In this document: piece by piece, positions 1 to 64,000 of the stretch | Layout of the letters: each line of letters begins with the position of its first letter | Numbering within the stretch: the stretch's first letter is position 1 | IMG/VR virus record: IMGVR_UViG_3300020471_000004 | Coordinates: 1 to 64,000 of that record | Length of the DNA stretch: 64,000 nt | Strand: one strand, 5' to 3' | Notes under the pieces: model-generated | Databases searched by the model: none | Seen by the model: the letters and a program-made list of their open reading frames with translations, nothing else | What the model was told of the DNA's origin: nothing | Position numbers and translations under genes: made by a program

Positions 1-209
1 AAAAAATCAATAAATCCTAATGGCTTAGAATCTATGCTACCGTATAGATTATAGTAAACGGAATTTTCTATAAGAGACATGTAACTTAATTCAAAGGGAA
101 GGTTCTCTAGACTTTGAGGTACACTACCTTGAAAGAAGAAAGCATCGAACCAATCGTAGTCAATAGACAATTCAAATGCCGCTACTTTGTTTAAGTTAAT
201 TCCTTGCAT
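1..209 (-). CDS. hypothetical protein, truncated by the window edge (MQGINLNKVAAFELSIDYDWFDAFFFQG...)
   Basis: Manual translation: ATG at 209, open frame to position 1, directly after the terminator at 221-250. Absent from the ORF track because there is no stop in the window. Confidence 0.6.
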   Translation of the reverse strand, partial: MQGINLNKVAAFELSIDYDWFDAFFFQGSVPQSLENLPFELSYMSLIENSVYYNLYGSIDSKPLGFIDF

Positions 210-220
210 AAGTAAAACCT

Positions 221-250
221 AAAAAAGGGAGGGGCGTGAGCCCTACTCCC
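221..250 (-). terminator. intrinsic terminator
   Basis: Minus strand reads gggagtagggc-tcac-gcccctccc-tttttt, overlapping the stop of 243..659. Confidence 0.75.
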
Positions 251-659
251 GAATTACCGCTAAACAAGCTTTACCTAGTATAGGCAGGCTCGTAAAGCTA
301 ACTTCAATAGTGTTTTCATCTATCTGAGTAATTTCATCAGGCGATACTACTTTGCCTGTTTCATCGAAACACTGAAGGATAAATGTAGTACTATTCATGT
401 TATGCGCAATAGTCCAAGTGCTTGAAGCACTTTCTTGAACATGTACATAGCTGTCGGTATTACCGGTAACATCGTCCAGAACCACTGCTTGAAGGCTACC
501 GCCGACATTCATCAAGATTTCGCCTTCGCCTAGTGTTATACCTGTAAGCTGACGAGGACCTGAACCTTGCCTAACGATAACACTGTTAGCAGGAACATCA
601 CTAGGTAAATACGGACGAAGAGGAAGTTCCGTCTGAATAAAATCAGTAAACGCACTCAT
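243..659 (-). CDS. putative virion/tail-fibre-associated protein
   Basis: 138 aa, coupled to the upstream gene. C-terminal YVHVQESASSTWTIAHNMN resembles the Q..AS..W.I.HN motif of phage fibre-associated beta domains. Confidence 0.5.
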   Translation of the reverse strand: MSAFTDFIQTELPLRPYLPSDVPANSVIVRQGSGPRQLTGITLGEGEILMNVGGSLQAVVLDDVTGNTDSYVHVQESASSTWTIAHNMNSTTFILQCFDETGKVVSPDEITQIDENTIEVSFTSLPILGKACLAVIRE

Positions 660-2314
660 TATTCAGTCTCCTCAAATTCAAGAACCAGTGTGCCTGATGT
701 GTTAGAACCAGCAAAGGCACTATCAGAAATCCAAACATGAGTACCATTTGGATCTAAGTTGCCTTCAGAATCTACAATAGTAAATCCTTTCTGCACATCC
801 CGCTTATCTGGGTAATAGGTAAGAACGTCCGCGCCTTTGTACGAAACAATAACGTTTGACACATCGTATACGCTAGTACCGATAGCAACGAACTGTTCTA
901 GAGCAGGAACAGTAATATCACGCTTAACAATACCTGCAACCAGATACTGGTCACCGCTTGTGATAGTAGAGCCGTCTACGTCTGCCAAGTTAGTAATAAC
1001 CAAATCAGCAAAAGTATAGGTACCACGAGGAACAGAATCGTCTACAGTAAGAGTAGTTCGCCAAACTGTATCTGATATGCGATTCCAGTTACCGCTTAGT
1101 GTACCACCTGTTGCTGTCAAGCTTGTAGGGGCACCAAGAAGTTTCTGGTCAGCACGTACTTCTACGTTGTATACCTCACCTGCTGCACTTGAACGAAGGC
1201 TATCAGGATTACCAGGTATAACAATTTGCGCATCAGGTACATCGTCTGCAACGCTAACACGCCAGCGAGCTGTAGATACCGCACCGTTAGAAGAACGAGT
1301 AGCAGTAATCGTTACGTTGTTGGTATCAACTTGGTAACCGATAGTTTCATCTACGCGACTAACTGTTTTGGTAGCTGCATAGTTGTTAGGATCTGTAACA
1401 CCTAAACCAGCCGCAGCAGAGTAATCAACAACGTCAGCATTGGTAACAGTCATAGAGACATTAACGCTTTCGTTGTCTTTGATTGCTTGTTGACCTGCAG
1501 GGTAGCTATAACCAATTGCACCAAAAGTAGGCTTAACTTGCGATACGTCCATAGTATCTATAGATGTGAACGGGTCACCGTCTGTACCAAGTAAGTTAGT
1601 AGCAATTGCACGGATAGGTAAGTCACCAGTACGATTAGATACAACAAACGAGCCTGTGAACGCTTTGAAGCCTGCACCTGCGGAGTCATCAGCACCTAGT
1701 GTAAGCTGTTTTTGTTGACCGCTAACACCGTAGTCAAGAAGTCTGACTTCTTCGGCATCGTTGCCTACTACACCGCTTACGGTAACAGTATCGCCCTGTT
1801 TAACCTGTGTCTGTGAACCAGGGTAATCACCAAGCGAAAGTTGAGAAATCTCAGGGCCGCCTATCAAAACGTCAAGGCTAAACGAGTACTCGTAACCTGT
1901 AGAACTTACTACAAGAATAGTCTGTTCTGTGACTTCTGGGTCCAAAGTTAAATCAACGTAACCTGTGTAAAGACGCGGGTTAGCAGGGTCTGCGGTAATG
2001 TTTTCAATTTGAGCAGCAACACCGTTAGCGGTAACTTCAACACTTGAAGCGCCCATGTTAGGCTCTGCAAGAAATTGAACACGCACATTCTCGGTATTAG
2101 TAACTGCATGTGACAAGTAGAACTGAGAAGGGATAGTATTAGGCATGTATTCTTTAAGACCTACAATACCTTCTGATACAGGAACTAGATCGGTAACAAA
2201 TATACCACCAGCAGTTCTCAAGTCCACATATTGCTTAGGTACGGCATGCAATGCATCTACTGGATCACCAGATAGCAAAGCATGACCGACAACCTTGGGA
2301 GAGTGGAGTTTCAT
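659..2314 (-). CDS. putative tail fibre / Ig-like virion protein
   Basis: 551 aa, acidic and T/V/S/G-rich beta composition. N-terminal DPVDALHAVPKQYVD fibre-type motif. GAGG SD; preceded by the candidate late promoter. Confidence 0.55.
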   Translation of the reverse strand: MKLHSPKVVGHALLSGDPVDALHAVPKQYVDLRTAGGIFVTDLVPVSEGIVGLKEYMPNTIPSQFYLSHAVTNTENVRVQFLAEPNMGASSVEVTANGVAAQIENITADPANPRLYTGYVDLTLDPEVTEQTILVVSSTGYEYSFSLDVLIGGPEISQLSLGDYPGSQTQVKQGDTVTVSGVVGNDAEEVRLLDYGVSGQQKQLTLGADDSAGAGFKAFTGSFVVSNRTGDLPIRAIATNLLGTDGDPFTSIDTMDVSQVKPTFGAIGYSYPAGQQAIKDNESVNVSMTVTNADVVDYSAAAGLGVTDPNNYAATKTVSRVDETIGYQVDTNNVTITATRSSNGAVSTARWRVSVADDVPDAQIVIPGNPDSLRSSAAGEVYNVEVRADQKLLGAPTSLTATGGTLSGNWNRISDTVWRTTLTVDDSVPRGTYTFADLVITNLADVDGSTITSGDQYLVAGIVKRDITVPALEQFVAIGTSVYDVSNVIVSYKGADVLTYYPDKRDVQKGFTIVDSEGNLDPNGTHVWISDSAFAGSNTSGTLVLEFEETE

Positions 2315-2366
2315 TTGACTTCCTCAATAAGGATTTATTTAACCAGTTAAATAGGTTTATTGCAAC

Positions 2367-2380
2367 CTAGTATTAAATTA
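2367..2380 (-). promoter_or_regulatory. candidate late promoter (TAATTTAATA)
   Basis: 13/14 identical to 17164..17177. Lies between a terminator and a virion gene, followed by hairpin taggtt-gcaata-aaccta. Confidence 0.6.
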
Positions 2381-2390
2381 GTATCAAATA

Positions 2391-2419
2391 GAAACAAGAA
2401 AGGGAGCATTATGCTCCCT
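2391..2419 (-). terminator. intrinsic terminator
   Basis: agggagca-taa-tgctccct followed by ttcttgtttc on the minus strand, at the stop of 2418..2735. Confidence 0.7.
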
Positions 2420-2735
2420 ATATACGGCAAGATAAGATTTTTAAACGACGGGCGCGAGATCTGTCATGCGCGCTGGATACAATAACAGCGGGATAGTTTG
2501 AAAGGATAACTTCATCTACACATGACCAATTAAAGCCATGTAGATTGGAAAAGGTCTTGAAGCACTTGAATAAAGGACAGCCTTTTTCAAATTCAAATAC
2601 AACACCTGCATGTTTTATATGAGGAAAGTGCCGCAAAGCAGCACTACGCAAGTTATTAAAGGCATCTTCAAAATAAGTTTCATTAGAAGACCTTACTCTG
2701 TAGTCGCCTGATACTACACCTATTTTTATATACAT
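2418..2735 (-). CDS. hypothetical protein
   Basis: 105 aa, TAATG-coupled to the upstream ORF. Confidence 0.6.
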   Translation of the reverse strand: MYIKIGVVSGDYRVRSSNETYFEDAFNNLRSAALRHFPHIKHAGVVFEFEKGCPLFKCFKTFSNLHGFNWSCVDEVILSNYPAVIVSSAHDRSRARRLKILSCRI

Positions 2736-3040
2736 TAGTCTGCCTTGGTTTTAGGCTTATCGGGTAATTTTATTTTATAGTAACCTAGTTTACGCTCTAA
2801 TGCTTGGATGTAAAGTTTTAAGTCTACATCGTTGTTTTCGGACAAGGACTTTATGTCGTTCTCTTTTCCATCAAGTAGGTGAAGCACTTCAACCAACCTA
2901 CGATTTGTAGATAGTGCAATAGTGCGCAAGTCACTAGGAGTTTTTGATACAATAGTGTCTTCTTGGTCTTCTAAAGATTTTACCTCAGACCAGTACTGAC
3001 TATTTTCTGTTAAAGGAACTTCAAACCTACGTCGAGACAT
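2735..3040 (-). CDS. hypothetical coiled-coil protein
   Basis: 101 aa, abuts the QueD-like stop. Confidence 0.65.
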   Translation of the reverse strand: MSRRRFEVPLTENSQYWSEVKSLEDQEDTIVSKTPSDLRTIALSTNRRLVEVLHLLDGKENDIKSLSENNDVDLKLYIQALERKLGYYKIKLPDKPKTKAD

Positions 3041-4000
3041 TTAACGGGTACCTACGTCTGCAATACCGCCTTTTTCAAGGCCTTCACTAACATACACTTT
3101 AGCAATACCTAGGCTTTCTAGAATATCTCGGTAACGGTCTGCTACAAATTCAGCTAGGTGCTCTACTGTAGTTTCGCAATCCAGTATGATGCAGTCTTGC
3201 TCTTTTACTTTTTGGAGCATTGCACCACGAGAGCTGGTGTACTTGATAGTAACCCAACCGTCTGCAACTTCGGTAACGTTTTCTGACCAAGCAAACACAA
3301 CACCGTCTAGCTCATTCACTATCTTTCTGACTTCATCTGAATAAAGTTCTCTAGAGCCGGGCCAGAAGCTAGTAGTTTCCCAAATAGAAGGCGATTCTTC
3401 AAAAGCGATATAGCTTATGTGACCGTGTGCTATGTTCTGGCAACCGAATGACGTTGAGTTTTTAAGACCATGTGTGTATCGGAAAACAAAACCGTTAAGT
3501 TCAGGCACACAGAACGCAGGATAACTCATGTTGTTGGTAAGCTTGACTTCTATTTCGATAGCTTGACCGTCTTGTGCAAACTTTTCTACCAAGTAATCAC
3601 CAATAGCATTTTCCCAGGCATCAATTAGATTACACATGTTTAGAGTCTGCTGTTCTTCAACTTCGAGAATTCTAAAACAGTTCGAAGGTGCAATTACAGT
3701 AGTGTGAGGAGTAGTTACTTCAACAACATCATTATGGAAGCGGTTAACTTCAATACCCATTTCAGGATGAACTGTAACCCAGCATTTGTGGTCAAAGCCC
3801 TGACCTTCGTGATCGTCAATCCAGCTTTTGATTCTTTTCTTGGCAGTACTGAAATCAATTAGTACCGCTTCTTCTGGATCTTCGGTACCTGACATTTTAA
3901 CATGTAGGTTAAAGCTGTCACCTCTTAATTTTCCCCCAGGTACGAACATTGCCAGATCGATGTTCGTAAGATTTGCGTAATACATTTGTACTTCTTTCAT
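3041..4000 (-). CDS. QueD/6-pyruvoyl-tetrahydropterin synthase-like protein, tandem T-fold type
   Basis: 319 aa with IDFSTAKKRIK..FDHK and YTHGLK..GCQNIAHGH and TTVEHLA motifs of long gammaproteobacterial QueD-like proteins. Confidence 0.75.
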   Translation of the reverse strand: MKEVQMYYANLTNIDLAMFVPGGKLRGDSFNLHVKMSGTEDPEEAVLIDFSTAKKRIKSWIDDHEGQGFDHKCWVTVHPEMGIEVNRFHNDVVEVTTPHTTVIAPSNCFRILEVEEQQTLNMCNLIDAWENAIGDYLVEKFAQDGQAIEIEVKLTNNMSYPAFCVPELNGFVFRYTHGLKNSTSFGCQNIAHGHISYIAFEESPSIWETTSFWPGSRELYSDEVRKIVNELDGVVFAWSENVTEVADGWVTIKYTSSRGAMLQKVKEQDCIILDCETTVEHLAEFVADRYRDILESLGIAKVYVSEGLEKGGIADVGTR

Positions 4001-4034
4001 GCTAGGTCTCTTGTACTGTGGATTTAGTTATTGT

Positions 4035-4367
4035 TTACAGTTTTTGTAACTGGTCGCGTATACTTATTAAGGTATTGAACGAGTCTTTTGCACCTAAAGG
4101 CAAGAACTTAGGGGAGTACTCGCTATGCAACAAAAGAATAGAATCAAAGGTTTCTTTGTCTTGGTACCAGTTCAAACAGAGCATATCCCATTCCTCTTCA
4201 AGTTTTACGTCTTCTAAGGGAATAAGAATAAAATGTTGATTATTGCTTGTGGTAACACGATCTGAACCAGATGCTAGCTTTCTAAACCTTTTGGGGGCTA
4301 GACCTGTATGGTGCGAGATTATTTCCCAACCAATTTTGCATACACGTTTTGTTTTTTCGTCAGTCAT
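4035..4367 (-). CDS. hypothetical protein
   Basis: 110 aa, starts 3 nt after the spike stop. Confidence 0.6.
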   Translation of the reverse strand: MTDEKTKRVCKIGWEIISHHTGLAPKRFRKLASGSDRVTTSNNQHFILIPLEDVKLEEEWDMLCLNWYQDKETFDSILLLHSEYSPKFLPLGAKDSFNTLISIRDQLQKL

Positions 4368-4370
4368 ATA

Positions 4371-5198
4371 TCAATTCAGGTTAATTGTTCCTGCCTTAGC
4401 GTTTATAGTAGAGCCTGCTTTTAGGTCCATGCTTGAACCTGACTTATCTTCAATCTTACCACCTACAGTACGTTTGAATTTGCCTGCAATCTTTTCTTCA
4501 ACGTTACCGTCTACCTGTACTGTCATGTGACCTTTTACATAAGTGTGGTAGTTACCGGCATCGCCACCCAACAGACCTTCAAAAGGTATCTTCTTTTGCG
4601 GATGTGCTGCTAGGCTTCCTAGTACACTGTCAGGAGCGTTAGCAAGATAACCAGGTATACCACCTGTACTGTTTGTTATTTTTTGTTGTAAGTTACCTAC
4701 AACCGTTTGATTAACGTCCCCTAGAACTGTAAGGTTAACATCACCAGGGTTGTGTACGAATATCTCGTTTGTCTTGGTGTCTATTACTACAGCATAGCCG
4801 TTGTGCAAAACAACGCCTTTTCTATGAGGATAATTAGTTTCGAATTCAGGTAAAATATTTTCTACATCGATAGGGACAGAAGTATAACTAGGGTTGTTAG
4901 CATCACCTCCGTGCCTAAAGTACACTGCAACCTTGTTACCTCTGCGTGGAACACCTGCAAAACTACCAGTGCGTTGCTCTACATCACCGCCAAGTAATCC
5001 GAACGGATGGAAGTTTTCTTCTGGTATGCACCACGGTAAATCTTCATCAGGTATACTGTCTTGAAATATGTCTAGTCGAACTCTAATCCGACCTAGGTAC
5101 TCAGGATCATTATCATCGACTACTACACCTACGTAAGGAGTATTAGGGTCTAGACCTTTGCGGTGCAGTATCTTGTTTAGGTCGATAGTGCTGTGCAT
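4371..5198 (-). CDS. baseplate central spike (gp5/VgrG OB-fold plus short beta-helix), no lysozyme domain
   Basis: GVVVDDNDPEYLGRIRVRL..LPW..VPRRGNKVAVYF OB-fold signature, V.G repeats, C-terminal INLN. Confidence 0.85.
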   Translation of the reverse strand: MHSTIDLNKILHRKGLDPNTPYVGVVVDDNDPEYLGRIRVRLDIFQDSIPDEDLPWCIPEENFHPFGLLGGDVEQRTGSFAGVPRRGNKVAVYFRHGGDANNPSYTSVPIDVENILPEFETNYPHRKGVVLHNGYAVVIDTKTNEIFVHNPGDVNLTVLGDVNQTVVGNLQQKITNSTGGIPGYLANAPDSVLGSLAAHPQKKIPFEGLLGGDAGNYHTYVKGHMTVQVDGNVEEKIAGKFKRTVGGKIEDKSGSSMDLKAGSTINAKAGTINLN

Positions 5199-5200
5199 AA

Positions 5201-5500
5201 TTAAATCCTAACCTCTGTTATAAGAAATAAAACCATAGTACCTACCCAAGCCAGTGCGCAAAGTAAAGTAAACATGGTATCTTGAAAAAAGGATATTTGA
5301 ATATCCCAATGCGCAAGTATTCGCCTGTTTTTAAAATCACTTAAAGGGAAAAGAGCGAAACTTGCCCCTACCAAAACAGCACTGGTCAAAAGTGCTTCTG
5401 TACAAGAGTCTAGTACCCAAACAAAAATAGATACCAATACTGCAAATACTATCTTAGCGCTAATACTAAGATAAATACTCAGATACTTAGGATTAAACAC
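5201..5500 (-). CDS. small membrane protein (about 3 TM)
   Basis: 99 aa, GTG start with GGAG SD, three hydrophobic segments. Confidence 0.6.
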   Translation of the reverse strand: MFNPKYLSIYLSISAKIVFAVLVSIFVWVLDSCTEALLTSAVLVGASFALFPLSDFKNRRILAHWDIQISFFQDTMFTLLCALAWVGTMVLFLITEVRI

Positions 5501-5526
5501 TTGTCTCTCCGAACTACTTGGAATAC

Positions 5527-5563
5527 AAAAAAGGCTATACGCGTGTTTACGTATAGCCTTTTT
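5527..5563. terminator. bidirectional intrinsic terminator
   Basis: aaaaaa-ggctatacg-cgtgttta-cgtatagcc-ttttt. Confidence 0.8.
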
Positions 5564-5569
5564 ACAGTT

Positions 5570-5854
5570 TTACGCCATGCTACTTATGAACCAAACTACT
5601 AGAGTTACCAGCAACATTATTGCCATCAACAACCACCTAGACACAAAGGGCCTGTGATACCCTGCAACAGGTGTATTATGAGGCAAACTTTCATAAGGTA
5701 TAGCAGCAACAATACCTAAGCATACTGCAAAGCCTAATGCGCCTACAAAAGAAGATACACTAAGGCTCAGGGGTATGAATGAGTTTATTACCCAAACAAG
5801 TAAACCTCTAATAAGTATATCTGCAATAACAAGTAGAAAGTAAAGTCCGTACAT
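5570..5854 (-). CDS. small membrane protein (about 3 TM)
   Basis: 94 aa, AAGGAG SD, three hydrophobic segments. Confidence 0.65.
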   Translation of the reverse strand: MYGLYFLLVIADILIRGLLVWVINSFIPLSLSVSSFVGALGFAVCLGIVAAIPYESLPHNTPVAGYHRPFVSRWLLMAIMLLVTLVVWFISSMA

Positions 5855-5863
5855 AGTTTCTCC

Positions 5864-7870
5864 TTACACGTTGGTTGTTGCTGTCGTTCCGTTAGGTCCG
5901 TTCAGCGTTGCACCTGCTGATGCGCCTTCTCCGTTAGCACACAGCATGTCATTGATCATAGACTCAAGCCTTCTTAATCTTCGAGCCAGATCGTTTTGGG
6001 GTAAAAACAATTTTGCAAGAGCTAGTCTGTCCATACAGTTAGTAGGTATATCGAGACCTTGACGTTTTTCATTAATGCGCTCTTGTATTTGTTGACACGT
6101 AGAGTTTACTTTGGCGTTGTTCAAATAGCTTTGAGGTATGTCTCCGTTGGCAACCAAAGCGTTTAGATCGTCTTCGAACTCTCCTGAAAGTTTGTCTATC
6201 TGGCTAACTCTTCCTGCTAGCATTCCTAGTACAGCACCTATGTTAGGACCGACTAGGCTTAATGCTGCAAGTTCGCTAGGGATTAGTTCACCACACAGTT
6301 CATCTAGTTTTTGTATAGCAGATTGAAATTCCCTACCTACTGCCTCTAAGTAGTCTTTGCCTTCGCCATACTTTTTGACTATAGCACTATCTGCAAATTG
6401 TTTGCCTTCTGCTTCAAAATCATCTAAAAGTTTCTGAACCTTGGCTTGTTGAGCTTCCACAAACTTATTAAAAGTATCAAGCTTACTGGTTTCTTCTGCG
6501 TCTGCATCATGCTCACCTAGCTCTCGTGCAAGCTGCTCTTGCTCTGTCTGCTCTGTAGTCTGTGTCTTGACCTTAGGATTTGTGGCACGTTCAATTTCTT
6601 TGGTGTTTCTAGGGTCACCAGGGTCTACTGCTGTAGGCGCCTTGTTAGTCTTTTTGGGAGTAACAGAGCTGGTGTTTTCAGAACCTACAAGAGGCGTAGA
6701 ACCTGCTTCGTTTACATAACTACGGTATAAGGTATACACTTCGGTAAAGTGGCTTTCTCTGAATACAGTAGTACGGTTACCGATGATATACTTACCGCTA
6801 AATGCCTCGTTCTTGGTAGCTTGCCTGCTGTCTGTGTTAACATGCTCGTACTCTACACACGCAAGAAGGGGAAAGTGGTTGAACGAATCGCATAGACCCC
6901 TAACAGTCTCGGTAAATAAACCTAGGTGACGCATGTTCAAATACTGAGCTTTGTAGTAATTCTCATGCATGTTAGAGGCACCTAGAGGAGCAGTACCGCT
7001 ATCAAAGAATTTACCGCCTGTAAGGCTTGTGAGGTCTATAGAGTTTTTAACGTCCTCGTTTATTGGTATACCTTTTCCGAATACAACAGGTTTAGCTTCT
7101 TCGTACTTGAACAATGACCCGTCTATAGAGTGCTGAACATGAGTATGACCGTAGTTGGTAAGCTTGTTAAAGAAACCGCTACTGGTATCTATACTAGACT
7201 CTCTTAAAGACACGGCACCTTCTTTGTTACTTACGTTTGCAACATTAAACATTCCGATTTCAGGTTCTTGTTTTAGTTCCTGAAACAAATCGTTTATATA
7301 AAAAGTATCCCAGTCTAAAGCTGCTTTGACGCAAGTTTGAGGCCCTGAATATGCCTTAGATACAATATCTTTTACAAACTGTATCTGTGAACGTCCTATA
7401 TTTCGCCAAGTCATAGAGTCTTGGCAAGTCAAAGCTTGACCTTTAGAGACTTCTATACTGTACTTGCCAAATATTTCAGATAAAACAGAATCGGAAGTAC
7501 CTGTGTATGCCTCCCTCTGAACCTCTAGGATATATTCAGGTAAATCAGGAATAAGAGTAGCTGTTCTTTTGTAACCTTGAGATTGTGCTTCTGTTTTTAC
7601 TTTACCTAGTATTCGGGTTTTTATTGTACGAGGTTCTGCTTCATCATTGCCTTTACCGAATGTTATTTCAATCTTAGACCCGTCTACAAGAGCAAGGTCA
7701 CCAGTATTGAACATATCGTGCATATCGTTGACTTCAAGAATCGCTACAGGAATCTCGAAACCTATGCCGCTATGCATAGTAAGGCTTCTGAACACGTTGT
7801 TGGCAGGCGGTAGCTCTATATCATTAATTTTTATTTCAAGATACACACCACCGCTTAGACTTATAGCCAT
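5864..7870 (-). CDS. baseplate hub (gp27/VgrG-N-like) with C-terminal helical extension
   Basis: Positioned between a gp53-like gene and the spike. A.LEVND..D, KIEITFG and FSGKYIIG..T..F motifs typical of hub proteins. Confidence 0.6.
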   Translation of the reverse strand: MAISLSGGVYLEIKINDIELPPANNVFRSLTMHSGIGFEIPVAILEVNDMHDMFNTGDLALVDGSKIEITFGKGNDEAEPRTIKTRILGKVKTEAQSQGYKRTATLIPDLPEYILEVQREAYTGTSDSVLSEIFGKYSIEVSKGQALTCQDSMTWRNIGRSQIQFVKDIVSKAYSGPQTCVKAALDWDTFYINDLFQELKQEPEIGMFNVANVSNKEGAVSLRESSIDTSSGFFNKLTNYGHTHVQHSIDGSLFKYEEAKPVVFGKGIPINEDVKNSIDLTSLTGGKFFDSGTAPLGASNMHENYYKAQYLNMRHLGLFTETVRGLCDSFNHFPLLACVEYEHVNTDSRQATKNEAFSGKYIIGNRTTVFRESHFTEVYTLYRSYVNEAGSTPLVGSENTSSVTPKKTNKAPTAVDPGDPRNTKEIERATNPKVKTQTTEQTEQEQLARELGEHDADAEETSKLDTFNKFVEAQQAKVQKLLDDFEAEGKQFADSAIVKKYGEGKDYLEAVGREFQSAIQKLDELCGELIPSELAALSLVGPNIGAVLGMLAGRVSQIDKLSGEFEDDLNALVANGDIPQSYLNNAKVNSTCQQIQERINEKRQGLDIPTNCMDRLALAKLFLPQNDLARRLRRLESMINDMLCANGEGASAGATLNGPNGTTATTNV

Positions 7871-8181
7871 TAGATAGTTACCTCTACACTAGAGTTCTTT
7901 TTAAGCTGTGCAAGAACTTGGCTACTGTCAGGAATCTCAATAACTTGCCCTGAATAAAGGCTTTGTGCATCTACAATCCCGTTATACGCAAGAATAAGAG
8001 GGTAAAGCTCTACTGTACCGTAGTAATCATAGGCAATAAGTTGAGGGTTTCCCTCTTCACCTGGTTTAACTGTGTGCTCTACTGTACGTGTAACCGAGTC
8101 CAACTGTTGGTACATTAAATTTTTAAAAGGGTCAAGTCCTAAACTATCTCCTTTGGTGAAACGCATAGGATCTATTTTCAT
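7870..8181 (-). CDS. baseplate wedge protein (gp53/LysM-like)
   Basis: HTVKPGEEGNPQLIAYDYYGTVELYPLILAYNGI..GQVIEIP. Confidence 0.8.
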   Translation of the reverse strand: MKIDPMRFTKGDSLGLDPFKNLMYQQLDSVTRTVEHTVKPGEEGNPQLIAYDYYGTVELYPLILAYNGIVDAQSLYSGQVIEIPDSSQVLAQLKKNSSVEVTI

Positions 8182-8183
8182 AA

Positions 8184-8912
8184 CTATATCCCGAATGTTT
8201 CAGTTTTAAACCAAGTATCAATGTCGTCCCTACTTACGGGCCAATACGATTGGACGTCTACATTCATTGTGCTGCTGATAGGTAATCCGCTGTCATGCTC
8301 GAACTGTCCGTCTACAGCTACCTGCACATCGGTAATAATGCAAGGGCTCATAGAAAAGAAATTACCTATAGTACATTTGAATATTCGGTTTTCGATCAAA
8401 CTTGATACGTCTTGGTTCTGTCCCTTAGAATACGCGTCAATTGCCGTAAGTATAGGACTAGGCCCAGGTACCCTTGTTCTGCCGAAATCATCTAACTCTG
8501 GCGTTATGAGCCTAAGCATGTTAACCATAGGCTTGTGTACGTCCTGCGCACCTGACTTCCACGCACTTAGTTCAAAAGGCAAGGAAATAGAAAGATAGCT
8601 AGGGCCAGACCATGTTTGCGGGCTAGCGTACTTGACTTTCTGGCTTCCACCTAAAGACCTTTTGGATATTGAGTCAACAAGCTGCGCAACATTCGCTACA
8701 CCAGGTACTGCTTCTGCAAGACCTCCCATAGGGTCCCAATTGTTTGCAAGACTAAAACTAAAGTCTTCTGGTATATAACCCTCAAAAACATCGACACCAT
8801 CAAGCGACTCTATTCGGGTTTTGTACATACCGTCTACATGAATAAGACCGTCTTGACTTTGACCTACATCAGAGCCGTCTGGTCTACCAAAGGCAGTAGT
8901 TAGATAGTTCAT
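8184..8912 (-). CDS. baseplate/tube-fold protein (gp48-like)
   Basis: Position; TWSGPS..ISLPFEL and CIITDVQV..G.P.S motifs of tube-initiator proteins. Confidence 0.55.
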   Translation of the reverse strand: MNYLTTAFGRPDGSDVGQSQDGLIHVDGMYKTRIESLDGVDVFEGYIPEDFSFSLANNWDPMGGLAEAVPGVANVAQLVDSISKRSLGGSQKVKYASPQTWSGPSYLSISLPFELSAWKSGAQDVHKPMVNMLRLITPELDDFGRTRVPGPSPILTAIDAYSKGQNQDVSSLIENRIFKCTIGNFFSMSPCIITDVQVAVDGQFEHDSGLPISSTMNVDVQSYWPVSRDDIDTWFKTETFGI

Positions 8913-11650
8913 TAGATATATCCCAAATTAATCAAAGTAAAGGTAGGGTCATCTACAATCACAGGAACGTTATTTAAAGAAGGTCTATTGTTGAACACAG
9001 AGGCTTGCTTAGGCATATCTTTAGGTTTAGCAGCTTTTTGTGATACAACAGAGTTCTTTTTCTCAGGTTTAGGCTCAGGTATATTAACAATGACCTCAGG
9101 CGGGTCTTGCTTTTCAAAAGGGCTAAACCTCTCAGGAACATTAGACGGCATAGTGCTGTCTATCATTGGGCTTATGTTTTGCTCTATAGGAGAGTTGATA
9201 AAACTTGAATAACTTTGTGATACTGCATCGACAATCTCTGCCTGACTATCTAGATTACGGTAGTCAAACACAGGTTGGTTAGTAGACAAGTTATACTCTC
9301 GAGAGCTAGGCTCAGGACTTAGACCGTGTTTGGTTCTGACAATCTCCTGTGCCCTAGCATAGCTTAAACCAGGGCTAGTACTTTTAATGCTTTCTATCTC
9401 TGCCTCTATCAAAGCATAGTTTGCTACATAAGTACGCTCTTTAGCTTCTTCGCGCTCTTTTTCCAGAAGCGCTCGTTCTTTTTTGTTTTGCCTAGATCTG
9501 TTTGCAAGATGCGATTCAACGTAGTTACTAGACCTTCTTAACTCGTTTGCGCTCTCTCTTGCGCTTTCTACTATAGGATTACTGTCAAAAGTTTGAGAAA
9601 TTATTTCACCGTTTCTTAGTCGGGCACTACCATCAATAATATTGCCTGAGGCATCCATCAAACCTGCCTGTCTTGCAGAGTTGTTTATAGACTCTTCTAA
9701 TTCGGCAAATTCTCTATCTTGAAAAGTCATATCTGATTCGGTATATGCTTTAGATTCAGGCTCATCTTCTCCCATTATACTAGAGACAATTCCCTCTACA
9801 GCCTCTTCACCTAACCAGCCTCCTGCCATTGCGCCTAAGAAACCTCCTACAGCAGTACCTGCAAAAGGTAGTATCATTGTTCCTAAAGCTGCACCAGCAG
9901 AACCGCCTGCTAAAGCACCTCCTAGTCTACCACCTGCGCCTGCATACTCTACTGTCTTTTCATCGTCAGAAAGAGTAGCATCGTTGTAGGTGCTGTACAC
10001 ATCAGCACCTGCAAACAAAGGTTCAAGAATAGGCACACGACCTAAGGTACGAAGCAAACCTGCTTTAGGAACACGAACTGCGCGTTCAGGAACATCAGGT
10101 GCAGAAACAGGAGGCATAGGGTTTGCTCTTGCTTCTCTTACACTGCGTAGTTTATTTACGCCCATGTAACCTAGACCACCAGCACCTGCAAGAGCGAGAG
10201 CTGAACCCATAGAAGAATCAGGTTGCTCGTAACTTGCGTTCAGTTGTTCTAGTTGCGGTTCAGGTATAGATACTTCTGAGGCATCAATTTCGTCATCATC
10301 ACTACGAAACATATCTAAAGCAAGAAGTCCGCCAGTAGCAAGTAACGCATATTTACCTTTACCTTTAGCACCCTCAGTTATTAAATTCTTGGCACTGTTT
10401 CGGAGATTGCTAAATAAACCCCCTCTTGCACCTTGGTTAGGCTGTGCGTTAACAGGACGCTGCGTAGTCGATTCTTCGACAAAAGTAGGAGTAGACTGTC
10501 TGCCTTGTATAAACTTTTTAGTAGCGTAACCTGCACCGGCTACACCTAAGGCAGTAGCTACTGTGCCTGAACCTGTGTCATATACAGCACTTGCGGCATC
10601 AATGCTATCTTGACCTACAGCATCACCTACGGTTTCCCGTAATGTCCGAAAGCCAGGTATCATATCAAGAATGTTAGTGAAAGCTTCACGAATGGCAGTA
10701 CCTACACTGCGTACCACATCACCTAGCATACCAGGTAAGTCATTAAAGGCAGCGTTTAGCTTTTCAAAGGCTTTGTCTGCAAGGTTGTTCCAGTTATCTT
10801 TAAGATAAGTAAAACCGTCTTTGACCATCTTTATAAGGTCTACACCAAAGAAAGCCTGTAGAACATCATATGCAAGGATAAGTCCTGTTACTACTGCGCT
10901 GATTATTTGCATACCTTTACCAAGTACACCCATAATTCGCCCTAGCTTACCTCCACCAGACGTGCCTCCGAATCCACCGAAGCCGCCTAGCCCACCTAGA
11001 CCAAACATTCCACCCAGACCTCCCATCATGCCTCCGAACGGCATAGTAGGTGCTTTAATATCCTCAGACTGTTCACCTAATTCAGGTTCTTTATCTTTAG
11101 AAAGCTCTTTCTGGTCTTGATCAAAGTCTCTGTCTTTTTGATAACTAAACTGGTCTGCGTATATGTCACGAAGATTACCGATAAGGTTATTGCCTTTATC
11201 GATAGTGTCTATTTGCCTGCGCGATTGCATATCAACCGTATCAGTCAGTGCATCTAGTTTTGTTTCGGTAATAGAAGCAAGAGCATTCACAGACTCTTTT
11301 ACTTTACTATCGCCTTCTACGTAAGGAACTAAGGCAGCAGTTTCAGGTGGTTCATTATACTCAATGTTTACGTTACGCTCTGTGCCTGCGAATTCAGTAA
11401 GCACACGTTGTAACCTATCAGGAAAGCTTGACAGGTCTAGTGAAGCATTAGAATCTCCAATAGCTACAGCATCAGGTCCCATTACATACACATTATCAGG
11501 ATAAAAGCTTGCACCTGTACTGGGGTCTTTGGGAGGATTTGGAGGAATTACAGGTCCTCTGGGTCTGCGTTTAGGTCGATCGGCATTGTCAGCTCTTTTG
11601 GCAGCTAACCTATCTGCGGTATCACCTAAAAGTTCTTCAACGTTTACCAT
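8912..11650 (-). CDS. putative tape-measure / gp29-like hub protein
   Basis: 912 aa, helical, Gly-zipper and hydrophobic segments (GGALAGGSAGAALGTMILPFAGTAVGGFLGAMAGG), follows two gp26-like genes. Confidence 0.55.
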   Translation of the reverse strand: MVNVEELLGDTADRLAAKRADNADRPKRRPRGPVIPPNPPKDPSTGASFYPDNVYVMGPDAVAIGDSNASLDLSSFPDRLQRVLTEFAGTERNVNIEYNEPPETAALVPYVEGDSKVKESVNALASITETKLDALTDTVDMQSRRQIDTIDKGNNLIGNLRDIYADQFSYQKDRDFDQDQKELSKDKEPELGEQSEDIKAPTMPFGGMMGGLGGMFGLGGLGGFGGFGGTSGGGKLGRIMGVLGKGMQIISAVVTGLILAYDVLQAFFGVDLIKMVKDGFTYLKDNWNNLADKAFEKLNAAFNDLPGMLGDVVRSVGTAIREAFTNILDMIPGFRTLRETVGDAVGQDSIDAASAVYDTGSGTVATALGVAGAGYATKKFIQGRQSTPTFVEESTTQRPVNAQPNQGARGGLFSNLRNSAKNLITEGAKGKGKYALLATGGLLALDMFRSDDDEIDASEVSIPEPQLEQLNASYEQPDSSMGSALALAGAGGLGYMGVNKLRSVREARANPMPPVSAPDVPERAVRVPKAGLLRTLGRVPILEPLFAGADVYSTYNDATLSDDEKTVEYAGAGGRLGGALAGGSAGAALGTMILPFAGTAVGGFLGAMAGGWLGEEAVEGIVSSIMGEDEPESKAYTESDMTFQDREFAELEESINNSARQAGLMDASGNIIDGSARLRNGEIISQTFDSNPIVESARESANELRRSSNYVESHLANRSRQNKKERALLEKEREEAKERTYVANYALIEAEIESIKSTSPGLSYARAQEIVRTKHGLSPEPSSREYNLSTNQPVFDYRNLDSQAEIVDAVSQSYSSFINSPIEQNISPMIDSTMPSNVPERFSPFEKQDPPEVIVNIPEPKPEKKNSVVSQKAAKPKDMPKQASVFNNRPSLNNVPVIVDDPTFTLINLGYI

Positions 11651-12599
11651 AGTGTTTAGCCAAAGTTGGAGACATAGAAGAGCTTTTCGATGCAGCCTGT
11701 TTACGTCTTTCTTCTTCTTGCTTCTGTTTGTCTTTTACTAGACAAGAATGCCAATAAAGAAGTTTCATAACAGGAGTATCTTCGGAAATAACAGCACCTT
11801 GGAATTGACCAAATATGTTGTACTGCAAATCCATTATCTTCTGCTGGTCTATAGCTGGTAGTATTTCAAATATGTCTAGGTCTTTATCAACGGTGTACGG
11901 CTTGTCGCACCTGTTGCATTTTAGATCATACATGATTCGAGTGCCGTAAGGCAATGCCTGAAAACGTTCTATATCACCTGCGGTCTTTTCGTAATCATCA
12001 TACCAATCAAATAACTCTAAAGCTTCTTTTAAGGTATCACAATCTAACCACATAAGATAGGGAACAATGTGTTCGTACTCAGGTTCTTCTAGCAGGTCTT
12101 CTGCTTCAAGCAAGTCACGCACAAGAGGAAATTTATAACCTTTAGGTAACTTAAACCCTACTGGAATCTGAGTAGTTCGGGTACGTATATTGTACACCAA
12201 GGTAGTGTTTTTACGTTTACATGCAGCGCGTTCATACCCAAGTTGTTCTAAACTGGTACTGTTTAGTTTCTCTAGATAAGGAACATCCTTTATCACACGT
12301 TCTATACCTATTGACTGAATAGGCCAGTTAGTGCAGGTCCATGTTACAGTCATAACGTTTTCAGGATAACTTTTTTGTTTTAACCAATGTAGGATATATT
12401 TAAAATCAAGTACTCTAAGTTGGGTAACGTCTATGTCAACATGAGACTGAATCAAGTTAACTAGTGTACCTACGCTTCGGTGCTGCGTGGCATTAAATAG
12501 AGTAAGCATATCCCCTACTTCAAGAGGTTTAAGGCGAATACGGTCGAAGGGATAATCGGAATAATCACTAATTATCCCTCCTATTTCAAGCATACTCAC
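11637..12599 (-). CDS. baseplate hub assembly protein (T4 gp26-like), paralogue 2
   Basis: IRLKPLEVGD..LRVLDFKYILHWLKQKSY..C and C-terminal CNRC. Confidence 0.6.
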   Translation of the reverse strand: MSMLEIGGIISDYSDYPFDRIRLKPLEVGDMLTLFNATQHRSVGTLVNLIQSHVDIDVTQLRVLDFKYILHWLKQKSYPENVMTVTWTCTNWPIQSIGIERVIKDVPYLEKLNSTSLEQLGYERAACKRKNTTLVYNIRTRTTQIPVGFKLPKGYKFPLVRDLLEAEDLLEEPEYEHIVPYLMWLDCDTLKEALELFDWYDDYEKTAGDIERFQALPYGTRIMYDLKCNRCDKPYTVDKDLDIFEILPAIDQQKIMDLQYNIFGQFQGAVISEDTPVMKLLYWHSCLVKDKQKQEEERRKQAASKSSSMSPTLAKHYGKR

Positions 12600-13363
12600 G
12601 TTTGTCTAAAGAAAGACTCTGCACCTAGAGAAATTCTTTGTCTTACTGCGGTTTTGCAGCAACGGCATTCAGCAATAAGCATATTACTAGGGCCGTGTGC
12701 GTAGTCGTGGTTATACTGGTCACCTTCGTCCAGTATATCTACATCACGTTCGCCTTGTGCCGCAACCCACTCTAGTTTTTCTTTAAGCGTTCTGCCGTGT
12801 TTAACCCATTGAAGACCTGGCAGCAATTGTGCCATGTTATGGTCTTTAACCAGTCGCATGTACTCAGGCAGCAAAGTAGCGTTAGGAATCTCGAAGTCTT
12901 CACCTAAAACAATTTCTTGTTCAGGCAAATATACAACAGGAATATCATCAAGCTTATACACTTGCGTATTGTCTGTTCCGCAACTTACAGGCACAAGGGT
13001 CTGGTCTTTGAATTCAGGATCCATCATAAGACGTTTGGCATCAGGGGCACTAATGCGCTCTTGATTGTCTTTTGTGTGATACCAGAACCCATCACAGGTC
13101 CAGCTTAGAGAAAGAGGAGTACGTAGACTGCATCTAAGGTAAGTTACAACATAATAGAAATCACCTACAGTTAAGTAGTTAAGCGGTACGTTAACTGAGG
13201 TACGAATTGCTTCTACAAATGCCTCTGGGCTACTTTTAGATACTGCGGTACTGAATAGCTGCATCTGTTTTAAGCTCAAGCGTTGTATATTTAATTGAGG
13301 ATACTTATCCTTAGGAATTAATTTACCACGAGAAGGTAAATCGTCTAGTGCTACTGTTTTCAT
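12596..13363 (-). CDS. baseplate hub assembly protein (T4 gp26-like), paralogue 1
   Basis: LPSRGK..LTVGDFYYVVTYLR..WTC and C-terminal CRCC..FF. Confidence 0.65.
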   Translation of the reverse strand: MKTVALDDLPSRGKLIPKDKYPQLNIQRLSLKQMQLFSTAVSKSSPEAFVEAIRTSVNVPLNYLTVGDFYYVVTYLRCSLRTPLSLSWTCDGFWYHTKDNQERISAPDAKRLMMDPEFKDQTLVPVSCGTDNTQVYKLDDIPVVYLPEQEIVLGEDFEIPNATLLPEYMRLVKDHNMAQLLPGLQWVKHGRTLKEKLEWVAAQGERDVDILDEGDQYNHDYAHGPSNMLIAECRCCKTAVRQRISLGAESFFRQT

Positions 13364-13369
13364 ATTTTC

Positions 13370-13894
13370 CTATACTGGTAAAGGCACGAATGCGTCACAT
13401 GCCACGTTAAGGCTTAGTTTATGCCTGTCATTTGATGCGTAAGTTAATTGCAGAGGTTGGATTCCTAGGGGCCATGCATTACGAGCTATTCCTTCCAAGA
13501 TAACTTCATTCTGGTCATTAAGAAGAAGAAACTTTAGGTCACGCTTGTAGAAAGATGCAGGGTAGTAACCGCCTGTTGAAGGGTTCTGTATTTTGGACTG
13601 CCAGTTCAGTATGTATCTCATAGAACGGGCTTTTTGATCCTCGTAGAGAACCATATCAAAAGGCTGGACTTGACTTCCGCCTGGAAAGAAAATGTTGGTT
13701 GCTGCAATAGTTTTTGATTTTTCAGCTATCTGAGGAAAAGGTAACGAGGCTTCTTCACAATAATGAGGCTGTATAGTTTCAGCACCGTTAAATGTAGGGA
13801 ATGCATCTACAATCCACTTCATTTGCATTAGAGGAGCGCCAGTATCTTTGGTAGCCTCGTATAACTCCTGAATTGTTATTTCTCTTTTTGCCAT
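13370..13894 (-). CDS. tail tube-like protein (gp19/gp54 family)
   Basis: CEEASLP..YED..W..I..G.Y..YKRD..NAWPLGI tube-fold pattern. Confidence 0.7.
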   Translation of the reverse strand: MAKREITIQELYEATKDTGAPLMQMKWIVDAFPTFNGAETIQPHYCEEASLPFPQIAEKSKTIAATNIFFPGGSQVQPFDMVLYEDQKARSMRYILNWQSKIQNPSTGGYYPASFYKRDLKFLLLNDQNEVILEGIARNAWPLGIQPLQLTYASNDRHKLSLNVACDAFVPLPV

Positions 13895-13916
13895 ATAGAC
13901 CTCGACACAGTGGACT

Positions 13917-14603
13917 CTATTCCAAGTCCACTACCATCAACAAATGTTTAACTTCGCCTTGAAGCCGTGTCGTGCCTACTTCTACGTCAATACCGCGAAT
14001 GGAACTTTCAACCGTTTCTTCTAACTCTTCTGCCCAGTCACCGAACTCACCTACGCGCAAATGGTTACGCCTACGGTAAGAGCGCAATGTACTAGATACA
14101 TCATAGAAGTGATAGAATTCCCCAGGTAACATTTCTTGTGTCTTGATGAACTTGATACGGTTCATTCCTGGGTATTTAACTTTTGAAAGACGGGAAGTTA
14201 ATCCAGTATTTTCTTTAGGTGCTTTTAAATCTTTAACACGAACCTCTACAGTCTTGGTCCCTTTGCTAGGGTCAAGCTTGTTTTGTTTATCGTGTCCTGC
14301 AGGTGCACCTCTTAAACTATCTTTAACAGACTTACCATCTACCTTACCAGTAAATGTGCGTGAGCGTTTAAGTAAAGCACTCAGTTCTCGTTGAGATATT
14401 TTGAACTTTAGGTCCAGTGCTTCTGCATCGATTAAATAGAAGTTACCGCCACGAATAGGCTTAACTCCAAAAACATGACCTGCTTCTAGAATTAGATCGT
14501 AACTACGGTGGTGTTGTAGAAACTTTGCAGGTCTTTTGCCTAAGAACTTATACCAAGCGCAGCTTTTAACGTCTACAGGTTTTGCCGATAGACTTATAAG
14601 CAT
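13917..14603 (-). CDS. basic hypothetical protein, tagged putative head cargo
   Basis: Starts MLISLSA; N-terminal domain similar to 40585..42285 and 27881..28819. Confidence 0.7.
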   Translation of the reverse strand: MLISLSAKPVDVKSCAWYKFLGKRPAKFLQHHRSYDLILEAGHVFGVKPIRGGNFYLIDAEALDLKFKISQRELSALLKRSRTFTGKVDGKSVKDSLRGAPAGHDKQNKLDPSKGTKTVEVRVKDLKAPKENTGLTSRLSKVKYPGMNRIKFIKTQEMLPGEFYHFYDVSSTLRSYRRRNHLRVGEFGDWAEELEETVESSIRGIDVEVGTTRLQGEVKHLLMVVDLE

Positions 14604-14606
14604 AAC

Positions 14607-14936
14607 TTATCTTCTTTTAGGTTTAGGTAAACGTTGAAGCATCTGTATTTTGCGCTTGTACTCCATATAGAAAGAACGCGCTTCTTTACGTGCTTCTTGA
14701 ATCTCCTGAGGAGAGCCTTCACGATACTTAACTTTATCCAGGCGCGAAAGAATTTTAGAGCGCAAGTTACGAGCTTCACGCTGCATAACTGAATAACGAT
14801 CTTTTTTCTGGATACGCTTACGGTAAGGCCCCCGGCGACGGCGAGGTCGAAAGCGGCGCATACGTCTTTGTGCAGGGTCTACACCTAAATCTTTGTAGTC
14901 AACAGATTCAGATGAAAGGTCAAGATTGATTTTCAT
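14607..14936 (-). CDS. Arg-rich putative DNA-binding internal head protein
   Basis: MKINLDLSSES followed by RRMRRFRPRRRRGPYRKR; AAGGA SD. Confidence 0.65.
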   Translation of the reverse strand: MKINLDLSSESVDYKDLGVDPAQRRMRRFRPRRRRGPYRKRIQKKDRYSVMQREARNLRSKILSRLDKVKYREGSPQEIQEARKEARSFYMEYKRKIQMLQRLPKPKRR

Positions 14937-14986
14937 AAGTAAGAATCCTTTAAATCGGCCTTCCTTGGCCCTACTTCACGGCTAAA

Positions 14987-15499
14987 TTAGGCAACTTCTT
15001 TGTAGTAGTCGAAGCTGAATTCAACAGCAACAGGAAGAGCTTGCGAACTAGAACCGTCAAAAGAAAGATCAGGTACAGTCTTGGGCCAGACACCGAAGAT
15101 TTCATAAACAGCGGCTTCACTACCGTCCTGTTTAAAGATTCGGAAAGTGCCTGTGACTGCGTAGTCTGCTTTAAAGTTACCAAGCTGAGATTCATGGTCA
15201 CGGCAATAATTAACCCACTGTTCGAGAGGTTTATAAATTGCCATTTCAGAGTTTTCAGCAAACTCTGCACTCATGCTTCCTGTAACGGTATTCTTACCTG
15301 CGTGCCGCACAGTATGACCAAATACTTCTATCAATACTTCTTCGATAGTCATACCAGGCTTAGTAGCAGTACGGCACTGAATACGCAAAGCTTCTCCAGC
15401 ATTTATACCATCAGGTAACTGCGGAAAAGAAAGCTCGTAGTTGTCTGACAATAAAGGATCGCCGATACTTATAGCATCGTCAAGTGTTGGTTTAGTCAT
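14987..15499 (-). CDS. tail tube protein (T4 gp19-like)
   Basis: Immediately after the sheath; CRTATKPG..HAG..GVWPKTV..VEFSFDY. Confidence 0.85.
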   Translation of the reverse strand: MTKPTLDDAISIGDPLLSDNYELSFPQLPDGINAGEALRIQCRTATKPGMTIEEVLIEVFGHTVRHAGKNTVTGSMSAEFAENSEMAIYKPLEQWVNYCRDHESQLGNFKADYAVTGTFRIFKQDGSEAAVYEIFGVWPKTVPDLSFDGSSSQALPVAVEFSFDYYKEVA

Positions 15500-15510
15500 A
15501 TTAAATTACC

Positions 15511-17130
15511 TTATGTCCGGTCGAGATATTCGATAGCTGATTGAATCTGACCCGTTTTCGGAACTACTGCGGTCAAGTGAATTCGTTTGGTATAACGAGT
15601 AGGGTCAAGATAAACATCAACGATTAGATCGCCATTAGCAATAGTGTCATTGGTGTTATTACGACGGTCACAAATAACTTCAAACCAGTACAGGCCACGA
15701 CCGCGGCGCACAGGTTCAAGTAAGTTTGTTAATGTAGTTTTTTGTTGGTCCATCAGCAATTGCGTGATAGGTTTGAACACAGCATATTGGTTATTAAGCT
15801 GTACCGCGGCATGAAGCATAGCAAGCATACGGCGAACACCAACATCCTGTACAGCACTTTTCACAGTGTATAGCGTATCAGCACCCCAAACAACTACACC
15901 GTAGCCTGTCATGTTACGCACGATATTGATTTGGTTTTCAACTAATGCGTTACGGTGACCTTGCTTGTAATTCTGATTAAGATTCAGAATACCATTAAGC
16001 GTACCGTTTTGGATACCTGCAGGTGCAAACCAAGGCGCTTCGTTTTCATCAGTACGAGCATATACCGCAGCTACGTGACCGCTAGGTGGTACCCAAACGT
16101 CAACACCGTTACCTGTATCTCTAACCAATAAGTCAGGGCCGTAGATTGCACTGTGGCTAGAATTCAGGTTCAAGATATTGCGTCTGTAGTCAATAGCTGC
16201 CTGTGTTTCTTGCATATCGCTAGGTAAGTCTAGAACTGCAATACAGTCTTGGCGTACAGTGCAGATGGTATCCATCTTTAATTGAATTGCAGGGTCAGAG
16301 TAGCCTGCATTAATCAAGATGTTTACATCAATTTCTTCTGGGTCCATATAACGATCCCAGGCATTGATAATGTCACCTGTAGTTATTGGGTTACCGTCAC
16401 TACCTTGAGTAAGCTGACCGTTAAGCTCGTTGTTAACGTCATCGCGCATACCTCCACCGATAGCATTAATTAACTGAGGCTTATTGGTATTTGCAAACTC
16501 GTAATGCTGAGTATTGAAACGAATACTCACAAGATTACTACGTTTGTTTACCTGGTCTTCGATATACATTTGACGACCAGACTCGTCTACTTTACGGAAA
16601 CAAGTACCTACGTATTCTTCAAGAGGTATTGTATTTGAACCTTCGTAAACTCGGAAATAGAAGCTATCGCCAGAGTCATCTGCGGTGTTAGGGAAGAACT
16701 CTATCCAGAGATTATTGTTCCATTCACCTTCGTCACGACCGTACACGAGCATAATATCATCTTGTGTTAGTGTGACAGCGTTAGGGTTAGCAAAGCCTGC
16801 ACCTAAGCTTCGAGTATCGCTGTAGTTATTGTCTGTGAATACGATTACGCCGCCGTAAAGGGCATCACGCGCAACACGAGTAAAATATAGGCGATTAGCT
16901 TCTGCTAGAAACGCCTCGGCGCAGTAGTGCGCTTTGTTTTTAACAGGATCTTTCGTGCCGAAAATTCGGCGAAAGTCTTCGTTGTCAGTTGCTAGTGTAG
17001 GTACGCCGATAGGTCCGCGTGTTGAGTACCCTACCATGCCACCAATAGAGGTAGCAGCGGCAGTAATACGCTGGTCACGCAAATTCTCGGCAGTATATAC
17101 ACCCGCTGACGAATTACTGGTAGCAAGCAT
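15511..17130 (-). CDS. tail sheath protein 1
   Basis: AGVY, GPIG.P, LYFTRV, DCIAVLD, VPPSGHVAA, PWFAPAG, VWG, VRR motifs. Confidence 0.92.
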   Translation of the reverse strand: MLATSNSSAGVYTAENLRDQRITAAATSIGGMVGYSTRGPIGVPTLATDNEDFRRIFGTKDPVKNKAHYCAEAFLAEANRLYFTRVARDALYGGVIVFTDNNYSDTRSLGAGFANPNAVTLTQDDIMLVYGRDEGEWNNNLWIEFFPNTADDSGDSFYFRVYEGSNTIPLEEYVGTCFRKVDESGRQMYIEDQVNKRSNLVSIRFNTQHYEFANTNKPQLINAIGGGMRDDVNNELNGQLTQGSDGNPITTGDIINAWDRYMDPEEIDVNILINAGYSDPAIQLKMDTICTVRQDCIAVLDLPSDMQETQAAIDYRRNILNLNSSHSAIYGPDLLVRDTGNGVDVWVPPSGHVAAVYARTDENEAPWFAPAGIQNGTLNGILNLNQNYKQGHRNALVENQINIVRNMTGYGVVVWGADTLYTVKSAVQDVGVRRMLAMLHAAVQLNNQYAVFKPITQLLMDQQKTTLTNLLEPVRRGRGLYWFEVICDRRNNTNDTIANGDLIVDVYLDPTRYTKRIHLTAVVPKTGQIQSAIEYLDRT

Positions 17131-17163
17131 GTATGTTACTCCTATGGATTTAACTCTACTTAA

Positions 17164-17177
17164 CTAGAATTAAATTA
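17164..17177 (-). promoter_or_regulatory. candidate late promoter (TAATTTAATT)
   Basis: Intergenic, upstream of sheath 1; 13/14 identical to 2367..2380. Confidence 0.6.
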
Positions 17178-17181
17178 TTGT

Positions 17182-17577
17182 TCAAGCATAAGAAATTTTG
17201 ATGCTTTGTTCGATTTCAGACCGTATTGTCAGACGTCCGCTAAACTGTCCTGCAAAACAAAACACACGTTTAATATCCAACGCAACGGTGTTGTACAAAC
17301 TAGAGTCACCTAACTCTAATATAAAGTTATAAGGTGCTTCTAACAACAGAAAATGTTTTTGATTATATTCAGGTAGTAACCAAAAGTCTGTAGGTGAAAC
17401 CATACGAGACTGACGAGTTAAAGTATCTGAATGAGGAACAAGGGCACTAGTAGACTGCCGAGAAACTACACTGGTAGTCCATACAGTAGCACTTGAGATA
17501 GCTACATCGAAAGTATAGGTAACACCTACGTCTTTGGGCCGATGTATTGTGCTGTTTACTTTAATTGGAGTTCTCAT
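17182..17577 (-). CDS. hypothetical (probably virion) protein
   Basis: 131 aa, TAATG-coupled, upstream of the sheath. Confidence 0.6.
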   Translation of the reverse strand: MRTPIKVNSTIHRPKDVGVTYTFDVAISSATVWTTSVVSRQSTSALVPHSDTLTRQSRMVSPTDFWLLPEYNQKHFLLLEAPYNFILELGDSSLYNTVALDIKRVFCFAGQFSGRLTIRSEIEQSIKISYA

Positions 17578-18230
17578 TAAGAATCCACCGCTTTGTTAGG
17601 TACTAGGTTATAAGTAATTTCACCTTCGTTATTAAACTTAGGTACGTCTTTACTTGTTCCTATATATCCATCAATACGAAAAGACATTTCTAGACCAAAG
17701 TTACCAGGACTAGATTCATCTTCTAGGGATGCCTCAGGAAAAGGTACGCTATTATCTTCGGTATAAATACGGTTAACAAAGTCCACACCTTGATTTCCTA
17801 TTGGTATATGAACTTTTACGTTCAGCGCCTCAGTCTGCATAAGAATAAGCCAGCGCTCTATCATAGCAAGCGTATCTTGAATATTGTTGGAAGTATAGTG
17901 AAAGGTACAGTCAACAGTACAAGGGAAGTAGTAACCCATTGAGTATGCTGTGTTGTCTGTGGCCCCTGCAAGCGCAGTACCGTGCCTACGATGCGTCTTA
18001 ACATTACCCATATCTCTACGTATCTGAACAGTGGTTATTTTCCAGTACTGATATGGATAAGCAGAAGACGTTATGTTACGATCTTTTTTAACAGCCCCCT
18101 TGTGGTCATCGTTTGTGACTAAAGGAAAACTATCAAAATTAAACCGTTTGATGAATGCTGTCTTGGTTGCATGTAAAGAAGCATACAACGGAGCATTGGT
18201 TTGTTTAGTCCCGCCTAGTAAATCTTTCAT
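17577..18230 (-). CDS. putative tail terminator / neck protein
   Basis: Position before the sheath; P..VD..F.Y and F.IDGYI pattern. Start moved to MKDLL (18230) because the ATG at 18257 is inside the terminator stem. Confidence 0.5.
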   Translation of the reverse strand: MKDLLGGTKQTNAPLYASLHATKTAFIKRFNFDSFPLVTNDDHKGAVKKDRNITSSAYPYQYWKITTVQIRRDMGNVKTHRRHGTALAGATDNTAYSMGYYFPCTVDCTFHYTSNNIQDTLAMIERWLILMQTEALNVKVHIPIGNQGVDFVNRIYTEDNSVPFPEASLEDESSPGNFGLEMSFRIDGYIGTSKDVPKFNNEGEITYNLVPNKAVDS

Positions 18231-18244
18231 TGTTTTCTCGAAAC

Positions 18245-18292
18245 AAAAAAGCCCCATGTAATGCTAGAAATTCCAACATTATCACAGGGCTC
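18245..18292 (-). terminator. long G-U-rich intrinsic terminator ending the head operon
   Basis: Minus strand gagccc-tgtg-a-taatgttgg-aattt-ctagcatta-catg-gggc-tttttt. Confidence 0.7.
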
Positions 18293-18298
18293 GGTGAT

Positions 18299-18694
18299 TT
18301 ATTTAAGCTTTAAGCTTAAAGGGGATTTGATTGCCTTAGGCGCACTGTTTGATACAGTCTCAATATCGCCATCATCAAACAACTGTGAGCTAAAGTCAAT
18401 AGCATCTTCGTCATCGCTACGTAAGTCACCTCGGCGTAGAACCCTATGGTTTTCTTCCATTATCTCAGCCATTGCGCTGCTAATAGAATTAAGGTCACCT
18501 TCAGGTGCAGAGTAGGCAAGACTCTGTGCAAGCACTTTACCAGTGTAGTTGTCCTCAAGCAAAGAATCAATAAAGTCTTCGCTATCGGCATTGCTCATAG
18601 CAAGAGCAAACAAATAACTGGCATTTTTAAAGTCTTGTTGTTGATAGGCTATACATGATAAAGCAATCAAGTCTTTTGCATTGTTTTCTTTCAT
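18299..18694 (-). CDS. small acidic head-associated protein
   Basis: 131 aa directly after the MCP; GGAG SD; contains S-x-S sites (LNSISSA, TVSNSA). Confidence 0.7.
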   Translation of the reverse strand: MKENNAKDLIALSCIAYQQQDFKNASYLFALAMSNADSEDFIDSLLEDNYTGKVLAQSLAYSAPEGDLNSISSAMAEIMEENHRVLRRGDLRSDDEDAIDFSSQLFDDGDIETVSNSAPKAIKSPLSLKLK

Positions 18695-18710
18695 GCCCTA
18701 TCTCCGTGCT

Positions 18711-18733
18711 GAGGGAAGACCTAGTCTTCCCTC
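18711..18733. promoter_or_regulatory. perfect 10-bp hairpin after the MCP stop, no U-tract
   Basis: gagggaagac-cta-gtcttccctc. Confidence 0.65.
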
Positions 18734-18746
18734 GGTTAAACGAATC

Positions 18747-19826
18747 TTAGATACGCTTACCTTTAGCAACAGAGCGAACGTTACCTACCAAGAAGCTAAT
18801 GCTTTGGCTAATTAACCAACCTTTGTTAGTTTCGCCTTGGTTAGCACCGTCAGTAGGAGTAGAACGGATACCGCGAGTCGAGAACGCTGCGTGGTGTTCA
18901 GGATCAGATACAACGTAGATTTCACCTTTATCAAGAACGCGTTGGTTCTCAGGACGGAAACCGTCGGTCATAAGTTCCATACCGATTAGTGTACCGATTT
19001 TACCGTTCATTACTAGGTCGTACTTAGATACTGGATCTAAGAAAGCGCTGAACTCGCTGTTACCGATAATGTCTTTCCAGAAGTCATTAGAGATAATCGC
19101 TTTAGTAGCTGGTAAGTTCCAACCAGATACTTGTTCAGAAAGTGACGCAAGCATTTTAGGCGTAAGTTCACCAGAAATGTATGAAATGTCGTTAACGCGA
19201 CCAACAGTTGCATCAACAGCACGTTTCCAAATGCGGTCTTCTGCAACCATTACTGCTTCCATTGCCTGGTCGCGAATGTCACGTAGAAGGTCGCCAGATG
19301 ATTGGTCAAGCTCAAGTTGCGATACGCGTACCGCAGACTTAACTTCGTATTCAGCAGGTGTGAACTGACGGTCACGAATTAGCTGGTAACCCATCTGAGT
19401 TGGTGATGTTGATACAACAGCTTGAACTTCGTGGCGGAACATAGGGATACGCGGGTATTCACCTTGTTTAAGGTTGTTACCTACTGCTAGGTTACGCATG
19501 AAGCCTGCACGGTCTGCTTGCTCAACGATACGATCAGAAATCGCAGCACCAAGAGCAGCCCAGTCATCTAGGTTAGAGTTAGCTTGAGCGATCAAATCAC
19601 GGAATTCCTCAGAAGTCATTGCGTCTTCTTGAGGTGCTTCAACGATTTGTCCAGCAGAAGCCATTGACATTAACTTACCAATGTTTTGCATTAGTTCGTT
19701 ACGGTCGTGTGCGTTGATTTCACCGTTTGATGAAAGCGCCTTCATGCCGGAACCAGGTAAAATTAGGTTGTCTAGCGATTCGCCGTTTGCCATTACGTGG
19801 CGGAAGTTACGAGCAGAATGTTTCAT
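18747..19826 (-). CDS. major capsid protein (HK97-fold)
   Basis: 359 aa in scaffold-decoration-MCP order, GGAG SD. R.GFMR.L..L.QG, A.EA.MV.EDR and G.IGTL.G..L pattern typical of jumbo myovirus capsids. Confidence 0.75.
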   Translation of the reverse strand: MKHSARNFRHVMANGESLDNLILPGSGMKALSSNGEINAHDRNELMQNIGKLMSMASAGQIVEAPQEDAMTSEEFRDLIAQANSNLDDWAALGAAISDRIVEQADRAGFMRNLAVGNNLKQGEYPRIPMFRHEVQAVVSTSPTQMGYQLIRDRQFTPAEYEVKSAVRVSQLELDQSSGDLLRDIRDQAMEAVMVAEDRIWKRAVDATVGRVNDISYISGELTPKMLASLSEQVSGWNLPATKAIISNDFWKDIIGNSEFSAFLDPVSKYDLVMNGKIGTLIGMELMTDGFRPENQRVLDKGEIYVVSDPEHHAAFSTRGIRSTPTDGANQGETNKGWLISQSISFLVGNVRSVAKGKRI

Positions 19827-19876
19827 ATGAGAATTACTCCAAAATTGGGTTCAATAATGTTTCTTGAAGACCGGTA

Positions 19877-20587
19877 TTACTGAACCGATTCAAGAGTAAG
19901 GAAGGCATTGCCTGCAACAGGAGCAGAAACAACAACCCAGTTAGTTAGTTTTGTACCAGTGCCGCCAACAGTTACAGTACCGTTAGCGCCTAGGCTTGGG
20001 TGCATTGCGCCTGACCAGTCAACAGATGCATCGAAGTTTGAAATCGATAGACGAGTACAAGAAATCAAACGACCTGTACGACCTAGCGCAGCGCCTGGTG
20101 AACCACCGATAGGGCCGTCACCGTGGTAAAGTGAAGCTTCCGATGCAGAAGGCTCGTAAGTGTACTGGATGTAAACTGATTGACCTTCAACGTCTGTGTG
20201 GAACAATAGACGGTCACGATCAATGACAACTTTACCTTCGTTACCAGAGCCAGTAGGTGCAGTGCTACCAGTTGAAATATCGCCAGAAGCAACAACAGAA
20301 CCGTCTAGCTTGATAAGGAAGTTAGAAGGATCTGGAGTGTGACCCATTGCGAAAGCGCCGTTAGTAACAGTACCTTTGTCAATTGCAGGTAGCTGACCAA
20401 CAGGCATTGCTGTGTTGATAGAGAAGCCTGCAAATACTTCGTCGGCTGCGCCAGTTGAAAGACCTAAAAGGTTCTTGCCGTCAACGTTTTTGAAAACAAG
20501 AGCCATACCTTCATCGTTAATTTGTTCGCCAGGTACGTGATCACCTTCAGCAGTTTTAACGATCATAGTGTTTGAATATTGAATCAT
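19877..20587 (-). CDS. putative head decoration/cement protein
   Basis: 236 aa Gly/Ser/Thr-rich beta protein between scaffold and MCP; FAGFS and C-terminal V.SAP....FL motifs. Confidence 0.55.
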   Translation of the reverse strand: MIQYSNTMIVKTAEGDHVPGEQINDEGMALVFKNVDGKNLLGLSTGAADEVFAGFSINTAMPVGQLPAIDKGTVTNGAFAMGHTPDPSNFLIKLDGSVVASGDISTGSTAPTGSGNEGKVVIDRDRLLFHTDVEGQSVYIQYTYEPSASEASLYHGDGPIGGSPGAALGRTGRLISCTRLSISNFDASVDWSGAMHPSLGANGTVTVGGTGTKLTNWVVVSAPVAGNAFLTLESVQ

Positions 20588-20619
20588 TTTTAATTCTCCG
20601 ATATATCCCGAGCGTTACC

Positions 20620-22599
20620 TTAGAAGGATTTCATTGCTCTAGAAAGTTTTGATTGGAAGTCAGAAGTTGAAACCGCAGTTGATTGCGACTCCAAAGTTTT
20701 TTCTTTTGGTACAACACGAGGTTGTAAACGTTGCTCTACAGAACTAACAGATTCCTGTCCGTCTTTACGAGCAAAAGAACTAGCAGCAACCATTTCGGCA
20801 ACTTCGTTTTGGAAGTCAGCGGACTTGCTGATAAGTTCCATCGTCTGGTCAACCAACAGCTTGTTGAATGCACCTGCGTTAGCTTCAAACACGTTATCAA
20901 TAAGCTCACGAGCATTATCAATACCTGCAGCCTTCAAGGTACTGGCCAAGCTTGAAATGATTGGGTTAGACTTTCCACGGAACACACCGTTATTCAGTCC
21001 CATGATAGAAGTAGCAAGGGCAGCACCCAGGCGTTCCATCAGTTTAGCATCGCGGTCTTTCTGGGCTTGTTCGTAGCCTGCAATTTTTGCATCCGCTTGT
21101 GCAACGATTTCTTTAGAGATAACCGTTTGCATTGTTTGTTCGTCAAAAGCAATTGACTCGAAACCGAACTGTTTAAGACCTGACTCTACGCCATCGTTAG
21201 CGATTGCTTTTAAGCAAGCTTGGCGGTAAGTAGGTTGATTAAAGATGCCACGTAGATTACCTTCGACATTTGACTCTGATGCAACTGCAACAGGAGTAGC
21301 GCCATGGAAAGCAACCCAACGGTTTTCACCAGCAACAACAGATACATTAGCTAGGCTAACTTGGTCTGCTTGTAAACCGCCTTCGGTAGAAGATGCAACC
21401 GCAGTCATAACGTCAAGAGAAGCAGAAACAGATACAGAGTCAGATTCAAGCTCTTCATCGTCATCGTCATCTTCTTCATCTTCTTCGTCATCTAGACCAT
21501 CAACGTCTTCGTCTTCGTCAGAGTCATCTTCGTCAGAGTCATCTTCGTCTTCGTCAGAGTCATCTTCGTCTTCGTCTTCGTCTTCGTCTTCGTCTTCGTC
21601 AGAAGAAGAGATAACTTCGAAATCATCGTCCAGGTCATCGAACTCGTCATCGTCCAGGTCCGAATCAATGTCGTCAAGGTCGTCAAGGTCGTCATCGTCA
21701 TCTAGATCCATATCCATGTCGTCATCCAACATAATATCATCTAGGTCATCGTCTTCATCCATAAGAAGATCATCGTCCATGTCCATAGAGGCATGTTCAA
21801 GTTCATCTAAAACTTCTGGATCGACAACGGCGGTAGAACAGCTAGGGCACACTGTAATGTCTTCGCTAGAAGAAAGAACGTGCATACCGCATTCTTCTGA
21901 ATCAGCACAAACAAAGTAATGCGCATCAGTTCCGAAACGGTCAGCAGCATCTTGCACTGCACTAGAGTTAGACTCTAATTCCTGCGCTGCAACTTCTTCA
22001 CCGTAGAAAGGACTGTAGTGAACAGAACCGCTAGAGTTAGAAATAAAGCTAACTTGGTTTTCGGTGTCTTCGTAAGCAGAAACAGGAGAATCGCCTGCTA
22101 GAATAGCCAGGTAGTCTTCTTTGGCTTCTTCAAAAGAAGAGGCAACGACAACGATACCTTGCTCGCCTTCAAGCTCTTGAACAAGAGCGCTTTCAGACTC
22201 TAGCTCGTCTTCTAAATCGCGGTCGAAATCTACATCGGTACTGCACGAAGGACAGTTAGATACAGACTCGCAAGCATCTGCGATAATGTGCGTGTTACAT
22301 TCAGAACACATGGTGTAATGAACTGACACTTGGTCTTCTTGGTCGGCACTGCTGGTAACTTCGAGATCAGTATCTAAAACCTTCATTGAGTCTCTGTTAC
22401 CAGACAGAGGATTCAAAAAAGATTTATGCGCACCAGCAACAGTAGCGATAGCAAAAGAACCGTCGGCAGAAGAAAGAACTTCTAGGGACTCTTGTTTAGC
22501 AACCATTGCGTAGTTACGGATAGCTTGTTCTCGGGTACCTGCAGTAACAACAATACCGCCAAAGCTAGGCTGAGTCGGTGATTTTTGTTTTACTGTCAT
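20620..22599 (-). CDS. putative prohead scaffold/core protein
   Basis: 659 aa, very acidic with a D/E tract of about 110 aa, two repeated Cys-containing modules, many S-x-S sites; first gene of the head operon with GAGGAG SD. Confidence 0.65.
   Translation of the reverse strand: MTVKQKSPTQPSFGGIVVTAGTREQAIRNYAMVAKQESLEVLSSADGSFAIATVAGAHKSFLNPLSGNRDSMKVLDTDLEVTSSADQEDQVSVHYTMCSECNTHIIADACESVSNCPSCSTDVDFDRDLEDELESESALVQELEGEQGIVVVASSFEEAKEDYLAILAGDSPVSAYEDTENQVSFISNSSGSVHYSPFYGEEVAAQELESNSSAVQDAADRFGTDAHYFVCADSEECGMHVLSSSEDITVCPSCSTAVVDPEVLDELEHASMDMDDDLLMDEDDDLDDIMLDDDMDMDLDDDDDLDDLDDIDSDLDDDEFDDLDDDFEVISSSDEDEDEDEDEDEDDSDEDEDDSDEDDSDEDEDVDGLDDEEDEEDDDDDEELESDSVSVSASLDVMTAVASSTEGGLQADQVSLANVSVVAGENRWVAFHGATPVAVASESNVEGNLRGIFNQPTYRQACLKAIANDGVESGLKQFGFESIAFDEQTMQTVISKEIVAQADAKIAGYEQAQKDRDAKLMERLGAALATSIMGLNNGVFRGKSNPIISSLASTLKAAGIDNARELIDNVFEANAGAFNKLLVDQTMELISKSADFQNEVAEMVAASSFARKDGQESVSSVEQRLQPRVVPKEKTLESQSTAVSTSDFQSKLSRAMKSF
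21563..21600. repeat. (tcttcg)x6 in-frame microsatellite encoding (ED)n
   Basis: Read directly; part of the larger D/E low-complexity tract at about 21450-21790. Confidence 0.85.
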
Positions 22600-22675
22600 T
22601 CTGAATCTCCTCAGGAGGTACGTTTTAACGATACAAAGATACTATTTGCATAGAAAAACACTGTAGTTCTTTGCA

Positions 22676-22688
22676 TACTATAAAATTA
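22676..22688 (-). promoter_or_regulatory. candidate late promoter (TAATTTTATA)
   Basis: 13-nt tactataaaatta identical to 59020..59032; lies between a terminator and the head operon. Confidence 0.65.
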
Positions 22689-22805
22689 ATGAAAACAAGA
22701 AAAATCGTGTAGAAATAGCAAGATTTTTCAAAATATTTTTTATACGCAAAAATCAGCTATTTTTCGCTATTTTCAGCGAATCTTAGGTATGTGAAAAGGA
22801 GCCAT

Positions 22806-22834
22806 AAAAAAGCCCCGAATTAACGAGGCTTTTT
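22806..22834 (-). terminator. intrinsic terminator (possibly bidirectional)
   Basis: Minus strand aaaaa-gcctcg-ttaatt-cggggc-tttttt. Confidence 0.8.
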
Positions 22835-22907
22835 GTATTACTGGAAACTAACCGAAATACCTACCAATAAGCACAGCTTTCTGCATAGCAGTATTATTAC
22901 CTGCAGA

Positions 22908-24278
22908 TTACTTTGCATCTAAGTCAAGCGAGTAGTAGTCTACTAGTTTGCCTTTAAGTTCTGCGGATACTCCTGATGAAGGCACATCATAGGAAACAAA
23001 CTTAACGCCTCTACCGTAAGCTTTGGTCACAGAAGCTTTCCACTCATTGTAGCTTTGACCTTTATTCTGGCTAGGGTTATCTAGGCGCGAGCTTTTGCCT
23101 GTATTCTTTGTGTCTGGACTACTGCTTTTTGTGCCTGAACGTTTTTTAGCCTGTTCGACTTTTATTTGGCGACTAGTAGGTGTTTTTTCTATAAGCTTTT
23201 CTGCTTTTCTAAGATCCCTTTGCAAAGGACGTATCTCGGCATTTAAGTCTCTAGCCTGTTGGGCTAATTCTTTTTTCTTTTCCTTGTTATCTGTGTTGTC
23301 CATGCGCTGCTTTATGCGCTCTACTTTTTGCTGCAACTTAACTATGTTCTTATACATTTTATAAGTATCAGGCGCTTTTACTGGAGCCTTAGGCTCCCTA
23401 GTTACTCGTGCTTTGCGTGTCTTAGAAGCAGTTTCATTAGGAGATTTCTTGCGTCCCTCAGGCACTTCTTCACCGTTCATAATACCTGCAATACGGCGTG
23501 CAGCTATACGAGGTCCTGCATAGTACTTGCGCATAGGTCCACCGCTAGCAGGCTGGTGGAATACATGCCAGCCAGGTGCAAGCATACCAGGTGAGCGTTT
23601 CTTGCGTCCCATTTTAGAACCTACGTTGCCTTTACCTCTAGCAGGAGCCGCCGATTCAGATTCAATACTTGATACTGAAATAAACGCTTCGTTGCCTCTA
23701 GAACCGTCACCGCGTGAGCTTCTACCGCGAGAATAGTCTACAAGGTCTTGAACAGCTAAAGGTATAGCACGTACATCTGAACATTCGCGGAAAGCAACGT
23801 GAACATTAGATTTAGTTAGTTCAAAAGAGTAGACACCGTCTTCAAAACCGTCATAGTTTATAGAGTAACCGCTAGGTAGCCGCGCTTGTTTAATAGCTTT
23901 ATAGGCGGCTTGGTTGCCAACGTTTGAATTTGAAGTGCTTTCTCTCTCAAAGTCTTCCTCAAAGCTTAGTGCCTCTGCTTCAAGGTCTGTAATAGACTCT
24001 GAGTAAGGACCGTCAGGGTCAATATCCCATAAACCGTCACTTGCTAGTGCCTCCATTTCCCGTTGTGCGAACAGGCGATTCTTCATGCTAGGGGTATACT
24101 TGGCTTCTTTAGATATGCGGAAAATACTAAATAGACCTGTACGGCTTTTTAATACGTAACGTCCTGGTTGAGCAAAAACTACTCGTGCTTTAGGCTTTAC
24201 TGTAGCAAGAGCCTTTTCAATAGTAGCAGGAATAGGGTGCTTAGAACGTGCGCTTTCTGAAAGTATTTGAATATACAT
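22908..24278 (-). CDS. basic multi-segment protein, tagged putative head cargo
   Basis: MYIQILSESA; internal ERESTS and IESESA sites; Lys/Arg-rich coiled coil. Confidence 0.7.
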   Translation of the reverse strand: MYIQILSESARSKHPIPATIEKALATVKPKARVVFAQPGRYVLKSRTGLFSIFRISKEAKYTPSMKNRLFAQREMEALASDGLWDIDPDGPYSESITDLEAEALSFEEDFERESTSNSNVGNQAAYKAIKQARLPSGYSINYDGFEDGVYSFELTKSNVHVAFRECSDVRAIPLAVQDLVDYSRGRSSRGDGSRGNEAFISVSSIESESAAPARGKGNVGSKMGRKKRSPGMLAPGWHVFHQPASGGPMRKYYAGPRIAARRIAGIMNGEEVPEGRKKSPNETASKTRKARVTREPKAPVKAPDTYKMYKNIVKLQQKVERIKQRMDNTDNKEKKKELAQQARDLNAEIRPLQRDLRKAEKLIEKTPTSRQIKVEQAKKRSGTKSSSPDTKNTGKSSRLDNPSQNKGQSYNEWKASVTKAYGRGVKFVSYDVPSSGVSAELKGKLVDYYSLDLDAK

Positions 24279-24293
24279 AGTTAATCCTTTGGT

Positions 24294-25271
24294 CTATTTA
24301 CTACGCTTAGTGCTTTTAGTGCTTTTAGTGCTTTTAGTACTACGGGTGCTTTTAGTACTACGCTCTTTGCGGGTTTTAGACTTAGGGCTTAAAGCATCAA
24401 TCTGTTTTTGGACTTTTTCTTGTAAAGCTTCCCACGCATCAACTGCCTTATCCATTTCTGCTTCAACCTTGTCATACTCTTTATTGAGTTTGTCCAGCTT
24501 TTGTTGAATTTCTTTTTTCTTAGAGCCTTCAGCGTCTCTGAGTTCGTACTCAAGATCATCAATATCATCGGCTAGGTCAATGCTTTTGTCTTCAAGCTCG
24601 GCGACCTTTTCAAACTCCTTGCTTGACTCAACACTTTGGCGCAATTCGTCTATTTGTTTTCTAGCTTTTTCTTTTTCTTCTTTTTCTTTGTACTTTTGAG
24701 GATTGTTGGCTTTATCGGCTTTCTCAAGTTCCTTGTGTTCAGCTTCAAGCTTCTTATATTTCTTTTCGAGCTTCTTCTTGGTCTTTTTAGCAGCAACTCT
24801 TTCTTCGTCTACTTCTTTTTTGTAATACTCGATTTCTTTTTTAGCGTCAGCCACTTCTCCCTTGGCGTATTCTATTTCACTTTCGTCTCCGTCCTCTTCG
24901 GCCTCTTCAAGCTCTTCTTGGGCATCTTCAAGACGTTCTTGGGCATCTTCTAACCTACGTTGGTTTTTAGTATCACCTTCTAGGGCATCTTCGGCTTCAT
25001 CTAACTCGAAACCAAGGTTTTCCATTTTAAGAGCCACAGAATCCAAGCGCTTTTCAATTGATTTAGCAGACTTATCTTTTGTAGTAGAAGCATTGTCCTT
25101 TTGAGCTTGCTTCTTGGTAGTGTTGTCACGTTCTGCCTTTGGTTTAGCTAAACGTTTGGCATGGCTGCTGTTCGGGTACTTTTTTAGGTATTTCTTTTTC
25201 TCAGAAGAACCTAATTTTGCAAACTGCTCAGCAGACAAGCCTGCACTTTCTGAATTAAGAGTAATAATCAT
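24294..25271 (-). CDS. K/E-rich coiled-coil protein, tagged putative head cargo
   Basis: MIITLNSESA; KKYLKKYPNSSHAK motif; (STK)n tail. Confidence 0.7.
   Translation of the reverse strand: MIITLNSESAGLSAEQFAKLGSSEKKKYLKKYPNSSHAKRLAKPKAERDNTTKKQAQKDNASTTKDKSAKSIEKRLDSVALKMENLGFELDEAEDALEGDTKNQRRLEDAQERLEDAQEELEEAEEDGDESEIEYAKGEVADAKKEIEYYKKEVDEERVAAKKTKKKLEKKYKKLEAEHKELEKADKANNPQKYKEKEEKEKARKQIDELRQSVESSKEFEKVAELEDKSIDLADDIDDLEYELRDAEGSKKKEIQQKLDKLNKEYDKVEAEMDKAVDAWEALQEKVQKQIDALSPKSKTRKERSTKSTRSTKSTKSTKSTKRSK
24307..24360. repeat. 9-nt tandem repeat (ttagtgctt-like, about 6 units) encoding an (ST[K/R])n tail
   Basis: Read directly. Confidence 0.8.
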
Positions 25272-25279
25272 GTTTTTTC

Positions 25280-25753
25280 CTAGATTGTTTCATACAAGCG
25301 TTTAAGACCAGCCATCTTTCCTGGGTAACCTTTACGCTGTAACAAATTAAAAAAGTCTACAGGCTTCATGTTGTGCAAGGGATTACTATCTCTAGCAGTA
25401 CCGCGCGGGTGAATATAGTCTTTGACAAATTCATCAAACTCTATTTCGTACTCTACCATACTGTCAACAAACTCCAAGAACTGTTCCCAAAGTTTATCTT
25501 CGTCAGGAGTATTCAGATCCACAAGTTCAAAGGATTTGACCTCGGCAATAGGTAACGCTCGGGGGTATGCCAGTATACCGTGCCTATAGTTTCGAGAGTC
25601 ACGAATACCTGCAAAGCGTTTATCTTTTGCAGCTTTTTCTGCATCGATAAACTCTACAGGCTGGGGGTTTGTAGGCTGTGCCCCTATAGAATAAGGTCTG
25701 AATTTCAGTCCGTAATAGAACTTTTGGTTACTTAATGAAATTAGAAGTTTCAT
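25280..25753 (-). CDS. DarA C-terminal-like domain protein, tagged putative head cargo
   Basis: YYGLKFRPYSIGAQP...RHGILAYPRALPIAEVKSFELV matches my recollection of the DarA_C (defence against restriction A) consensus; starts MKLLISLSN. Confidence 0.65.
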   Translation of the reverse strand: MKLLISLSNQKFYYGLKFRPYSIGAQPTNPQPVEFIDAEKAAKDKRFAGIRDSRNYRHGILAYPRALPIAEVKSFELVDLNTPDEDKLWEQFLEFVDSMVEYEIEFDEFVKDYIHPRGTARDSNPLHNMKPVDFFNLLQRKGYPGKMAGLKRLYETI

Positions 25754-25760
25754 AGATACC

Positions 25761-27434
25761 TCAAATAAGCTTTTCTATGTTAGCTGGCATTCTTAAACCT
25801 AGGCGTTCATAGAAGTCTGCCAAAATAGCAGGGTCAATATAGTTAGCAATAGCAGTAGATATAGTAAGCTTACCGTTATTAAAATGGCCAAGCTCTTTGG
25901 CTACTTTTTGTAAAGCACCTTTTAACCAAGTCTCTGCGTCTTTGTTAGTTACCTGGCGTTTACGAGTAAATAAAGGACACTTTTCAATAATATCTCTTGC
26001 TAGACGTGTACCTTTAAGAGTACGGAATTTGTGAGCAGTAACCCCTTCAGGTAACATAGACTTCAAATATTTGTTTACAGCATTGGCTGTTATACGTCTG
26101 TTACCGAAAGTAAATAGAGGGTCTTTGCGCTTCTTGCCTTCGCTAAGTTGGTCAAGCAGTTCTATAATCAATTTGTTTGTGACAGAATTAGGTTTAAGCA
26201 CATGCTTTTGGACCTGTGCTTTCTTGGCTTCGTACTTTATTTCTCGGTTCTGACCTTTCTTGTAATAGTGACCTGATTGCAGTACAGTCAAACCGTATGT
26301 GGTCTTATCACCTGTCTTGCCTTCACGGGTACCTATACGCGCACTGGTTTGGTACATAACTTCTATAACAAGACACAGCAAGCCTTCTTTGGTTGATATG
26401 CCTTCTGATTTTAGTTTCTGCAACCAACGTCTTCTTACACCAGGCGCTACTTTTTCAAATTCTTCTACAATCTTAAACTTTTTGCTACGTTGCTTAGAGT
26501 TCCACCTTTCGGTGTATACCTTTAGATAGTTTTCAGCAGCAGGGGCCTTATATTCTAAAACATAGGCGTTATCTTTTTTAGGATCGTAGTTAGGATTCAT
26601 GCGAACATCGCCTGCTATACCTTTATTGCTTAACAACAAACCTTTTGAGGTATAGTAAGAAAGAGTATCGTCAATGTAACCAACAAACTGTTCAGGTAGA
26701 TTGTGATGGCGTATGCCTGCATCTTTGATAGCATCAATTACTTCACGGATGTCCAGATACGGCTTACCTGATTGGCGTACATAGTTTACAACAAAGTTTT
26801 TCCATGCTTTATTTACTTCTAGGCTAGCTTTTCGGAATTCAACATAGACAGGATTGTCTTTGTGTTTCTTGCGGAGTTCTTGACTTAGGTGGATAGTGCC
26901 GTCACCACCTAACTTGGTGCTAAGTTTAGAAACCTTTTTAAGTAAACTATCTTGGTCACTTACTTCTAGTTCAAACAGACTTGAAAGAGCTACATCGTTT
27001 AAGTCACTTACTTTGGTCTTTAGAACGTTAATCGCATTCTGCCTAGAAGTTTCTTTAGGAGACGTAGCAATTGTGTAGAACTTTTTGATTATGTCTAGTC
27101 CTGACCTAGATATAAGAGTTTCGTTCTCTATTTTAGCACGTACCTTTTTGTCTCTTACCTGCTTGGCTACTTCATACGCAGAACCTAGAAAGTCTTCGTC
27201 CTCTTCGTGTAAGGTATACCCTTTTAAGAAAAGGCTTGTCATTTCATCGTAAGCTTTTAGGTTAAACTTGTAGTGGGCCATAAACTCACGCCCTTGCTTA
27301 ACCCACTCACGGATGTCGCCAGCTAGGTTATGAGGGAATTTGTATTCAGGACTATCTGAATATGCGACAAGCAGCACCACTTTTGTAAATGCCGTTGCTA
27401 TGTCAGAATTAATTTTTGATAAAGATACTAACAT
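25761..27434 (-). CDS. type IB DNA topoisomerase with long N-terminal extension
   Basis: Catalytic pentad R (SARIG), K (YEAKK), R (AHKFRT), H (ELGH), Y (ANYIDP). Start MLVSLSK at 27434 inferred from the TAATG overlap with the upstream stop. Confidence 0.88.
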   Translation of the reverse strand: MLVSLSKINSDIATAFTKVVLLVAYSDSPEYKFPHNLAGDIREWVKQGREFMAHYKFNLKAYDEMTSLFLKGYTLHEEDEDFLGSAYEVAKQVRDKKVRAKIENETLISRSGLDIIKKFYTIATSPKETSRQNAINVLKTKVSDLNDVALSSLFELEVSDQDSLLKKVSKLSTKLGGDGTIHLSQELRKKHKDNPVYVEFRKASLEVNKAWKNFVVNYVRQSGKPYLDIREVIDAIKDAGIRHHNLPEQFVGYIDDTLSYYTSKGLLLSNKGIAGDVRMNPNYDPKKDNAYVLEYKAPAAENYLKVYTERWNSKQRSKKFKIVEEFEKVAPGVRRRWLQKLKSEGISTKEGLLCLVIEVMYQTSARIGTREGKTGDKTTYGLTVLQSGHYYKKGQNREIKYEAKKAQVQKHVLKPNSVTNKLIIELLDQLSEGKKRKDPLFTFGNRRITANAVNKYLKSMLPEGVTAHKFRTLKGTRLARDIIEKCPLFTRKRQVTNKDAETWLKGALQKVAKELGHFNNGKLTISTAIANYIDPAILADFYERLGLRMPANIEKLI

Positions 27435-27874
27435 TATTCTACCATATGGGCCGGAGCTTGCTTTAACCAAGCTATTGCTTCGTCTTGGCTATCAAAAGAT
27501 TTAAAATTGATACCTGACTCGTTAAATACACGCTCTATTTGGATTCTTGAATTCTTAGACATTTGAGGATCGAAAATAACAGCAACAAAACAAGGATAAT
27601 CACGAGTGCTATTTAACCATTTACGAAAGCGAACGAATTCTTTAAATTTTGTTTCGGCATCTGTACTGGACACAGTGCCTTTATCCGCGTATATGCAGTA
27701 CTTCCAATTTGTATCTCTGCTTTGCGATATAACCTTATTTATTCCATCGATTATACCACAAGCATTATCTATTCCAATAGTTCTTAGAAGTACAAGGGTA
27801 ACTATGCTAGATAGTTCCCTGTAACACACAGCGTAAGTCCCTTTAGGGCAGCTTATTGCTGCATCGTCTTGCAT
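27434..27874 (-). CDS. STAS/SpoIIAA-like protein
   Basis: Alpha/beta pattern with VAVIF and C-terminal FDSQDEAIAWL. Confidence 0.55.
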   Translation of the reverse strand: MQDDAAISCPKGTYAVCYRELSSIVTLVLLRTIGIDNACGIIDGINKVISQSRDTNWKYCIYADKGTVSSTDAETKFKEFVRFRKWLNSTRDYPCFVAVIFDPQMSKNSRIQIERVFNESGINFKSFDSQDEAIAWLKQAPAHMVE

Positions 27875-27880
27875 AGTGCC

Positions 27881-28819
27881 TCACATTGATTTGTAGCTAC
27901 CTGAATACTGACCGTCAACTAGGTATTGGTTAACAAAATATTTTTCAGCTATTTCCCAACCTACAGGGGTAGTAAATCCTCTAACAGATTGACCGTGAAC
28001 CATAGCTTCTACCAGTATAGCAAAAGCTTCATCCCACCAAGGGTTAGCATACCCAGGGTGGTTGAATTGGTCTTTGTGTAGGCGCTTGGCAGCTACTTGC
28101 TTCTTGAACTTTATTACATCGCTATTCTTCAACACATTCTTTATAGCATAGTGCGCAAGTTCGTGAGTTAGAACCTGTGCAATACCGTCTACAGAAAGGC
28201 TTCCGAATATACGAGTTAACTGACCTGGGTTCAGTATAATATAAATATCATACGTACCTCGAGTACGGTTCATGCTGTGAGCAATACAGCTACCTATCTC
28301 GTTAGAAATGCCTAAGCTGATTGGGTACTTGAACTTTATTTTAGTACCTAATCGACCTAGAGCAATTTCTATGTTTCGTCTAATGCTACCGCTTGCAGGC
28401 AATACAGTACCTACGAATATAGAAGTAGGTTTCTGTATAAACTGAAAGTTAACTTTAGCTGAGCCTGCAATAGTAGGTGCTACCTTTTTAGGTGACGGAG
28501 CAGTCACCTTAGGTTTAGGTTTTATATCAGATGCAGATTTAAAAGTTTCATCAAAAGATGAACTCCCTGCCAGCACGTCTTTACCTTGTATTTTGCCTAA
28601 ATAAGGCTTAGACGTGGTTACCAGCTCTCTTGCTTTCTGCTCACTAATAGGAACTAAAGCAGCTACTTGGTTATCAACCAAAATAAACTGGTCTTTGTTC
28701 TTGACCAGACCGTATACGGCCCTGCCTTCTAAATTAATTCGAGTAGTAGCACCGTCAACACTGATAGGGTTGCCTAAATACCTATACCAACGCCCAGCAT
28801 GAAGTACATCAATTTTCAT
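27881..28819 (-). CDS. zincin-like metallopeptidase with N-terminal shared beta domain
   Basis: VLTHELAHY (HExxH) plus downstream DEAFA third-ligand motif. Confidence 0.7.
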   Translation of the reverse strand: MKIDVLHAGRWYRYLGNPISVDGATTRINLEGRAVYGLVKNKDQFILVDNQVAALVPISEQKARELVTTSKPYLGKIQGKDVLAGSSSFDETFKSASDIKPKPKVTAPSPKKVAPTIAGSAKVNFQFIQKPTSIFVGTVLPASGSIRRNIEIALGRLGTKIKFKYPISLGISNEIGSCIAHSMNRTRGTYDIYIILNPGQLTRIFGSLSVDGIAQVLTHELAHYAIKNVLKNSDVIKFKKQVAAKRLHKDQFNHPGYANPWWDEAFAILVEAMVHGQSVRGFTTPVGWEIAEKYFVNQYLVDGQYSGSYKSM

Positions 28820-28834
28820 GGCTTTTCCTTAATC

Positions 28835-30763
28835 TTACGACCAGATACTTACGATACCTGACTGTCTAAAACCTTCTTTGTCAACAACTACTCGGAACTC
28901 TGCTGAACGAGAGATAGGCGAGTAGTAACCAAGTATTTCGCCACTTCCGCCTAAGCCAGTTACAGTTACAGACCCTTCTTCCTCAGCATCGATCCAGTCA
29001 GGCAGATTGTCTTCTTCTTTCAAGGTAGAAGGTAACGAATCAATAAGTTTTTTGATCTTGGCGTAACCTAGACCTTTAACACTGGAGCCTGCACCTTCTT
29101 CTGCTTCATTCATTATCTTTCTACCTAAGGTAGGAGTAATTACAGAGTCCAGCAGTTTAAAAGTATTTTTCGGCAATACATTAGTATAACCTCTTGCTAG
29201 AGAGACCCCTGACTTTAAGCTTATTGAATCAACCTTTAAGCTCTCTACAAAAGCAGTTGCTTTTTTGATTCCAGCAGGAGTAAAGTTAAACTTGTTACCA
29301 GCAACGTAAATGCCTTTTAACCCTTTAGCAGCACCTGGTTTAGGCAAAATTACGTAAGGGCTATCTCCGTCGATATTTACTTTCCAAGTATAGCGCTCTA
29401 CCTCTCTGCTATTGTAATAAGATACATTACCTGTGCCGAAAACAGTAGAAAGAAGTTTTATGGTATCTTCCTCAGAAGTGCTACCTCTTTGCTTAGAGGT
29501 AGCCAGAGGCTTTTTTGGAGAGTTTATTATTCCCTCTTCTCTTAAAGTAACTAGTAGTTTTTTAACAGAGTTTACTAGGCCTTTATCAAACACTCTTATT
29601 AAAGAAGGGCTAGAGTCATTTAATAAAAGAGCCGCTACTACCTGAGCGTACGGGTCATAGTTTTCTAGATCGAACAGTATGCTCTTGGCCCGTTTTTGAG
29701 TAAGGCCGGTGTCAGTCATTAGTTTTGTAAGACCTTTTTCTACAGAAGTACGACTACCGTTAGTAAGCATAGCTCTTAAGGGCTTAACGTCAGCAGGGCT
29801 TGCATCGTTGCCTCGAGAATCAGTAAGACTAACAGTATCATCACCATCCAGGTATTCGTAAACGTCACTTATTTTAGAATTTGTTTTGTCTGCTATAACA
29901 ATAGCTCTTAAGGTTTCTTTGACTGACTCTTGGTTAAAAGTAAGTCCCTTACCGATAGAAGCCTCTAATACCTTCTGGTACTTGGGACTTAGTTTCTTTG
30001 CTACTAGACCCGCGACAGCCCCTACCTTTACAGGCGCAGAACCAGGCTTTTGTGTTCGCATATTAGGAGTAATAGTAGCACCAGAAAGCTTTTGTAAAGC
30101 AGCGTTAGGCTTGATACTTTTGATGTTTGACATGATTGCAGAGAAGGTTTTGGCACTAGCCAGCTTTTTGACATTGGCAACCATCTTCTTACCGGCAGCA
30201 GAAGCAGCGTACTTTTCTAACGCTGCGGTATCTTTGGTTTTTAGAGCACCGATTAGGTAATCGATACCCTTGGTGTTTAATTGTTTTTCTTTAGAGTAGT
30301 CTTCTAGCTTAGACAAGATAGAAACACCTTTTGATCCGAAAAGGATCTTGGCATTTTCTTGTTGCTTTTTAGAAGCCGATTCAGACTCTAGTCCGTCTTC
30401 AAGGCTTGCAGAAGCAGAAGCTTTTACTTCCATCATAAACTTAGAACCTGGCCCTCCGACCGGTTTAACTCCACCTACTTTTAAACCTGCATCTTTCAAA
30501 GCTGCCTTAAAAGAACGTGAATAGTTTTTCTCGTTCTGGAAGTCGGCACTCATAGTTTTAGGATGGAAAGCAGATCGAACAACTGCGCCTTTTTCACCAG
30601 GCGATACACTAAACATAGCAGTAGGTATGCCTGCATCTTTCAAAGCAGCACGTACTTGTTTACCAATACGGCCTGCTTCGGCTTTTGTGATAGTATTGGA
30701 AGCTTTTTTAACCGAGCCGGAAAGAGCCGGCATGTCTTGGGTGTTAGAAACATCAATCTTCAT
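28835..30763 (-). CDS. large Lys/Ala/Ser-rich protein, putative head cargo
   Basis: MKIDVS..ALSGS; internal KASASASLEDGLESESAS. Confidence 0.7.
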   Translation of the reverse strand: MKIDVSNTQDMPALSGSVKKASNTITKAEAGRIGKQVRAALKDAGIPTAMFSVSPGEKGAVVRSAFHPKTMSADFQNEKNYSRSFKAALKDAGLKVGGVKPVGGPGSKFMMEVKASASASLEDGLESESASKKQQENAKILFGSKGVSILSKLEDYSKEKQLNTKGIDYLIGALKTKDTAALEKYAASAAGKKMVANVKKLASAKTFSAIMSNIKSIKPNAALQKLSGATITPNMRTQKPGSAPVKVGAVAGLVAKKLSPKYQKVLEASIGKGLTFNQESVKETLRAIVIADKTNSKISDVYEYLDGDDTVSLTDSRGNDASPADVKPLRAMLTNGSRTSVEKGLTKLMTDTGLTQKRAKSILFDLENYDPYAQVVAALLLNDSSPSLIRVFDKGLVNSVKKLLVTLREEGIINSPKKPLATSKQRGSTSEEDTIKLLSTVFGTGNVSYYNSREVERYTWKVNIDGDSPYVILPKPGAAKGLKGIYVAGNKFNFTPAGIKKATAFVESLKVDSISLKSGVSLARGYTNVLPKNTFKLLDSVITPTLGRKIMNEAEEGAGSSVKGLGYAKIKKLIDSLPSTLKEEDNLPDWIDAEEEGSVTVTGLGGSGEILGYYSPISRSAEFRVVVDKEGFRQSGIVSIWS

Positions 30764-30800
30764 AGTTTTATTTCCGTTGTTTATCTAGTTACTTTGTATA

Positions 30801-30829
30801 AGTATAGCAGAATTTTGCTATTATTTATA
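30801..30829 (-). promoter_or_regulatory. candidate promoter region (TATAAATA; palindrome; extended -10 TGcTATACT)
   Basis: Only sizeable gap in the cargo block; minus strand TATAAATA-atagcaaaattcTGcTATACT. Confidence 0.4.
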
Positions 30830-30862
30830 GACCGACTTTTGTACCTTAATGTTAAAGATAGG

Positions 30863-31411
30863 TTAACTCTTGTTTCGCGCTACCTTTAGTAAGGCTTTGG
30901 CAGATTGCTCCAACATTTTCAGTCGGTCAGCCTGTGTCAAGCCTAGGTGTTTGTTTTTAGAAAAACTAGCCTGCCAAGAAGCTAGAAAACTATTTGTAAG
31001 GTCTTCTTGGGCTTCTGATAGACGAAGTTTTTTATCTTGCTCAGCTTTGGCAGATTCTATGCCTGCTTTAAAGAAAGCAAGTATTGAATTCTTTCCTCTG
31101 GAAGATAGATAAGTATCTATGATTTCAAATAAATACTCGAAATCTTCACCCATCTCAAAGTAACGGTCTAATACAGTTTCGTTACGGTCAAGGTATTCTG
31201 AAATTTTAGGTACAGCAGTACGTAACTGGCGCATATTTGTAATGCGTAGCGTAGAGATAATTTCCTGTAGTCCTAATAAGAAGTTGCTTTCGTAAGCAGG
31301 AGTAAACCGTTTACCGCTATACATCATCAAGCTCATTATATTACACAGCTTGGCAACTTTAGGCTTTTCGAACAAGGAACTTATTGAACGCTTAGTTAAA
31401 TCAATTTTCAT
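30863..31411 (-). CDS. hypothetical helical protein, putative head cargo
   Basis: MKIDLTKRSISS; GAGG SD. Confidence 0.65.
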   Translation of the reverse strand: MKIDLTKRSISSLFEKPKVAKLCNIMSLMMYSGKRFTPAYESNFLLGLQEIISTLRITNMRQLRTAVPKISEYLDRNETVLDRYFEMGEDFEYLFEIIDTYLSSRGKNSILAFFKAGIESAKAEQDKKLRLSEAQEDLTNSFLASWQASFSKNKHLGLTQADRLKMLEQSAKALLKVARNKS

Positions 31412-31413
31412 AG

Positions 31414-32217
31414 TTACCTCATTACTGCCATGACTTGGTTATGGTTACTATGGTTTGAAACATAGGCAGGATCTTCTACAGCGCTGTTTTCAAAACCAGT
31501 TATTTGGTGCACATACCTGAAAGCGATCTGGTTTGCATCGTTTACATAAGTAGGCTTTTGTAGAACAGTATGACTACATACATTACGTAAATTATCTTTA
31601 TATACCGTATGTCCACAAATGCTACAGGTGTAAGCTTGATACCACATACCAATACTGAATGTATTTAGGTCCTCTGTTAGAATGCGGTTAGCAAGAACAG
31701 GGTCTTTGGTTCGGTCAAAAGCAAGTAACTGAATAATACGAGCATGGTTGCCACGGAACTGAGGTAACGACTTCATGTATACGTCAAGAATAACACCTTT
31801 AGCTTTGGTAATATCCTTGTTGTCATGCTCTTGGTGAGTAGGTTTTCCTTTCCACGTTTTGTATGCCAGCATACCTAAATCAGGACGAAAGCGTAGTGCC
31901 TCTTGAGTAGACAAACAATCACCGTTGGTGTTAGGTACGTCAGTTATAACACTAGGCACAGGCACCATCACGTAGTCACGAAGATTAGGGCTTATCTGAT
32001 AATGTTCAGATGCCATTGGTAACCAAGTGTTTGCATCTATTACCATGCTTTCTGAGGCGCCTGTTGCACTAGGCTTAAAAGTGATTTCGTTTGATTTACC
32101 AATGTCTTTTAACTCGATAGCTTTGTGGCGTACGTCACGTTTGGTAACATCGAAACTAGAGCTTTCAAAGCTGTTCTGTTCATTGGGAATAATAATGTCT
32201 TTTAAATCAAGTTTCAT
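31414..32217 (-). CDS. prohead maturation protease (HK97/assemblin superfamily) with Zn-ribbon insert
   Basis: NTNGD, GKPTHQEH (His), KGVILD, FSIGM (Ser), CSICG..CSH, FENSAVEDPA. Confidence 0.75.
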   Translation of the reverse strand: MKLDLKDIIIPNEQNSFESSSFDVTKRDVRHKAIELKDIGKSNEITFKPSATGASESMVIDANTWLPMASEHYQISPNLRDYVMVPVPSVITDVPNTNGDCLSTQEALRFRPDLGMLAYKTWKGKPTHQEHDNKDITKAKGVILDVYMKSLPQFRGNHARIIQLLAFDRTKDPVLANRILTEDLNTFSIGMWYQAYTCSICGHTVYKDNLRNVCSHTVLQKPTYVNDANQIAFRYVHQITGFENSAVEDPAYVSNHSNHNQVMAVMR

Positions 32218-32219
32218 AA

Positions 32220-33461
32220 TTAACCTACTCGGGTTACTTCTATAACTAACTGGTTATTAGCGTTACGACCTGCGTTAACGTTAATATCTTGAGTAGAAAC
32301 TCTGCCACCGCGCGAAGCACCTTTGTTTACGAAAGTGAAAGAACCTACTTCACCTTTCTCGAAATCAGGAGTTGGTTTTGACGTAAGAGAAGACAGACTG
32401 TTTGTACTAATAGCTTTGGCTACTTTCTTAGCTATAGCTGCACTAGTATTGTATTCAACAGAGAATGAAGTATTGCCTATACTATAAGAAGAAGGCAATC
32501 TTTTTGAATTGGTTATCTTTAGGTATAGCTGACCTTTGCCTTTTGAAAATCTGCCTGCACTTTGGCCTTTTCTGCTAGGTCTAGGCTTACGAGTAGTAGG
32601 ATCTCTGGTAATAGTTTCTTTACGAGCAGGCACATCGTAATCACCTAGTTCTACGTCACCGCTAGTTTGGGCATTACGTATAAGGTCTAGTGAGAAACGA
32701 GTAGGTTGCTTAGGTTCAAAAATTGAAGTGATAGCAAGAGGAGTCTGTTTGCCTGACTTGAGCATACTAGCAGCCTGTTTAGGTGTAACTCGGATCATGC
32801 GACCATCACCAAACGTGCCACCACGGCTCTTGAATGCAGTACCTTGCTTCCAGCCGTCTGTAGAAAAGGCAGGAGATGCAAAATCAATACCGTATTTAGA
32901 TTTGATAGAACTAACAAAGCCAAGTTTTTTGCTTTCAAGCAACGACACTAGGTCTTTTATCAAATCATTCAGGTTGAAAGGATAGCGCTGACCAGGTTTA
33001 AGCGTCTTCAAGAATTCTTCGGTTGCTGCCAAGTTAGAAAGAATTTGGACATTCTTTTTGGTCATGCTGGTACGAGTGTTTGCACCGAACAAGGCAATAG
33101 CCGCCAACTTAGCCAGATCCGCAGAGTTGTCTTGGGCAACCTTCTTGGGGCTAGGTTTGCGTGTAGGCTTTTTAGTACCAGTAGCTGCATCTTCCGATAA
33201 GATTTTATGGTCACGTTTAAGTTGGTTAAACTTGTTTCGCGTTATCTTGAACTTCCAGTACTTGTTTAGCTCCTCGTCAAAGTCAAACAGGAATATACCT
33301 TTAGGTGAATTAGAAAGGTAGAAAATATCGCCACGTCTTAGAGCCAGTTCGTGAGTAGCATCTTCTATTTCAATTTTCTTTTTAGCTTTCATCTGAATAG
33401 ACCCTTTAATAGGCGCTTTAACTTTAGTTGCAGATGAACTTTCTAGTAGATTTATTTTCAT
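32220..33461 (-). CDS. basic protein, tagged putative head cargo
   Basis: MKINLLESSSA; Lys-rich. Confidence 0.7.
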   Translation of the reverse strand: MKINLLESSSATKVKAPIKGSIQMKAKKKIEIEDATHELALRRGDIFYLSNSPKGIFLFDFDEELNKYWKFKITRNKFNQLKRDHKILSEDAATGTKKPTRKPSPKKVAQDNSADLAKLAAIALFGANTRTSMTKKNVQILSNLAATEEFLKTLKPGQRYPFNLNDLIKDLVSLLESKKLGFVSSIKSKYGIDFASPAFSTDGWKQGTAFKSRGGTFGDGRMIRVTPKQAASMLKSGKQTPLAITSIFEPKQPTRFSLDLIRNAQTSGDVELGDYDVPARKETITRDPTTRKPRPSRKGQSAGRFSKGKGQLYLKITNSKRLPSSYSIGNTSFSVEYNTSAAIAKKVAKAISTNSLSSLTSKPTPDFEKGEVGSFTFVNKGASRGGRVSTQDINVNAGRNANNQLVIEVTRVG

Positions 33462-34828
33462 AACATGTTCCTGTTAATCGTATGCTTTACCCAAGTGCAA
33501 CATTCTGAATAAGTTTGCCTAATAGGGTTAATTAAAGTAAGTTGGTTAGAGTTTACTACAGTATACGGTTCTTTTTCGCTGCGACCTGTCCGGAAAGCAC
33601 TCTCAGTAAAACCGTCATAAAGTTTCGCTACCCAGCTACGTGTGTTTGCTCCTGTACCCTTGATTTTAGGGTCAGATTCAATACGACCAATATGGTCACC
33701 GCCATACATTATATCGTACTTGGTTCTTTCGGCATCAGTCAGCTTACGTTGAGAAGGACATACTCTAAAACTAATACGGGGCCTAGTGGCCGATTCAGAA
33801 TCGAGGCTATCTAGTTCACTAGGTATATCTATGTATTCTTCTTTGTCATCCTCAAGAAACTTATCAATATCTTCTTTACTAGGAACAAACTTCTCCTGTT
33901 CCATATCGTGACGTATCTCCAGTAGACCTATCTTTTTGGACAAAGTATCAAAGTCTATGCCTGTTAACCAATCCATGTAGTGTTTGACAAAACGTTCCAT
34001 GGTAGGGTTTGTTTCAGGGTCAGACAAGTCTTCTTCGTATTCTTCATCCTCTTCTTCAGGTTCTTCTGCACTAAGGCTTGACCATCTAGAAAGAGATACA
34101 CGATCTAACCAAGCATCAAATTCCTGCTTGTACTCGTCTTGGGGAGTAAGTAGGCGTGATACACTGTTAGACTCTAGTTTTTGCTTGGAATACTCTTGAA
34201 GGTCTTTGTAGTTAGAAGGGCCTAAGAAAGCACTTAGCAATACTTTGCTTACGCTTTTGCCAATCTTTTTCCAGCGACCTTGTCCTAAAGTATTCTCATT
34301 GACAGCATCTAACAGCTTTAACGCAGAGCGACCGCCTCTGCGGTCACTGTCTTGTGCATCTTTGGCACTATATTTACCTTTAAGAATCTTACCGGCAAAG
34401 CCGTTGAACTCTCTACGACCTTGTGGTGAAAACTTGCTGTCCATAACCTGGACAACTTTCGTAAAGCTATCTTTTATTTTCTTAAAGTTTTCTTTCATGT
34501 CCATGCGTACAGCAGGAGCGTTTACTTCAAGACGGTCAGTTTCTTCCTGTACAAGAGCTGCTTCTTGGGCTCTAATCTCACGAGACTTAGGTAACTGCTC
34601 TTTCTTAACAGGTTTCGCAGGTTTCGCTTTAGGTCGAGCAGCTTTACGAGTGGTCTTGTTAGAAGGTTTAGCTTTAGGCTTTTTAGGCTCATTGATTCTA
34701 AGCTTACCTGATTTAACACCTTTAGCGTATTTGCTATTAGGGTGCTTTTCTATGTAAGCTTTTCTTCTAGCTGGACCTGCCTTTTTCCACCAGTTAGATT
34801 CTTGTGCAGATAAGGATATAAGTGTCAT
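33458..34828 (-). CDS. multi-segment protein, tagged putative head cargo
   Basis: Start MTLISLSA at 34828 from the ATGA overlap with the upstream stop; WWKK..YIEKHPNSKYAK; internal LESNS, SSLSA, LDSESA. Confidence 0.7.
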   Translation of the reverse strand: MTLISLSAQESNWWKKAGPARRKAYIEKHPNSKYAKGVKSGKLRINEPKKPKAKPSNKTTRKAARPKAKPAKPVKKEQLPKSREIRAQEAALVQEETDRLEVNAPAVRMDMKENFKKIKDSFTKVVQVMDSKFSPQGRREFNGFAGKILKGKYSAKDAQDSDRRGGRSALKLLDAVNENTLGQGRWKKIGKSVSKVLLSAFLGPSNYKDLQEYSKQKLESNSVSRLLTPQDEYKQEFDAWLDRVSLSRWSSLSAEEPEEEDEEYEEDLSDPETNPTMERFVKHYMDWLTGIDFDTLSKKIGLLEIRHDMEQEKFVPSKEDIDKFLEDDKEEYIDIPSELDSLDSESATRPRISFRVCPSQRKLTDAERTKYDIMYGGDHIGRIESDPKIKGTGANTRSWVAKLYDGFTESAFRTGRSEKEPYTVVNSNQLTLINPIRQTYSECCTWVKHTINRNML

Positions 34829-35967
34829 ACTTTTTCCAATTTCGTTTGCAGCCACATCAAGTTATTACCTATACGAAGTTTGTCTTTCTCAGGAATATAA
34901 GCTTCTTTCTCACTAAGCAACTGTCCGTATATAGTAAATGCCTGTCGGTAATCACCGAAGATATTCAAAGAATACGCGGCTAAATCATAGAGTTTCCACT
35001 CTAAGTACCCTTGTTTATTATAAATTACATTTTGTTGGGTATTTTCAATATCAGAAAGCAATTCTATACCGTGAGTTGCCCAGTAGAAACAAGACTGAGC
35101 ATCTTGTTTTTCGTAGTAGTGTTGAGCAAAAGTATACGCGGCCTCTACAGAAGTAGGCTCGATAGAAAGCGCACGGTACAAACTCGCTCTAGGATCTATT
35201 TCTAGTTTAGAGCAGGCGTCTGCTTGCAATAAATATGCATCTACTCTTTGCGCCTCGGTTCCTTCACATTTCTCTATGTCTTGCAAGATATTATAAGTTA
35301 TTTGCCAGTTCCCTTCATAGCTGTGCTCTCTTGCTAGGTAATACAGGGTTCTTAAATCAGTAGGGTTCTCTACATGCTGCTTAGCCAAAAGAGGCATGTA
35401 ATCACGAGGCTTACTATTATCTTTAAGGTGTCGTACACCTATGCCTGAATATATGTAGTCAGGCTCACCTTCTAAACTTACCAGAATTTCATGGCAAGAA
35501 TACTTCCATCTAAAACCTCTAGCGGTATGTATTTTATTCTGGCTATAGGTCATGAGTTCTACACCGTTATTTTCGGCAAAAATCATTTTTGTTTGTAAAA
35601 CCAGATAGCGTTTTAAATCGATGCCGTTATCAACAACAAGTTTAGCTAGCTTTTGGTACCAGTCAGGATCAATACGCTCGTCTAGGTCTAACCACATAAG
35701 CAAATCGTAAAAGTCACAATGCTTTTGGGCTTGTTCCATTGCCATGTTACGTGCAATAGAGAAATCAAAGGGATCTATTAATGCCTGGTGCAACTCTATC
35801 TTACCAGGGTATTTGTTTTGCATTTCTTTTATTAAGCTTACAGAGCTGTCTTCACTGCCTGTATCAAGTAGAACTATTTGGTTAACACTTTTGACCAAGC
35901 TTTCTATCCAAGGCACTACGTTGTTTTGCTCATTTTTTAGAATAGAGTATGCTACGATTTTAAACAT
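34825..35967 (-). CDS. GT2 (GT-A) glycosyltransferase with C-terminal TPR repeats
   Basis: ILKNEQ, LDTGSEDSS, FDFSIARN, WLDLDE, CHE, YYLARE motifs. Start MFKIVAY at 35967 is more likely than the track start. Confidence 0.85.
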   Translation of the reverse strand: MFKIVAYSILKNEQNNVVPWIESLVKSVNQIVLLDTGSEDSSVSLIKEMQNKYPGKIELHQALIDPFDFSIARNMAMEQAQKHCDFYDLLMWLDLDERIDPDWYQKLAKLVVDNGIDLKRYLVLQTKMIFAENNGVELMTYSQNKIHTARGFRWKYSCHEILVSLEGEPDYIYSGIGVRHLKDNSKPRDYMPLLAKQHVENPTDLRTLYYLAREHSYEGNWQITYNILQDIEKCEGTEAQRVDAYLLQADACSKLEIDPRASLYRALSIEPTSVEAAYTFAQHYYEKQDAQSCFYWATHGIELLSDIENTQQNVIYNKQGYLEWKLYDLAAYSLNIFGDYRQAFTIYGQLLSEKEAYIPEKDKLRIGNNLMWLQTKLEKV

Positions 35968-36892
35968 AGAGAATATTTCCGCTTTCCCACCATTTAGTTC
36001 CATAGTCTTGTGTTATACGGAAGGTGTAATCAGTATAACGGTTATAATCAAGACCATTGTTGATGTATCTGTAATAAGGTACGCCGTTTCTATAGCCACC
36101 GTGTACTCTTCTTACACGATGATGGAAATATAGACGTTGTACCAATTTAAGAGTATAATTCTTACCTGTAGGTCTATAAGGTACAAGGGACTCTCCTTCA
36201 TAGCCTTGCATATCTGAATCATTTTCTGCAACGAAGCCGCTAAAGCTGTTTGCAGGATCTCTCACACGGGGATAATAGCCTGTGGCGTATCCAGAGACAT
36301 ACTGGGTTTGATGCAAAAGCTTATCCTGCGAAAATATTTTAGTGCGACCATCTTCTTTTTTGGCGTATTTGTAATCTTCCCAATACCAGAAGTAACGAGT
36401 GAATAAAGGAACAGGCTCACCTACAGGAGTGTATTCGAGAAGATCTACAGAGTAAGTTTCAGATTGTTGGTCAAAGGTAAGGTTAGTAAACTCTGCTCCG
36501 TACCATCTGATAACATCAATAAGAACCTGAGCCATAAGACTGCGTTGAGTACCGTTGGATAGAATATAAGTCAGGCAGTCTTGTCCTAAGTACCCAGGGA
36601 TAGACCGATATATGATAGAAGGTTTTATTTGGTCGGTAGTTGCTGTACCGTGAGCAGGAGGCTCTGTGAGGATAGGACGCATACGCCATCCCCTCTGTAC
36701 TGCCATTCGGGACATTACTTCTGGGTCAGGCGATGTGAAGTCTTCAGGGTCACGGGCGCCTTGAAGACGCCACTCTGATAAATCAATAGTAAACGGCTGC
36801 CCTGTACGAGCAGTTACCGTTAAGTCAGGAGCAAATGGTACGTAGTTTCTCCACGTATCAAGAGATATTAAGTTTCCGTATAACATCGTCAA
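35960..36892 (-). CDS. virion protein with Ig/cadherin-like (Big_9-type) domain
   Basis: PPAHGTAT..IIYRSIPGYLGQDCLTYILSNG. Confidence 0.6.
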   Translation of the reverse strand: MTMLYGNLISLDTWRNYVPFAPDLTVTARTGQPFTIDLSEWRLQGARDPEDFTSPDPEVMSRMAVQRGWRMRPILTEPPAHGTATTDQIKPSIIYRSIPGYLGQDCLTYILSNGTQRSLMAQVLIDVIRWYGAEFTNLTFDQQSETYSVDLLEYTPVGEPVPLFTRYFWYWEDYKYAKKEDGRTKIFSQDKLLHQTQYVSGYATGYYPRVRDPANSFSGFVAENDSDMQGYEGESLVPYRPTGKNYTLKLVQRLYFHHRVRRVHGGYRNGVPYYRYINNGLDYNRYTDYTFRITQDYGTKWWESGNILYV

Positions 36893-37124
36893 ACCCTTGT
36901 TGGTCTAACACGCTAGGACATGCACTGAGTACAACTGGTGCAGTATCGTTACGAGCTAGAGATAACATTCGTTTGAAGATACCTGTAGTATAAGCATAGT
37001 ACTGGTCATCGTCAGGACTAAAGCGCTTTGTTGCCAGAGTCTTGGCTCGTTCCCATACCTTTTCTACGGCGGCGATCTTCATGTTTCTTTGGTCAGATAC
37101 TTTTTTTAAGTAATCATTCGGCAT
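36858..37124 (-). CDS. small helical phage protein (possibly ChaB-like)
   Basis: MP..EKVWERAK..A..YAYTTGIFKRM pattern; starts 2 nt after the ligase stop. Confidence 0.5.
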   Translation of the reverse strand: MPNDYLKKVSDQRNMKIAAVEKVWERAKTLATKRFSPDDDQYYAYTTGIFKRMLSLARNDTAPVVLSACPSVLDQQGFDDVIRKLNIS

Positions 37125-37126
37125 AA

Positions 37127-39142
37127 CTAGATTCCATACTCTGATTTGAACTCGTCTAAGGTCATTACGGGAATACCTGCGTTTTCTGCTTTATCTACTT
37201 TACTTGATGTGTAAGCTTCATCTTTGATGACAAGAATAGTAGTATCAGATTTCATAGACTGAACTTTACCGCCTTGCTGTTCTATATAACGAGCAAGGTC
37301 TTTGTCTCTTACGCCAGTAAACGTTATTCGCTGTCCTTCAAACTCGTTCCCTTGTGCCTGTTCAGGTTCAGGTATAACTAGTTCTACGTTTAAATTACTA
37401 GCAAGTTTGAAAACACGCGGAAGACTTTTGGCAAATTCTCCAGCTAGCTTTTTGAAGCCTTTAATTTGCTCTATATCTTCTTGAACGTCCTCCACTTCGG
37501 CATCTTCCCAATAAAGTACATCGTCACCGTATTCGTCTACAATCTTTTGAACACGTTCTTTACCGAAACTAGGCATATAACCAGAAGCCACACAAAAATC
37601 AACAAAGGTTGGATCAGTCGTGACTTCACGTATGCGAGAAATAAAATCTCTAATAGACTTGTCTGCCCATCCGTCTACTCCTTTTAGGTCACGCGGTTTT
37701 ATTCGCATTACTTTTCGGGGAGTATTATAACCTAGTGCAATAAGCTTTTCGAAAGTGCTTTGTTTGAATCCTTCAAGACCTAGCGTTACAAAAAAGTGTG
37801 TAAGTTTCTTGGCGCGAGACTCTCCGCCTTTACTTGTAGATACTGCGTGTACTCCTTTTACCTTGTAGGGAAACGGAGGTTCAGCAGCTTTACGTGCAGG
37901 TTTAACAACTTCTACAATATAAGGTATAACACCGCCTGAACGAACAACTTTTATTTGAGCACCTACGTTAATGGGTTTCTGGTCTAGATTCTTTTTAGCA
38001 TCTGCTTTCTTGAAACCGTTCTGTATATAAAATAAAGAGTGTGCCAAGAAGTTTGATACCGTAACACCACCTAACCTAATAGGGTCAATGCTGATAGTAG
38101 GTACTATAATATTGTTCCGAGATATTTCCCAATCAACAGATTTGACTGGAACTACTTTCATTGCAGCCTCAGAGTTTTCTTTAAAGGCAGCAGCATGTTT
38201 AGCATAAGACTTTTGAGGAGTATAAGCCACGTCTTTGGCAACTATAATACCATCTATCTCATAAGAAGAATTTTCAATGCGGTTGTTGTATATCTGACTT
38301 AAAGAGTTGCTAGGGTCATCTGCAATAAAGTTATCAGTGGTAATATGCCATACCGTAGTAAACTTTAGCTTTTTAAGAAGTTGCAGTTGCTTAGAGATAG
38401 GTCCACCTGCTGTTCTACCTTGTTGAACTTCATAGAAAACAACGTCAATATCTCGCATGTGTCGTTGGTACTGCTTGAAGTCTTTAGAGCCTGCCAACTT
38501 GTTAAGTACTCCACCTGCCATGTTACGCGCAGCCTTGAAAGTACCTTCGGTGTTCTTAGTCTTGTCGTGCTTTGTGTCAAAAGTAGATGTTTTAACGATA
38601 GCCTCAGCCCGGGCTATGAACCGAGTTTTAATTGGTATCCTTTTAGGTATGCGAAGATAAGGGATCCAATGTGATACGTCTTGACCTACAGTACCGTCAC
38701 CTCTGGTTGCTGCTTGAACACATACGCCCTTTTCATATACAACTTGCAAGCTAATACCGTCTAGCTTATCCATTATAGTGTAAGCAGACTCGGGGTCTAA
38801 GAATTTAGCAAGTGCCTTGGTATTAGGCTTTATCTTGGTCATGCTAGGCATATAGACAGGAAGTTTAACTTCGATTCTGCCTTTAGAAACAGCCGCACCT
38901 ACTTGTTTCCATATCTTGTTTCTAGGCTGCATATCTTTGACAATATCTTCGATAACATCATAATGGCTATCAGGTAGCAGCTCTTTAGAGTTAGTGTAGT
39001 ACTCTCTTAGTACTTGGATCACTTCTATTTGCTTTCTTTTAGGCAAGTCTTCTACTGATTCTGGCTCTGCCAAGAGTTGGCTAATGGTTCGTTTTAGGTC
39101 AGCGTTCAACTTACTTCGAGCAATTCGGGATCTATAGTTCAT
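37127..39142 (-). CDS. ligA: NAD+-dependent DNA ligase
   Basis: YY..D..YD (domain Ia), KLDG, TRGDG, RNMAGG, IDGII, OB-fold VRSG.VIP, HhH, C-terminal BRCT (ITFTG); no Cys4 zinc finger. Confidence 0.93.
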   Translation of the reverse strand: MNYRSRIARSKLNADLKRTISQLLAEPESVEDLPKRKQIEVIQVLREYYTNSKELLPDSHYDVIEDIVKDMQPRNKIWKQVGAAVSKGRIEVKLPVYMPSMTKIKPNTKALAKFLDPESAYTIMDKLDGISLQVVYEKGVCVQAATRGDGTVGQDVSHWIPYLRIPKRIPIKTRFIARAEAIVKTSTFDTKHDKTKNTEGTFKAARNMAGGVLNKLAGSKDFKQYQRHMRDIDVVFYEVQQGRTAGGPISKQLQLLKKLKFTTVWHITTDNFIADDPSNSLSQIYNNRIENSSYEIDGIIVAKDVAYTPQKSYAKHAAAFKENSEAAMKVVPVKSVDWEISRNNIIVPTISIDPIRLGGVTVSNFLAHSLFYIQNGFKKADAKKNLDQKPINVGAQIKVVRSGGVIPYIVEVVKPARKAAEPPFPYKVKGVHAVSTSKGGESRAKKLTHFFVTLGLEGFKQSTFEKLIALGYNTPRKVMRIKPRDLKGVDGWADKSIRDFISRIREVTTDPTFVDFCVASGYMPSFGKERVQKIVDEYGDDVLYWEDAEVEDVQEDIEQIKGFKKLAGEFAKSLPRVFKLASNLNVELVIPEPEQAQGNEFEGQRITFTGVRDKDLARYIEQQGGKVQSMKSDTTILVIKDEAYTSSKVDKAENAGIPVMTLDEFKSEYGI

Positions 39143-39582
39143 TTTATTATTAAACCTATTGAAATCTTTTCAGGAGCATACGCAAATAAAACATCGAACA
39201 TCCCTGATACAGAGTTATAAAGAACCTCTACATAAGATACTTCTCGGTCGTCACCTGAGTATTCCTCTATCTGAAAAACAGGCAAAAGGTCAGAGACAGT
39301 AACAGGTTGTCCAGTCAGGCAGAAGCGTACTCTGCCGTTAACGTCTTTTTTGGTTACTTCTACATCAGGCTTTCTTTTTAGCAAAGCGCTCCAATCTAAA
39401 ACTTGTGTAAGAACAGGTACAGGTTCACTAGTAGACAAGGTAGGCTCCTTAACAGCTATAAGATCATCTTTGTCGTAAAATCCTACAATGTATTGAGTTT
39501 CCTCAGGCTTCTGAGCTTTGCATAACACACCATTTTTATAGACCAGCGCGTCTCCAGGTCTTATATCTAAATCAACCATCAT
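39139..39582 (-). CDS. hypothetical protein
   Basis: 147 aa, packed between neighbours. Confidence 0.65.
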   Translation of the reverse strand: MMVDLDIRPGDALVYKNGVLCKAQKPEETQYIVGFYDKDDLIAVKEPTLSTSEPVPVLTQVLDWSALLKRKPDVEVTKKDVNGRVRFCLTGQPVTVSDLLPVFQIEEYSGDDREVSYVEVLYNSVSGMFDVLFAYAPEKISIGLIIK

Positions 39583-39583
39583 T

Positions 39584-39913
39584 CTACGCTAGTTGGATTA
39601 TTACGTAAGACTCTGCCTTTGCTTGGTCATACACGACATTGAGTACAGGTCGTGTCAAGGCAGTTTGGGAATAGCCTACAAGGTCTTTACCTATTGCTTC
39701 AAGCACTTGCTTATAAATAGGCTTTTGCTCTACATTAGAAAAATCCCAAGTAGTCTTTGAATTCTCTGTAGTTACCTTCGGATAAAGTTTTTCATCTACT
39801 GCACCTTCATCCAAAGCTGCCTGTACTTGGTCTAAGCAGGATGCAACATCAGTACCTGTAGTAATATCGGCATCACAAGAGCCTGATATAATACTGTTTA
39901 AGTCTAAATTCAT
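39584..39913 (-). CDS. hypothetical protein, possibly tagged
   Basis: Start MNLDLNSIISGS at 39913 has a GAGGA SD. Confidence 0.6.
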   Translation of the reverse strand: MNLDLNSIISGSCDADITTGTDVASCLDQVQAALDEGAVDEKLYPKVTTENSKTTWDFSNVEQKPIYKQVLEAIGKDLVGYSQTALTRPVLNVVYDQAKAESYVIIQLA

Positions 39914-39946
39914 AGAATATCCTCTTTGTTGCATCCTATTTACAGT

Positions 39947-40582
39947 TTAGTAAGGCAAACCTGCTAAACTTCTACCAGTAATGAACTTGTAGAATTCTTT
40001 AGATGGAGGTACGCCTGCACGTAGGTAAGTTCTAACGCCTTGCGGCCAGCGCCATTTATCTAAAGAGTATTCTCCTGAACCTGCATTGCCTCCTGTCCAG
40101 CGATTGTGGGCATCACCTTTATTACGGGTTAAGCGAGCTTCTTTTTGCTTTAAAGTAAGCTGACGTAAGAAATCTGCTTTGTCGTAGCCTCTAACATCCA
40201 TTGCAACAGGGAAAGGCAGTTTACCTCTTGCAGAAATCGAAGGTCTCCAGTACCCGAAGACTTTTCTAGGGAACGCTTTGCCTGCATTAAGCTCTTTAAA
40301 CAGTGCTTTACTGTGCGTACCAGGCTTACGTGCAAGTTTTATTGAAGCAGAATCATCTTTTAGCTTCTGGGCTTTGGCTTTACCTACAGCCTTCTTCGGT
40401 TTAAACTTGACTGTTATCTGCACTTCACCACCAAGGTTGTAACCTACCTTAAAGTTCTTGGCAGTTAAGGAACGTGGAAGCTCTGTTTTGTCACCTAATG
40501 CCTCAAGCAACGTAGTTTGAAACTGTTCTGTGCTTTTGGCTATTTTGTCTACAGCACTATTGGATTGTAATTGTACCTTCAT
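39947..40582 (-). CDS. basic protein, tagged putative head cargo
   Basis: MKVQLQSNSA; C-terminal GSGEY..WRWPQG..Y..VPPSKEFYKFI domain. Confidence 0.7.
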   Translation of the reverse strand: MKVQLQSNSAVDKIAKSTEQFQTTLLEALGDKTELPRSLTAKNFKVGYNLGGEVQITVKFKPKKAVGKAKAQKLKDDSASIKLARKPGTHSKALFKELNAGKAFPRKVFGYWRPSISARGKLPFPVAMDVRGYDKADFLRQLTLKQKEARLTRNKGDAHNRWTGGNAGSGEYSLDKWRWPQGVRTYLRAGVPPSKEFYKFITGRSLAGLPY

Positions 40583-40584
40583 AC

Positions 40585-42285
40585 CTAACTCGCAATTGGT
40601 TCATTTGACTTATCGTACATATCACGTTTGTTGTAATACTCGGTAAATTCTTTAGGGTTAAGTTTACGCAAACGTTTAGCTTGCTGCTCTATTGTTGCTT
40701 TTTTCCGAGTATCGAATCGGATAGTCTGGTAGTTACCATCATCGGCGCCTATGTCATAGACTTTGTATACTGTGATATTCTCGTTCTTTTTAAGAGGATA
40801 AATATCTAAGATAACAAACTCTCTTTTTTCAGTTTCGTCTTTATCAAACTGAATAACATCGCCTTCTTCAAACGGTTCCTCTTTTTCAGGTTCTTGTTCA
40901 TCCGAATCTTCCTCTGATTCCTCTTGGTCGTCTTCATCTTCGGATTCCTCCTCAGTTTCTTCCTCAAGGTCGTCTTCGTAATCTTCGTCATCCTCGTCAT
41001 AGTCAGCAGAGTCTAAAGCTTCTTCTTGTTCAGCTTCTTCGTTTGCTTCTTCATAGGTAAGGTCTTCTTCGTCCTCATCCTCTTCATCAATGTCGAGTTC
41101 ATCTTCTTCATCGAGGTCATCTAGATCTAGGTCATCGTCTTCGTCATCGTCTTTTGCGATTTGGACAGAACGACCTTTCCTCCGAGCTTCTTCCAGTTCT
41201 TCATCAAATATCTCTTCTACTGCTTTGGTATCAGCCTCAGGATCTACAATCTCATCTTCTTCTACCTCAGCATCCTGGTCCTCGTCATCTAAGTCAACGT
41301 CATCGATAGTATCAACGTCAATATCAAAATCGTCATCTTCCTCTAGATCAATGTTATTGAACTTACGAGCAGCAGGAGTTTTTTGTTCCATTTGATCACG
41401 TAAATACTCTTCAGGATTCTTCAAGTCTACAGGAGCATAGTCTTTAGGAACAGTAGGTTCTTGTTCAAGAACTTCACGTATTCTGCGTTTTTCTTCTTCA
41501 CGTTCTTTGCGTAGGCGTTCCTTTTCTTTCTCGATTGCCTGACGTTTTTCTTCGCGTTGCTTTTCTCTAAGAGCTTTAGCTTGTTCACGTTGCTTGGCTT
41601 TAGCACTTGATACTTTGCGTTGTTGCTCTTGTGCAATTTCTTCAAGGGTTACTTTACCTCTTAACCAATTTGCACGAGGCAAAATAGCACTTGCTTCTAC
41701 CATAGCATCGTAGGTATCTGAAGGTATATTCCAAAAAGAACCGTCATCGAATACAACTACACCACCTCGGGCTTGTTTCATAAAGCGAAGACCGAACTTT
41801 GTACCTTTAGGAATTTCAAAGCCTTTCTTGCTGGTCTTGTTGTACTTGAACCTAGTATCTTTGAGTTTACGCCATTGGTAATTACTGAAATCAACTCCGT
41901 TCTTAGACTCTTGTTTGACTTTGTTTTGAGGCTTAAACCTCTGAGCCATATAGTCCACAGATTTAGGAACGTTAATTCGTATAGCGCGTTGTCTGCCTCC
42001 GCCTCTCTTGTCTTGAATAGGAGGCATACGGCGTTTTTTCTTAGAGCGTTCTTCTAAGTAATTCAAGTCGCGCTCGTCAATAGTATGCGCGTAATTGTAA
42101 GTATCAGGAAAAATAAGATAGAACTTATTACCTCTAATAGGTTTAATTCCGAATACAGCACCCCGTTCTACACGAGGCGCCTTTTTGTTGCTTACTAGAG
42201 TTCTAGCTCTAGGGCCGTTGTATTCGTACCACTTGTAATTAGGTAAATCACTAAAAACAACAGTAGCACTTTCTGATATTAGCAT
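40585..42285 (-). CDS. bipolar basic/acidic protein, tagged putative head/core protein
   Basis: MLISESA; two copies of the shared beta domain, coiled coil, long D/E tract. Confidence 0.7.
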   Translation of the reverse strand: MLISESATVVFSDLPNYKWYEYNGPRARTLVSNKKAPRVERGAVFGIKPIRGNKFYLIFPDTYNYAHTIDERDLNYLEERSKKKRRMPPIQDKRGGGRQRAIRINVPKSVDYMAQRFKPQNKVKQESKNGVDFSNYQWRKLKDTRFKYNKTSKKGFEIPKGTKFGLRFMKQARGGVVVFDDGSFWNIPSDTYDAMVEASAILPRANWLRGKVTLEEIAQEQQRKVSSAKAKQREQAKALREKQREEKRQAIEKEKERLRKEREEEKRRIREVLEQEPTVPKDYAPVDLKNPEEYLRDQMEQKTPAARKFNNIDLEEDDDFDIDVDTIDDVDLDDEDQDAEVEEDEIVDPEADTKAVEEIFDEELEEARRKGRSVQIAKDDDEDDDLDLDDLDEEDELDIDEEDEDEEDLTYEEANEEAEQEEALDSADYDEDDEDYEDDLEEETEEESEDEDDQEESEEDSDEQEPEKEEPFEEGDVIQFDKDETEKREFVILDIYPLKKNENITVYKVYDIGADDGNYQTIRFDTRKKATIEQQAKRLRKLNPKEFTEYYNKRDMYDKSNEPIAS

Positions 42286-42294
42286 AAGTGATCC

Positions 42295-45200
42295 TTAACC
42301 ACCTTGGATATAACCTGTACTTGGACAACCGTAACATGCATTAACACACGGTAATTTTTGTGACCAAATCCAACACCCAGGAGAAATTTCAGCAGGCTTA
42401 ACTACAACCAAATGTAATCCCCATACCTGTGTAGCGTTTTCAATAGCAGCTTGTTCGGATTCAAAGTAACCGTTATCTAAGCAAGCCTCGTTTCCTAGCT
42501 CAACACAATCCGATTCGTTAATAACAACTGTTTTAGATCCTAAGCTAGAGAAACTAAAGGTATCTAACGAAACAAAATTAGGTGCGTAAGTAGAGACTTC
42601 TTGGTGTACCAGTCTGTCTGATATTAAATTACTTGTTTCTGTTCTATATTCATTAGGGCTTGTTACCTTAACAGTATACGACAGGGTATAGTCAATATCA
42701 AAGTAAAGGTCTTTCACCAATCGCATTGGCTCTATTTGTTCGTAGTGAGAATACTTAGAAGTGTTTACCTTTAACCAAAAGTCAGTAGCGTTGACACTTC
42801 TGTGGTGCTTAACCCATTCACGGTCTATATTAGTGACTAGGTTAGAGTATTCTTTTTCAAACTCTCGGTCAATAGTAACAGAGTTGATTTCTTTTTTCTT
42901 GATAAACCCACTATATAAAACTTCATTATAGGTTGCCTGGGACTTTTCAAAGTCTTGAATGAACCACTTACCTATATCATAGTAGCTTCGGTCGTATTCA
43001 TATTTAACAAAGCCGTTGTCAGGATAAACATAGTAACCGAAAGCTCCTTCAGTCTCGTAGAAAGAGTAACCATAACGGTCTGCTTCTGTACCGAAAGTAG
43101 GTTGTTCAAACTCGTTACGTGTATATTCCCATTCAGGCTCAACTACGTGTGAAGGGTTGGCAGACTTGGCATACTCAAACTCTTGTGAGGCTACGTTCAA
43201 CGTTCCTGACTTTTGCGCCTTTGGTTCTTGATGTATTTGACGAATACCGCTATTAGACTTACCATATCCAAAAACACTATTACTAACAATAGAGGAAATA
43301 GGATTATAGATATGACCAGGACTTTGAACACCAGTACCATCAGAAAAATAATATTTAATATAATCCCGCTCTGTCTCGGATACTCTTGGGCTGTTAGCTT
43401 TCGAGTAGGCTTGATCAAACATTTGCGCAACATAACAGTTCGCCTGTTCAGGTATTGGTGAACCTGTAGTAAACAAGTTAACTACGTTTCCTAAAGTTTC
43501 AGATTCTCGGTCTAGGGAAATGTCTACAGCATTGTTTTTGGCTATATCAGTTCCTTGACGCAACACATAAACTTGCGCAGCCTCTACAAGTTCTACAGGG
43601 CCTCTTGCAACTACAGGCACTAAGTCTCTTGCTTTTATAGCCTGGTCTACAGAAATAGATTGTATAGTCCACGCACCTTTAGATATGCCGGAGGTGACCA
43701 AGTGGCCAGTTGTCGAACCGTAAGGACCTAGTGCGTACCCTTCTAGGAAGATCTGCGACTGACCTTTTACCTTTATAGGAGTTCGTGAACGTAATACCCC
43801 TCTGTAATTCAAGTTGCCTAAAAGTTCAGGAGCCATAACTCCGTCAACATAAGCTACTGTGTTTCTAGGTATACTAATCTCTATTGTATAAGTAGAGCCT
43901 ACAGTATCGAGGTCAACTACGTCTGACCTAACACGATCACCTAAAGTGAGACCAGACATAACACCGAAGTTTAAAGGTACTTGGTTTATACCAGGTAATG
44001 TAGTAACTATCCAAGTAACCGAAATACCGCACATTGCTAAAACTATTTGATGCTCAGTAGCAAATACAGGTTGAGTAGTTAATGCAAGGCTAACCGAGTC
44101 ACCGTCATTAATAGTGGCGTTTAGACCTGCGTCTTGACCGTTGATTATCAATCTAGCTGAGTAATCGTTGTTGATTTGTGCATAAACTGGATCGGCAGTA
44201 CTTACCACAATAGGTTCAGATATAAATTCTTTGCCTAGCTCGGCATAGTTAAGATCTACAAAATCAGCACTGTAGGAAGGAGCTTCAAAGTCAGGTTCAC
44301 TACTTTTAGTAGCAATAGACCATGTGCTATCAAACAAGTTACCCCAAGTGACAGTAGCAAAAGAGGTAGCACAGTACTCAGCCTCGCTTACTGATGCAAG
44401 ATAAACTTGATCGCCGTTAGACACGCTGGTAGATGTGCCTACGTCTTCACCGTTTTTATAAATAATTGCCCCTTCGGTTACTTCCATTGTACAAGAGTCT
44501 ATCTCAAGACCTTGAATGTCGATAACGTTTGAAACGTAACCAGTGTCAGGTTCAGCATCGTAGATAGGAATCCACGTAGTTTCAAAAGGAATAAGTCTTT
44601 TGAGTTCAGGAGTGGCAGCAAAAGAGTAAACGCTTTGTCCTAAAACAAAGTTTACGTTTCGAGCTTTACCTCCTTGCAAAGATACCTCAAAGCTGAACTC
44701 TTGATCAGGGTAGATTGTTTTTCCTACTGACCAGCCTTCATCGTTGACCCAGACACTTACACTAACATCATCATCGTCAGGATACAAGTACAATACAACA
44801 GGCTCTCTTACGCCAGTCAGAGTATAAGAAGGGCTTTGCTTAGATCCGCTTACAGGTATATCTGTTACCGAATGGTACTCTTGGGCATCAGGGTCATTAT
44901 CTGATAAAATAAGACGTTCATCAATATCTGGATATAAAGAACTTGCTATTATCTTAGTACCAGCAGGGTTCACATGCATTTCATAAACGTGAGAGTCTAG
45001 AGCTATCTTACCTTCATACCTAAGATCTGTATTGTAGAAAACTATCTCTTTATTTACTATGTCACTTGCATATAAAAGATTTTCTGCACGATTAAAGCTT
45101 AGTGCATCTAAGTACCCTGTACTAAAGTAGAACTTGTTTGCAACTACAGAGTGTCCGTTTTCGAAATCAACTTTTACTTTAGATAATCTACGTTCGTGCC

Positions 45201-46173
45201 TGTGCGAGATAAAAATGTTAGCACCTACCGAGTCGTAGTAAAGGCTTGAAGCAAAAGCTGGAACACTTAGCGTTTGGGTTATGGTTGCGTCTGCAACAAA
45301 AACCAAAGACGTTTCTGTAAGAACCACACATTCGGTACCTACAGTGTACAACCTGTGAGGCTTTGTAGCAGTGGAAAATGTTTCAGTGCTTGAAACAGAA
45401 CCATCATCGTTTATAGTAGCAACTGTGATAGTGTTTGAGTTTTTATGTGCAATATAAAGTTTGTTTAGCACTGAGGTTAAAGCAATAGGTTCAGGTATAT
45501 CAATACTTCCAATTTCGGTATACGCATTGGTATAAAAAACAACTTTATTGCTATCTAGGAAGGCGAAAGCAGAAAAGATACGTCTTGAACTTAAGGCTGA
45601 GAAAACAGTTACGGAATCTACAGGCCCTTGATAGTCAGGTAAAAACCTACCTATAAAGTCACCTTCGAAATTAAAAACACTTATGTAGTGCAGGTATCTG
45701 TCTAATACATGAATTCGGTTTCTTAATATAGATTCATCATTTGTATCTATATTTTTGTCCACTAAAGGGACTTGAGTAACTACATCAGAATCTATTACAG
45801 TAACAGAGCCGTTGTCACTTGCTGTCCATGTAGATTCAGGGAGAACTTCCCAGGCGTATTTACCGTTTAGAGCATCGTTGTACTCAAAGGTTTCGGTGGG
45901 TTTATTGATAAGGACAAATGTGCCTTCTAACACGTTGTCTTGAAAAAGCTGAATAAATCTAGGTACACCTGCTTGGCTAGAAGAAGTGGCCTTTATTTGT
46001 AAAGTATCTCCTAAAAGAGCATTTGTCGAAGAGCCTCGGTCAACTCCGTTTATTAATATTGAGCCGTTAGCTACGCTTAAAGACACAAGGCTTTCAGCTA
46101 TAATTGAAATAGGTTGACTTATTTCCTGTGTGTTTGGGTCTAGACCTGACTTGTAACCAAGATCGTATAACAT
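42295..46173 (-). CDS. large virion protein (beta-propeller plus Ig-like repeats), putative tail fibre/baseplate
   Basis: 1292 aa; propeller-like N-terminal half, repeated ING..G..GD.V.L units, Cys-rich C-terminus. Confidence 0.6.
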   Translation of the reverse strand: MLYDLGYKSGLDPNTQEISQPISIIAESLVSLSVANGSILINGVDRGSSTNALLGDTLQIKATSSSQAGVPRFIQLFQDNVLEGTFVLINKPTETFEYNDALNGKYAWEVLPESTWTASDNGSVTVIDSDVVTQVPLVDKNIDTNDESILRNRIHVLDRYLHYISVFNFEGDFIGRFLPDYQGPVDSVTVFSALSSRRIFSAFAFLDSNKVVFYTNAYTEIGSIDIPEPIALTSVLNKLYIAHKNSNTITVATINDDGSVSSTETFSTATKPHRLYTVGTECVVLTETSLVFVADATITQTLSVPAFASSLYYDSVGANIFISHRHERRLSKVKVDFENGHSVVANKFYFSTGYLDALSFNRAENLLYASDIVNKEIVFYNTDLRYEGKIALDSHVYEMHVNPAGTKIIASSLYPDIDERLILSDNDPDAQEYHSVTDIPVSGSKQSPSYTLTGVREPVVLYLYPDDDDVSVSVWVNDEGWSVGKTIYPDQEFSFEVSLQGGKARNVNFVLGQSVYSFAATPELKRLIPFETTWIPIYDAEPDTGYVSNVIDIQGLEIDSCTMEVTEGAIIYKNGEDVGTSTSVSNGDQVYLASVSEAEYCATSFATVTWGNLFDSTWSIATKSSEPDFEAPSYSADFVDLNYAELGKEFISEPIVVSTADPVYAQINNDYSARLIINGQDAGLNATINDGDSVSLALTTQPVFATEHQIVLAMCGISVTWIVTTLPGINQVPLNFGVMSGLTLGDRVRSDVVDLDTVGSTYTIEISIPRNTVAYVDGVMAPELLGNLNYRGVLRSRTPIKVKGQSQIFLEGYALGPYGSTTGHLVTSGISKGAWTIQSISVDQAIKARDLVPVVARGPVELVEAAQVYVLRQGTDIAKNNAVDISLDRESETLGNVVNLFTTGSPIPEQANCYVAQMFDQAYSKANSPRVSETERDYIKYYFSDGTGVQSPGHIYNPISSIVSNSVFGYGKSNSGIRQIHQEPKAQKSGTLNVASQEFEYAKSANPSHVVEPEWEYTRNEFEQPTFGTEADRYGYSFYETEGAFGYYVYPDNGFVKYEYDRSYYDIGKWFIQDFEKSQATYNEVLYSGFIKKKEINSVTIDREFEKEYSNLVTNIDREWVKHHRSVNATDFWLKVNTSKYSHYEQIEPMRLVKDLYFDIDYTLSYTVKVTSPNEYRTETSNLISDRLVHQEVSTYAPNFVSLDTFSFSSLGSKTVVINESDCVELGNEACLDNGYFESEQAAIENATQVWGLHLVVVKPAEISPGCWIWSQKLPCVNACYGCPSTGYIQGG

Positions 46174-46508
46174 TATTCACCTACAATGCTAACTCTGCCG
46201 CATCGGATAACTTCTTTGATTGCATTACTTACAGCTATCGCTTTGTGTCTAGGCCCTAATATTTGGAAATCTCTATTATCGAATTTAGCTAAGTTTTCAG
46301 AGACAAACCTATACACTGCATTTCTTTTGGCAGCAGCAAAAGAATCAGAAGAAGTACTAACGTGCATTGAAAAATTTCGGTACTGTACTTTAATCCTAAA
46401 TATTTTAAATGTTTTTCTATCCCTAGGTATTTGTTGAGCCGTAAGCTTATACGACTTAGGTTTACAAAGAGGGCTCAGAGAACCCTCTTTATAGATAGAA
46501 GAAAACAT
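46173..46508 (-). CDS. small basic hypothetical protein
   Basis: 111 aa, TAATG-coupled to the next gene. Confidence 0.55.
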   Translation of the reverse strand: MFSSIYKEGSLSPLCKPKSYKLTAQQIPRDRKTFKIFRIKVQYRNFSMHVSTSSDSFAAAKRNAVYRFVSENLAKFDNRDFQILGPRHKAIAVSNAIKEVIRCGRVSIVGE

Positions 46509-46516
46509 AAAGACAC

Positions 46517-47557
46517 TTATCGCGCCACTGTTACGCCTACACCTTCTACCTGAAAGTAAATACGCATCCCTTTGTTATCAGGGTGGTTAGCATTTAGCGC
46601 ACGGTACTTTCTAGGCTGGGCTTCACCGTATACGTCAACTTCATGTGTTGCATATTGCGAAGTAACGTCTGCCGAAGCAAAAGCAATAATATCAATCTCT
46701 TGTGAGTAGCTGTACCGTTGAGTATTTAAGCCACGCAGGAAGTTGATAATGTATTTACCGTTCTCGTATATACTTGTCTGTTGAACAGAGTTCATAATAC
46801 GCGTAGAGTCGGGAGTATCTGTAGATGCCGATACAGGGAAAGTAGGCGCGTTAACATCTTTTTCTCGCACAACAAACTTCTGGATACCTAAAGGCTCAGG
46901 AGAGTTCAGGTCACTGCCGCCTCCGCCATTTTGAGAGAAGATACAAAATAAAGGTTCTTTTAAAGTAGTGTCTAAAGCACCTGTACTGTCAACCATACGC
47001 GAAATAGCAAACCATGCAAACTTATCACCCTCACCATCAAAAGACTCTGCCCACATGCAGAAAGCAATGCCGTGGTCGGTTACTGTAAGGAAATAACTAA
47101 GAGGTACAGACTCTTCATCGTTACCTGAGAAACCCCAGTTTTCATAAGAGAAAAAGTGATTTCTGTTTCCGCCTGTTAGAACTTGGCTGTCTTTAAACAT
47201 AAAGCCTGACTTAGAGACATTTGTGTTGTCACCGCTAGTTCTTGAAGTAGCCACAGTAACTGAACCCGAGTTACCCAGAATTAACTGAGTAGGAGTAAAC
47301 GCATAAAAGTCTAAACTATCGTCATCGTCATCAGCCTCTATATAAAGTAACCAAGGCTGATTACCTTCACCGCACAAAGGGTCTACATCAACTGTAGGTT
47401 GAAGCAAAATATTCTTGTGAGTAGAGGCTAAAGTTAAATCTGAATTTTGTTGGTCTACTGACAAAACAGTAAAGCCGTTTGCAGTTAGGTTTATAGCTAA
47501 GTCTGCTGCAAGTGCCTCGACACTTATAAAGTTATTCTTTTCTATTGTAAAACCCAT
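46517..47557 (-). CDS. virion structural protein, paralogue 5 of 5
   Basis: Shared DHG..WAESFD, PLFC.F, FVVRE.DV.APT, TQRY, SADV.SQ, N.GMR motifs. Confidence 0.75.
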   Translation of the reverse strand: MGFTIEKNNFISVEALAADLAINLTANGFTVLSVDQQNSDLTLASTHKNILLQPTVDVDPLCGEGNQPWLLYIEADDDDDSLDFYAFTPTQLILGNSGSVTVATSRTSGDNTNVSKSGFMFKDSQVLTGGNRNHFFSYENWGFSGNDEESVPLSYFLTVTDHGIAFCMWAESFDGEGDKFAWFAISRMVDSTGALDTTLKEPLFCIFSQNGGGGSDLNSPEPLGIQKFVVREKDVNAPTFPVSASTDTPDSTRIMNSVQQTSIYENGKYIINFLRGLNTQRYSYSQEIDIIAFASADVTSQYATHEVDVYGEAQPRKYRALNANHPDNKGMRIYFQVEGVGVTVAR

Positions 47558-48753
47558 TAGATAATTCCTTCAGCTTCGGTGATCATAAGCATACGCATTC
47601 CTCTATTAAAAGAAGCGTTTGCGCCTAGACCGACATATTTTCGAGGAGTACTTTCGCCGTAGAAAGTAAGTTCAATTTCATTATTTTGAGATACTGCATC
47701 AGCACTAGTATATGCAATCATATCCAATTCATGAGGGTACCCATAACGCTGAGTACTTAGACCGTTAGGGAAGTGTATAATGAATTTTTCGTCTTCACCT
47801 ACAGCTACCTGTTCTTTGTTATTGATAATACGAGTAGAGTCCGCGGTATCAATAACAGCGCTACGTGGTAGAGTAGGCGCTGTTACATCGCTTTCGCGTA
47901 CTACCAAATACATGATCTGGTCATGCTCGTCCTTAGGATCTAGGTCTCCGTTACCTGCAAGAGAGAATACGCAAAATAGAGGACTAAGACCGTCAACTAT
48001 TACAGCACCTGTATCTTTATCTACCATACGCTGAACACAGAACCAAGCTTGGTCTTGTCCGTCGCTGTCATAAGCTTCTGCCCACATAGCAAAAGAAATA
48101 CCGTGGTCTGATAAGGTAATTCTATAGCTAAGAGGGTGTGCAGAGAAGTCGCCTACTTTGCCCCAGTTTGGCTGATTCTTCTGAGTGAAATCTTTTTCTT
48201 GGTTTTGTGCATCGTCATTGAAACAATAGAAGAAACCGTTAGTATAAGTCTTAGCAGTACCAGAACCGCCCTTAACGTCTATGTACTTACGAATCAAACT
48301 ATCGTAGCTTAAAAAGCCTGCACCTTTTTCAATTCTTTCGCGAGTACCGTTGCCTGACGAACTGTAAGGCATAAAGTCTTTAAAATATTTGTAAGCAATT
48401 CTCCAGGTACCATCTTGATTCTTTATAATTTGGGTAGGTGTACATACCCAAATACGTAACCAGTTTTGATGACCTTCATTGAATCGGTAAGACAGCTTAC
48501 CAGAACCATCGTCACCTTCAGTAGATTGTGCTGTAATAAACACAACCCAAGGTTGATCTTCATCACCTGCTAGCGGGTCTACAGATGTAGTTGCTTTTAA
48601 ACAAACAGCAGTCGTCTCTCCATCCGGTATAGAGTTACTTGCTGCCCCGTTGTGGTATATGGCTTCAAAACCATTAGCGACCATGTCTTTGCTAAGAGCA
48701 TTAAGAAGCTCTGTAGCTTTGGCAAAGCCTTCGCGTTTTGTAGTAAAACCCAT
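47557..48753 (-). CDS. virion structural protein, paralogue 4 of 5
   Basis: Same motifs; start MGFTTK at 48753 with GGAG SD. Confidence 0.75.
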   Translation of the reverse strand: MGFTTKREGFAKATELLNALSKDMVANGFEAIYHNGAASNSIPDGETTAVCLKATTSVDPLAGDEDQPWVVFITAQSTEGDDGSGKLSYRFNEGHQNWLRIWVCTPTQIIKNQDGTWRIAYKYFKDFMPYSSSGNGTRERIEKGAGFLSYDSLIRKYIDVKGGSGTAKTYTNGFFYCFNDDAQNQEKDFTQKNQPNWGKVGDFSAHPLSYRITLSDHGISFAMWAEAYDSDGQDQAWFCVQRMVDKDTGAVIVDGLSPLFCVFSLAGNGDLDPKDEHDQIMYLVVRESDVTAPTLPRSAVIDTADSTRIINNKEQVAVGEDEKFIIHFPNGLSTQRYGYPHELDMIAYTSADAVSQNNEIELTFYGESTPRKYVGLGANASFNRGMRMLMITEAEGII

Positions 48754-48773
48754 TGTTATCTCCAAAAATTAAA

Positions 48774-49781
48774 TTAATCGCCGCCTGCTGTCCAGAACAT
48801 AACACGCATACCTGCGTTATATTGTTTATCAGCCGTCATGCCTTGATAAGTACGCTCATTACTTTCACTGTAAGGATTAGTCGTTAACGTAGAGCTTTGG
48901 CTCAGTACGTCACTTGATATAATCCCTACTAGGTCAAGCTCTGTGTCGTAACCATACCGCTGAGTGCAAAGGCCGTTAGGAAAAGTCAGTACAATCTCAT
49001 TGCCTTCTCTTATAGACACCTGCTGCTTGTTGTTTATGATCCTGTTTGAATCTGCTGTATCTTCTACTGCGGTTACAGGAATAGTAGGTGCATTAACATC
49101 ACTTTCTCTAACAACAAACTTTTGAATAGCATCACCATCCGAAGAACTTGGATTGTAGGAAAATACGCAGAACAGAGGACTTTTGCCTGTTGTAACAGGA
49201 ACACCTGCAGGTGTAACCATTCGCTGACACACAAACCATAAAAACTTATCGCCATCGCTGTCTGCACTTTCAGACCAGATACCTACAGAAATACCGTGAT
49301 TGGTTTGGTTAAAACACAAACTAAAAGGATATGCCTGGGTATCTGAACCTGCAAGTCCCCAAACTTCATAGTCTAAAGTTCTTCGGTATTCACTTTCTCG
49401 GGAACTGTCGAAGTGAACACTGCCGGGAGTAAGTTTACCAGATGCAATACTTTTAGAGTCCTCTTGTTTTTTAAGAGCTATACGCCAGTTGTTATTTGAC
49501 GGATCTACGATGATTTGTTCAGGAGTGACTATATAGATATCCATCCACTGTTCAGATTCGTTGAACTCAAGAACTATACCCCAAGGTTGACTACTAACTA
49601 TAGAATCTATAGTAGAAGTCGCCTTAAGGTAAATCTTTTCTTGAATATTGTCGATATTTCCTGGTTCAGTGTCATCAACTCGAACTACTTCAAAAGAACC
49701 GGAGTCTTTAAAAGTAGAAGCAATCTGGATAACTAGGTCCCGAAACGTCACAATGCCGTTATATAGGAAACTAGAAGACAT
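48774..49781 (-). CDS. virion structural protein, paralogue 3 of 5
   Basis: Same motifs. Confidence 0.75.
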   Translation of the reverse strand: MSSSFLYNGIVTFRDLVIQIASTFKDSGSFEVVRVDDTEPGNIDNIQEKIYLKATSTIDSIVSSQPWGIVLEFNESEQWMDIYIVTPEQIIVDPSNNNWRIALKKQEDSKSIASGKLTPGSVHFDSSRESEYRRTLDYEVWGLAGSDTQAYPFSLCFNQTNHGISVGIWSESADSDGDKFLWFVCQRMVTPAGVPVTTGKSPLFCVFSYNPSSSDGDAIQKFVVRESDVNAPTIPVTAVEDTADSNRIINNKQQVSIREGNEIVLTFPNGLCTQRYGYDTELDLVGIISSDVLSQSSTLTTNPYSESNERTYQGMTADKQYNAGMRVMFWTAGGD

Positions 49782-49783
49782 AA

Positions 49784-50797
49784 TTAAATACCTGCGCCTT
49801 TAATAAGACAAAACATACGCATGCCTGTATTCCTAGGGAAGTTCGCCTGCATACCAATATATTGTCTTGGTTCGTCTTCACCATATAAAGGTACATCAAT
49901 GGCTTGGTTCTGCGATATAACATCAGCGCTGGTGTAAGCAATCATGTCCAATTCATAGCTATAATCATACCGCTGAGTATTAATACCTTGAGGAAAGCGT
50001 ATAGTGTAGTTATTGTCTTCTGACAAAGAAACTTGTTGCAGAGGATTAATAATAGCACGGCTATCAGGTCCGACTTTAACAGCACTTTCAGGACGAGTAG
50101 GTGCATTAACATCCGTTTCGTAGACTACGAATTTAAGAATAGCTGATTCTACTGCATTAATATCCTCAGAGTCGGCAATATTTGTACTACCTCCACCTGC
50201 TGTGGCAAATACGCAGAACAGAGGACTTTTGCCTGTTGTGACTACAGTACCATCTTTTTGTACAGGTCTTTGAATAGTAAACCAGCTAAAACAGTCACCT
50301 GCCTTATCAAAAGACTCTGCCCACAAAAAGAAACTAATTCCGTGGTCACTGATAGACAGGCGATAGCTAATTGGTATAGCGCGAGGGTCTACACCGCCTA
50401 TATTAAAACACGACCAGTTAGAGTCTGTTCTACTCATGAACTTAGAGTTAGGTTCACCTACTTCATTGTCTAAAAATAAATGACCTGATTGAGAGCTAGT
50501 GCCATTAGCGGCTACCGTATATGTATCACTAAGCTGAGTAACATGGCAAGCCCAGAAGCGTATAAAGCCTCCGTCTGCATCAGTCGCTTCTAATACAAGT
50601 CGCCAATCTTGACCTACAGGATCTACATCAGTAGTAGGGGCAAAAACATAGTGCGTTGTGCCGTCACTAGGAACAGGACTTGAATCACTACCGTTAGCTG
50701 CAATTAAGGTATAACCGTTCGCAACAAGGTCTTGAGCTAGTTCTTTTCCAAGCTTCTGCACAGATACGTAACTATTACGTTCTACAGAAAAGCCCAT
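49784..50797 (-). CDS. virion structural protein, paralogue 2 of 5
   Basis: Same motifs; AGGAG SD. Confidence 0.75.
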   Translation of the reverse strand: MGFSVERNSYVSVQKLGKELAQDLVANGYTLIAANGSDSSPVPSDGTTHYVFAPTTDVDPVGQDWRLVLEATDADGGFIRFWACHVTQLSDTYTVAANGTSSQSGHLFLDNEVGEPNSKFMSRTDSNWSCFNIGGVDPRAIPISYRLSISDHGISFFLWAESFDKAGDCFSWFTIQRPVQKDGTVVTTGKSPLFCVFATAGGGSTNIADSEDINAVESAILKFVVYETDVNAPTRPESAVKVGPDSRAIINPLQQVSLSEDNNYTIRFPQGINTQRYDYSYELDMIAYTSADVISQNQAIDVPLYGEDEPRQYIGMQANFPRNTGMRMFCLIKGAGI

Positions 50798-50806
50798 TTC
50801 GTTCTC

Positions 50807-51241
50807 CTATCTATTTCGAAACTTATGGAGGTTTCTTTCACTTTTAAAATGGTTCAGAAGCACATGATGTTCAGGAGTACCTGGTATCATCCAAGAGCTA
50901 GGAGGCTCTACGTGGTTCTGGAATTCTTTGTTAAACAGTTTGTAACCTTCGCCCAACTCTTTATCAGAGTTTAAGGCTCTTTGCATTATCTCTCCGTCAA
51001 TTGCATTCTGCCTAGTAAAAGCCTTTACCATCCTTTCTTTGACTTTCGAACCATATACAAACGTATACAATTCAGGAGTAGGCATCTTTAAGTATAAACG
51101 AAATGCCTTAAAGAACCCTCTTGCTACTTCCAGTATATGGTCTTTTTCAATATCAAGATAGTAGATCAAGTTCATCACATCATGCAGTTCCCTAGCTAAA
51201 CCTATCTTGGGAATATTGTTTAGAGAGATAAGCATTCTCAT
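50807..51241 (-). CDS. hypothetical protein with tag-like N-terminus
   Basis: MRMLISLN; TAATG-coupled; unrelated to the flanking paralogues. Confidence 0.65.
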   Translation of the reverse strand: MRMLISLNNIPKIGLARELHDVMNLIYYLDIEKDHILEVARGFFKAFRLYLKMPTPELYTFVYGSKVKERMVKAFTRQNAIDGEIMQRALNSDKELGEGYKLFNKEFQNHVEPPSSWMIPGTPEHHVLLNHFKSERNLHKFRNR

Positions 51242-52269
51242 TAAAAACCTTTACCTTGAGTCTGGCATAAAAGACGCATACCTGTATTATTAGGAAAGTT
51301 CGCATTGAGAGCTTTATACGTTCTCATAGAAGACTCACCAAATACAGTGAAGCTAGGTTTAGACCACTGGCTCAATACGTCAGCACTGGTATACGCGATC
51401 ATATCCAATTTGTAGTCGTACATGTAACGGTCAGTAGTGAAGCCTTGCGGCATTCTGATAACATAGTTGCTATCTTCCATAAGAGCAATTTGCTGGATAG
51501 GATTAATAACAGGATAGTTATCAGCCGTAGGTACTATTGCAGTTACAGGGATTGTCGGTTTATTAATGTCTTCTTCTCGTACCACAAACATTTGAATAGT
51601 ATTTGTGACTTTAGGAGACACTGCATTGTTAAGTAAACCTATATCGTCTATACCGTTTTGAGAAAACAGGCACATCAGCATAGCCTTTCCGTCGGTTACA
51701 ACTAGACCTGTATTGCAATCTACAGGTCGTTGAATCAGAAACCAACAAAAGCAGTCACCTGCCCCGTCAAAAGACTCTGCCCACATGTGAAAGAAGACAC
51801 CGTGGTCAGTAACCGATAAGTGGTAACTAAGCGGAATATTCTTTTCATCTACACCGTCTGGTTTGTAACAAGACCAGCGTGTATTGTCTTGAACCCTGCT
51901 CCAAAAGAAACTGCCATCGGCATCAGCCTCAGCAACATTCCCTAAGCTAAGCCGTCCGCTGTCGTAGTCTTCCTTGTATTGAGTAGGACTGTTAGTGTCG
52001 TCAATCTGTGTAGGCGTAAGGGCCCATACATTTATATAGCCTGAACTTTGGTTAAACTCTAGCATAAGACGCCAAGGCTGATCTTCTATCAAAGGGTCAA
52101 CACTGTCGTCAGGTTCTAGAATATAGTGGTTTGTAGAAGCTTGATAAGAACTGGTATCAAGCTTATCGGCAGCAATAACTTTAAAGCCTGTAGTCTCTAG
52201 ATCTTTTACAATCTGGAAACCCATAGCAGTAATGTCAGTAAAGCCGTTACGTTCTATACTTAGACTCAT
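51241..52269 (-). CDS. virion structural protein, paralogue 1 of 5
   Basis: Same motifs. Confidence 0.75.
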   Translation of the reverse strand: MSLSIERNGFTDITAMGFQIVKDLETTGFKVIAADKLDTSSYQASTNHYILEPDDSVDPLIEDQPWRLMLEFNQSSGYINVWALTPTQIDDTNSPTQYKEDYDSGRLSLGNVAEADADGSFFWSRVQDNTRWSCYKPDGVDEKNIPLSYHLSVTDHGVFFHMWAESFDGAGDCFCWFLIQRPVDCNTGLVVTDGKAMLMCLFSQNGIDDIGLLNNAVSPKVTNTIQMFVVREEDINKPTIPVTAIVPTADNYPVINPIQQIALMEDSNYVIRMPQGFTTDRYMYDYKLDMIAYTSADVLSQWSKPSFTVFGESSMRTYKALNANFPNNTGMRLLCQTQGKGF

Positions 52270-53072
52270 TATTCTTGCACCAAATATGTTAACGTCATTT
52301 TGGGACGTATAGGAGCATCACCAACATTAGTGAACCTGAAATGCAAAGTACGCTCTACAGGATCATCTAAGTTGGCAAGAAAACTGTAACGACGGAATCT
52401 TTTATAAGAACCGTCGTCTTGTACTTGTATACCTTCATCAACCAAAAGGTTAACATCGGAGATATAAGTATAAGGATTTTTATCATCCCTAGCAGCCGTA
52501 GTGAATCCCTCTACTTTTAAGTCTAAAGCATTTACCTCTAGCTTTAGTAGCATAACCACTTTACCTACATCAGGTAAATCAAAGTCATGCAGATCGCCAG
52601 ACTCAAGAGATTCTTCCATTTCATATTCAACAATACCGCGTGTACCTGAGTTAGATACGTAGTCGATCCAAACAGGCTTTTTGTTTGCATCAAGACCAAG
52701 TATCTGCCCAGGAGTCCCAGGCACAGGTACAACTCTATCAGGGTCAATACTTATAGTAGATTCACCTATTACTTGAATAGGAGCCTCGACTTGGTAGTCT
52801 GTACCAAATTTAAGCTCCTCCCAAGTTTCTTTATCTGCGGTAAGTTTATAGATTACTGCATCTTCAACCACATAGGCAAGTTGCCCTTCTTTACGTGCAT
52901 CGAATTGCTCAATCAAGCCATTAAACGATTTGCCAATGGCATCCTGAACCCACTGATCACGGTCAGAAATAGTTTTGAAAACACGATACCCGCCTTTTAA
53001 GTAGGTATCTTCTATAATGAAAGGTACGTTAGAGCTTGCTGGGAGAAAATAACTGGTTGCGCTTAATGGCAT
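52269..53072 (-). CDS. putative tail-fibre-associated protein
   Basis: GGYRVF.T..DRD..RKEGQLAYV and GTPGQILG...PVW fibre-type motifs; AGGAG SD. Confidence 0.55.
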   Translation of the reverse strand: MPLSATSYFLPASSNVPFIIEDTYLKGGYRVFKTISDRDQWVQDAIGKSFNGLIEQFDARKEGQLAYVVEDAVIYKLTADKETWEELKFGTDYQVEAPIQVIGESTISIDPDRVVPVPGTPGQILGLDANKKPVWIDYVSNSGTRGIVEYEMEESLESGDLHDFDLPDVGKVVMLLKLEVNALDLKVEGFTTAARDDKNPYTYISDVNLLVDEGIQVQDDGSYKRFRRYSFLANLDDPVERTLHFRFTNVGDAPIRPKMTLTYLVQE

Positions 53073-53084
53073 GTTATACTCCTA

Positions 53085-55577
53085 TTACGGGTTACCTGAC
53101 CCTTCGTTACTTGAACCATATGTGATAGCAAAGGTCTGTGTAGGACCATACGCAACGTCAGTACGGTAAATATAATATTCAGTGCCGCCAACTGTAACTT
53201 CTGCAGGAGATCCAAATGAACCATCTTGCCAAGTATGGCGACCCATGTCCCAACTACCTGCGGTATTATTAGCAGTATTAACAATGTACAAGTAGCCCCA
53301 TTCTTTCGGATACATAATAAAACCTTGTTCGGTATTATTATCATTCAGAGGTCCTACTGTAATTTCTTCACCGTTAGTTCCTTCTAGGCTACCTGTAAGT
53401 AAATCGTAGAACGCTGGGCTTGCGTAGTCTGCAATGTAGTCTTGAATAGGTGCAATACCCCATCTAGGTGATACATCGCTATCTGCAACATTGAGCGTAA
53501 GGTTACCTGTAACAGTGGTTCCGTTCTCAACATAAGTACCACGTACTGTAACAACTTTATTGCCTGTAACGTTACCGAGCAATACATCATTAGAGTTAGA
53601 ACCTGCGAACGTGCTGCCGTATGCATTGTTAACAAATGACGGAGTAAGGTCAGGACTTGCTTTAACGTCTGCGGTACTACCATCATTATAAGTAACAGTG
53701 TAGGCAATAATTGCAGTCTCACCTTCAGTGTAGTCGTTGTCAGGGCTTGTGGTTAATGCAAGCGATACAGGAACTAGTGCAGCCGCGATAATATCAACGT
53801 TTTTAGTCGCACTCATTTCAACACCGTTAATGGTATGAGTAGCACTGATAGTAACCTGTTGATCGTTTTCAATATCACCTGCTGTTAGTCTACCGCTACC
53901 ATTTATAGAACCGTAGGTGTCACCTGCGGTTAGTGACCAATCAGCATCTGCTGTGTAGGTCTGAGTAGTAGAATTATCAAACGTTACACGTAAGCTATAA
54001 TTGCTGCTGGTTTGCTCGTTGACAGAGTTAGCACCGATAATAGTTGCAGACACAGGAACAGGCGGATTATTAGTAAGAGTAACATCTAGTGTACCTGTAA
54101 TAGTCTTGCCGTATTCGGTAAACTCTGCTTGTAGCCTAACAGTACGGTCTTGATTGATTGAGTTAGCAGTAAGCTCGTAGCCATTAAGAGTACTATAAGC
54201 GTTAGACAGTTGCGTAAAGGTATCTGGGGTAAACGGATGTTCTTCACTGCCGTCATCGCGCACAAGCCTTACAGTATACGTAGCGCTTTCACCTTCTGCG
54301 ACTGACGTTGGTCCAACTATTTCAAGAGACTGAATAAGAGGATCTGTATCTACTACTGTAACGGTTTTGGTTGCTGAAACCTCAGTACCATCGTAAGTAT
54401 AGGTAGCAGAAATAACAACAGGCTTATCGCCGCCGTTAACCTCTTTGGCACTTAGCAATGCTGCACCGGTGATAGTTGCGTGAGCAGTAGAATCTAGGCT
54501 AATCGCGTCTGCTACAACATCTTGAGTAGAGTTATCACTAAAGGTAGCTCTAATGATATACTGAGAGTCAGTGTTTTCATCTACCAAGTTGTCACCGACT
54601 ATTTCAAGTCTAGTTATCTCCAGACCTGCCTGGATTTCAATACTGTGGTTATCTGTTGCAGTAACACCATCTTCGGTATAGCTTGCATTAAGAACAACCT
54701 GAGTATTAGAAGTAACGTTGTTGGTAACAAAGTTGCCTGCAGTATTGATACTTGAAACAGTATTGTTAGAAGTGGTAAATGTATTAGGTGTAACAATACT
54801 TGTTCTGCCGTCTGCGTAGAAAGCAGTAACGGTCATTTGTACAGATGATTGTTCAGGTATAGACGTAGGTCCGTTGATCTGAATAGCAATAAGAGAAGTA
54901 TCTACTTCCACCAAATCGTCCTGTGTAGGGAAACGCCAAATAGCAATCCATTCATTAGAATTGTCTTCGCTTTGTCCTATAAGAAACAGCATCATTCCTT
55001 GTTGAGGAGGCGCACTATTAGAAACCAATGCGTATTCATTGGCATTAATTTTTATTTTGGTACGCGGCTTATCTGGGTGCGTATGGAATACAGGATAACG
55101 TGGATTAGAGTTTCTAGGGTCTTCAATAGAAACAACACGTGCCTCAGGTTCAGGACCACTAAGCAATCCGAGTCCGTGTTCAGATACAGTGGCAGGTCCA
55201 GTAGGTTCTGAGTTAGTAGATATACCATAAAGTCTAGGGTCTTCAACAACTGGAGTATAATACTGCGCTTCTACCCATAAGTCTGCGTAAGCGGTCAACT
55301 CTTCCCAAGAATTATCATAAAAGCCGCTGTCGCTGTGGCTAATACGTTTTAAAACTTTCTTGTAAGCAGGATGATCACTATCAGCAGGGATCCAAAGAAC
55401 GTTATAAGGCAACTGACTAAAAGTAGGCTCTAGATAAGATACTACAACAATAAATGTTTTGTTAGGGTTGCTTCGTTCAGGTTGTACCGTAAACTGGATA
55501 GGATTTGTAGGCTCAATGTTACGATACCCTGCAAGTGCAAGGTAATTTTCAATAAAGTCTATTAACTGTTGGTCCAT
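53085..55577 (-). CDS. tail fibre-like protein with tandem Ig-like repeats
   Basis: About five repeats of I.G...V.E...Y.V...(Y/F).DG....A.YT..G; N-terminus paralogous to 55924 and 56661. Confidence 0.7.
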   Translation of the reverse strand: MDQQLIDFIENYLALAGYRNIEPTNPIQFTVQPERSNPNKTFIVVVSYLEPTFSQLPYNVLWIPADSDHPAYKKVLKRISHSDSGFYDNSWEELTAYADLWVEAQYYTPVVEDPRLYGISTNSEPTGPATVSEHGLGLLSGPEPEARVVSIEDPRNSNPRYPVFHTHPDKPRTKIKINANEYALVSNSAPPQQGMMLFLIGQSEDNSNEWIAIWRFPTQDDLVEVDTSLIAIQINGPTSIPEQSSVQMTVTAFYADGRTSIVTPNTFTTSNNTVSSINTAGNFVTNNVTSNTQVVLNASYTEDGVTATDNHSIEIQAGLEITRLEIVGDNLVDENTDSQYIIRATFSDNSTQDVVADAISLDSTAHATITGAALLSAKEVNGGDKPVVISATYTYDGTEVSATKTVTVVDTDPLIQSLEIVGPTSVAEGESATYTVRLVRDDGSEEHPFTPDTFTQLSNAYSTLNGYELTANSINQDRTVRLQAEFTEYGKTITGTLDVTLTNNPPVPVSATIIGANSVNEQTSSNYSLRVTFDNSTTQTYTADADWSLTAGDTYGSINGSGRLTAGDIENDQQVTISATHTINGVEMSATKNVDIIAAALVPVSLALTTSPDNDYTEGETAIIAYTVTYNDGSTADVKASPDLTPSFVNNAYGSTFAGSNSNDVLLGNVTGNKVVTVRGTYVENGTTVTGNLTLNVADSDVSPRWGIAPIQDYIADYASPAFYDLLTGSLEGTNGEEITVGPLNDNNTEQGFIMYPKEWGYLYIVNTANNTAGSWDMGRHTWQDGSFGSPAEVTVGGTEYYIYRTDVAYGPTQTFAITYGSSNEGSGNP

Positions 55578-55915
55578 TATTCTTCCCCTACTTGAAAAGA
55601 TTGGACAACGTCTGCGGTAACCACATCGTCTGTAAATATACAGCGTAGCTCTACAAGTCCGGGAGTGTCAAAAACTACATCAAAGTATTCAGATGCAGTA
55701 TGCGAAGGCAAAGTCGGCAAAGGATAGTTCTTGATAGGCCCTGGTTCAAGAGTTGCATTAGCAGTAACTACCATCACCTCTTTAGGTACAAACCAGCCTG
55801 CAAAGACTATCTCGTTGTTATTATTTTCTGCCCAAATCGGCATAAGAATTCGTTTTCGGGTATTCAGAGGAATAATATCCTCATGAGGTACACCGTATCG
55901 TGTAACTGTAGACAT
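55577..55915 (-). CDS. hypothetical protein in the fibre cluster
   Basis: 112 aa, coupled. Confidence 0.6.
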   Translation of the reverse strand: MSTVTRYGVPHEDIIPLNTRKRILMPIWAENNNNEIVFAGWFVPKEVMVVTANATLEPGPIKNYPLPTLPSHTASEYFDVVFDTPGLVELRCIFTDDVVTADVVQSFQVGEE

Positions 55916-55923
55916 ATTAGCTC

Positions 55924-56649
55924 CTATACCAAAACAATATCAGCAGAGACCAAAGTCAGGCTGTTCATTGCATCTTGGTGAAGTCCGTTATCTCGGTCAG
56001 GTTCAGTAACAGAAGGATAAACGTGATTAGAAGTCAAGTCTCCCCAACTGGCATCCCCTAGGTGGTCAGTGAGCAAGGTATTACCTTCATCAGAAGTACC
56101 GTACTCGATAACTACTGCTCTACCTGTAGTCGCTAAACGTGTAGCAGGAACTTCATCATGCATTTCATCATGCGGAAGAGGATCACGCGCATCTGATAAA
56201 GTAGGGTCACCTTCACCGATAGCTACAGGGTCACCTGGATTTGTAGGAGTAACAGTAAGCGTAACCATACCGAGTGCGTCCGTAGAAGAATCAGGAGTGC
56301 TAGGAAGAATATCGTCACCAGAATCCCAAAATTGGTCTTCCCAAAGGTCAACGTACTGAGTAATTTCAACCCACGTATGTACAGTATTGCCACTTTGAGG
56401 AGTAGCTTTTGACTCTCTTCGGTATACTGTCAGGTAATCTGACTTAGACGAATCAAATTGGACCCAAAGAACGTTAAGAGGTAACGTTAAATCGTGCGGC
56501 TCTGTTTTTGCAGCAACTACAGTAGTGGTTTTAGCAATAACAGGATTTGTTCGGCGTACAATAACAGGTTGAGTGTGGCTCTCAATATCTGCGTAATCTC
56601 TAATATCGTGAACAAAGTCACGAAGTTTTTGTGCTTGCTCAGTAGCCAT
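55924..56649 (-). CDS. putative fibre/attachment protein (paralogue)
   Basis: EP..L.LPLNVLW, Y..V.RR.SK, D..LSDAR.P..H motifs. Confidence 0.65.
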   Translation of the reverse strand: MATEQAQKLRDFVHDIRDYADIESHTQPVIVRRTNPVIAKTTTVVAAKTEPHDLTLPLNVLWVQFDSSKSDYLTVYRRESKATPQSGNTVHTWVEITQYVDLWEDQFWDSGDDILPSTPDSSTDALGMVTLTVTPTNPGDPVAIGEGDPTLSDARDPLPHDEMHDEVPATRLATTGRAVVIEYGTSDEGNTLLTDHLGDASWGDLTSNHVYPSVTEPDRDNGLHQDAMNSLTLVSADIVLV

Positions 56650-56660
56650 AGGATGCTCCT

Positions 56661-57305
56661 TTATGCAATATCATCTGGTGTAATTTTACGCCATTCAAGG
56701 TCACCTGAAGGAGTAAACATCAAAGCAGCGCTAACCTGTGCAATACTATTTAGAATATTACCGTGACCTGCCGAGTGTGCTAACATAGTAGCAGGTTTCT
56801 CTACGTGCGTGTGTGACTTAGGTACTCGGTTATCGCTCATTCGGGGGTCATCAGACACAATGAACACAGGCTGGTTAGGGTCTGTAGGGTCAACACTGAT
56901 TCGTGCTTTACCTGGGCCTTCTACACTAGCGTAAGGTACTGGTGTAACACCTACCAGTGCCAGATCAGAAGGGTCATAAGTTTGGTCTTCAAGAATATCC
57001 TCATAGAAGTAAAGAACTTCCCAATCTTGAGTAATACCTTCCGAACCGAAAGAACCTGGTGATTTAGATACTCGACGTAATGCTTGTTTGTACAAAGGGC
57101 TATCTGCTCGATAACATATCCATACAACGTTTAAAGGGAGAACCATATTAATAGGTTCTCCCTGGCTGCAAACAATCGCAATAGTACGATTGGTGTGTAC
57201 GTCAGTATGCCTCATAACTATCGGTGTATCTTCGGAAACGTTTTTAACATCTGATAGTTTTTCAAGAGTGTTAATTAGTTTCTCTAGTTTTGATTCCATA
57301 CCCAT
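56661..57305 (-). CDS. putative fibre/attachment protein (paralogue)
   Basis: EP..MVLPLNVVW, YK.ALRRVSK, DPRMSDNR.P..H.H motifs. Confidence 0.65.
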   Translation of the reverse strand: MGMESKLEKLINTLEKLSDVKNVSEDTPIVMRHTDVHTNRTIAIVCSQGEPINMVLPLNVVWICYRADSPLYKQALRRVSKSPGSFGSEGITQDWEVLYFYEDILEDQTYDPSDLALVGVTPVPYASVEGPGKARISVDPTDPNQPVFIVSDDPRMSDNRVPKSHTHVEKPATMLAHSAGHGNILNSIAQVSAALMFTPSGDLEWRKITPDDIA

Positions 57306-57316
57306 AATATTTTACC

Positions 57317-58963
57317 TTACGCGTCTGTGGCTGTAGAGCCAGTAGGGTTTACATTAAAGACAACGTGAATACGCTTGGCTGCAATAACAGGATCCATATA
57401 CATGTCCAGAATCACATCACCGTTAGCAATAGTGTCGTTGGTGTTGTTACGCGAATCACAGATATTTGTAAACTCGTAAACACCTTGACCTCTACGGATA
57501 GGCTCTAGAGTGCTATCAGCAATAGCTTTCATTCTGTCACGCAATAACTGGTCATTCGGACGGAATACTCCAATCTTACTACTGCGTACCATTGTTTTAA
57601 GTACGTGCTTGACTAGTCTAACAACGTTAACGTATTGGAAAGACGTAGCCTGTGTTTGAGTAGTAGACTGACCCCAGATAACGTTACCTTGACCTCGAGG
57701 CATTTTGCGAATCGGATTGATTTGCGCCTGGTCTAGTGCGTTACGTGCGCCTTGGTCATAGTGGACTCGCATACCTAAAACACTTAAAGAGCCTAGTTCG
57801 ATACCTGCAGGAGCAAACCATAAAGCACGGTCATTATCTGCTTTTGCAAATGCGGCAGCTACGTAACCTGAAGGCGGCACATAGATTTCTAAGTCATTAG
57901 CAGAGTCATATACCAACACATCACTTGAATAGATAGCACACGCATGGCTAGACATATTAAGGATGTTTTTCTTGTAGTTGATTGCATCGGCAACTTCTTG
58001 CATGTCGCTAGGCATATCAAGAATTGCTATACAGTCATTACGGGCTAGCGCAATTTCGTTCATTGCATGTTGCACAGTATGGTGAGTGTAACCACCGTTA
58101 ACCATAATATCAATATCGATTTCTTCCGGGTCGCTGTAATTTTCTTGCCACGCTTCAATGATTTGGTCATTGGTAACAGGTAGTCCGTCAGTACCTCCAT
58201 CGAGCTGTACACTAGCGGTATTGACAATATCAAACTCAGGACAAAGAGTATTGTTTCGACAACGAACGAGATTAGATTTCTTGTTGATTACTTCTTCAAT
58301 ATGCAACTGGTTACCAGCTTCATCTGATTCGTAATGGCGAGTAACAAGGAAACTTTCATCAGGCGCAACGTTACCTGTAGGTTTAGTACGGTAAACATCG
58401 ACATAGAAGTATAAGGGGTTATGACCGTTACCGCGTAAAGCAACACCGATAGGGTTAGATGGGCGTACAACGATAGTAATACCGTTGTTCCATTGACCGG
58501 GGTCTATTGCGCAGAAGTAGCAAGGTAAGCTCGTAACACCAGGCGTAGTAGGAGTAAATCCGTAAGTATTAAGCGGATCATCTTTACCTTGAGCATTGCC
58601 TGTGGCAGAGTCTTTGAATACAGTAAGGGCAAGTTGAGGATTTTGTGCGTTAACGTCATCCACACTTAACATTGCGCCTGCTGTGAGAGCGCCGTTAACT
58701 ACGCGAGTAACGTAACACATGCTTGATTGGTTTAAGAAAGGTTCAACAGAGTATGCCATGTAACCGTAGCTAGGGTCACCAAAGCCGAATTTAGCTTTGT
58801 ATTTTGCAAAATCTGTTACCAGGGTACGTTGACCAACAGGGCCACTAGGAGCAGCACCTACAAATGCAGCAATAGAGCTTGGCGCATTATCAGGTCTTTC
58901 GCTGAGGTCTTTGATATAACTGTAGACCCCGTAAGCTGGATTTGATGGGTTTATTGTAGACAT
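57317..58963 (-). CDS. tail sheath protein 2
   Basis: GVY, GPVG, YVTRV, DCIAILDMPSD, VPPSG, WFAPAG, IWG, NNTNDTIANGD motifs shared with sheath 1. Confidence 0.92.
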   Translation of the reverse strand: MSTINPSNPAYGVYSYIKDLSERPDNAPSSIAAFVGAAPSGPVGQRTLVTDFAKYKAKFGFGDPSYGYMAYSVEPFLNQSSMCYVTRVVNGALTAGAMLSVDDVNAQNPQLALTVFKDSATGNAQGKDDPLNTYGFTPTTPGVTSLPCYFCAIDPGQWNNGITIVVRPSNPIGVALRGNGHNPLYFYVDVYRTKPTGNVAPDESFLVTRHYESDEAGNQLHIEEVINKKSNLVRCRNNTLCPEFDIVNTASVQLDGGTDGLPVTNDQIIEAWQENYSDPEEIDIDIMVNGGYTHHTVQHAMNEIALARNDCIAILDMPSDMQEVADAINYKKNILNMSSHACAIYSSDVLVYDSANDLEIYVPPSGYVAAAFAKADNDRALWFAPAGIELGSLSVLGMRVHYDQGARNALDQAQINPIRKMPRGQGNVIWGQSTTQTQATSFQYVNVVRLVKHVLKTMVRSSKIGVFRPNDQLLRDRMKAIADSTLEPIRRGQGVYEFTNICDSRNNTNDTIANGDVILDMYMDPVIAAKRIHVVFNVNPTGSTATDA

Positions 58964-58967
58964 TAAG

Positions 58968-59049
58968 TAACTCCCTAAAGGAATAAGGCTTTTTATATAA
59001 AAGACCGTGTAAACAGCTTTACTATAAAATTATTAAACTTAGGGAGTTA
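58968..59049 (-). promoter_or_regulatory. candidate late promoter (59020..59032) nested inside an 11-bp anti-SD/SD inverted repeat
   Basis: taactccctaa (58968..58978) and ttagggagtta (59039..59049) are perfect complements; the first is the sheath-2 SD. Confidence 0.7.
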
Positions 59050-59067
59050 TTAAAGAGCGGAATATAA

Positions 59068-60165
59068 CTATCGAGCGCCAACAGCTCTACGAGCCATCAA
59101 CATCATTGTGCTGAATCGGTGGTGCAGTAAAGTTTTTACAGTAAGATTAGACTCCATCAAATGTTTCAACTTTTCTAAGTCAGTAACAGAGCCGTCCATT
59201 AAGAAAATGTCGTGTCCCATTACTAACTCAGGATGGCTGCAACGGTTTGCTAGTAAAGGTAAACAATCGTAATACATAGACTCTGCAATACAGTATCCGA
59301 AGTTTTCTTCTATTGAATGAGAAATCATTACCTTAGATTCAGCAAGAACTTTGTAGTACTCTTTCTTAGAAAGTCCTGCCTTTATTGTTACTAAACCTTT
59401 GGCGGCTAAAGCTTCTGCTTGACTTATCAAAGAGGGGTTGTTGCCTCTAAACGAAGACCTGCTGGTACAGATTACAATTTCACAACTGGGGTCTATATTG
59501 TTTTTGTAGTCTAGTGCTAGGTAAACACTTTGCATTGGACGTTTTTCAGTATCAAATCGATTAGGTAAAACAATTTGATTCTTTTTGGCTTTAACTTCTA
59601 CGCCCACATCAAACTGATCTTTAAACAGCGGGTTACCTGACACATAGATAATCTCAGAGATTGTTTGTTCAAGTGCCTGATCACCTATTGGTTTTACCCG
59701 TCTCTCAATAAAGGCGTTTTTATGGTACATACTACCAACAAATACCTGGTCACAAGCAAGAACCCAGCCTAGCTCAGTATAACGCTGATAAGACTCTGCG
59801 ATACTAAACGCATCTTCTACGGTGTAAGATGCTGCGTGAAGAAAGCCTGTGATTCTAACATTAATGCCGTTCATCTGGGACATTAATCGTACAGACTCTA
59901 GACCCCAGAACTCTATATCCCCGAAGAAAAAAGAATCTCCTTCGCTTACTTGACCTGAATTAAATAAAGCGCTTATCTTTTGCAACTGCACCATCTTATA
60001 GTGAATGGTACTGTTAATATCAAGGAAAGTACCTACAACAACTTCATCTTGCAAGGGAGTGCCGTCAATAATAACACAGTCATCAAAATACCCAGGTATT
60101 AAGTCATACCATTGTTGGGTGTACCGCTCTTCGAGAGGCTCTATAGGCACATAAAATACTGTCAT
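59068..60165 (-). CDS. GT-B (GT4-like) glycosyltransferase
   Basis: NRFDTEK and EENFGYCIAE (E-x7-E) motifs. Confidence 0.82.
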   Translation of the reverse strand: MTVFYVPIEPLEERYTQQWYDLIPGYFDDCVIIDGTPLQDEVVVGTFLDINSTIHYKMVQLQKISALFNSGQVSEGDSFFFGDIEFWGLESVRLMSQMNGINVRITGFLHAASYTVEDAFSIAESYQRYTELGWVLACDQVFVGSMYHKNAFIERRVKPIGDQALEQTISEIIYVSGNPLFKDQFDVGVEVKAKKNQIVLPNRFDTEKRPMQSVYLALDYKNNIDPSCEIVICTSRSSFRGNNPSLISQAEALAAKGLVTIKAGLSKKEYYKVLAESKVMISHSIEENFGYCIAESMYYDCLPLLANRCSHPELVMGHDIFLMDGSVTDLEKLKHLMESNLTVKTLLHHRFSTMMLMARRAVGAR

Positions 60166-60566
60166 AGCTCTTGGTCTCCTTCAAAATCCTCAGGAACTGT
60201 TTTGTATGCGCTTTCTACAGCAAAAGCATTTACATGTAAATCGCGATGAAATTTAATCTGGTCTGTAGGTTTAAGAAACCAGTAAGAGTCAGATTCAACG
60301 TGAAGCATTATAGATACCTCGTCAGGCCATTTCTCTGTAACCTGAGTAACTTCAAGAGTTATAAACATGCCTTGGTCTATTAGCCAAGCTAAATCTGAAG
60401 AAGAAGGATCAAGAGTGTTATCGTGGTCGCTTACGTAAATTGCTTTTACGCTAGATAATGTTTTATCATCTGCAAAAAGTGCTCTAGCACCAACTAGCTC
60501 TTGTGCATCACAAAAAAGAGTCTTAATACCTTTTAAGCGCCCTTCTACTTCTATTCCGATTTTCAT
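60162..60566 (-). CDS. hypothetical protein of the glycosyltransferase cluster
   Basis: GIEVEGRLKGIKTLF N-terminus; ATGA-coupled to the GT-B gene. Confidence 0.7.
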   Translation of the reverse strand: MKIGIEVEGRLKGIKTLFCDAQELVGARALFADDKTLSSVKAIYVSDHDNTLDPSSSDLAWLIDQGMFITLEVTQVTEKWPDEVSIMLHVESDSYWFLKPTDQIKFHRDLHVNAFAVESAYKTVPEDFEGDQEL

Positions 60567-60574
60567 AATGTACC

Positions 60575-61237
60575 TTAGTAATTGTATGTTAGTTGTTCTT
60601 TGTTGTAAGTAACGCTAAACCCTGAGAAAGGGTAGCTATTCAAAAAGAATGCCGCTGCCTGGTCAAGATTGGTTACTTGTTGTAGACCTGTGAAGTCATG
60701 TTTAGTTCCTACCGGACACTTTACAGAAAACGTAACCATATCTCCTGAGTGTGTCATTATGCGGCTTGAATACGCATAGATCATATCACTGGGTACGCAA
60801 GACTCGAACAACCAATACTTTTCGTCTTCAAACAGAGAAGCCTGACTAGGATATAACTCTAGCAAAGCTTCTCTCTTTTGTTTTTGTTGATCAGGTTCTA
60901 GCACATCAAACTCTACATTCATATCGATAGAGTAATACTGAATGTTAGAGAAATAACGCTTGGCAATATTGTTTACCATCTTGTGGTGAACGTGATTATC
61001 GCCGATGTTAGGGGCAAGAACAGGAGTTTCTGAATCAAAACGACTTCTTATAAACTTCTCAGGATCGCCGTCTGAAAAGTAAATAGGTATGCTGTACTTG
61101 TCCGAGAAAGTTTGTGCTTCGGCTATTCTGTCTTCAAACAAATCAAAGAAGTAAACTACGGCAGTTACTTCTTGATTAACTATTTGTCTCCAACAGCCGA
61201 TAAGCTCGTCATCAACATGAGGTGCTAGAACTATCAT
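60575..61237 (-). CDS. PIG-L/LmbE family N-deacetylase
   Basis: LAPHVDDELIGC, DNHVHH, YPSQ motifs. Confidence 0.85.
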   Translation of the reverse strand: MIVLAPHVDDELIGCWRQIVNQEVTAVVYFFDLFEDRIAEAQTFSDKYSIPIYFSDGDPEKFIRSRFDSETPVLAPNIGDNHVHHKMVNNIAKRYFSNIQYYSIDMNVEFDVLEPDQQKQKREALLELYPSQASLFEDEKYWLFESCVPSDMIYAYSSRIMTHSGDMVTFSVKCPVGTKHDFTGLQQVTNLDQAAAFFLNSYPFSGFSVTYNKEQLTYNY

Positions 61238-61791
61238 TAAAATACCTTAATAAGGTTATGCTCACCTGTATATTCAGGAGTAAGATAAATGCCTTGTGAC
61301 TCTAGGTAATCAAATACGTCTTGGTCAGTCCAGTCGTAAATAGGATAGACAAACGTAAGACCAAACATAGAATTCTCTAAAACAGGAGGCATATCTTTTC
61401 TGTTAATGTCTTGTCCATCTACCATCACAGTAGTGCATTTAACAGTACGGTCGTACTCTGCTCTGCGTGAACCGTCAATCTGCGCTTTGTAACCACAACG
61501 GTCAACATGGTCTTCCATGTGACTGCGGTGTACAAAGTTTACGTCCTGACCTTGAACTGCCATAGCATAAAGCAAGTTAACAGTATAGGGGTGTGTGTCA
61601 GGATAACCTTTAGCGTTGTGTACCCATTCAATTGAATTAGGGCCATTTTCTTGTTCAAACAAGTGTCGGACACATACGCTATCTTTTCCGCCTGATGTGC
61701 CGCCGTATATAGCAGATAATCCGAATCTGCCTACCGCTTCTGCAATAATAGCTTTTGCATTCTCTACCTTAGCTGCAAGTTCTTTATTCAT
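61237..61791 (-). CDS. PAPS reductase family (PP-loop) protein
   Basis: SGGKDS, GSRRAE, PIYDWTDQDV..Y. Start MNKEL at 61791 inferred from overlap. No C-terminal ECG motif. Confidence 0.8.
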   Translation of the reverse strand: MNKELAAKVENAKAIIAEAVGRFGLSAIYGGTSGGKDSVCVRHLFEQENGPNSIEWVHNAKGYPDTHPYTVNLLYAMAVQGQDVNFVHRSHMEDHVDRCGYKAQIDGSRRAEYDRTVKCTTVMVDGQDINRKDMPPVLENSMFGLTFVYPIYDWTDQDVFDYLESQGIYLTPEYTGEHNLIKVF

Positions 61792-62575
61792 CAGAATTTC
61801 CCCAAGTTTTTCCCGGAACGTCTTTTGTCCACAGGTCATTGTTTAAGTGAGAACCGGTACGGTCAGTGTGATAAGCATTTGCTACCAAGAACTCTAGGTC
61901 GGAGTCAAACAGCGAGCATATAAATACATCTACTCCTCTTTGACCTTTAGGCCAGCTTTTTAGTTTAGCCATTGCTTCTGCATTATTCTTTACAGATTTA
62001 GCAGACACCATAAAAGAGCCGCTGCTTAGACCTCGATTAGAAATATCGATAGCTACGTTGTGCTCTGTCTCTACATAATGCTTGTGTAGATAAGGCTTTG
62101 CTTGAGACAAACTGGTTGCCTTTTTTATCGCGTGTCCTATATCGAAGGGTTCATGTAAATAAGGATCCCAATCTGAATATTTTCTACGGTTAATCACTTC
62201 GTAAAATCCGTATAGGCATGCGCTACGTCCGTACTCTGCATGTTTAATCAAAGCATTACTTGTGATAGCAGGGACCAAAGAATCGTCATCTACACTTATC
62301 CAGTAATCTGCATCTGTACATTCCAGCATGTGGTGGTACATGTAAGCAAGAGACTTATCAGAAGAGTGTTTATGTACCACAAAGTCACTATCTCTACAAT
62401 GTGCTAGTGCACCTAGAGTATTCAAATAGTGGTCTATCGTTTCTGTTTCAAGAAAGTTAAGATTCATAACAAACTCGATACCGCCTTGATTGGTAAGTAT
62501 GTTGGTTGCAGCAGCATACACATCAATAAAACGGTCTACACTTGCACAAGAGGTGCTAAACATTATTCTGTTCAT
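61784..62575 (-). CDS. putative GT-A glycosyltransferase
   Basis: ADYWISVDDDS (DxD), GSFMV, GVD, late His; cluster context. Confidence 0.6.
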   Translation of the reverse strand: MNRIMFSTSCASVDRFIDVYAAATNILTNQGGIEFVMNLNFLETETIDHYLNTLGALAHCRDSDFVVHKHSSDKSLAYMYHHMLECTDADYWISVDDDSLVPAITSNALIKHAEYGRSACLYGFYEVINRRKYSDWDPYLHEPFDIGHAIKKATSLSQAKPYLHKHYVETEHNVAIDISNRGLSSGSFMVSAKSVKNNAEAMAKLKSWPKGQRGVDVFICSLFDSDLEFLVANAYHTDRTGSHLNNDLWTKDVPGKTWGNSDE

Positions 62576-62579
62576 ATGG

Positions 62580-62939
62580 TTATTCCCAAGTAAAGTCTAC
62601 ACGCGAACCGCATTCGCCGTCTTCTGAAACATCAACATAGAAGTTTCTTCTAGGATACTTTTCAGAGATATAAAGACCTAGGTCTTTGCACAACATTTCA
62701 CAGCTTTTGTGGTTTATGTCAATAGCGCCTGAGTCTAGTTGAGATTCTAGTTCTTCTTGGAACATGTGAAACTCTATCTCACGGTCATCGTGAAATACTT
62801 CGATACCGATTTCAAACTTAAACAAGTGTCGGTGTCGGGACTTCAAATACTCTACTTGATCAGGAGCATCAGGGTAGAAGTGAAAACCTTTACGTTGAAA
62901 GCGAACATAAATGGAAGTCTTTTGTTTTAAAATAGGCAT
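62580..62939 (-). CDS. QueD-like single T-fold protein
   Basis: GFH.YP.AP, HRHLF, HDDREIEF, SCEM, VSEDGE.G motifs. Start MPILK at 62939, 1 nt after the upstream stop. Confidence 0.7.
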   Translation of the reverse strand: MPILKQKTSIYVRFQRKGFHFYPDAPDQVEYLKSRHRHLFKFEIGIEVFHDDREIEFHMFQEELESQLDSGAIDINHKSCEMLCKDLGLYISEKYPRRNFYVDVSEDGECGSRVDFTWE

Positions 62940-62940
62940 A

Positions 62941-63747
62941 CTATTCCTCGAATGTGAATTCATCACTGTCTGTAGGCGAAACAAAAACACCAGAACGGTG
63001 CATTTCTATTTTGCGTTTATATATTGCTATCTTTTCTTTACAGAATTCGATAGTGGCGTTGAGCATGTTAAGATAAAACACGCTAGCTACTCTAGACCCA
63101 TGCAAAGTATACATGGTCATAACAGGATAGAATTCATCCTTCTTTATGTCTTCTATCTGATATTCAATTTCTGAGATTTTTATTTCTAGTTGTTCTTTCT
63201 CTACTGCTCTTTGCTCAAAGTCAGGACGGTTCTTTAAGTCTTTAAGGTAATCGGCTCGTGCTTTCTTATCAAAGACCAGTTTATAGATAGCTTTTAATTC
63301 ATCTAGGTCAAGCAGTTCGTATGCTTCAACAGCACGATGGTAAAAGTCTACCTTGCCTGAATCCCCTACTTTATCTGGATGTGTTTCGTTAACTATCTTT
63401 CGGTAGATCTCTCTGCAAATAGACTGGTGTGCTTTTGATATATCCCTTTCGTCTGCTTTGAAATCGTTTCCTTCCTCGTTAAGGTAATCGTCTTCATCTT
63501 GGTCTAGATCAGAACGCATCTGGGCACTGGTAAGTCTATCGAACTCTTCGGATATATCACTAAGCTCTGCCATCAAGCGCTCTTTTTCGGCAGCTTCCTC
63601 AATATTAGCACTGTCTACAATATCTAAAACTTCTTCATGGAGAACATTTAAAGCTTTAAGCTCTTTTTGTGAAGAAGCCAATAACTTTTTAAGTTTCGAA
63701 ATTTCTGAAACACTGACTTTGTAGGGATCGTACAGTACAGGTAACAT
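62941..63747 (-). CDS. J-domain (DnaJ-like) protein with flanking coiled coils
   Basis: YRKIVNETHPDKVG..F..A.EAYELL. Confidence 0.78.
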   Translation of the reverse strand: MLPVLYDPYKVSVSEISKLKKLLASSQKELKALNVLHEEVLDIVDSANIEEAAEKERLMAELSDISEEFDRLTSAQMRSDLDQDEDDYLNEEGNDFKADERDISKAHQSICREIYRKIVNETHPDKVGDSGKVDFYHRAVEAYELLDLDELKAIYKLVFDKKARADYLKDLKNRPDFEQRAVEKEQLEIKISEIEYQIEDIKKDEFYPVMTMYTLHGSRVASVFYLNMLNATIEFCKEKIAIYKRKIEMHRSGVFVSPTDSDEFTFEE

Positions 63748-63766
63748 GTTTAACGCCTTTTAGTAG

Positions 63767-63788
63767 AATAGGGGCATTTGCCCCTATT
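63767..63788. terminator. intergenic hairpin, possible terminator
   Basis: aataggggc-attt-gcccctatt; U-tract weak on the minus strand. Confidence 0.45.
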
Positions 63789-63794
63789 TATTAT

Positions 63795-63992
63795 TTAACA
63801 AGTTTCTTTAACTAAAGAACTAATGTCTTTTTGAATCAAATCTTTTATGTGGTCAGGCACAACATTGCGTGTACACAGATGCTTTCGCAACCAAAGTAGG
63901 TTACATCCATGTTTATCAACAACCCGTCTATTTTTAGGAAGGTCTAAAGATTTAGATTCTAAAAACTCATTTAGTTGGTCAAGCTTAGTCAC
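63795..63992 (-). CDS. hypothetical protein
   Basis: 65 aa, same strand as its neighbours, GTG start. Confidence 0.55.
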   Translation of the reverse strand: MTKLDQLNEFLESKSLDLPKNRRVVDKHGCNLLWLRKHLCTRNVVPDHIKDLIQKDISSLVKETC

Positions 63993-64000
63993 AATTTTTC

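What the first reader, a model, noticed from the sequence alone, without database searches (positions are those of the whole stretch)
25280..25753. Stand-alone DarA-C-like domain carrying the tag
Seen: RP.SIGAQP / RHGI.AY.R.L...EV..FEL pattern directly after MKLLISLSN. Established: P1 DarA is head-packaged, proteolytically processed and part of an injected anti-restriction system. Inference: independent support that the tagged set is ejected, possibly with an anti-defence role. The domain call is from memory.
Basis: partly seen in the sequence, partly recalled or inferred. Interest (0 to 1): 0.6.

Follow-up and report, generated by a model that had tools for sequence, protein, structure and literature searches.

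The report
Tagged DarA-C domain phage head protein
A small jumbo-phage gene in the head-assembly cluster really does encode the C-terminal domain of the phage P1 anti-restriction protein DarA, behind a nine-residue N-terminal tag shared by about twenty other proteins, which probably sends it into the capsid; its function is still unknown.

Summary
Window 25280..25753 (minus strand) is a 157-aa gene under strong purifying selection. Residues 10-80 pass Pfam's own threshold for DarA_C (32 bits against 27). A profile of its relatives hits P1 DarA itself at residues 412-474. The AlphaFold model (pLDDT 93) shows a loose nine-residue N-terminal tag, a basic alpha/beta DarA_C domain and an acidic helical domain, with no solved structural relative.

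The tag is real. The ordered motif M-x-hydrophobic-x-hydrophobic-(S/N/D) starts about 20-24 of 271 genes, against about 6 expected from shuffled N-termini. Its codons vary, and it sits in front of unrelated domains. The gene lies between the prohead protease and the major capsid protein, and this order is kept in divergent relatives. One tag-bearing protein of the related phage PaBG is a proven virion protein.

The P1 DarA parts known to bind capsid and DNA (residues 70-382) are absent here. The shared region was not resolved in the P1 structure and has no known function. Stand-alone DarA_C genes elsewhere sit in non-structural accessory regions.

The best reading is a tag-delivered internal head protein (about 0.6), possibly anti-defence (about 0.35). 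It is a new variant of a known kind.

The parts
25280..25753 (-). Whole gene: 157-aa protein (18.4 kDa) plus stop codon
   Evidence: ORF list and sequence. Purifying selection against the 89%-identical relative: pN 0.073, pS 0.78.
25759..25762 (-). GAGG ribosome-binding site, 6 nt upstream of the ATG, overlapping the end of the upstream topoisomerase-like gene
   Evidence: Upstream sequence printed.
25727..25753 (-). N-terminal tag, residues 1-9 (MKLLISLSN)
   Evidence: Lies outside the fold: mean pLDDT 62 for residues 1-10 against 88-98 elsewhere. Pattern conserved in orthologues. Motif enriched at gene starts genome-wide.
25514..25726 (-). DarA_C domain, residues 10-80; small basic alpha/beta domain (pI 9.6)
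   Evidence: Pfam PF18789, 32 bits against cut-off 27. Genome scan gives the same coordinates. Profile hit to P1 DarA 412-474. Predicted-structure matches to DarA_C proteins.
25283..25510 (-). C-terminal helical domain, residues 82-157; acidic (pI 4.9), no Pfam family
   Evidence: Helices 85-101, 106-114, 131-140 and 147-156 at pLDDT 95 or more. Found together with DarA_C in a subset of relatives, including inside 584-1026-aa proteins. Only weak helix-turn-helix-like matches, Z 4.4 or less.
22908..30763 (-). Context: tightly packed seven-gene block of mostly tag-bearing genes holding the focal gene. Members: 642 aa, 312-aa HExxH protein, 146 aa (no tag), topoisomerase-IB-like 25761..27434, the DarA_C gene, 325 aa, 456 aa
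   Evidence: ORFs and N-termini. Pfam and PHROG hits. Mostly basic proteins, pI 9.6-9.8.
31414..32217 (-). Context: head maturation protease upstream of the block; its own N-terminus (MKLDLKD) resembles the tag
   Evidence: PHROG 18299, E=1.5e-92.
18747..22599 (-). Context: acidic 659-aa scaffold-like protein, 236-aa virion structural protein and major head protein, downstream of the block
   Evidence: PHROG 20988, 16710 and 2522.

Best explanation
The gene encodes a small internal head protein of a jumbo myovirus of the Lu11/PaBG/NCTB ('Lupandier') group. It has three modules. The first is a nine-residue N-terminal tag shared with about twenty otherwise unrelated proteins of the phage. The second is a basic DarA_C domain homologous to residues 412-474 of phage P1 DarA. 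The third is an acidic four-helix domain. INFERRED mechanism: the tag acts like the capsid-targeting sequence of T4 internal proteins or the N-terminus of P1 DarB. It would dock the protein onto the assembling prohead core, so that the protein is enclosed with the DNA and leaves with it at infection. Inside the new host the DarA_C module would then act as a binding module. Its conserved residues are two arginines and two tyrosines, with no catalytic-looking residues, so it probably binds DNA or a host protein, plausibly against a defence system. In effect the phage delivers as many separately tagged small proteins what other phages deliver as one giant 'polyvalent' DarA_N+DarA_C protein. SHOWN: the gene is real, the domain identity holds, the tag is modular and non-random, and the head-module context is conserved. 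INFERRED: packaging, ejection and any anti-defence activity.
For: Domain:
- Pfam DarA_C scores above its threshold.
- phmmer over 1.84 billion representatives returns 50 relatives. About 30 are stand-alone and about 20 are embedded in 584-1828-aa proteins. Of seven large ones scanned, five carry DarA_N, and one of those also InPase and ddrB-ParB.
- The family profile hits P1 DarA (PDB 9ukm chain I) at residues 412-474, E=2.8e-7.
- The nearest predicted structures are DarA_C proteins and 'antirestriction phage head protein DarA'.

Tag:
- It has low pLDDT and lies outside the fold.
- It is present on orthologues in related phages but absent from embedded domains and from unrelated stand-alone relatives.
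- The strict motif is found only at ORF starts.
- The position test gives p=1.8e-5, and the codons vary, so conservation is at protein level.
- No shuffle reaches the observed counts.
- It is attached to unrelated domains: topoisomerase IB, KMPT-N, NUDIX and DarA_C.

Context:
- The gene lies between the prohead protease and the major head protein.
- The same order is kept in phage NCTB, in the 239-kb relative L031, and in a divergent contig L024 whose capsid protein is 54% identical.
- The neighbours are mostly basic.

Experimental anchor:
- PaBG gp83 starts MLIKINLLEA, sits in the same block, and was identified in purified virions (PMC7412058 Table 1; exact mass match).

Precedents:
- T4 has a capsid-targeting sequence, and the first 30 residues of P1 DarB suffice for packaging (PMC9024508).
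- P1 Dar proteins are ejected with the DNA (PMC12810830).
Against: - There is no virion proteome for this phage or any DarA_C-bearing relative. PaBG and Lu11 lack DarA_C.
- PaBG gp83 is not homologous to any window protein, so it supports only the tag idea, with one protein.
- The P1 region homologous to this protein is the unresolved, functionless part of DarA.
- Some tagged genes lie far from the structural module, on the other strand at 110-127 kb.
- The focal tag is not followed by a glutamate, unlike 8 of 23 tags, so it may not be processed like a T4 capsid-targeting sequence.
- Other stand-alone DarA_C genes are in non-structural regions.
- No solved structure or known activity constrains what DarA_C does.
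Confidence: 0.55

Rival explanations
1. It is a packaged internal head protein whose job is structural. It would organise or neutralise the DNA, or help head assembly, as P1 DarA and Hdf affect head size. It would have no anti-defence activity of its own.
For: The gene sits in a head-module block of mostly basic proteins. The DarA_C half is basic, pI 9.6. In P1, DarA and Hdf contact DNA and the capsid and influence morphogenesis.
Against: The capsid- and DNA-binding parts of P1 DarA (residues 70-382) are not the part shared here. The gene is absent from PaBG and Lu11, which build similar heads, so it is not a core assembly component. DarA_C also occurs alone in non-structural accessory regions of other elements.
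Confidence: 0.2
2. It is not packaged. It would be a late-expressed cytoplasmic protein, and the shared N-terminus would serve another purpose: a degradation or translation signal, localisation to an assembly or replication site, or recognition by the phage protease.
For: Several tagged genes, such as a NUDIX enzyme at 126292..126759 and genes at 110-113 kb, lie outside the structural module on the other strand. There is no proteomic evidence for this phage. Stand-alone DarA_C genes elsewhere look like early or accessory genes.
Against: Thirteen of the 23 profile-scored tagged genes lie in the window's structural region (4-51 kb), most densely between the protease and the capsid gene. A tagged PaBG protein is in virions. 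Scattered genes with a shared targeting sequence are also the rule for T4 internal proteins and Alt (own knowledge). Conservation is at amino-acid level, not nucleotide level, which argues against an mRNA-level signal.
Confidence: 0.2
3. The DarA_C match is a false positive and the protein belongs to no known family.
For: The score is only 5 bits above the cut-off, and the family has no solved structure.
Against: The NCTB orthologue scores 43.9 bits. Single-sequence phmmer reaches DarA_N+DarA_C proteins at E=1.6e-11, exactly at their DarA_C position. The family profile reaches P1 DarA. Predicted-structure searches return DarA_C proteins. The family's near-invariant residues are all present.
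Confidence: 0.02

Closest known systems
Phage P1 DarA (639 aa; PDB 9ukm/9vz0), antirestriction head protein
   Same: It shares the DarA_C domain (P1 residues 412-474). Both are phage proteins encoded with or near head genes. P1 DarA is packaged, processed by the prohead protease and ejected with the DNA.
   Different: The protein here is a quarter of the size. It lacks DarA_N, the hexon-binding, alpha-helix and penton-binding domains (P1 residues 70-382), and the roughly 70-residue propeptide. It carries a nine-residue tag and a different helical C-terminal domain. No Hdf-type DarA_N protein is detected in the genome. The shared region has no known function in P1.
Polyvalent proteins of phages and conjugative elements (Iyer et al. 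2017, PMC5512222)
   Same: Many relatives of this domain are embedded in such proteins, together with DarA_N, InPase and ddrB-ParB. Neighbouring tagged genes carry domains resembling those of that repertoire, such as a zincin HExxH peptidase.
   Different: Here the domains are separate genes, each with its own short N-terminal tag, instead of one polypeptide that a built-in metallopeptidase is proposed to cut up.
T4 internal proteins (IPI, IPII, IPIII, Alt) with the capsid-targeting sequence; P1 DarB N-terminal packaging signal
   Same: A short N-terminal sequence is shared by unrelated proteins. The genes sit in variable cassettes near head genes. A glutamate often follows the tag (8 of 23), like T4 protease sites and the P1 capsid protein's E120|S121 site.
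   Different: There is no sequence similarity to the T4 or P1 signals. P1 Dar proteins share no consensus. The focal protein's tag has no glutamate. Function as a packaging signal is untested here.
Stand-alone DarA_C proteins in other phages and mobile elements (BFVD entries of 70-113 aa; P0014, P0023)
   Same: They have the same domain as a single-gene product.
   Different: They lack the tag and mostly lack the helical C-domain. They lie in accessory regions next to an integrase, a RES-Xre pair or a methylase, rather than in a head module.

Membership tests
Pfam DarA_C (PF18789) | HMM score at or above the curated gathering threshold (27 bits) | tested here: met
   32 bits, E=1.7e-7, residues 10-80 on profile positions 2-68 of 70. 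Six-frame scan gives 32.2 bits.
Pfam DarA_C (PF18789) | Family signature residues: (Y/W)YGL(R/K)xRP...GxxP, then R(H/F/Y)Gxxx(Y/F)...L...(F/Y)EL | tested here: met
   In a 52-sequence alignment, G15, P27, G59 and L77 are invariant, and Y14, L16, R19, P20, R57, Y63 and L67 are at least 90% conserved. All are present in the window protein.
Pfam DarA_C (PF18789) | Reciprocal relation to the founding protein, P1 DarA | tested here: met
   The family profile hits 9ukm_I 'Defense against restriction protein A' at residues 412-474, E=2.8e-7. phmmer hits proteins with DarA_N+DarA_C at their DarA_C site.
Pfam DarA_C (PF18789) | Same fold as other members | tested here: inconclusive
   No solved structure of the domain exists. 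Predicted models agree only moderately: BFVD DarA_C entries at rmsd 2.5-3.5 A over 69 columns, and Atlas DarA_C clusters at TM 0.45.
P1 DarA orthologue (full-length antirestriction head protein) | DarA_N domain and the capsid-binding region (P1 residues 70-382) | tested here: not met
   The protein has only 157 aa, and no DarA_N match is found in the protein or anywhere in the genome. The tool warned that its control genomes did not ring either.
P1 DarA orthologue (full-length antirestriction head protein) | Presence in virions, processing by the prohead protease, ejection with the DNA | not testable with these tools
   No proteome exists for this phage.
P1 DarA orthologue (full-length antirestriction head protein) | Protection against type I restriction | not testable with these tools
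   This needs plating assays.
Polyvalent proteins (Iyer et al. 2017) | Two to fifteen effector domains in one polypeptide | tested here: not met
   The protein has a single known domain plus one uncharacterised helical domain.
Polyvalent proteins (Iyer et al. 2017) | Linkage to phage packaging or late genes | tested here: met
   The gene lies between the prohead protease and the major head protein. This synteny is conserved.
Capsid-targeting-sequence internal proteins (T4 type) | Short N-terminal sequence shared by unrelated proteins of one phage | tested here: met
   23 of 271 genes score above the 99.5th percentile of internal-Met controls. Shuffle and position tests agree. The tag is attached to unrelated domains.
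Capsid-targeting-sequence internal proteins (T4 type) | Tag removed by the prohead protease at a glutamate | tested here: inconclusive
   8 of 23 tags are followed by E-(S/A/G), against 34 of 248 other genes (p=0.014). The focal protein and most of its orthologues have no glutamate there.
Capsid-targeting-sequence internal proteins (T4 type) | Tag necessary and sufficient for packaging | not testable with these tools
   The only indirect support is PaBG gp83, which is tagged and was found in virions.

The most novel reading that the evidence does not exclude
The NCTB-like branch of the Lupandier jumbo phages uses an undescribed, T4-like capsid-targeting system. A roughly nine-residue N-terminal tag (M-x-hydrophobic-x-hydrophobic-S/N/D, typified by MLISLS or MKINL) would load twenty or more separate cargo proteins into the head for injection. 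The cargo would include a topoisomerase-IB-like enzyme, a NUDIX hydrolase, zincin peptidases and this DarA_C protein. This would be a 'disassembled polyvalent protein', with the variable block between protease and scaffold genes serving as an exchangeable effector cassette.
Probability: 0.45. Interest if true: 0.7.

Novelty: new variant of a known kind. Interest (0 to 1): 0.5.

Why it matters
DarA_C is a widespread domain of phage and plasmid 'first-strike' proteins, and nobody knows its activity. Even the 2026 cryo-EM structure of P1 DarA could not resolve it. A compact 157-aa natural version that models with high confidence is a convenient object for structure and binding studies. It also gives a clean genetic handle, one small gene instead of a 640-1800-aa multidomain protein, for asking what the domain does.

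The shared tag, if it proves to be a packaging signal, would matter in two ways. It would explain how this jumbo-phage lineage chooses its injected cargo. It would also give a short portable sequence for loading foreign proteins into large capsids, as the T4 and P1 signals do.

Tried and rejected
- Megablast of the region against GenBank phages found nothing. tblastn found only phage NCTB.
- DarA_C is absent from PaBG and Lu11, so their virion data cannot speak for this protein.
- DarA_N is not detected in the genome.
- PaBG gp83 is not homologous to the 456-aa neighbour. It is a positional analogue only.
- Foldseek against PDB gave no match (best E=4.5). An exhaustive VIA-align search gave Z of 4.4 or less: ferredoxin/ACT/RRM-like for the N-domain and TetR/AraC helix-turn-helix-like for the C-domain. 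Both are below the level that means anything. I do not claim DNA binding from this.
- A language-model Atlas search of the C-domain gave no usable hit.
- PADLOC gave nothing for the focal protein and only coiled-coil noise for the neighbours.
- The sigma-70 promoter and terminator scan of 18-37.5 kb was no better than shuffles, so transcription units could not be defined.
- The tag profile trained on this genome is only weakly enriched in PaBG (13 vs 3.1 expected at the 99th percentile). The tag is best developed in the NCTB-like branch.
- My first attempt to match PaBG Table 1 masses used average masses and gave partly spurious hits. gp83 matches exactly with monoisotopic mass.
- Complex prediction was not run. 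No single partner for the tag is likely enough, and a negative result would be uninformative.
- No alternative genetic code was needed.

Full report
**1. What is there**

Window 25280..25753 on the minus strand is a 157-aa ORF. It begins MKLLISLSN. A GAGG ribosome-binding site lies 6 nt before the ATG. The gene is packed 7 nt after the upstream gene and 8 nt before the next one.

All genes of the window are on the minus strand. The window is the first 64 kb of a 232,692-bp virus record that is 93% complete.

Against the closest relative (89% aa identity), non-synonymous divergence is pN=0.073 while synonymous sites are saturated at pS=0.78. It is a real gene under purifying selection.

**2. 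Which phage**

The major head protein (18747..19826) is 72% identical to that of phage NCTB. It is 45-52% identical to those of Pseudomonas phages Lu11 and PaBG, Yersinia fHe-Yen9-02, and jumbo phages of Dickeya and Erwinia. Evseev et al. named this set the 'Lupandier group' (PMC7412058).

The focal gene lies in the head-assembly region. The elements, in order of transcription, are:
- head maturation protease, 31414..32217 (PHROG 18299, E=1.5e-92);
- a packed block of seven genes, 30763 down to 22908, that contains the focal gene;
- an acidic 659-aa scaffold-like protein;
- a 236-aa virion structural protein;
- the major head protein, followed by the tail sheath.

**3. Domain identity**

- Pfam DarA_C (PF18789) matches residues 10-80 at E=1.7e-7 and 32 bits, above the curated cut-off of 27. 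PHROG 1926, 'released from the phage upon host infection', matches the same stretch.
- It is the only DarA_C in the genome. The NCTB orthologue scores 43.9 bits.
- An exhaustive phmmer search of 1.84 billion representatives finds 50 relatives. About 30 are stand-alone proteins of 137-234 aa. About 20 are embedded in proteins of 584-1828 aa.
- Of seven large ones scanned, five carry DarA_N upstream of DarA_C. One of those five also has InPase and ddrB-ParB, making it a classical phage polyvalent protein (Iyer et al. 2017, PMC5512222).
- A profile of 52 relatives (A2) hits P1 DarA itself (PDB 9ukm chain I, 639 aa) at residues 412-474, E=2.8e-7.

Membership of the DarA_C family is therefore established.

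**4. Structure**

AlphaFold2 with alignment A2 gives mean pLDDT 93.1. The model has three parts:
- Residues 1-10 average pLDDT 62 and have no secondary structure. The tag is a loose N-terminal peptide and not part of the fold.
- Residues 11-81 form a small alpha/beta domain (DarA_C), which is basic with pI 9.6.
- Residues 82-157 form a four-helix domain, which is acidic with pI 4.9.

The helical domain accompanies DarA_C in a subset of relatives, including embedded ones.

No solved structure resembles the model. Foldseek's best E-value is 4.5, and exhaustive VIA-align gives Z of 4.4 or less. The nearest predicted structures are the NCTB orthologue, viral proteins annotated DarA_C, and an Atlas cluster named 'antirestriction phage head protein DarA'.

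The conserved residues are Y14, G15, L16, R19, P20, P27, R57, G59, Y63, L67 and L77. There is no conserved acidic, cysteine or serine residue, and the histidine of RHG is replaceable by F or Y. I infer a binding module, not an enzyme.

**5. The tag**

The first residues follow a pattern: M, any residue, hydrophobic, any residue, hydrophobic, then S/N/D. Typical forms are MLISLS, MKLLISLS and MKINL..SES. The evidence that this is non-random is as follows:
- A strict form occurs 9 times among all six-frame ORFs of at least 60 aa in the genome, each time within 18 residues of the ORF's beginning and never internally.
- A position matrix puts 23 of 271 genes above the 99.5th percentile of 1122 internal-methionine controls.
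- A pentapeptide test without the methionine finds 7 of 13 occurrences in the first 21 residues (p=1.8e-5). The codons for the tag residues differ among genes, so conservation is at protein level.
- When residues 2-12 of every N-terminus were shuffled, none of 2000 shuffles reached the observed counts: 6 vs 0.25, 24 vs 6.7, and 19 vs 5.4.

The tag precedes unrelated domains:
- DarA_C;
- a eukaryotic-type topoisomerase I core (25761..27434, PF01028, E=1e-19);
- KMPT-N (13917..14603 and 40585..42285);
- a NUDIX hydrolase (genome 126292..126759).

It is kept on DarA_C orthologues of related phages, for example MNILISVSA, MLISISL, MRILLSIS and MRVFVSIA. It is absent from embedded DarA_C domains and from stand-alone relatives in other elements. 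It also appears on neighbouring genes in NCTB, Lu11 and PaBG, although my matrix is only weakly enriched in PaBG.

Eight of 23 tags are followed directly by E-(S/A/G), against 34 of 248 other genes (p=0.014). This recalls glutamate-specific prohead proteases and the E120|S121 maturation site of the P1 capsid protein. The focal tag has no glutamate.

**6. Is the tagged set in the virion?**

This cannot be tested directly. The supporting evidence is:
- Tagged genes are concentrated between the protease and the capsid gene.
- Synteny of the DarA_C gene is conserved in NCTB, in the 239-kb relative L031, and in a divergent contig L024. In L024 the order is DarA_C, a small tagged protein, a scaffold-like protein, the structural protein, and a capsid protein that is 54% identical.
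- Gene content of this block varies between relatives, like the internal-protein cassettes of T4-type phages (own knowledge).
- PaBG gp83 begins MLIKINLLEA and lies between the topoisomerase-like gene and the scaffold-like gene. It was identified in purified virions (PMC7412058 Table 1). I confirmed the gene by an exact monoisotopic mass match.
- PaBG virion proteins are proteolytically processed.

The weaknesses are:
- gp83 is a single protein and is not homologous to window proteins.
- Some tagged genes lie elsewhere in the genome.
- PaBG and Lu11 have no DarA_C.

**7. What the P1 homology does and does not say**

In P1, 55 DarA-Hdf pairs line the inner capsid surface and touch the DNA. Residues 1-69 are thought to be removed by the protease Pro. 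Residues 70-382 bind hexon, Hdf and penton. Residues 383-639 could not be resolved, and all Dar proteins leave with the DNA (PMC12810830).

The homology found here lies in that unresolved part. No DarA_N is detected in this genome.

Loss of DarA or Hdf removes all other Dar proteins from P1 particles. The P1 phenotype therefore does not assign an activity to DarA_C.

Other stand-alone DarA_C genes sit among small accessory genes next to an integrase and a RES-Xre pair, or near a DNA methylase. That pattern fits a self-sufficient module acting in the recipient cell, but it shows that DarA_C alone does not imply packaging.

Packaging rests on context and tag, and an anti-defence role rests on association.

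**8. Verdict**

The best explanation is a tag-delivered internal head protein with a DarA_C binding module. My estimates are:

| Claim | Probability |
|---|---|
| Gene is real and the domain is DarA_C | about 0.95 |
| Protein is packaged in the capsid | about 0.6 |
| Protein has an anti-defence role | about 0.35 |

The rivals are a purely structural or DNA-organising internal protein (0.2), a non-packaged protein whose tag serves another purpose (0.2), and a false domain call (0.02).

The protein is a new variant of a known kind. It differs from other stand-alone DarA_C proteins by carrying a lineage-specific tag and an extra helical domain, inside a head module. I found no description of this tag in the searchable literature, and that library is incomplete.

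Noticed in passing
window 25761..27434 (-): A 557-aa protein with a eukaryotic-type topoisomerase IB catalytic core (PF01028, E=1e-19) lies directly upstream. Read from its internal ATG it begins with the tag (MLVSLSK). Homologues sit at the same place in NCTB (MLITLSR) and PaBG (gp084, annotated DNA topoisomerase I). A head-packaged topoisomerase would parallel the virion topoisomerase of poxviruses (own knowledge).
   Followed up: partly
window 27881..28819 (-), 13917..14603 (-), 40585..42285 (-): Three proteins share a KMPT-N-type N-terminal domain just after tag-like starts (PF20294: E=5.5e-9, 8.8e-12, and a weak 0.029). The 312-aa one also has an HELAH zincin motif and weak SprT-like similarity. 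PaBG has a 'SprT-like' gene in the same block.
   Followed up: partly
window 24294..25271 (-), 33458..34828 (-); genome 125559..126314 (+): A second shared element follows the tag in a subset of proteins: a W/K-rich stretch ending in (K/R)xY(I/L)(K/E)K(Y/H)P(N/K)Sx(Y/H)A. It is also seen in NCTB, Lu11, L024 and L031 homologues. It may be a longer targeting or DNA-binding module.
   Followed up: no
window 24294..25271 (-) and 14607..14936 (-): The 325-aa neighbour is a K/E-rich coiled-coil protein ending in a tandem S-T-K repeat. The 109-aa tagged protein has an arginine-rich run and pI 11.3. Most proteins of the block are basic (pI 9.6-9.8), as expected for DNA-associated internal head proteins.
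   Followed up: partly
window 20620..22599 (-): This 659-aa protein is annotated 'ATPase' in relatives (PHROG 20988) but has no ATPase domain in Pfam. It has two weak zinc-ribbon-like CxxC...CPxC units, a very long D/E tract (pI 4.05) and a conserved C-terminal third. Its position just before the capsid gene suggests a scaffold-like role.
   Followed up: no
window 22908..31411 compared with L031:5358-12153 and L001:7869-15443: Gene content between the prohead protease and the scaffold-like gene differs between close relatives. For example, the window has a 325-aa and a 456-aa gene where L031 has one 540-aa gene, and NCTB has two paralogous genes of 394 and 591 aa. The tags are kept throughout, so this looks like a variable cargo cassette.
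   Followed up: partly
genome 126292..126759 (+), 110694..111239 (+), 113105..113509 (+), 229271..230317 (-), outside the window: Tag-bearing genes occur outside the structural module, including a NUDIX hydrolase (PF00293, E=7e-9) and a DUF5754 protein. This either widens the cargo set or argues that the tag is not only a packaging signal.
   Followed up: partly
window 15511..17130 (-), 57317..58963 (-), 659..2314 (-): Several tail-sheath-like genes are present, which is the known two-sheath feature of the Lupandier group. Five paralogous genes of 335-402 aa lie at 46517..52269, with a tagged 144-aa gene (50807..51241) in their midst.
   Followed up: no
L025:1115-1651: A 178-aa DarA_C relative (P0027) on an unrelated-looking 4.8-kb metagenomic contig carries the same tag (MKIMISLSS). 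It lies beside genes for small membrane proteins and a lipoprotein-like product, not beside head genes. It is unclear whether that contig comes from a related phage.
   Followed up: no

What the first reader, a model, noticed from the sequence alone, without database searches (positions are those of the whole stretch)
25761..27434. Type IB topoisomerase with the head tag, inside the late block
Seen: intact R-K-R-H-Y pentad, an N-terminal extension of roughly 300 aa, start MLVSLSK, location among tagged genes between protease and scaffold. Established: TopIB needs no ATP and is virion-packaged in poxviruses; T4-like phages use type II enzymes. Inference: a packaged relaxase acting during packaging, ejection or first transcription.
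Basis: partly seen in the sequence, partly recalled or inferred. Interest (0 to 1): 0.72.

Follow-up and report, generated by a model that had tools for sequence, protein, structure and literature searches.

The report
Tagged topoisomerase IB in phage head operon
A marine jumbo phage encodes an intact ATP-independent DNA-relaxing enzyme (type IB topoisomerase) of an already known phage family. It carries a short N-terminal leader shared with about twenty other phage proteins, which suggests, but does not prove, that it is loaded into the capsid and delivered with the DNA.

Summary
The gene is real: window 25761-27434 (-), 557 aa, starting MLVSLSK. It is a type IB topoisomerase: Pfam PF01028 E=1e-19, pentad R366-K404-R471-H517-Y532 conserved in 74 homologues, AF2 pLDDT 95.7, VIA-align Z 20-22 to human, bacterial, archaeal and variola TopIB. 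The canonical enzyme spans about residues 208-557. The true extension is about 210 aa, a helical domain with no structural match, not 300 aa.

The family is already known (PHROG 23460; phiRSL1 ORF108, PaBG gp84, Lu11, NCTB; Iyer 2021).

The N-terminal "tag" is real:
- 10 of 261 ORFs match it, against about 0.3 expected.
- It is kept at protein level, not DNA level.
- It is kept on orthologues of TopIB, DarA_C, NUDIX and KMPT-N proteins in distant phages.
- It is disordered in the model.

The gene sits in a tight 8-kb operon of tagged, highly charged proteins, between the prohead protease and the scaffold-like/capsid operon.

Packaging into the head is plausible but unproven. No proteomics covers it, and the leader lacks a nearby protease site. 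The operon's own promoter belongs to a sigma70-like class otherwise found in the replication region, not the late-looking class.

The parts
25761..27434 (-). Type IB topoisomerase gene, 557 aa plus stop (P0002); 63.6 kDa, pI 9.6
   Evidence: ORF and translation; Pfam PF01028 71.3 bits against a cut-off of 23.7; PHROG 23460 full length, E=7e-107; physical properties
27408..27434 (-). N-terminal leader ('tag'), residues 1-9 MLVSLSKIN; core M-L-V-S-L-S
   Evidence: Coil with low pLDDT in both AF2 models. L5 and S6 are kept in at least 90% of 10 orthologues. The motif is enriched at N-termini genome-wide.
26769..27407 (-). Family-specific all-helical N-terminal domain, residues 10-222
   Evidence: AF2 pLDDT 95. 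No significant structural match: best VIA Z 6.2, AFDB clusters E>0.4.
26499..26768 (-). Canonical small beta-rich N-terminal (cap) domain of TopIB, residues 223-312, with the conserved MNPxY motif (N280 invariant)
   Evidence: Strands in the model. Human Top1 aligns from model residue 208 and variola TopIB from 274. Conservation.
25764..26498 (-). Catalytic domain, residues 313-557. R366 (26337-26339), K404 (26223-26225), R471 (26022-26024), H517 (25884-25886), Y532 (25839-25841)
   Evidence: Pfam match 313-530; profile alignment to 6z01 and 2f4q; invariance; codon coordinates checked
30801..30845 (-). Promoter-like site heading the operon: GGTACAAAAG, 26 nt, then extended -10 TGCTATACT
   Evidence: Sequence. 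Same architecture and spacing as about 10 sites at 126-161 kb of the genome. Coordinates.
22908..30763 (-). Tightly packed operon (gaps of 15 nt or less): 28835-30763 (MKIDVS), 27881-28819 (MKIDVL; KMPT-N-like N-terminus plus HExxH), 27434-27874, TopIB, 25280-25753 (MKLLISLS; DarA_C), 24294-25271 (MIITLNSES; K/E-rich), 22908-24278 (MYIQILSES; basic)
   Evidence: ORF coordinates; N-termini; Pfam DarA_C; HExxH and charge; KMPT-N-like similarity
22806..22830 (-). Intrinsic terminator ending the operon (7-bp GC-rich stem, 6-nt loop, U-run)
   Evidence: Sequence. Folding gives -16.4 kcal/mol, z=-4.5. The same hairpin is conserved at the same place in phage NCTB.
22676..22688 (-). Late-looking promoter 13-mer TAATTTTATAGTA, heading the next operon (acidic 659-aa protein, 236-aa virion protein, major capsid protein)
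   Evidence: Exact 13-mer occurs three times in 232 kb, always intergenic: before 20620, the tail sheath gene 57317, and 88848. A near-identical element sits at the same place in NCTB.
31414..32217 (-). Prohead maturation protease (itself starting MKLDLK)
   Evidence: phrog_18299 E=1.5e-92; 76% identical to the NCTB orthologue and homologous to PaBG gp226
18747..19826 (-). Major capsid protein
   Evidence: phrog_2522 E=1.8e-93

Best explanation
The gene encodes a catalytically competent type IB topoisomerase of the jumbo-phage-specific family (phiRSL1 ORF108, PaBG gp84, Lu11, NCTB).

Shown:
- It has the complete TopIB clamp, a small beta domain plus a tyrosine-recombinase-like catalytic domain, with the R-K-R-H-Y pentad.
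- This is preceded by a family-specific helical domain of about 210 aa, and by a flexible 6-9-residue leader (M-hydrophobic-hydrophobic-S-hydrophobic-S).
- About 10 proteins of this phage carry that leader strictly, and about 25 loosely.
- The leader is conserved at protein level on orthologues of several families (TopIB, DarA_C-like, NUDIX, KMPT-N/metallopeptidase) in phages only 35-47% identical.
- The gene is translationally coupled inside an 8-kb operon of leader-bearing, highly charged proteins. The operon lies between the prohead protease and the scaffold-like/capsid operon, and is bounded by its own promoter-like site and a strong terminator.

Inferred:
- The leader acts like a capsid-targeting sequence that brings these proteins into the prohead core.
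- The topoisomerase therefore travels in the head and enters the cell with the 232-kb DNA.
- There it relaxes positive and negative supercoils without ATP or Mg, through a 3'-phosphotyrosyl intermediate at Y532. This would act during ejection and the first host-RNA-polymerase transcription, before the phage's own type II enzyme is made.

Sub-confidences: TopIB identity and catalytic competence about 0.95; leader is a real functional element about 0.85; leader means head packaging of this enzyme about 0.45.
For: Identity:
- Pfam PF01028 E=1e-19 and PHROG 23460.
- A profile of orthologues hits PDB TopIBs 6z01 (3e-19), 2f4q (3e-14) and 2b9s, with catalytic residues in register.
- The pentad is invariant or nearly so in 74-75 homologues.
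- AF2 pLDDT 95.7. Foldseek and VIA-align give Z 22.4 to human Top1, 21.6 to D. radiodurans, 20.8 to Caldiarchaeum and 20.4 to variola.

Leader:
- The strict class-A pattern matches 10 of 261 N-termini. Expectation is 0.23 from internal-Met contexts and a mean of 0.43 (maximum 2) in 500 shuffles. The looser pattern found 12 N-terminal matches out of 21 in the whole proteome.
- Ser and Leu codons differ between copies, so conservation is at protein level.
- It is kept on TopIB orthologues, DarA_C-like orthologues, NCTB orthologues of five tagged genes, and on KMPT-N/SprT-like, NUDIX, DarA_C and TopIB genes of a distant contig.
- It is disordered in the models.

Context:
- Operon structure, promoter-like site and terminator.
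- Protease and capsid flanks.
- Synteny in NCTB and adjacency to the capsid block in PaBG, next to virion protein gp83.
- DarA_C and KMPT-N domains in tagged proteins. These are modules of virion-delivered proteins according to PMC5512222.
- Metagenomic homologues are fused to Tad6 or SprT-like domains.
- An x-x-E-S motif resembling a prohead-protease site follows the leader in 9 of 25 tagged proteins, against 6 of 236 others.
Against: - No direct evidence of virion presence. The genome is an uncultivated marine viral contig.
- PaBG's virion list of 14 Coomassie bands does not include gp84. This is weak, because only major bands were identified.
- The TopIB leader is not followed by a nearby (L/I)-x-E site; the first is at residues 41-43, inside a well-packed helix. 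This differs from T4 capsid-targeting sequences.
- The operon's promoter-like site belongs to the class found before a topoisomerase II subunit and small genes at 126-161 kb, not the 13-mer before the capsid and sheath operons. Expression may therefore be early or middle as well as, or instead of, late.
- In phiRSL1 and Lu11 the gene lies among nucleotide-metabolism genes, and the leader is absent (phiRSL1) or degenerate (Lu11).
- Several leader-bearing genes lie outside the head region.
- The leader patterns were defined after looking at the data.
Confidence: 0.5

Rival explanations
1. It is an ordinary intracellular replication, transcription or recombination topoisomerase that is never packaged. 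It relaxes supercoils ahead of forks and RNA polymerase on the large genome, alongside the phage type II enzyme. Its place in the head region is a matter of genome organisation. The leader serves some other common purpose, or only reflects shared ancestry of N-termini.
For: - Iyer 2021 treats the family as part of the recombination/topology apparatus.
- In phiRSL1 and Lu11, and upstream in PaBG, the neighbours are thymidylate kinase, NUDIX, MmcB-like and NAD-metabolism genes.
- The promoter class is shared with a topoisomerase II subunit.
- PaBG gp84 is not among the identified virion bands.
Against: - The leader is appended to unrelated enzyme families and conserved across phages. It is statistically non-random.
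- Operon partners are charged, fast-evolving, tagged proteins next to the protease.
- DarA_C and KMPT-N modules point to delivered proteins.
Confidence: 0.33
2. The leader is not a targeting signal. It is a recognition element for a protease or chaperone, for example a substrate or pseudo-substrate strand for the prohead protease or an unfoldase. It would control maturation or lifetime of a set of potentially toxic DNA- and nucleotide-acting enzymes. TopIB would then be held inactive or short-lived rather than packaged.
For: - Leaders differ by one residue between a cleavable-looking form (LISES, ILSES, LLESS) and a non-cleavable-looking form (LISLS, LVSLS).
- The protease itself starts with a related leader.
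- TopIB cleavage complexes are toxic, and metalloprotease genes of the SprT kind are linked or fused to TopIB.
Against: There is no evidence of cleavage. In T4 the same kind of N-terminal element does both jobs, targeting and cleavage, so this rival is not cleanly separable from packaging. The complex prediction gave no answer.
Confidence: 0.1
3. The enzyme is primarily a counter-defence or DNA-protection effector rather than a housekeeping relaxase. It would act together with anti-restriction, anti-Thoeris and DNA-protein-crosslink protease modules early in infection.
For: - Homologues are fused to Tad6 (a Thoeris inhibitor) and to an SprT-like protease.
- A DarA_C protein is adjacent here and in NCTB.
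- A KMPT-N/Tad6 gene lies near TopIB in contig L025.
Against: The full catalytic pentad and clamp are conserved as in relaxing enzymes. Fusions are a small minority of 948 relatives. No known defence is countered by a TopIB activity.
Confidence: 0.07
4. It is not a topoisomerase but a site-specific tyrosine recombinase or protelomerase.
For: The catalytic fold is shared. Recombinases score Z 8-14 and protelomerases Z 6.7-7.4. One longer homologue also gives a weak Phage_integrase Pfam hit.
Against: TopIBs score Z 20-22 over both domains. Pfam assigns Topoisom_I only. The Tyr motif TAIANYIDP matches the eukaryal/archaeal TopIB motif.
Confidence: 0.02

Closest known systems
Jumbo-phage TopIB family: phiRSL1 ORF108 'topoisomerase IB', PaBG gp84, Lu11 gp197, phage NCTB BN7874_227 (PHROG 23460)
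   Same: Colinear over the full length, including the helical N-domain. Identity is 47% to NCTB, 32% to PaBG, 31% to Lu11 and 27% to phiRSL1. The family was already noted as a phage-specific topoisomerase I (PMC7824862). NCTB shares the whole operon layout.
   Different: Gene context differs. In phiRSL1 and Lu11 the gene sits among metabolic genes. The leader is absent in phiRSL1 and degenerate in Lu11. None of these proteins has been assayed or shown in virions, as far as the held literature shows.
Poxvirus TopIB (vaccinia/variola, PDB 2h7f, 3igc, 1a41)
   Same: Same two-domain clamp and R-K-R-H-Y chemistry. VIA Z 20.4 over model residues 274-548; Foldseek TM by target 0.67.
   Different: The pox enzyme is about 314 aa, with no helical N-domain and no leader. 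Sequence identity is only 13-14%. Packaging of the phage enzyme is unproven.
Archaeal/eukaryal TopIB (Caldiarchaeum 6z01; human Top1 1k4s) and bacterial TopIB (D. radiodurans 2f4q/3m4a)
   Same: These are the best sequence-profile and structural matches. The active-site Tyr motif NYIDP is as in eukaryal and archaeal enzymes. H517 is at the pentad's fourth position, as in pox and eukaryal enzymes.
   Different: There is no linker coiled-coil and no eukaryal core subdomains I and II as such. The phage N-domain has no counterpart.
T4 capsid-targeting-sequence proteins (IPI-III, Alt) and P1 Dar internal head proteins
   Same: A short N-terminal leader is shared by several non-structural proteins encoded near or away from head genes. 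Many leaders are followed by an (L/I/S)-x-E-like site. A DarA_C-domain protein is the immediate neighbour.
   Different: There is no sequence similarity to the T4 leader. The TopIB leader has no adjacent cleavage site. Function in targeting is untested here.

Membership tests
Type IB topoisomerase (Pfam PF01028) | Significant match to the catalytic-core profile above the curated threshold | tested here: met
   71.3 bits against a cut-off of 23.7, residues 313-530
Type IB topoisomerase (Pfam PF01028) | Catalytic pentad Arg-Lys-Arg-His(Asn)-Tyr in register | tested here: met
   R366, K404, R471, H517 and Y532. They align to the active-site columns of 6z01 and 2f4q and are invariant or at least 90% conserved in 74-75 homologues.
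Type IB topoisomerase (Pfam PF01028) | Two-domain C-clamp fold (small N-terminal beta domain plus tyrosine-recombinase-like catalytic domain) | tested here: met
   AF2 pLDDT 95.7. Z 20-22 to human, bacterial, archaeal and variola TopIB covering model residues 208/274-557.
Type IB topoisomerase (Pfam PF01028) | ATP- and Mg-independent relaxation through a 3'-phosphotyrosyl intermediate | not testable with these tools
   Needs a plasmid relaxation assay with wild-type and Y532F protein
Jumbo-phage TopIB family (PHROG 23460) | Full-length colinear similarity, including the N-terminal helical domain | tested here: met
   PHROG match 7-557 of 557. tblastn covers 97-100% in NCTB, PaBG, Lu11 and phiRSL1. 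232 cluster representatives at E<1e-30, mostly about 550 aa.
T4-type capsid-targeting-sequence (CTS) proteins | Short N-terminal leader shared by several proteins of the phage | tested here: met
   10 of 261 (class A) and 8 of 261 (class B) N-termini, against 0.2-0.4 expected; conserved in orthologues
T4-type capsid-targeting-sequence (CTS) proteins | Leader ends at a prohead-protease site, (L/I)-x-E | tested here: not met
   For TopIB the first (L/I)-x-E is at residues 41-43, inside a packed helix. Nine other tagged proteins do have x-x-E-S within 20 residues.
T4-type capsid-targeting-sequence (CTS) proteins | Leader necessary and sufficient for encapsidation; protein present in virions | not testable with these tools
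   The phage is uncultivated. The complex prediction gave no answer.
Virion-packaged TopIB (poxvirus type) | Late expression with the morphogenetic genes | tested here: inconclusive
   The gene is co-operonic with tagged head-region genes. However, the operon's promoter-like site is of the class seen at 126-161 kb, including before a topoisomerase II subunit, and not the TAATTTTATAGTA class before capsid and sheath genes. Metatranscriptome contigs did not cover the gene.
Virion-packaged TopIB (poxvirus type) | Protein detected in purified virions | not testable with these tools
   The only related data set is PaBG, with 14 Coomassie bands. It lists neighbour gp83 but not gp84.
Polyvalent / early-phase delivered effectors (Iyer 2017) | Domain fusion or tight linkage with DarA, MPTase/SprT-like and other conflict domains in a packaging context | tested here: inconclusive
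   This protein is a single enzyme. Its neighbours have DarA_C and a KMPT-N-like domain plus HExxH. Homologues are fused to Tad6 or SprT-like. A distant contig links KMPT-N/SprT-like, NUDIX, DarA_C and TopIB.
Tyrosine recombinase / protelomerase | Best profile and fold matches to integrase, Xer or Tel enzymes | tested here: not met
   No Phage_integrase Pfam hit for this protein. Recombinases score Z 14 or less and protelomerases 7.4 or less, against 20-22 for TopIBs.

The most novel reading that the evidence does not exclude
The short N-terminal leader (M-x(0-3)-hydrophobic-hydrophobic-S/T-hydrophobic-S, and perhaps the related MK-I/L-D/N-L form) is the address label of a cargo-loading system in NCTB/PaBG-like marine and soil jumbo phages. 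It would place a whole set of enzymes inside the capsid for co-injection: TopIB, NUDIX hydrolase, a DarA_C protein, KMPT-N/metallopeptidase proteins and highly charged proteins. This would make the gene the first phage example of a virion-delivered type IB topoisomerase, paralleling poxviruses.
Probability: 0.4. Interest if true: 0.72.

Novelty: new member of a known kind. Interest (0 to 1): 0.45.

Why it matters
The enzyme itself is a further member of a phage TopIB family that has been annotated since phiRSL1 and noted in comparative work. On its own it is ordinary.

What could matter is the leader. It is a 6-residue N-terminal motif conserved across unrelated enzyme families and across phages, and it marks a defined set of proteins. 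If it is a capsid-targeting label, three things follow:
- It would reveal which activities these host-RNA-polymerase-dependent jumbo phages bring with their DNA: relaxase, NUDIX and anti-restriction modules.
- It would give the first phage counterpart of the poxvirus packaged TopIB.
- It would offer a simple tag for loading foreign proteins into large capsids.

The idea can be tested directly in the cultivable relative PaBG.

Tried and rejected
- Megablast of the region against phage records gave no match. Only protein-level relatives exist.
- Single-sequence phmmer against PDB gave no hit. A profile of orthologues was needed.
- The T4-type late promoter TATAAATA occurs once in the operon's upstream gap. 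It is not enriched in intergenic DNA (2 of 23 copies), so it was rejected as a late-promoter signal.
- The generic sigma70 and terminator scan gave fewer promoter hits than shuffles and missed the real terminator. The terminator was confirmed by folding.
- Fold searches of the isolated N-terminal domain found nothing above the background for helical proteins: PDB VIA-wide best Z 6.2, AFDB clusters E>0.4.
- The protein-atlas feature search gave only a sub-threshold lead to Topoisom_I_N (0.78).
- A complex prediction of the leader peptide (1-16) with protease, the 236-aa virion protein and the capsid protein returned 'no answer' (score 0.16). It is not evidence either way.
- Metatranscriptome contigs covered only 24950-25459, not the TopIB gene, and may contain DNA. 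They say nothing about timing.
- The Lu11 genome paper could not be read. The Lu11 record carries no mass-spectrometry notes. The PhiXhv paper has no virion proteomics.
Full report
**Observation.** On the minus strand an ORF runs from 27434 to 25761. The longest frame begins at a TTG at 27470. The ATG at 27434 overlaps the stop codon of the upstream ORF (TAATG) and gives the 557-aa protein starting MLVSLSK. All genes of the window lie on the same strand. The genome behind the window is a single viral contig of 232,692 bp. It is estimated at 93% complete, comes from IMG/VR, and is present in marine and coral-reef metagenomes. It is therefore an uncultivated marine jumbo phage.

**Identity.**
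- Pfam assigns the catalytic core of type IB topoisomerase (PF01028) to residues 313-530, at 71.3 bits against a cut-off of 23.7.
- PHROG 23460, which has no function name, matches the whole length.
- tblastn against phage records finds full-length relatives in phage NCTB (47.5%), PaBG gp84 (32%), Lu11 (31%), the Xanthomonas PhiXhv phages and phiRSL1 ORF108 (27%, annotated topoisomerase IB). Shorter relatives occur in Motura, BCSR5, HRDY3 and Rhizobium phages.
- An exhaustive search finds 948 cluster representatives, 232 of them below 1e-30, mostly about 550 aa.
- A profile of ten orthologues hits the solved TopIBs of Caldiarchaeum (6z01, 3e-19), D. radiodurans (2f4q, 3e-14) and Leishmania. 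The active-site columns are in register, and the Tyr motif TAIANYIDP matches the eukaryal/archaeal NYIDP.
- In 74-75 homologues R366, R471, H517 and Y532 are invariant, and K404 is kept in at least 90%.
- The AlphaFold model is very confident (pLDDT 95.7). It superposes on human Top1 (Z 22.4, model residues 208-557), D. radiodurans TopIB (21.6), Caldiarchaeum (20.8) and variola TopIB (20.4, residues 274-548). Tyrosine recombinases and protelomerases score far lower.

The pentad claim is confirmed, and the protein is a TopIB rather than a recombinase.

**The N-terminal extension.** The canonical enzyme, small beta domain plus catalytic domain, begins at about residue 208-225. The true extension is a helical domain of residues 10-222, not 300 aa. 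Folded alone it is again confident (pLDDT 95.3). It has no structural relative above the helical background (best Z 6.2; AFDB clusters E>0.4). A language-model search gave only a sub-threshold lead to the eukaryal Topo I DNA-binding fragment. Its function is open. It is basic (pI 9.1) and more variable than the catalytic domain in a reef strain.

**The tag: statistics.**
- Residues 1-9 are coil with low confidence in both models.
- N-termini of the M-L-I-S-L-S kind occur on many ORFs. A strict pattern matches 10 of 261 ORFs. Expectation is 0.23 from internal-Met contexts and a mean of 0.43 (maximum 2) in 500 shuffles of each N-terminus.
- A looser pattern found 21 matches in the whole proteome, 12 of them within the first ten residues.
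- A second form, MK-(I/L/V)-(D/N/Q)-(L/I/V), matches 8 ORFs against 0.2-0.4 expected. These cluster around the protease and include the protease itself.
- Copies use different Ser (TCN/AGY) and Leu codons, so the conservation is in the protein and not in a DNA or RNA element.
- The patterns were chosen after inspection, which inflates the statistics.

**The tag: independent conservation.**
- L5 and S6 are kept in at least 90% of ten TopIB orthologues, down to 32% identity. Many of the 150 best family representatives begin the same way.
- In NCTB five orthologues of tagged genes keep a leader: MLITLSR, MLISISL, MKIISISA, MKIVSISA and MKVFLSESK.
- All four homologues of the DarA_C-like neighbour keep it, while the linker behind it varies.
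- On a distant contig (L027) the KMPT-N/SprT-like, NUDIX, DarA_C and TopIB genes, plus three unknown genes, all start with it.
- The NUDIX orthologues align only from residue 21, so the leader is an appended module.

In this genome the tagged set includes a DarA_C protein (25280-25753), two KMPT-N proteins (13917-14603 and 40585-42285), a NUDIX hydrolase (genome 126292-126759) and a DUF5754 protein. It also includes 27881-28819, which has a KMPT-N-like N-terminus and an HExxH motif. DarA, metallopeptidase and related modules are characteristic of proteins packaged into heads and delivered with the DNA (PMC5512222).

**Context and transcription.** From 30763 to 22908, seven genes follow each other with gaps of 15 nt or less. 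TopIB is fourth, and its start overlaps the preceding stop.
- Upstream lies a 99-nt gap with GGTACAAAAG, 26 nt, then an extended -10 TGCTATACT.
- Downstream lies a strong intrinsic terminator (-16.4 kcal/mol, z=-4.5).
- After the terminator comes the 13-mer TAATTTTATAGTA, followed by the acidic 659-aa protein (pI 4.05), the 236-aa virion protein (a PaBG gp81 homologue) and the major capsid protein.
- That 13-mer occurs exactly three times in the genome, always intergenic: before this capsid operon, the tail sheath gene, and gene 88848. It is a good late-promoter candidate.
- The site before the TopIB operon belongs to another class, with about ten further members. All of those lie at 126-161 kb on the other strand, before small unknown genes and a topoisomerase II subunit.
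- phiRSL1, a relative, has no RNA polymerase genes and is blocked by rifampicin (PMC5468394). Host-type promoters are therefore expected.

The timing of the operon is thus open. 'Late block' is not shown, and read-through from the protease genes upstream is possible because no terminator is seen in the gap. Early plus late synthesis would not exclude packaging. From memory, T4 internal proteins are made in both phases.

**Comparative context.**
- NCTB keeps the arrangement from protease through tagged genes, TopIB and the DarA_C protein to the terminator, the promoter and the capsid operon. The terminator hairpin and the promoter element are both conserved there. Tagged proteins are 40-59% identical between the two phages, against 72-76% for capsid, protease and sheath. 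The tagged proteins therefore evolve faster.
- In PaBG, gp84 lies five genes upstream of the capsid gene and next to gp83, an abundant virion protein that starts MLIKINLLEA. Upstream of gp84 are thymidylate kinase, MmcB-like and SprT-like genes. The PaBG virion list of 14 Coomassie bands includes gp83, gp81 and gp80 but not gp84 (PMC7412058).
- In phiRSL1 and Lu11 the gene lies among metabolic genes, and the leader is absent or degenerate.
- Among longer family members, one is fused to Tad6, one to an SprT-like protease and one to DUF5661.

**Interpretation.** Three points are firm. The enzyme is an intact TopIB of a known phage family. The leader is a real, selected, appended element shared by a defined set of proteins. 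The gene is part of an operon of such proteins beside the prohead protease.

The step from there to 'packaged in the head' is inference by analogy with T4 capsid-targeting sequences and the P1 Dar proteins. It is supported by the domain content of the tagged set. In addition, nine of 25 tagged proteins have a protease-like x-x-E-S site right after the leader, against six of 236 others. It is weakened by four things: the TopIB leader has no such site, the promoter class is not the late-looking one, contexts vary in relatives, and proteomic evidence is absent. I put head packaging of this enzyme at about 0.45.

If it is packaged, the mechanism would be ATP-independent relaxation of the incoming 232-kb DNA during ejection and first transcription, before the phage type II enzyme is made. 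The main rival is an ordinary intracellular relaxase (0.33).

**Novelty.** TopIB in this phage group is already annotated and was discussed by Iyer and colleagues (PMC7824862). The gene is therefore a new member of a known kind. I found no description of the leader in the held literature, but the searches were limited. The leader, not the enzyme, is what deserves follow-up.

Noticed in passing
window 13917-14603, 22908-24278, 24294-25271, 25280-25753, 33458-34828, 40585-42285, 50807-51241; genome 110694-111239, 113105-113509, 125559-126314, 126292-126759, 228112-228597, 229271-229933, 229967-230317, 231974-232351: A genome-wide set of ORFs starts with the same leader (LISLS, LISES, ISLS and similar). 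Several lie far from the head genes, including a NUDIX hydrolase and a DUF5754 protein.
   Followed up: partly
window 14607-14936, 27881-28819, 28835-30763, 30863-31411, 31414-32217, 32220-33461, 39947-40582; genome 105587-105814: A second N-terminal form, MK-(I/L/V)-(D/N/Q)-(L/V), clusters around the prohead protease and is carried by the protease itself. Whether it is the same signal as the LISLS form is unknown.
   Followed up: partly
window 24294-25271 (aa 15-35), 33458-34828 (aa 12-35); genome 125559-126314 (aa 17-36); PaBG 179714-181105: Directly behind the leader, three proteins here and one in PaBG share a further motif of the form F-x-K-x(5-8)-KKYL-x-x-(H/Y/F)-P-x-S. This suggests a small conserved module.
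   Followed up: no
window 27881-28819: This gene lies two genes upstream of TopIB. It has a KMPT-N-like N-terminus and an HExxH motif at aa 219, but no Pfam hit. SprT-like proteases are linked to TopIB (PaBG gp89, contig L027) or fused to it (P0086). In eukaryotes, SPRTN removes Top1-DNA adducts.
   Followed up: partly
genome 126772, 128704, 129882, 133464, 141570, 147771, 148999, 149484, 160984 (+ strand); window 30845 (-): A promoter-like class: GGTACAAAAC, 25-26 nt, then TGCTATAAT. At several sites it is followed by a conserved leader, ATGTTGTGAAGAAGCACAGCA, that could form a hairpin.
   Followed up: partly
many intergenic sites, e.g. window 4040, 39945; genome 66283, 71073, 75434, 103847, 108078, 113513, 123687, 155245, 177483, 215192: A second promoter-like motif, AAAACTGTAAA(C/T)A, lies 35-40 nt before start codons of many genes. 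It may be a phage-specific middle-promoter class.
   Followed up: no
window 22676-22688, 59020-59032; genome 89654 (-): The exact 13-mer TAATTTTATAGTA lies before the capsid operon, the tail sheath gene and gene 88848-89531. One-mismatch copies lie before 205630-208047. It is conserved in NCTB.
   Followed up: partly
window 40585-42285, 24294-25271, 20620-22599: These proteins have extreme charge. 40585-42285 has a D/E-rich stretch of about 200 aa (pI 4.5). 24294-25271 is K/E-rich with a C-terminal STK repeat. 20620-22599 is acidic (pI 4.05, a PaBG gp82 homologue, PHROG label 'ATPase') and may be the scaffold.
   Followed up: no
window 28831-29463: In a coral-reef metagenome strain, this part of the 642-aa tagged protein is replaced by 508 unrelated bases. 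The N-terminal domain of TopIB (27135-27366) carries many substitutions, while the leader codons are unchanged.
   Followed up: no
L023 10193-10975 (phage NCTB BN7874_230): The NCTB orthologue of the prohead protease, 76% identical, is annotated 'Phage endolysin' in the public record. This is probably a misannotation. Several NCTB gene starts in this block also look mis-set: unannotated homologues of 27881-28819 and 27434-27874 lie in 'gaps'.
   Followed up: partly
genome 161065-162672: The phage also encodes a topoisomerase II subunit (phrog_551). TopIB is therefore additional to a type II enzyme, not a substitute for it.
   Followed up: partly
window 21245-21919 (+), 24636-24953 (+), 29886-30260 (+): Long antisense ORFs lie inside genes of the block. 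They are most likely spurious.
   Followed up: no

What the first reader, a model, noticed from the sequence alone, without database searches (positions are those of the whole stretch)
58968..59049. Anti-Shine-Dalgarno switch straddling the late promoter of sheath 2
Seen: a perfect 11-bp inverted repeat. On the mRNA the upstream arm UAACUCCCUAA lies 5' of the TAATTTTATA motif and the downstream arm UUAGGGAGUUA is the ribosome-binding site. I see no terminator between the modification operon and the sheath. Established: T4 e, soc and I-TevI are silenced on early read-through RNA by RBS-sequestering hairpins absent from late transcripts. Inference: the same logic here with a 60-nt span, which also supports the promoter call.
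Basis: partly seen in the sequence, partly recalled or inferred. Interest (0 to 1): 0.65.

Follow-up and report, generated by a model that had tools for sequence, protein, structure and literature searches.

The report
Anti-ribosome-site hairpin bracketing a phage promoter
In this marine jumbo phage, the ribosome-binding site of a tail-sheath gene can pair with a matching sequence placed just upstream of the gene's own promoter, so RNA read through from the upstream genes is probably untranslatable while RNA started at that promoter is translatable; phage T4 uses the same trick, and here it is conserved in relatives.

Summary
A perfect 11-bp inverted repeat (mRNA sense TAACTCCCTAA 59049..59039 and TTAGGGAGTTA 58978..58968, 60 nt apart) places the sheath gene's Shine-Dalgarno GGGAG in a long-range helix. 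The helix extends to about 16 bp and reaches the AUG.

It is more than chance:
- Only 2 of 271 genes in the 232.7-kb phage genome have 11 bp of perfect upstream complementarity to their ribosome site.
- Both upstream arms lie 4-6 nt before the same motif, TAATTTTATAGTA.
- TAATTTA is the most enriched 7-mer in sense-oriented upstream intergenic DNA of four related genomes, including cultured phage PaBG. It precedes sheath-like genes in the three marine genomes examined. That makes it a credible phage-specific promoter.
- Two marine relatives keep the helix through one compensatory change and one G.U pair. The PaBG clade and contig L032 have different arms matched to their own ribosome sites, in the same position relative to the motif.
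- No terminator-like hairpin separates the upstream glycosyltransferase operon from the sheath gene.

I conclude it is a T4-style translational insulator for read-through RNA, a new member of a known kind. No transcription start or RNA data exist, so "late" timing and differential translation remain inferred. The design is absent or not significant in several relatives.

The parts
59039..59049 (-). Upstream (anti-Shine-Dalgarno) arm, mRNA sense UAACUCCCUAA. The extended arm is 59037..59054 (UUUAAUAACUCCCUAAGU).
   Evidence: RNAduplex -17.3 kcal/mol. It lies 6 nt 5' of the promoter-like motif. Relatives keep it with one compensatory change and one G.U pair.
59020..59032 (-). Promoter-like motif TAATTTTATAGTA. 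It belongs to the class TAATTTWA(Y)NNTAG, probably read by a phage-encoded sigma factor.
   Evidence: Three copies in the genome, all upstream of genes. TAATTTA is the most enriched 7-mer in sense upstream intergenic DNA of G000, G001, NCTB and PaBG (12 of 14 copies). It is conserved upstream of orthologous genes in three genomes. A homologue of PaBG sigma gp118 is at G000:116714-117721.
59000..59020 (-). Leader hairpin AAAGCUGU-UUAC-ACGGUCUUU, starting right after the motif. It is either a 5' stem-loop of the promoter-initiated RNA or an inner helix that shortens the loop of the long-range helix.
   Evidence: Fold. A hairpin of different sequence sits at the same place in G001 and NCTB and after most other copies of the motif.
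58968..58978 (-). Downstream arm UUAGGGAGUUA, the ribosome-binding site (SD GGGAG at 58975..58971). The extended pairing 58962..58980 reaches the A and U of the AUG.
   Evidence: The unpaired probability of -16..+3 is 0.22 in read-through RNA and 0.56 in RNA started after the motif.
57317..58963 (-). Regulated gene: a 548-aa tail sheath protein, the orthologue of PaBG gp213. It is the first gene of a run of tail genes.
   Evidence: phrog_23, E 3.5e-81. 43% identity to PaBG tail sheath gp213 and 73% to the NCTB protein. PaBG gp213 is a virion protein (PMC7412058).
59068..60165 (-). Upstream gene whose transcript would read into the sheath gene: a 365-aa GT1-type glycosyltransferase, the last gene of a non-structural cluster.
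   Evidence: Pfam Glycos_transf_1, E 5.7e-8. No terminator-like hairpin with a U-run lies between it and the sheath gene.

Best explanation
The spacer is a transcript-dependent translational switch of the T4 e/soc/I-TevI type.

How it would work:
- RNA started upstream, in the glycosyltransferase cluster, runs unterminated into the sheath gene and carries both arms.
- The upstream arm UAACUCCCUAA pairs with the ribosome site UUAGGGAGUUA. The helix extends to about 16 bp, reaches the AUG and is helped by an inner hairpin. Ribosomes then cannot start on the sheath gene.
- RNA started at the phage-specific promoter TAATTTTATAGTA, which lies between the arms, lacks the upstream arm. It begins with a small 5' hairpin and has a freer ribosome site.

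The sheath protein would therefore be made only when that promoter fires. Since the motif precedes structural genes, that is most likely late, under the phage's own sigma factor.

Shown: the helix, its rarity, its association with the motif, the motif's enrichment, and conservation with compensatory changes.
Inferred: the transcription start, read-through, the timing, the effect on translation, and a possible follow-on Rho-dependent termination in the untranslated sheath gene.
For: 1. The helix is real and stable.

2. Genome-wide, the only two genes with 11-bp perfect complementarity to their ribosome site are this one and the 227-aa gene at 88848..89531 (TTTCTCCAACA/TGTTGGAGAAA). Both arms lie 4-6 nt upstream of TAATTTTATAGTA, which has only three copies in the genome. 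The second example also folds that way, z = -3.6. The third copy follows a strong terminator and has no long-range arm.

3. The arm sequences differ between the two genes and match each gene's own ribosome site. A permutation of arms against ribosome sites over 54 motif sites gives p = 0.009, with these genes as the outliers.

4. TAATTTA is the most enriched intergenic 7-mer in four genomes. It precedes three of the window's four sheath-like genes in all three marine genomes. In G000 it also precedes the fourth sheath-like gene, an 805-aa protein with a weak virion-structural hit, and a RuvC-like resolvase. A sigma-factor homologue is present. No sigma-70-type site is called in the spacer.

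5. Relatives:
- G001: UUACUCUCUUAAAG/CUUUUAGGGAGUAA, with A-U changed to U-A and one U.G pair that can form only in the sense RNA.
- NCTB: AACUCCCU.AAAG/CUUU.AGGGAGUU. RNAalifold recovers the helix.
- Orthologues of the 227-aa gene show U:A to A:U and A:U to G:C double changes.
- PaBG clade: GUUUCCGUCAAC/GUUGACGGAGAC, 14-15 nt upstream of GCTAATTTAC. It is the strongest of 14 PaBG motif sites, z = -5.7.
- L032: UCCUAUUCGC/GUGAAUAGGA, abutting the motif. Shuffle p <= 0.013 in six lineages.

6. The spacer carries no differences where the flanking coding DNA differs: 0 of 88 nt against 53 of 1200 in L028 vs L029, and 0 of 104 against 12 of 597 in the window vs the X10 contig.

7. The predicted ribosome-site accessibility falls 2-3 fold in the long RNA in all three marine lineages.

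8. The T4 precedent is documented.
Against: - There are no RNA data. No RNA run holds the locus and no transcriptome of any relative was found. The start site, read-through and timing are therefore unverified.
- The design is not universal. Shuffle tests are not significant for L113, L030, L033, L035, L125, Lu11, HRDY3 and Y3, and are borderline for JA13.
- PaBG-clade phages have a strong terminator directly upstream as well, so the arm is not simply a substitute for one.
- Part of the PaBG arm (TTTCGTTTCCG) also follows another PaBG terminator.
- For the 227-aa gene, the predicted accessibility difference holds in G000 but not in G001 or NCTB.
- Even the short RNA has only moderate predicted accessibility (0.39-0.56).
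- By duplex energy rather than perfect length, the two genes rank only 8th-9th of 271.
- Downstream tail genes would still be translatable from read-through RNA unless polarity intervenes.
Confidence: 0.7

Rival explanations
1. The long-range helix is an RNA processing site, for RNase III or a similar enzyme. It would cut the polycistronic RNA between the glycosyltransferase and sheath genes, as in T7 intergenic sites, rather than act mainly as a translational block.
For: A conserved intergenic helix of about 16 bp closes a structured loop. The spacer is strongly conserved. This reading can coexist with SD sequestration, since a cut within the SD helix would also inactivate the read-through RNA.
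Against: - The helix is short for RNase III, at 11 perfect and about 16 imperfect bp.
- The downstream arm is always the ribosome site itself, in every lineage and in a second gene. A mere processing site would not need that.
- The promoter motif lies between the arms.
Confidence: 0.1
2. The motif is not a promoter, or the start lies upstream of the arm. The helix would then be present in all sheath mRNAs and act as a constitutive damper, or as the target of a trans-acting activator or helicase that sets the sheath protein level.
For: No start site has been mapped. The ribosome site of the short RNA is only moderately open in silico. In the PaBG clade a terminator sits just upstream, so read-through RNA should be scarce there, yet the arm is kept.
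Against: - TAATTTA is the top intergenic k-mer in four genomes: 12 of 14 PaBG copies are upstream of genes in the sense direction.
- It is conserved at orthologous positions.
- Hairpins begin right after it.
- A major virion protein is unlikely to carry a permanently sequestered ribosome site.
Confidence: 0.12
3. The inverted repeat acts in DNA, as two half-sites for a dimeric regulator flanking the promoter (looping or repression), and its overlap with the ribosome site is incidental.
For: The arms flank a promoter-like motif symmetrically.
Against: - The arm sequences differ between genes and lineages and always track the gene's own ribosome site.
- G001 keeps pairing through U.G pairs that exist only in the sense-strand RNA.
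- The arm spacing varies from 60 to more than 110 nt.
Confidence: 0.03
4. It is chance complementarity in AT-rich, low-complexity spacer DNA next to a purine-rich SD.
For: 8-9 bp matches are common. U-rich or C-rich terminator tails pair with any SD, which is why several relatives fail the shuffle test.
Against: - 0.8% of shuffles reach 11 bp.
- This gene and one other are the top 2 of 271, and both sit at the same rare motif.
- There are compensatory changes.
- The spacer is conserved.
Confidence: 0.05

Closest known systems
Phage T4 genes e (lysozyme), soc, 49 and I-TevI: ribosome-site-sequestering hairpins on early/middle read-through RNA, with a late promoter inside or next to the 5' arm (PMC3014915; McPheeters/Gold and Gott/Shub work cited there)
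   Same: The SD and AUG pair with an upstream segment. A promoter lies between the 5' arm and the ribosome site, so its transcripts lack the arm. The upstream genes run in the same direction without an effective stop. The regulated product is a late function.
   Different: - The promoter motif is TAATTTWA..TAG, not TATAAATA.
- The likely sigma is a sigma-70-like protein homologous to PaBG gp118, not gp55/gp33.
- The loop is long (60-112 nt) with an inner hairpin, not a compact stem-loop.
- The target is a tail sheath gene at an operon boundary.
- The phage group is unrelated to T4 (PaBG/Lu11/NCTB 'Lupandier' jumbo phages).
- There is no experimental support here.
Aeromonas phage Aeh1 mobE and other homing-endonuclease genes with ribosome-site hairpins (Gibb and Edgell, cited in PMC3014915)
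   Same: An RNA hairpin sequesters the ribosome site of a gene embedded in a differently timed transcription unit.
   Different: Those are mobile-element genes in T4-like phages. This is a core structural gene, and the feature is conserved at orthologous positions over a phage group.
Long-range 5' UTR anti-SD pairing in bacterial mRNAs and riboswitch expression platforms
   Same: A CUCC-containing segment masks GGAG.
   Different: No ligand- or temperature-sensing element is evident and there is no Rfam match. The switch is set by which promoter made the RNA.

Membership tests
T4-type promoter-dependent ribosome-site sequestration (e, soc, 49, I-TevI) | SD and/or AUG held in a helix with an upstream segment of the same RNA | tested here: met
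   11/11 perfect, about 16 bp extended, -17.3 kcal/mol. The MFE contains the helix, z = -3.94. 77% of ribosome-site positions pair to the upstream arm in the ensemble.
T4-type promoter-dependent ribosome-site sequestration (e, soc, 49, I-TevI) | A promoter between the 5' arm and the ribosome site, so that its transcripts lack the 5' arm | tested here: inconclusive
   A strongly enriched, conserved promoter-like motif lies there, and hairpins start just after it. No transcription start has been mapped.
T4-type promoter-dependent ribosome-site sequestration (e, soc, 49, I-TevI) | Upstream transcription reads into the gene (no effective terminator) | tested here: met
   No terminator-like hairpin with a U-run in the spacer or back to about 75.4 kb on the - strand, apart from weak intragenic matches. 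Actual read-through RNA was not observed. PaBG-clade relatives do have a terminator.
T4-type promoter-dependent ribosome-site sequestration (e, soc, 49, I-TevI) | The long RNA is poorly translated and the short RNA is well translated | not testable with these tools
   Only thermodynamic predictions are available: unpaired probability 0.22 vs 0.56.
T4-type promoter-dependent ribosome-site sequestration (e, soc, 49, I-TevI) | T4 late promoter TATAAATA read by gp55/gp33 (homology to the T4 system) | tested here: not met
   The motif is TAATTTTATAGTA. The only sigma candidate found is a homologue of the PaBG sigma-70-like gp118. This is therefore an analogue, not a homologue, of the T4 elements.
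Intrinsic (Rho-independent) terminator | A compact G+C-rich hairpin followed by a U-run | tested here: not met
   The loop is 60 nt, no U-run follows the 3' arm, and the scan calls no site in the spacer.
Curated cis-regulatory RNA families (Rfam 15) | A match to a covariance model | tested here: not met
   No match at E <= 1 in 58700-59300 on either strand.
RNase III processing site (T7-type) | About two turns of mostly continuous duplex between cistrons, and cleavage | tested here: inconclusive
   The helix is 11 bp perfect and about 16 bp with one mismatch. Cleavage cannot be tested here.

The most novel reading that the evidence does not exclude
The arm-promoter-hairpin-ribosome-site cassette may be an ancient modular insulator of the PaBG/Lu11/NCTB jumbo-phage group. 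It would mark boundaries where non-structural operons run into structural genes. It would work together with a group-specific sigma factor that reads a -35-less TAATTTA promoter, and with Rho-dependent polarity in the untranslated sheath gene. Premature sheath protein, which could polymerise without a baseplate, would then never be made. The same analysis would give the first promoter map for this phage group: TAATTTA, ACTGTAAA and early sigma-70-like classes.
Probability: 0.3. Interest if true: 0.6.

Novelty: new member of a known kind. Interest (0 to 1): 0.5.

Why it matters
- It extends a classic T4 regulatory trick to an unrelated, little-studied group of jumbo phages, and to a core structural gene rather than a lysis or homing-endonuclease gene.
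- The comparative evidence for it is unusually clean for a purely computational call.
- As a by-product it defines the likely promoter of the group (TAATTTA core, enriched 8-12 fold in four genomes) and a second motif class. No transcription data exist for these phages, so this helps annotate them.
- PaBG carries the same arrangement upstream of gp213 and grows on Pseudomonas aeruginosa PAO1, so the model can be tested directly at the bench.

Tried and rejected
- **RNA evidence.** No public RNA run holds the locus. The metatranscriptomes from the same samples hold next to none of its words. Laying DNA contigs gave only strain variation.
- **Rfam.** No match.
- **Megablast against phage records.** No match.
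- **The 227-aa protein of the second example.** No PHROG or Pfam family and no relatives by the word-based or tblastn searches. Its orthologues were found only through the motif search.
- **An IMG/VR pattern search for the conserved leader.** It gave only the known relative plus two chance hits inside unrelated coding DNA.
- **My first reading of PaBG.** I took CTCCGT just after its motif as the arm. That was wrong: it is not conserved in the PaBG clade and lies downstream of the motif. The conserved arm is GTTTCCGTCAAC, upstream of the motif.
- **'A lineage has either a terminator or an anti-SD arm.'** Rejected, because the PaBG clade has both.
- **A sigma-70 promoter reading of the spacer.** Rejected: there is no -35 element in the window's version and no site is called.
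- **Pfam sigma-70 domains.** They do not detect the phage sigma. It was found only with the PaBG gp118 protein.
- **Caveat on gene calls.** Those used for the statistics come from my own simple ORF/SD caller, so start sites are partly chosen by SD presence.

Full report
**Context.**
- The window is the first 64 kb of a 232,692-bp viral record (G000, 40.6% G+C, CheckV about 93% complete). It occurs in marine metagenomes.
- In this part of the genome all genes lie on the - strand.
- The gene at 57317..58963 encodes a 548-aa tail sheath protein (phrog_23, E 3.5e-81). It is 73% identical to that of phage NCTB, 77% to several IMG/VR and metagenome contigs (G001 type), and 43% to PaBG gp213.
- These phages form the PaBG/Lu11/NCTB 'Lupandier' group. 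The group is known for having two virion sheath proteins and a divergent sigma-70-like factor, gp118 (PMC7412058).
- The upstream gene (59068..60165) is a GT1-type glycosyltransferase in a cluster with a PAPS-reductase-like protein.

**The observation.**
- Read in mRNA sense, the 104-nt spacer runs: stop TAG (59070..59068), 18 nt, UAACUCCCUAA (59049..59039), GUUUAA, TAATTTTATAGTA (59032..59020), a small hairpin AAAGCUGU/ACGGUCUUU (59020..59000), an A/U-rich stretch, UUAGGGAGUUA (58978..58968), CUUA, AUG (58963).
- The repeat finder reports the pair with 60 nt between the arms.
- RNAfold puts the helix in the MFE structure (-27.9 kcal/mol, z = -3.94).
- RNAduplex extends it to about 16 bp, up to the AUG (-17.3 kcal/mol).
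- A perfect repeat of 11 bp or more arises in 0.8% of dinucleotide shuffles of the spacer.

**Is it more than chance, and is the motif a promoter?**
- I called 271-272 genes with a simple ORF caller and asked, for each, for the longest perfect complement of its ribosome site (-22..+3) in the 140 nt further upstream. The typical value is 5-6 bp.
- Only two genes reach 11 bp: this sheath gene and a 227-aa lysine-rich protein gene at 88848..89531 (UUUCUCCAACA/UGUUGGAGAAA, 112 nt apart).
- Both upstream arms end 4-6 nt before the same 13-mer, TAATTTTATAGTA. That 13-mer has only three copies in the genome, all upstream of genes.
- The second locus folds the same way (z = -3.6) and also has a hairpin starting right after the motif.
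- The third copy (22688, before gene 20620..22599) follows a strong intrinsic terminator and has no long-range arm.
- The two arms differ in sequence and each matches its own gene's ribosome site. The pairing is therefore gene-specific, not a shared promoter element.
- Over 54 motif sites in three genomes, own arm/ribosome-site energies beat permuted pairs (p = 0.009). The outliers are the sheath gene and the 227-aa gene.
- An unbiased k-mer count shows TAATTTA as the most enriched 7-mer in sense-oriented upstream intergenic DNA of G000, G001 and NCTB (8-10 fold).
- The same holds in PaBG despite its 56% G+C: 12 of its 14 copies are in sense-oriented upstream intergenic DNA.
- The motif (TAATTTWA, often ..TAG a few nt later) precedes three of the window's four sheath-like genes in all three marine genomes. 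In G000 it also precedes the fourth sheath-like gene, an 805-aa protein with a weak virion-structural hit, and a RuvC-like resolvase.
- No conserved -35-like element precedes it, and the sigma-70 scan calls nothing in the spacer.
- G000 encodes a homologue of PaBG sigma gp118 (E 3.7e-67).
- Taken together, this is a credible phage-specific promoter, probably for late genes. No start site has been mapped for any member of the group.

**Comparative evidence.**
- In G001-type contigs the arms are UUACUCUCUUAAAG and CUUUUAGGGAGUAA. In NCTB they are AACUCCCUuAAAG and CUUUuAGGGAGUU. In both, ATAATTTTAT lies between the arms, followed by an inner hairpin of different sequence.
- RNAalifold recovers the anti-SD helix. 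All nine core pairs are kept except the terminal pair in NCTB (U-U). There is one A-U to U-A double change and one C-G to U-G change. The latter can pair only in the sense RNA, which argues against a DNA-level role.
- Orthologues of the 227-aa gene, found through the motif, show UAUCUCU/GGAGAUA in G001 and UUUCUCCGA/UCGGAGAAA in NCTB. These are two further double changes relative to G000.
- The spacer is also more constrained than its flanks. L028 vs L029 differ at 53 of 1200 flanking coding positions and at 0 of 88 spacer positions. A metagenome contig differs from the window at 12 of 597 coding positions and at 0 of 104 spacer positions.
- Further out, every sheath orthologue examined has a TAATTT motif 33-102 nt before its start.
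- In the PaBG clade a different arm, GUUUCCGUCAAC, lies 14-15 nt upstream of GCTAATTTAC. It is complementary to GUUGACGGAGAC at the ribosome site (-20 to -24 kcal/mol). Among 14 PaBG motif sites this is the strongest own pair, z = -5.7.
- Contig L032 has UCCUAUUCGC abutting the motif, paired with GUGAAUAGGA.
- Shuffle tests give p <= 0.013 in six lineages and about 0.03-0.06 in three more. They are not significant in L113, L030, L033, L035, L125, Lu11, HRDY3 and Y3. In those, C/U-rich terminator tails make the null high, or no arm exists.
- The design is therefore recurrent at this gene but not universal.

**Mechanism.**
Read-through RNA from the non-structural cluster carries both arms and masks the ribosome site. 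RNA from the internal promoter lacks the 5' arm.
- Partition-function estimates agree. The mean unpaired probability of -16..+3 falls from 0.56 to 0.22 (window), 0.39 to 0.12 (G001) and 0.43 to 0.20 (NCTB). In the long RNA, 66-80% of those positions pair to the upstream arm.
- Both genes that carry the device in G000 follow non-structural genes transcribed in the same direction without a good terminator. These are the glycosyltransferase here and an SbcD-like nuclease at 89.7 kb. That fits an insulator at an operon boundary.
- An untranslated 1.6-kb sheath reading frame would also invite Rho-dependent termination. That would extend the insulation to the downstream tail genes, but this step is inference only.

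**Caveats.**
- There are no RNA data of any kind.
- PaBG-clade phages combine the arm with a strong terminator, so the arm would there be a fail-safe for leaky termination.
- Part of the PaBG arm also follows another PaBG terminator.
- For the 227-aa gene the predicted accessibility gain holds only in G000.
- By duplex energy rather than perfect length, the two loci rank 8th-9th of 271.
- My gene calls use SD presence to choose starts.

**Rivals.**
- An RNase III-type processing site is possible and not exclusive. It does not explain why the 3' arm is always the ribosome site.
- A constitutive damper (no internal start) conflicts with the promoter evidence and with the needs of a major virion protein.
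- A DNA operator pair conflicts with the gene-specific arms, the U.G pairs and the variable spacing.
- Chance is disfavoured by every test above.

**Comparison and novelty.**
- Functionally this is the arrangement described for T4 e, soc, 49 and I-TevI, where late promoters just upstream of the ribosome site give transcripts that lack the 5' strand of the inhibitory helix (PMC3014915).
- It is not homologous to those elements. The promoter motif, the sigma factor, the phage lineage, the long structured loop and the target gene all differ.
- I found no description of promoters or of this structure for the PaBG/NCTB group in the held literature, and there is no Rfam family.
- I rate it a new member of a known kind. 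It is of moderate interest, raised somewhat by the group-wide promoter motif it exposes and by being testable in PaBG on PAO1.

Noticed in passing
G000:88848-89740 (outside the window; locus L012:2849-3740): A second copy of the same device. The arm UUUCUCCAACA lies 4 nt upstream of TAATTTTATAGTA. A conserved leader hairpin GCAAGAAU..UUCUUGGC follows. The ribosome site UGUUGGAGAAA belongs to a 227-aa lysine-rich protein with no family match. The gene follows an SbcD-like nuclease gene and is followed by a terminator.
   Followed up: yes
window 659-2314, 15511-17130, 47557-48765, 57317-58963 (all - strand): There are four sheath-like genes in one window (phrog_15433, phrog_23, phrog_12249, phrog_23). 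The literature on the group speaks of two sheath proteins. Each is preceded by a TAATTTWA motif.
   Followed up: partly
window 5568, 39946, 59142 (- strand) and many sites elsewhere in G000, G001, NCTB and PaBG: A second enriched intergenic motif, (A)ACTGTAAA (5-8 fold across the four genomes), is probably another phage promoter class. One copy lies inside the glycosyltransferase gene, 93 nt upstream of the anti-SD arm. RNA started there would carry both arms.
   Followed up: partly
G000:128553-160983 (+ strand, outside the window); one copy in the window at 30845 (-): There are early-type promoters with a conserved upstream block ..TTAAGTCGGTACAAAACAG.. and a TATAAT -10 element, clustered in the small-gene region.
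   Followed up: no
window 22600-22840 (- strand): The third TAATTTTATAGTA copy follows a strong terminator (AAAAAGCCTCGTTAATTCGGGGCTTTTTT). The ribosome site of gene 20620..22599 sits in a local palindrome CCTCCTGAGGAG, kept as CTCCTAGGAG in G001. Its purpose is unknown.
   Followed up: partly
window 53085-57305 (- strand): These are three tandem paralogues sharing a phrog_13325/phrog_14098 domain: 56661..57305, 55924..56649 and the N-terminus of the 830-aa protein at 53085..55577. They lie directly downstream of the sheath gene.
   Followed up: no
window 63766-63789: A perfect 10-bp G+C-rich hairpin (AATAGGGGCAAATGCCCCTATT) lies upstream of gene 62941..63747. It has no U-run on the - strand, and the scan calls a terminator-like site only on the + strand.
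   Followed up: no
G001:94765-94880 (relative; seen): In G001 the 551-aa sheath-like gene has a 9-bp arm UCAAUAUAC, 8 nt upstream of TAATTTAATGTTAG, pairing with GUAUAUUGA at its start codon. The window's orthologue (659..2314) has a terminator upstream instead and no arm.
   Followed up: partly
PaBG KF147891.1 about 165100 and 61870: The string TTTTCGTTTCCG follows two different intrinsic terminators in PaBG. Part of the PaBG anti-SD arm may therefore be a generic post-terminator element.
   Followed up: partly
G000:116714-117721 (outside the window): This is a homologue (36% identity, E 3.7e-67) of the PaBG sigma-70-like factor gp118. Pfam Sigma70_r2 and Sigma70_r4 models do not detect it.
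   Followed up: partly
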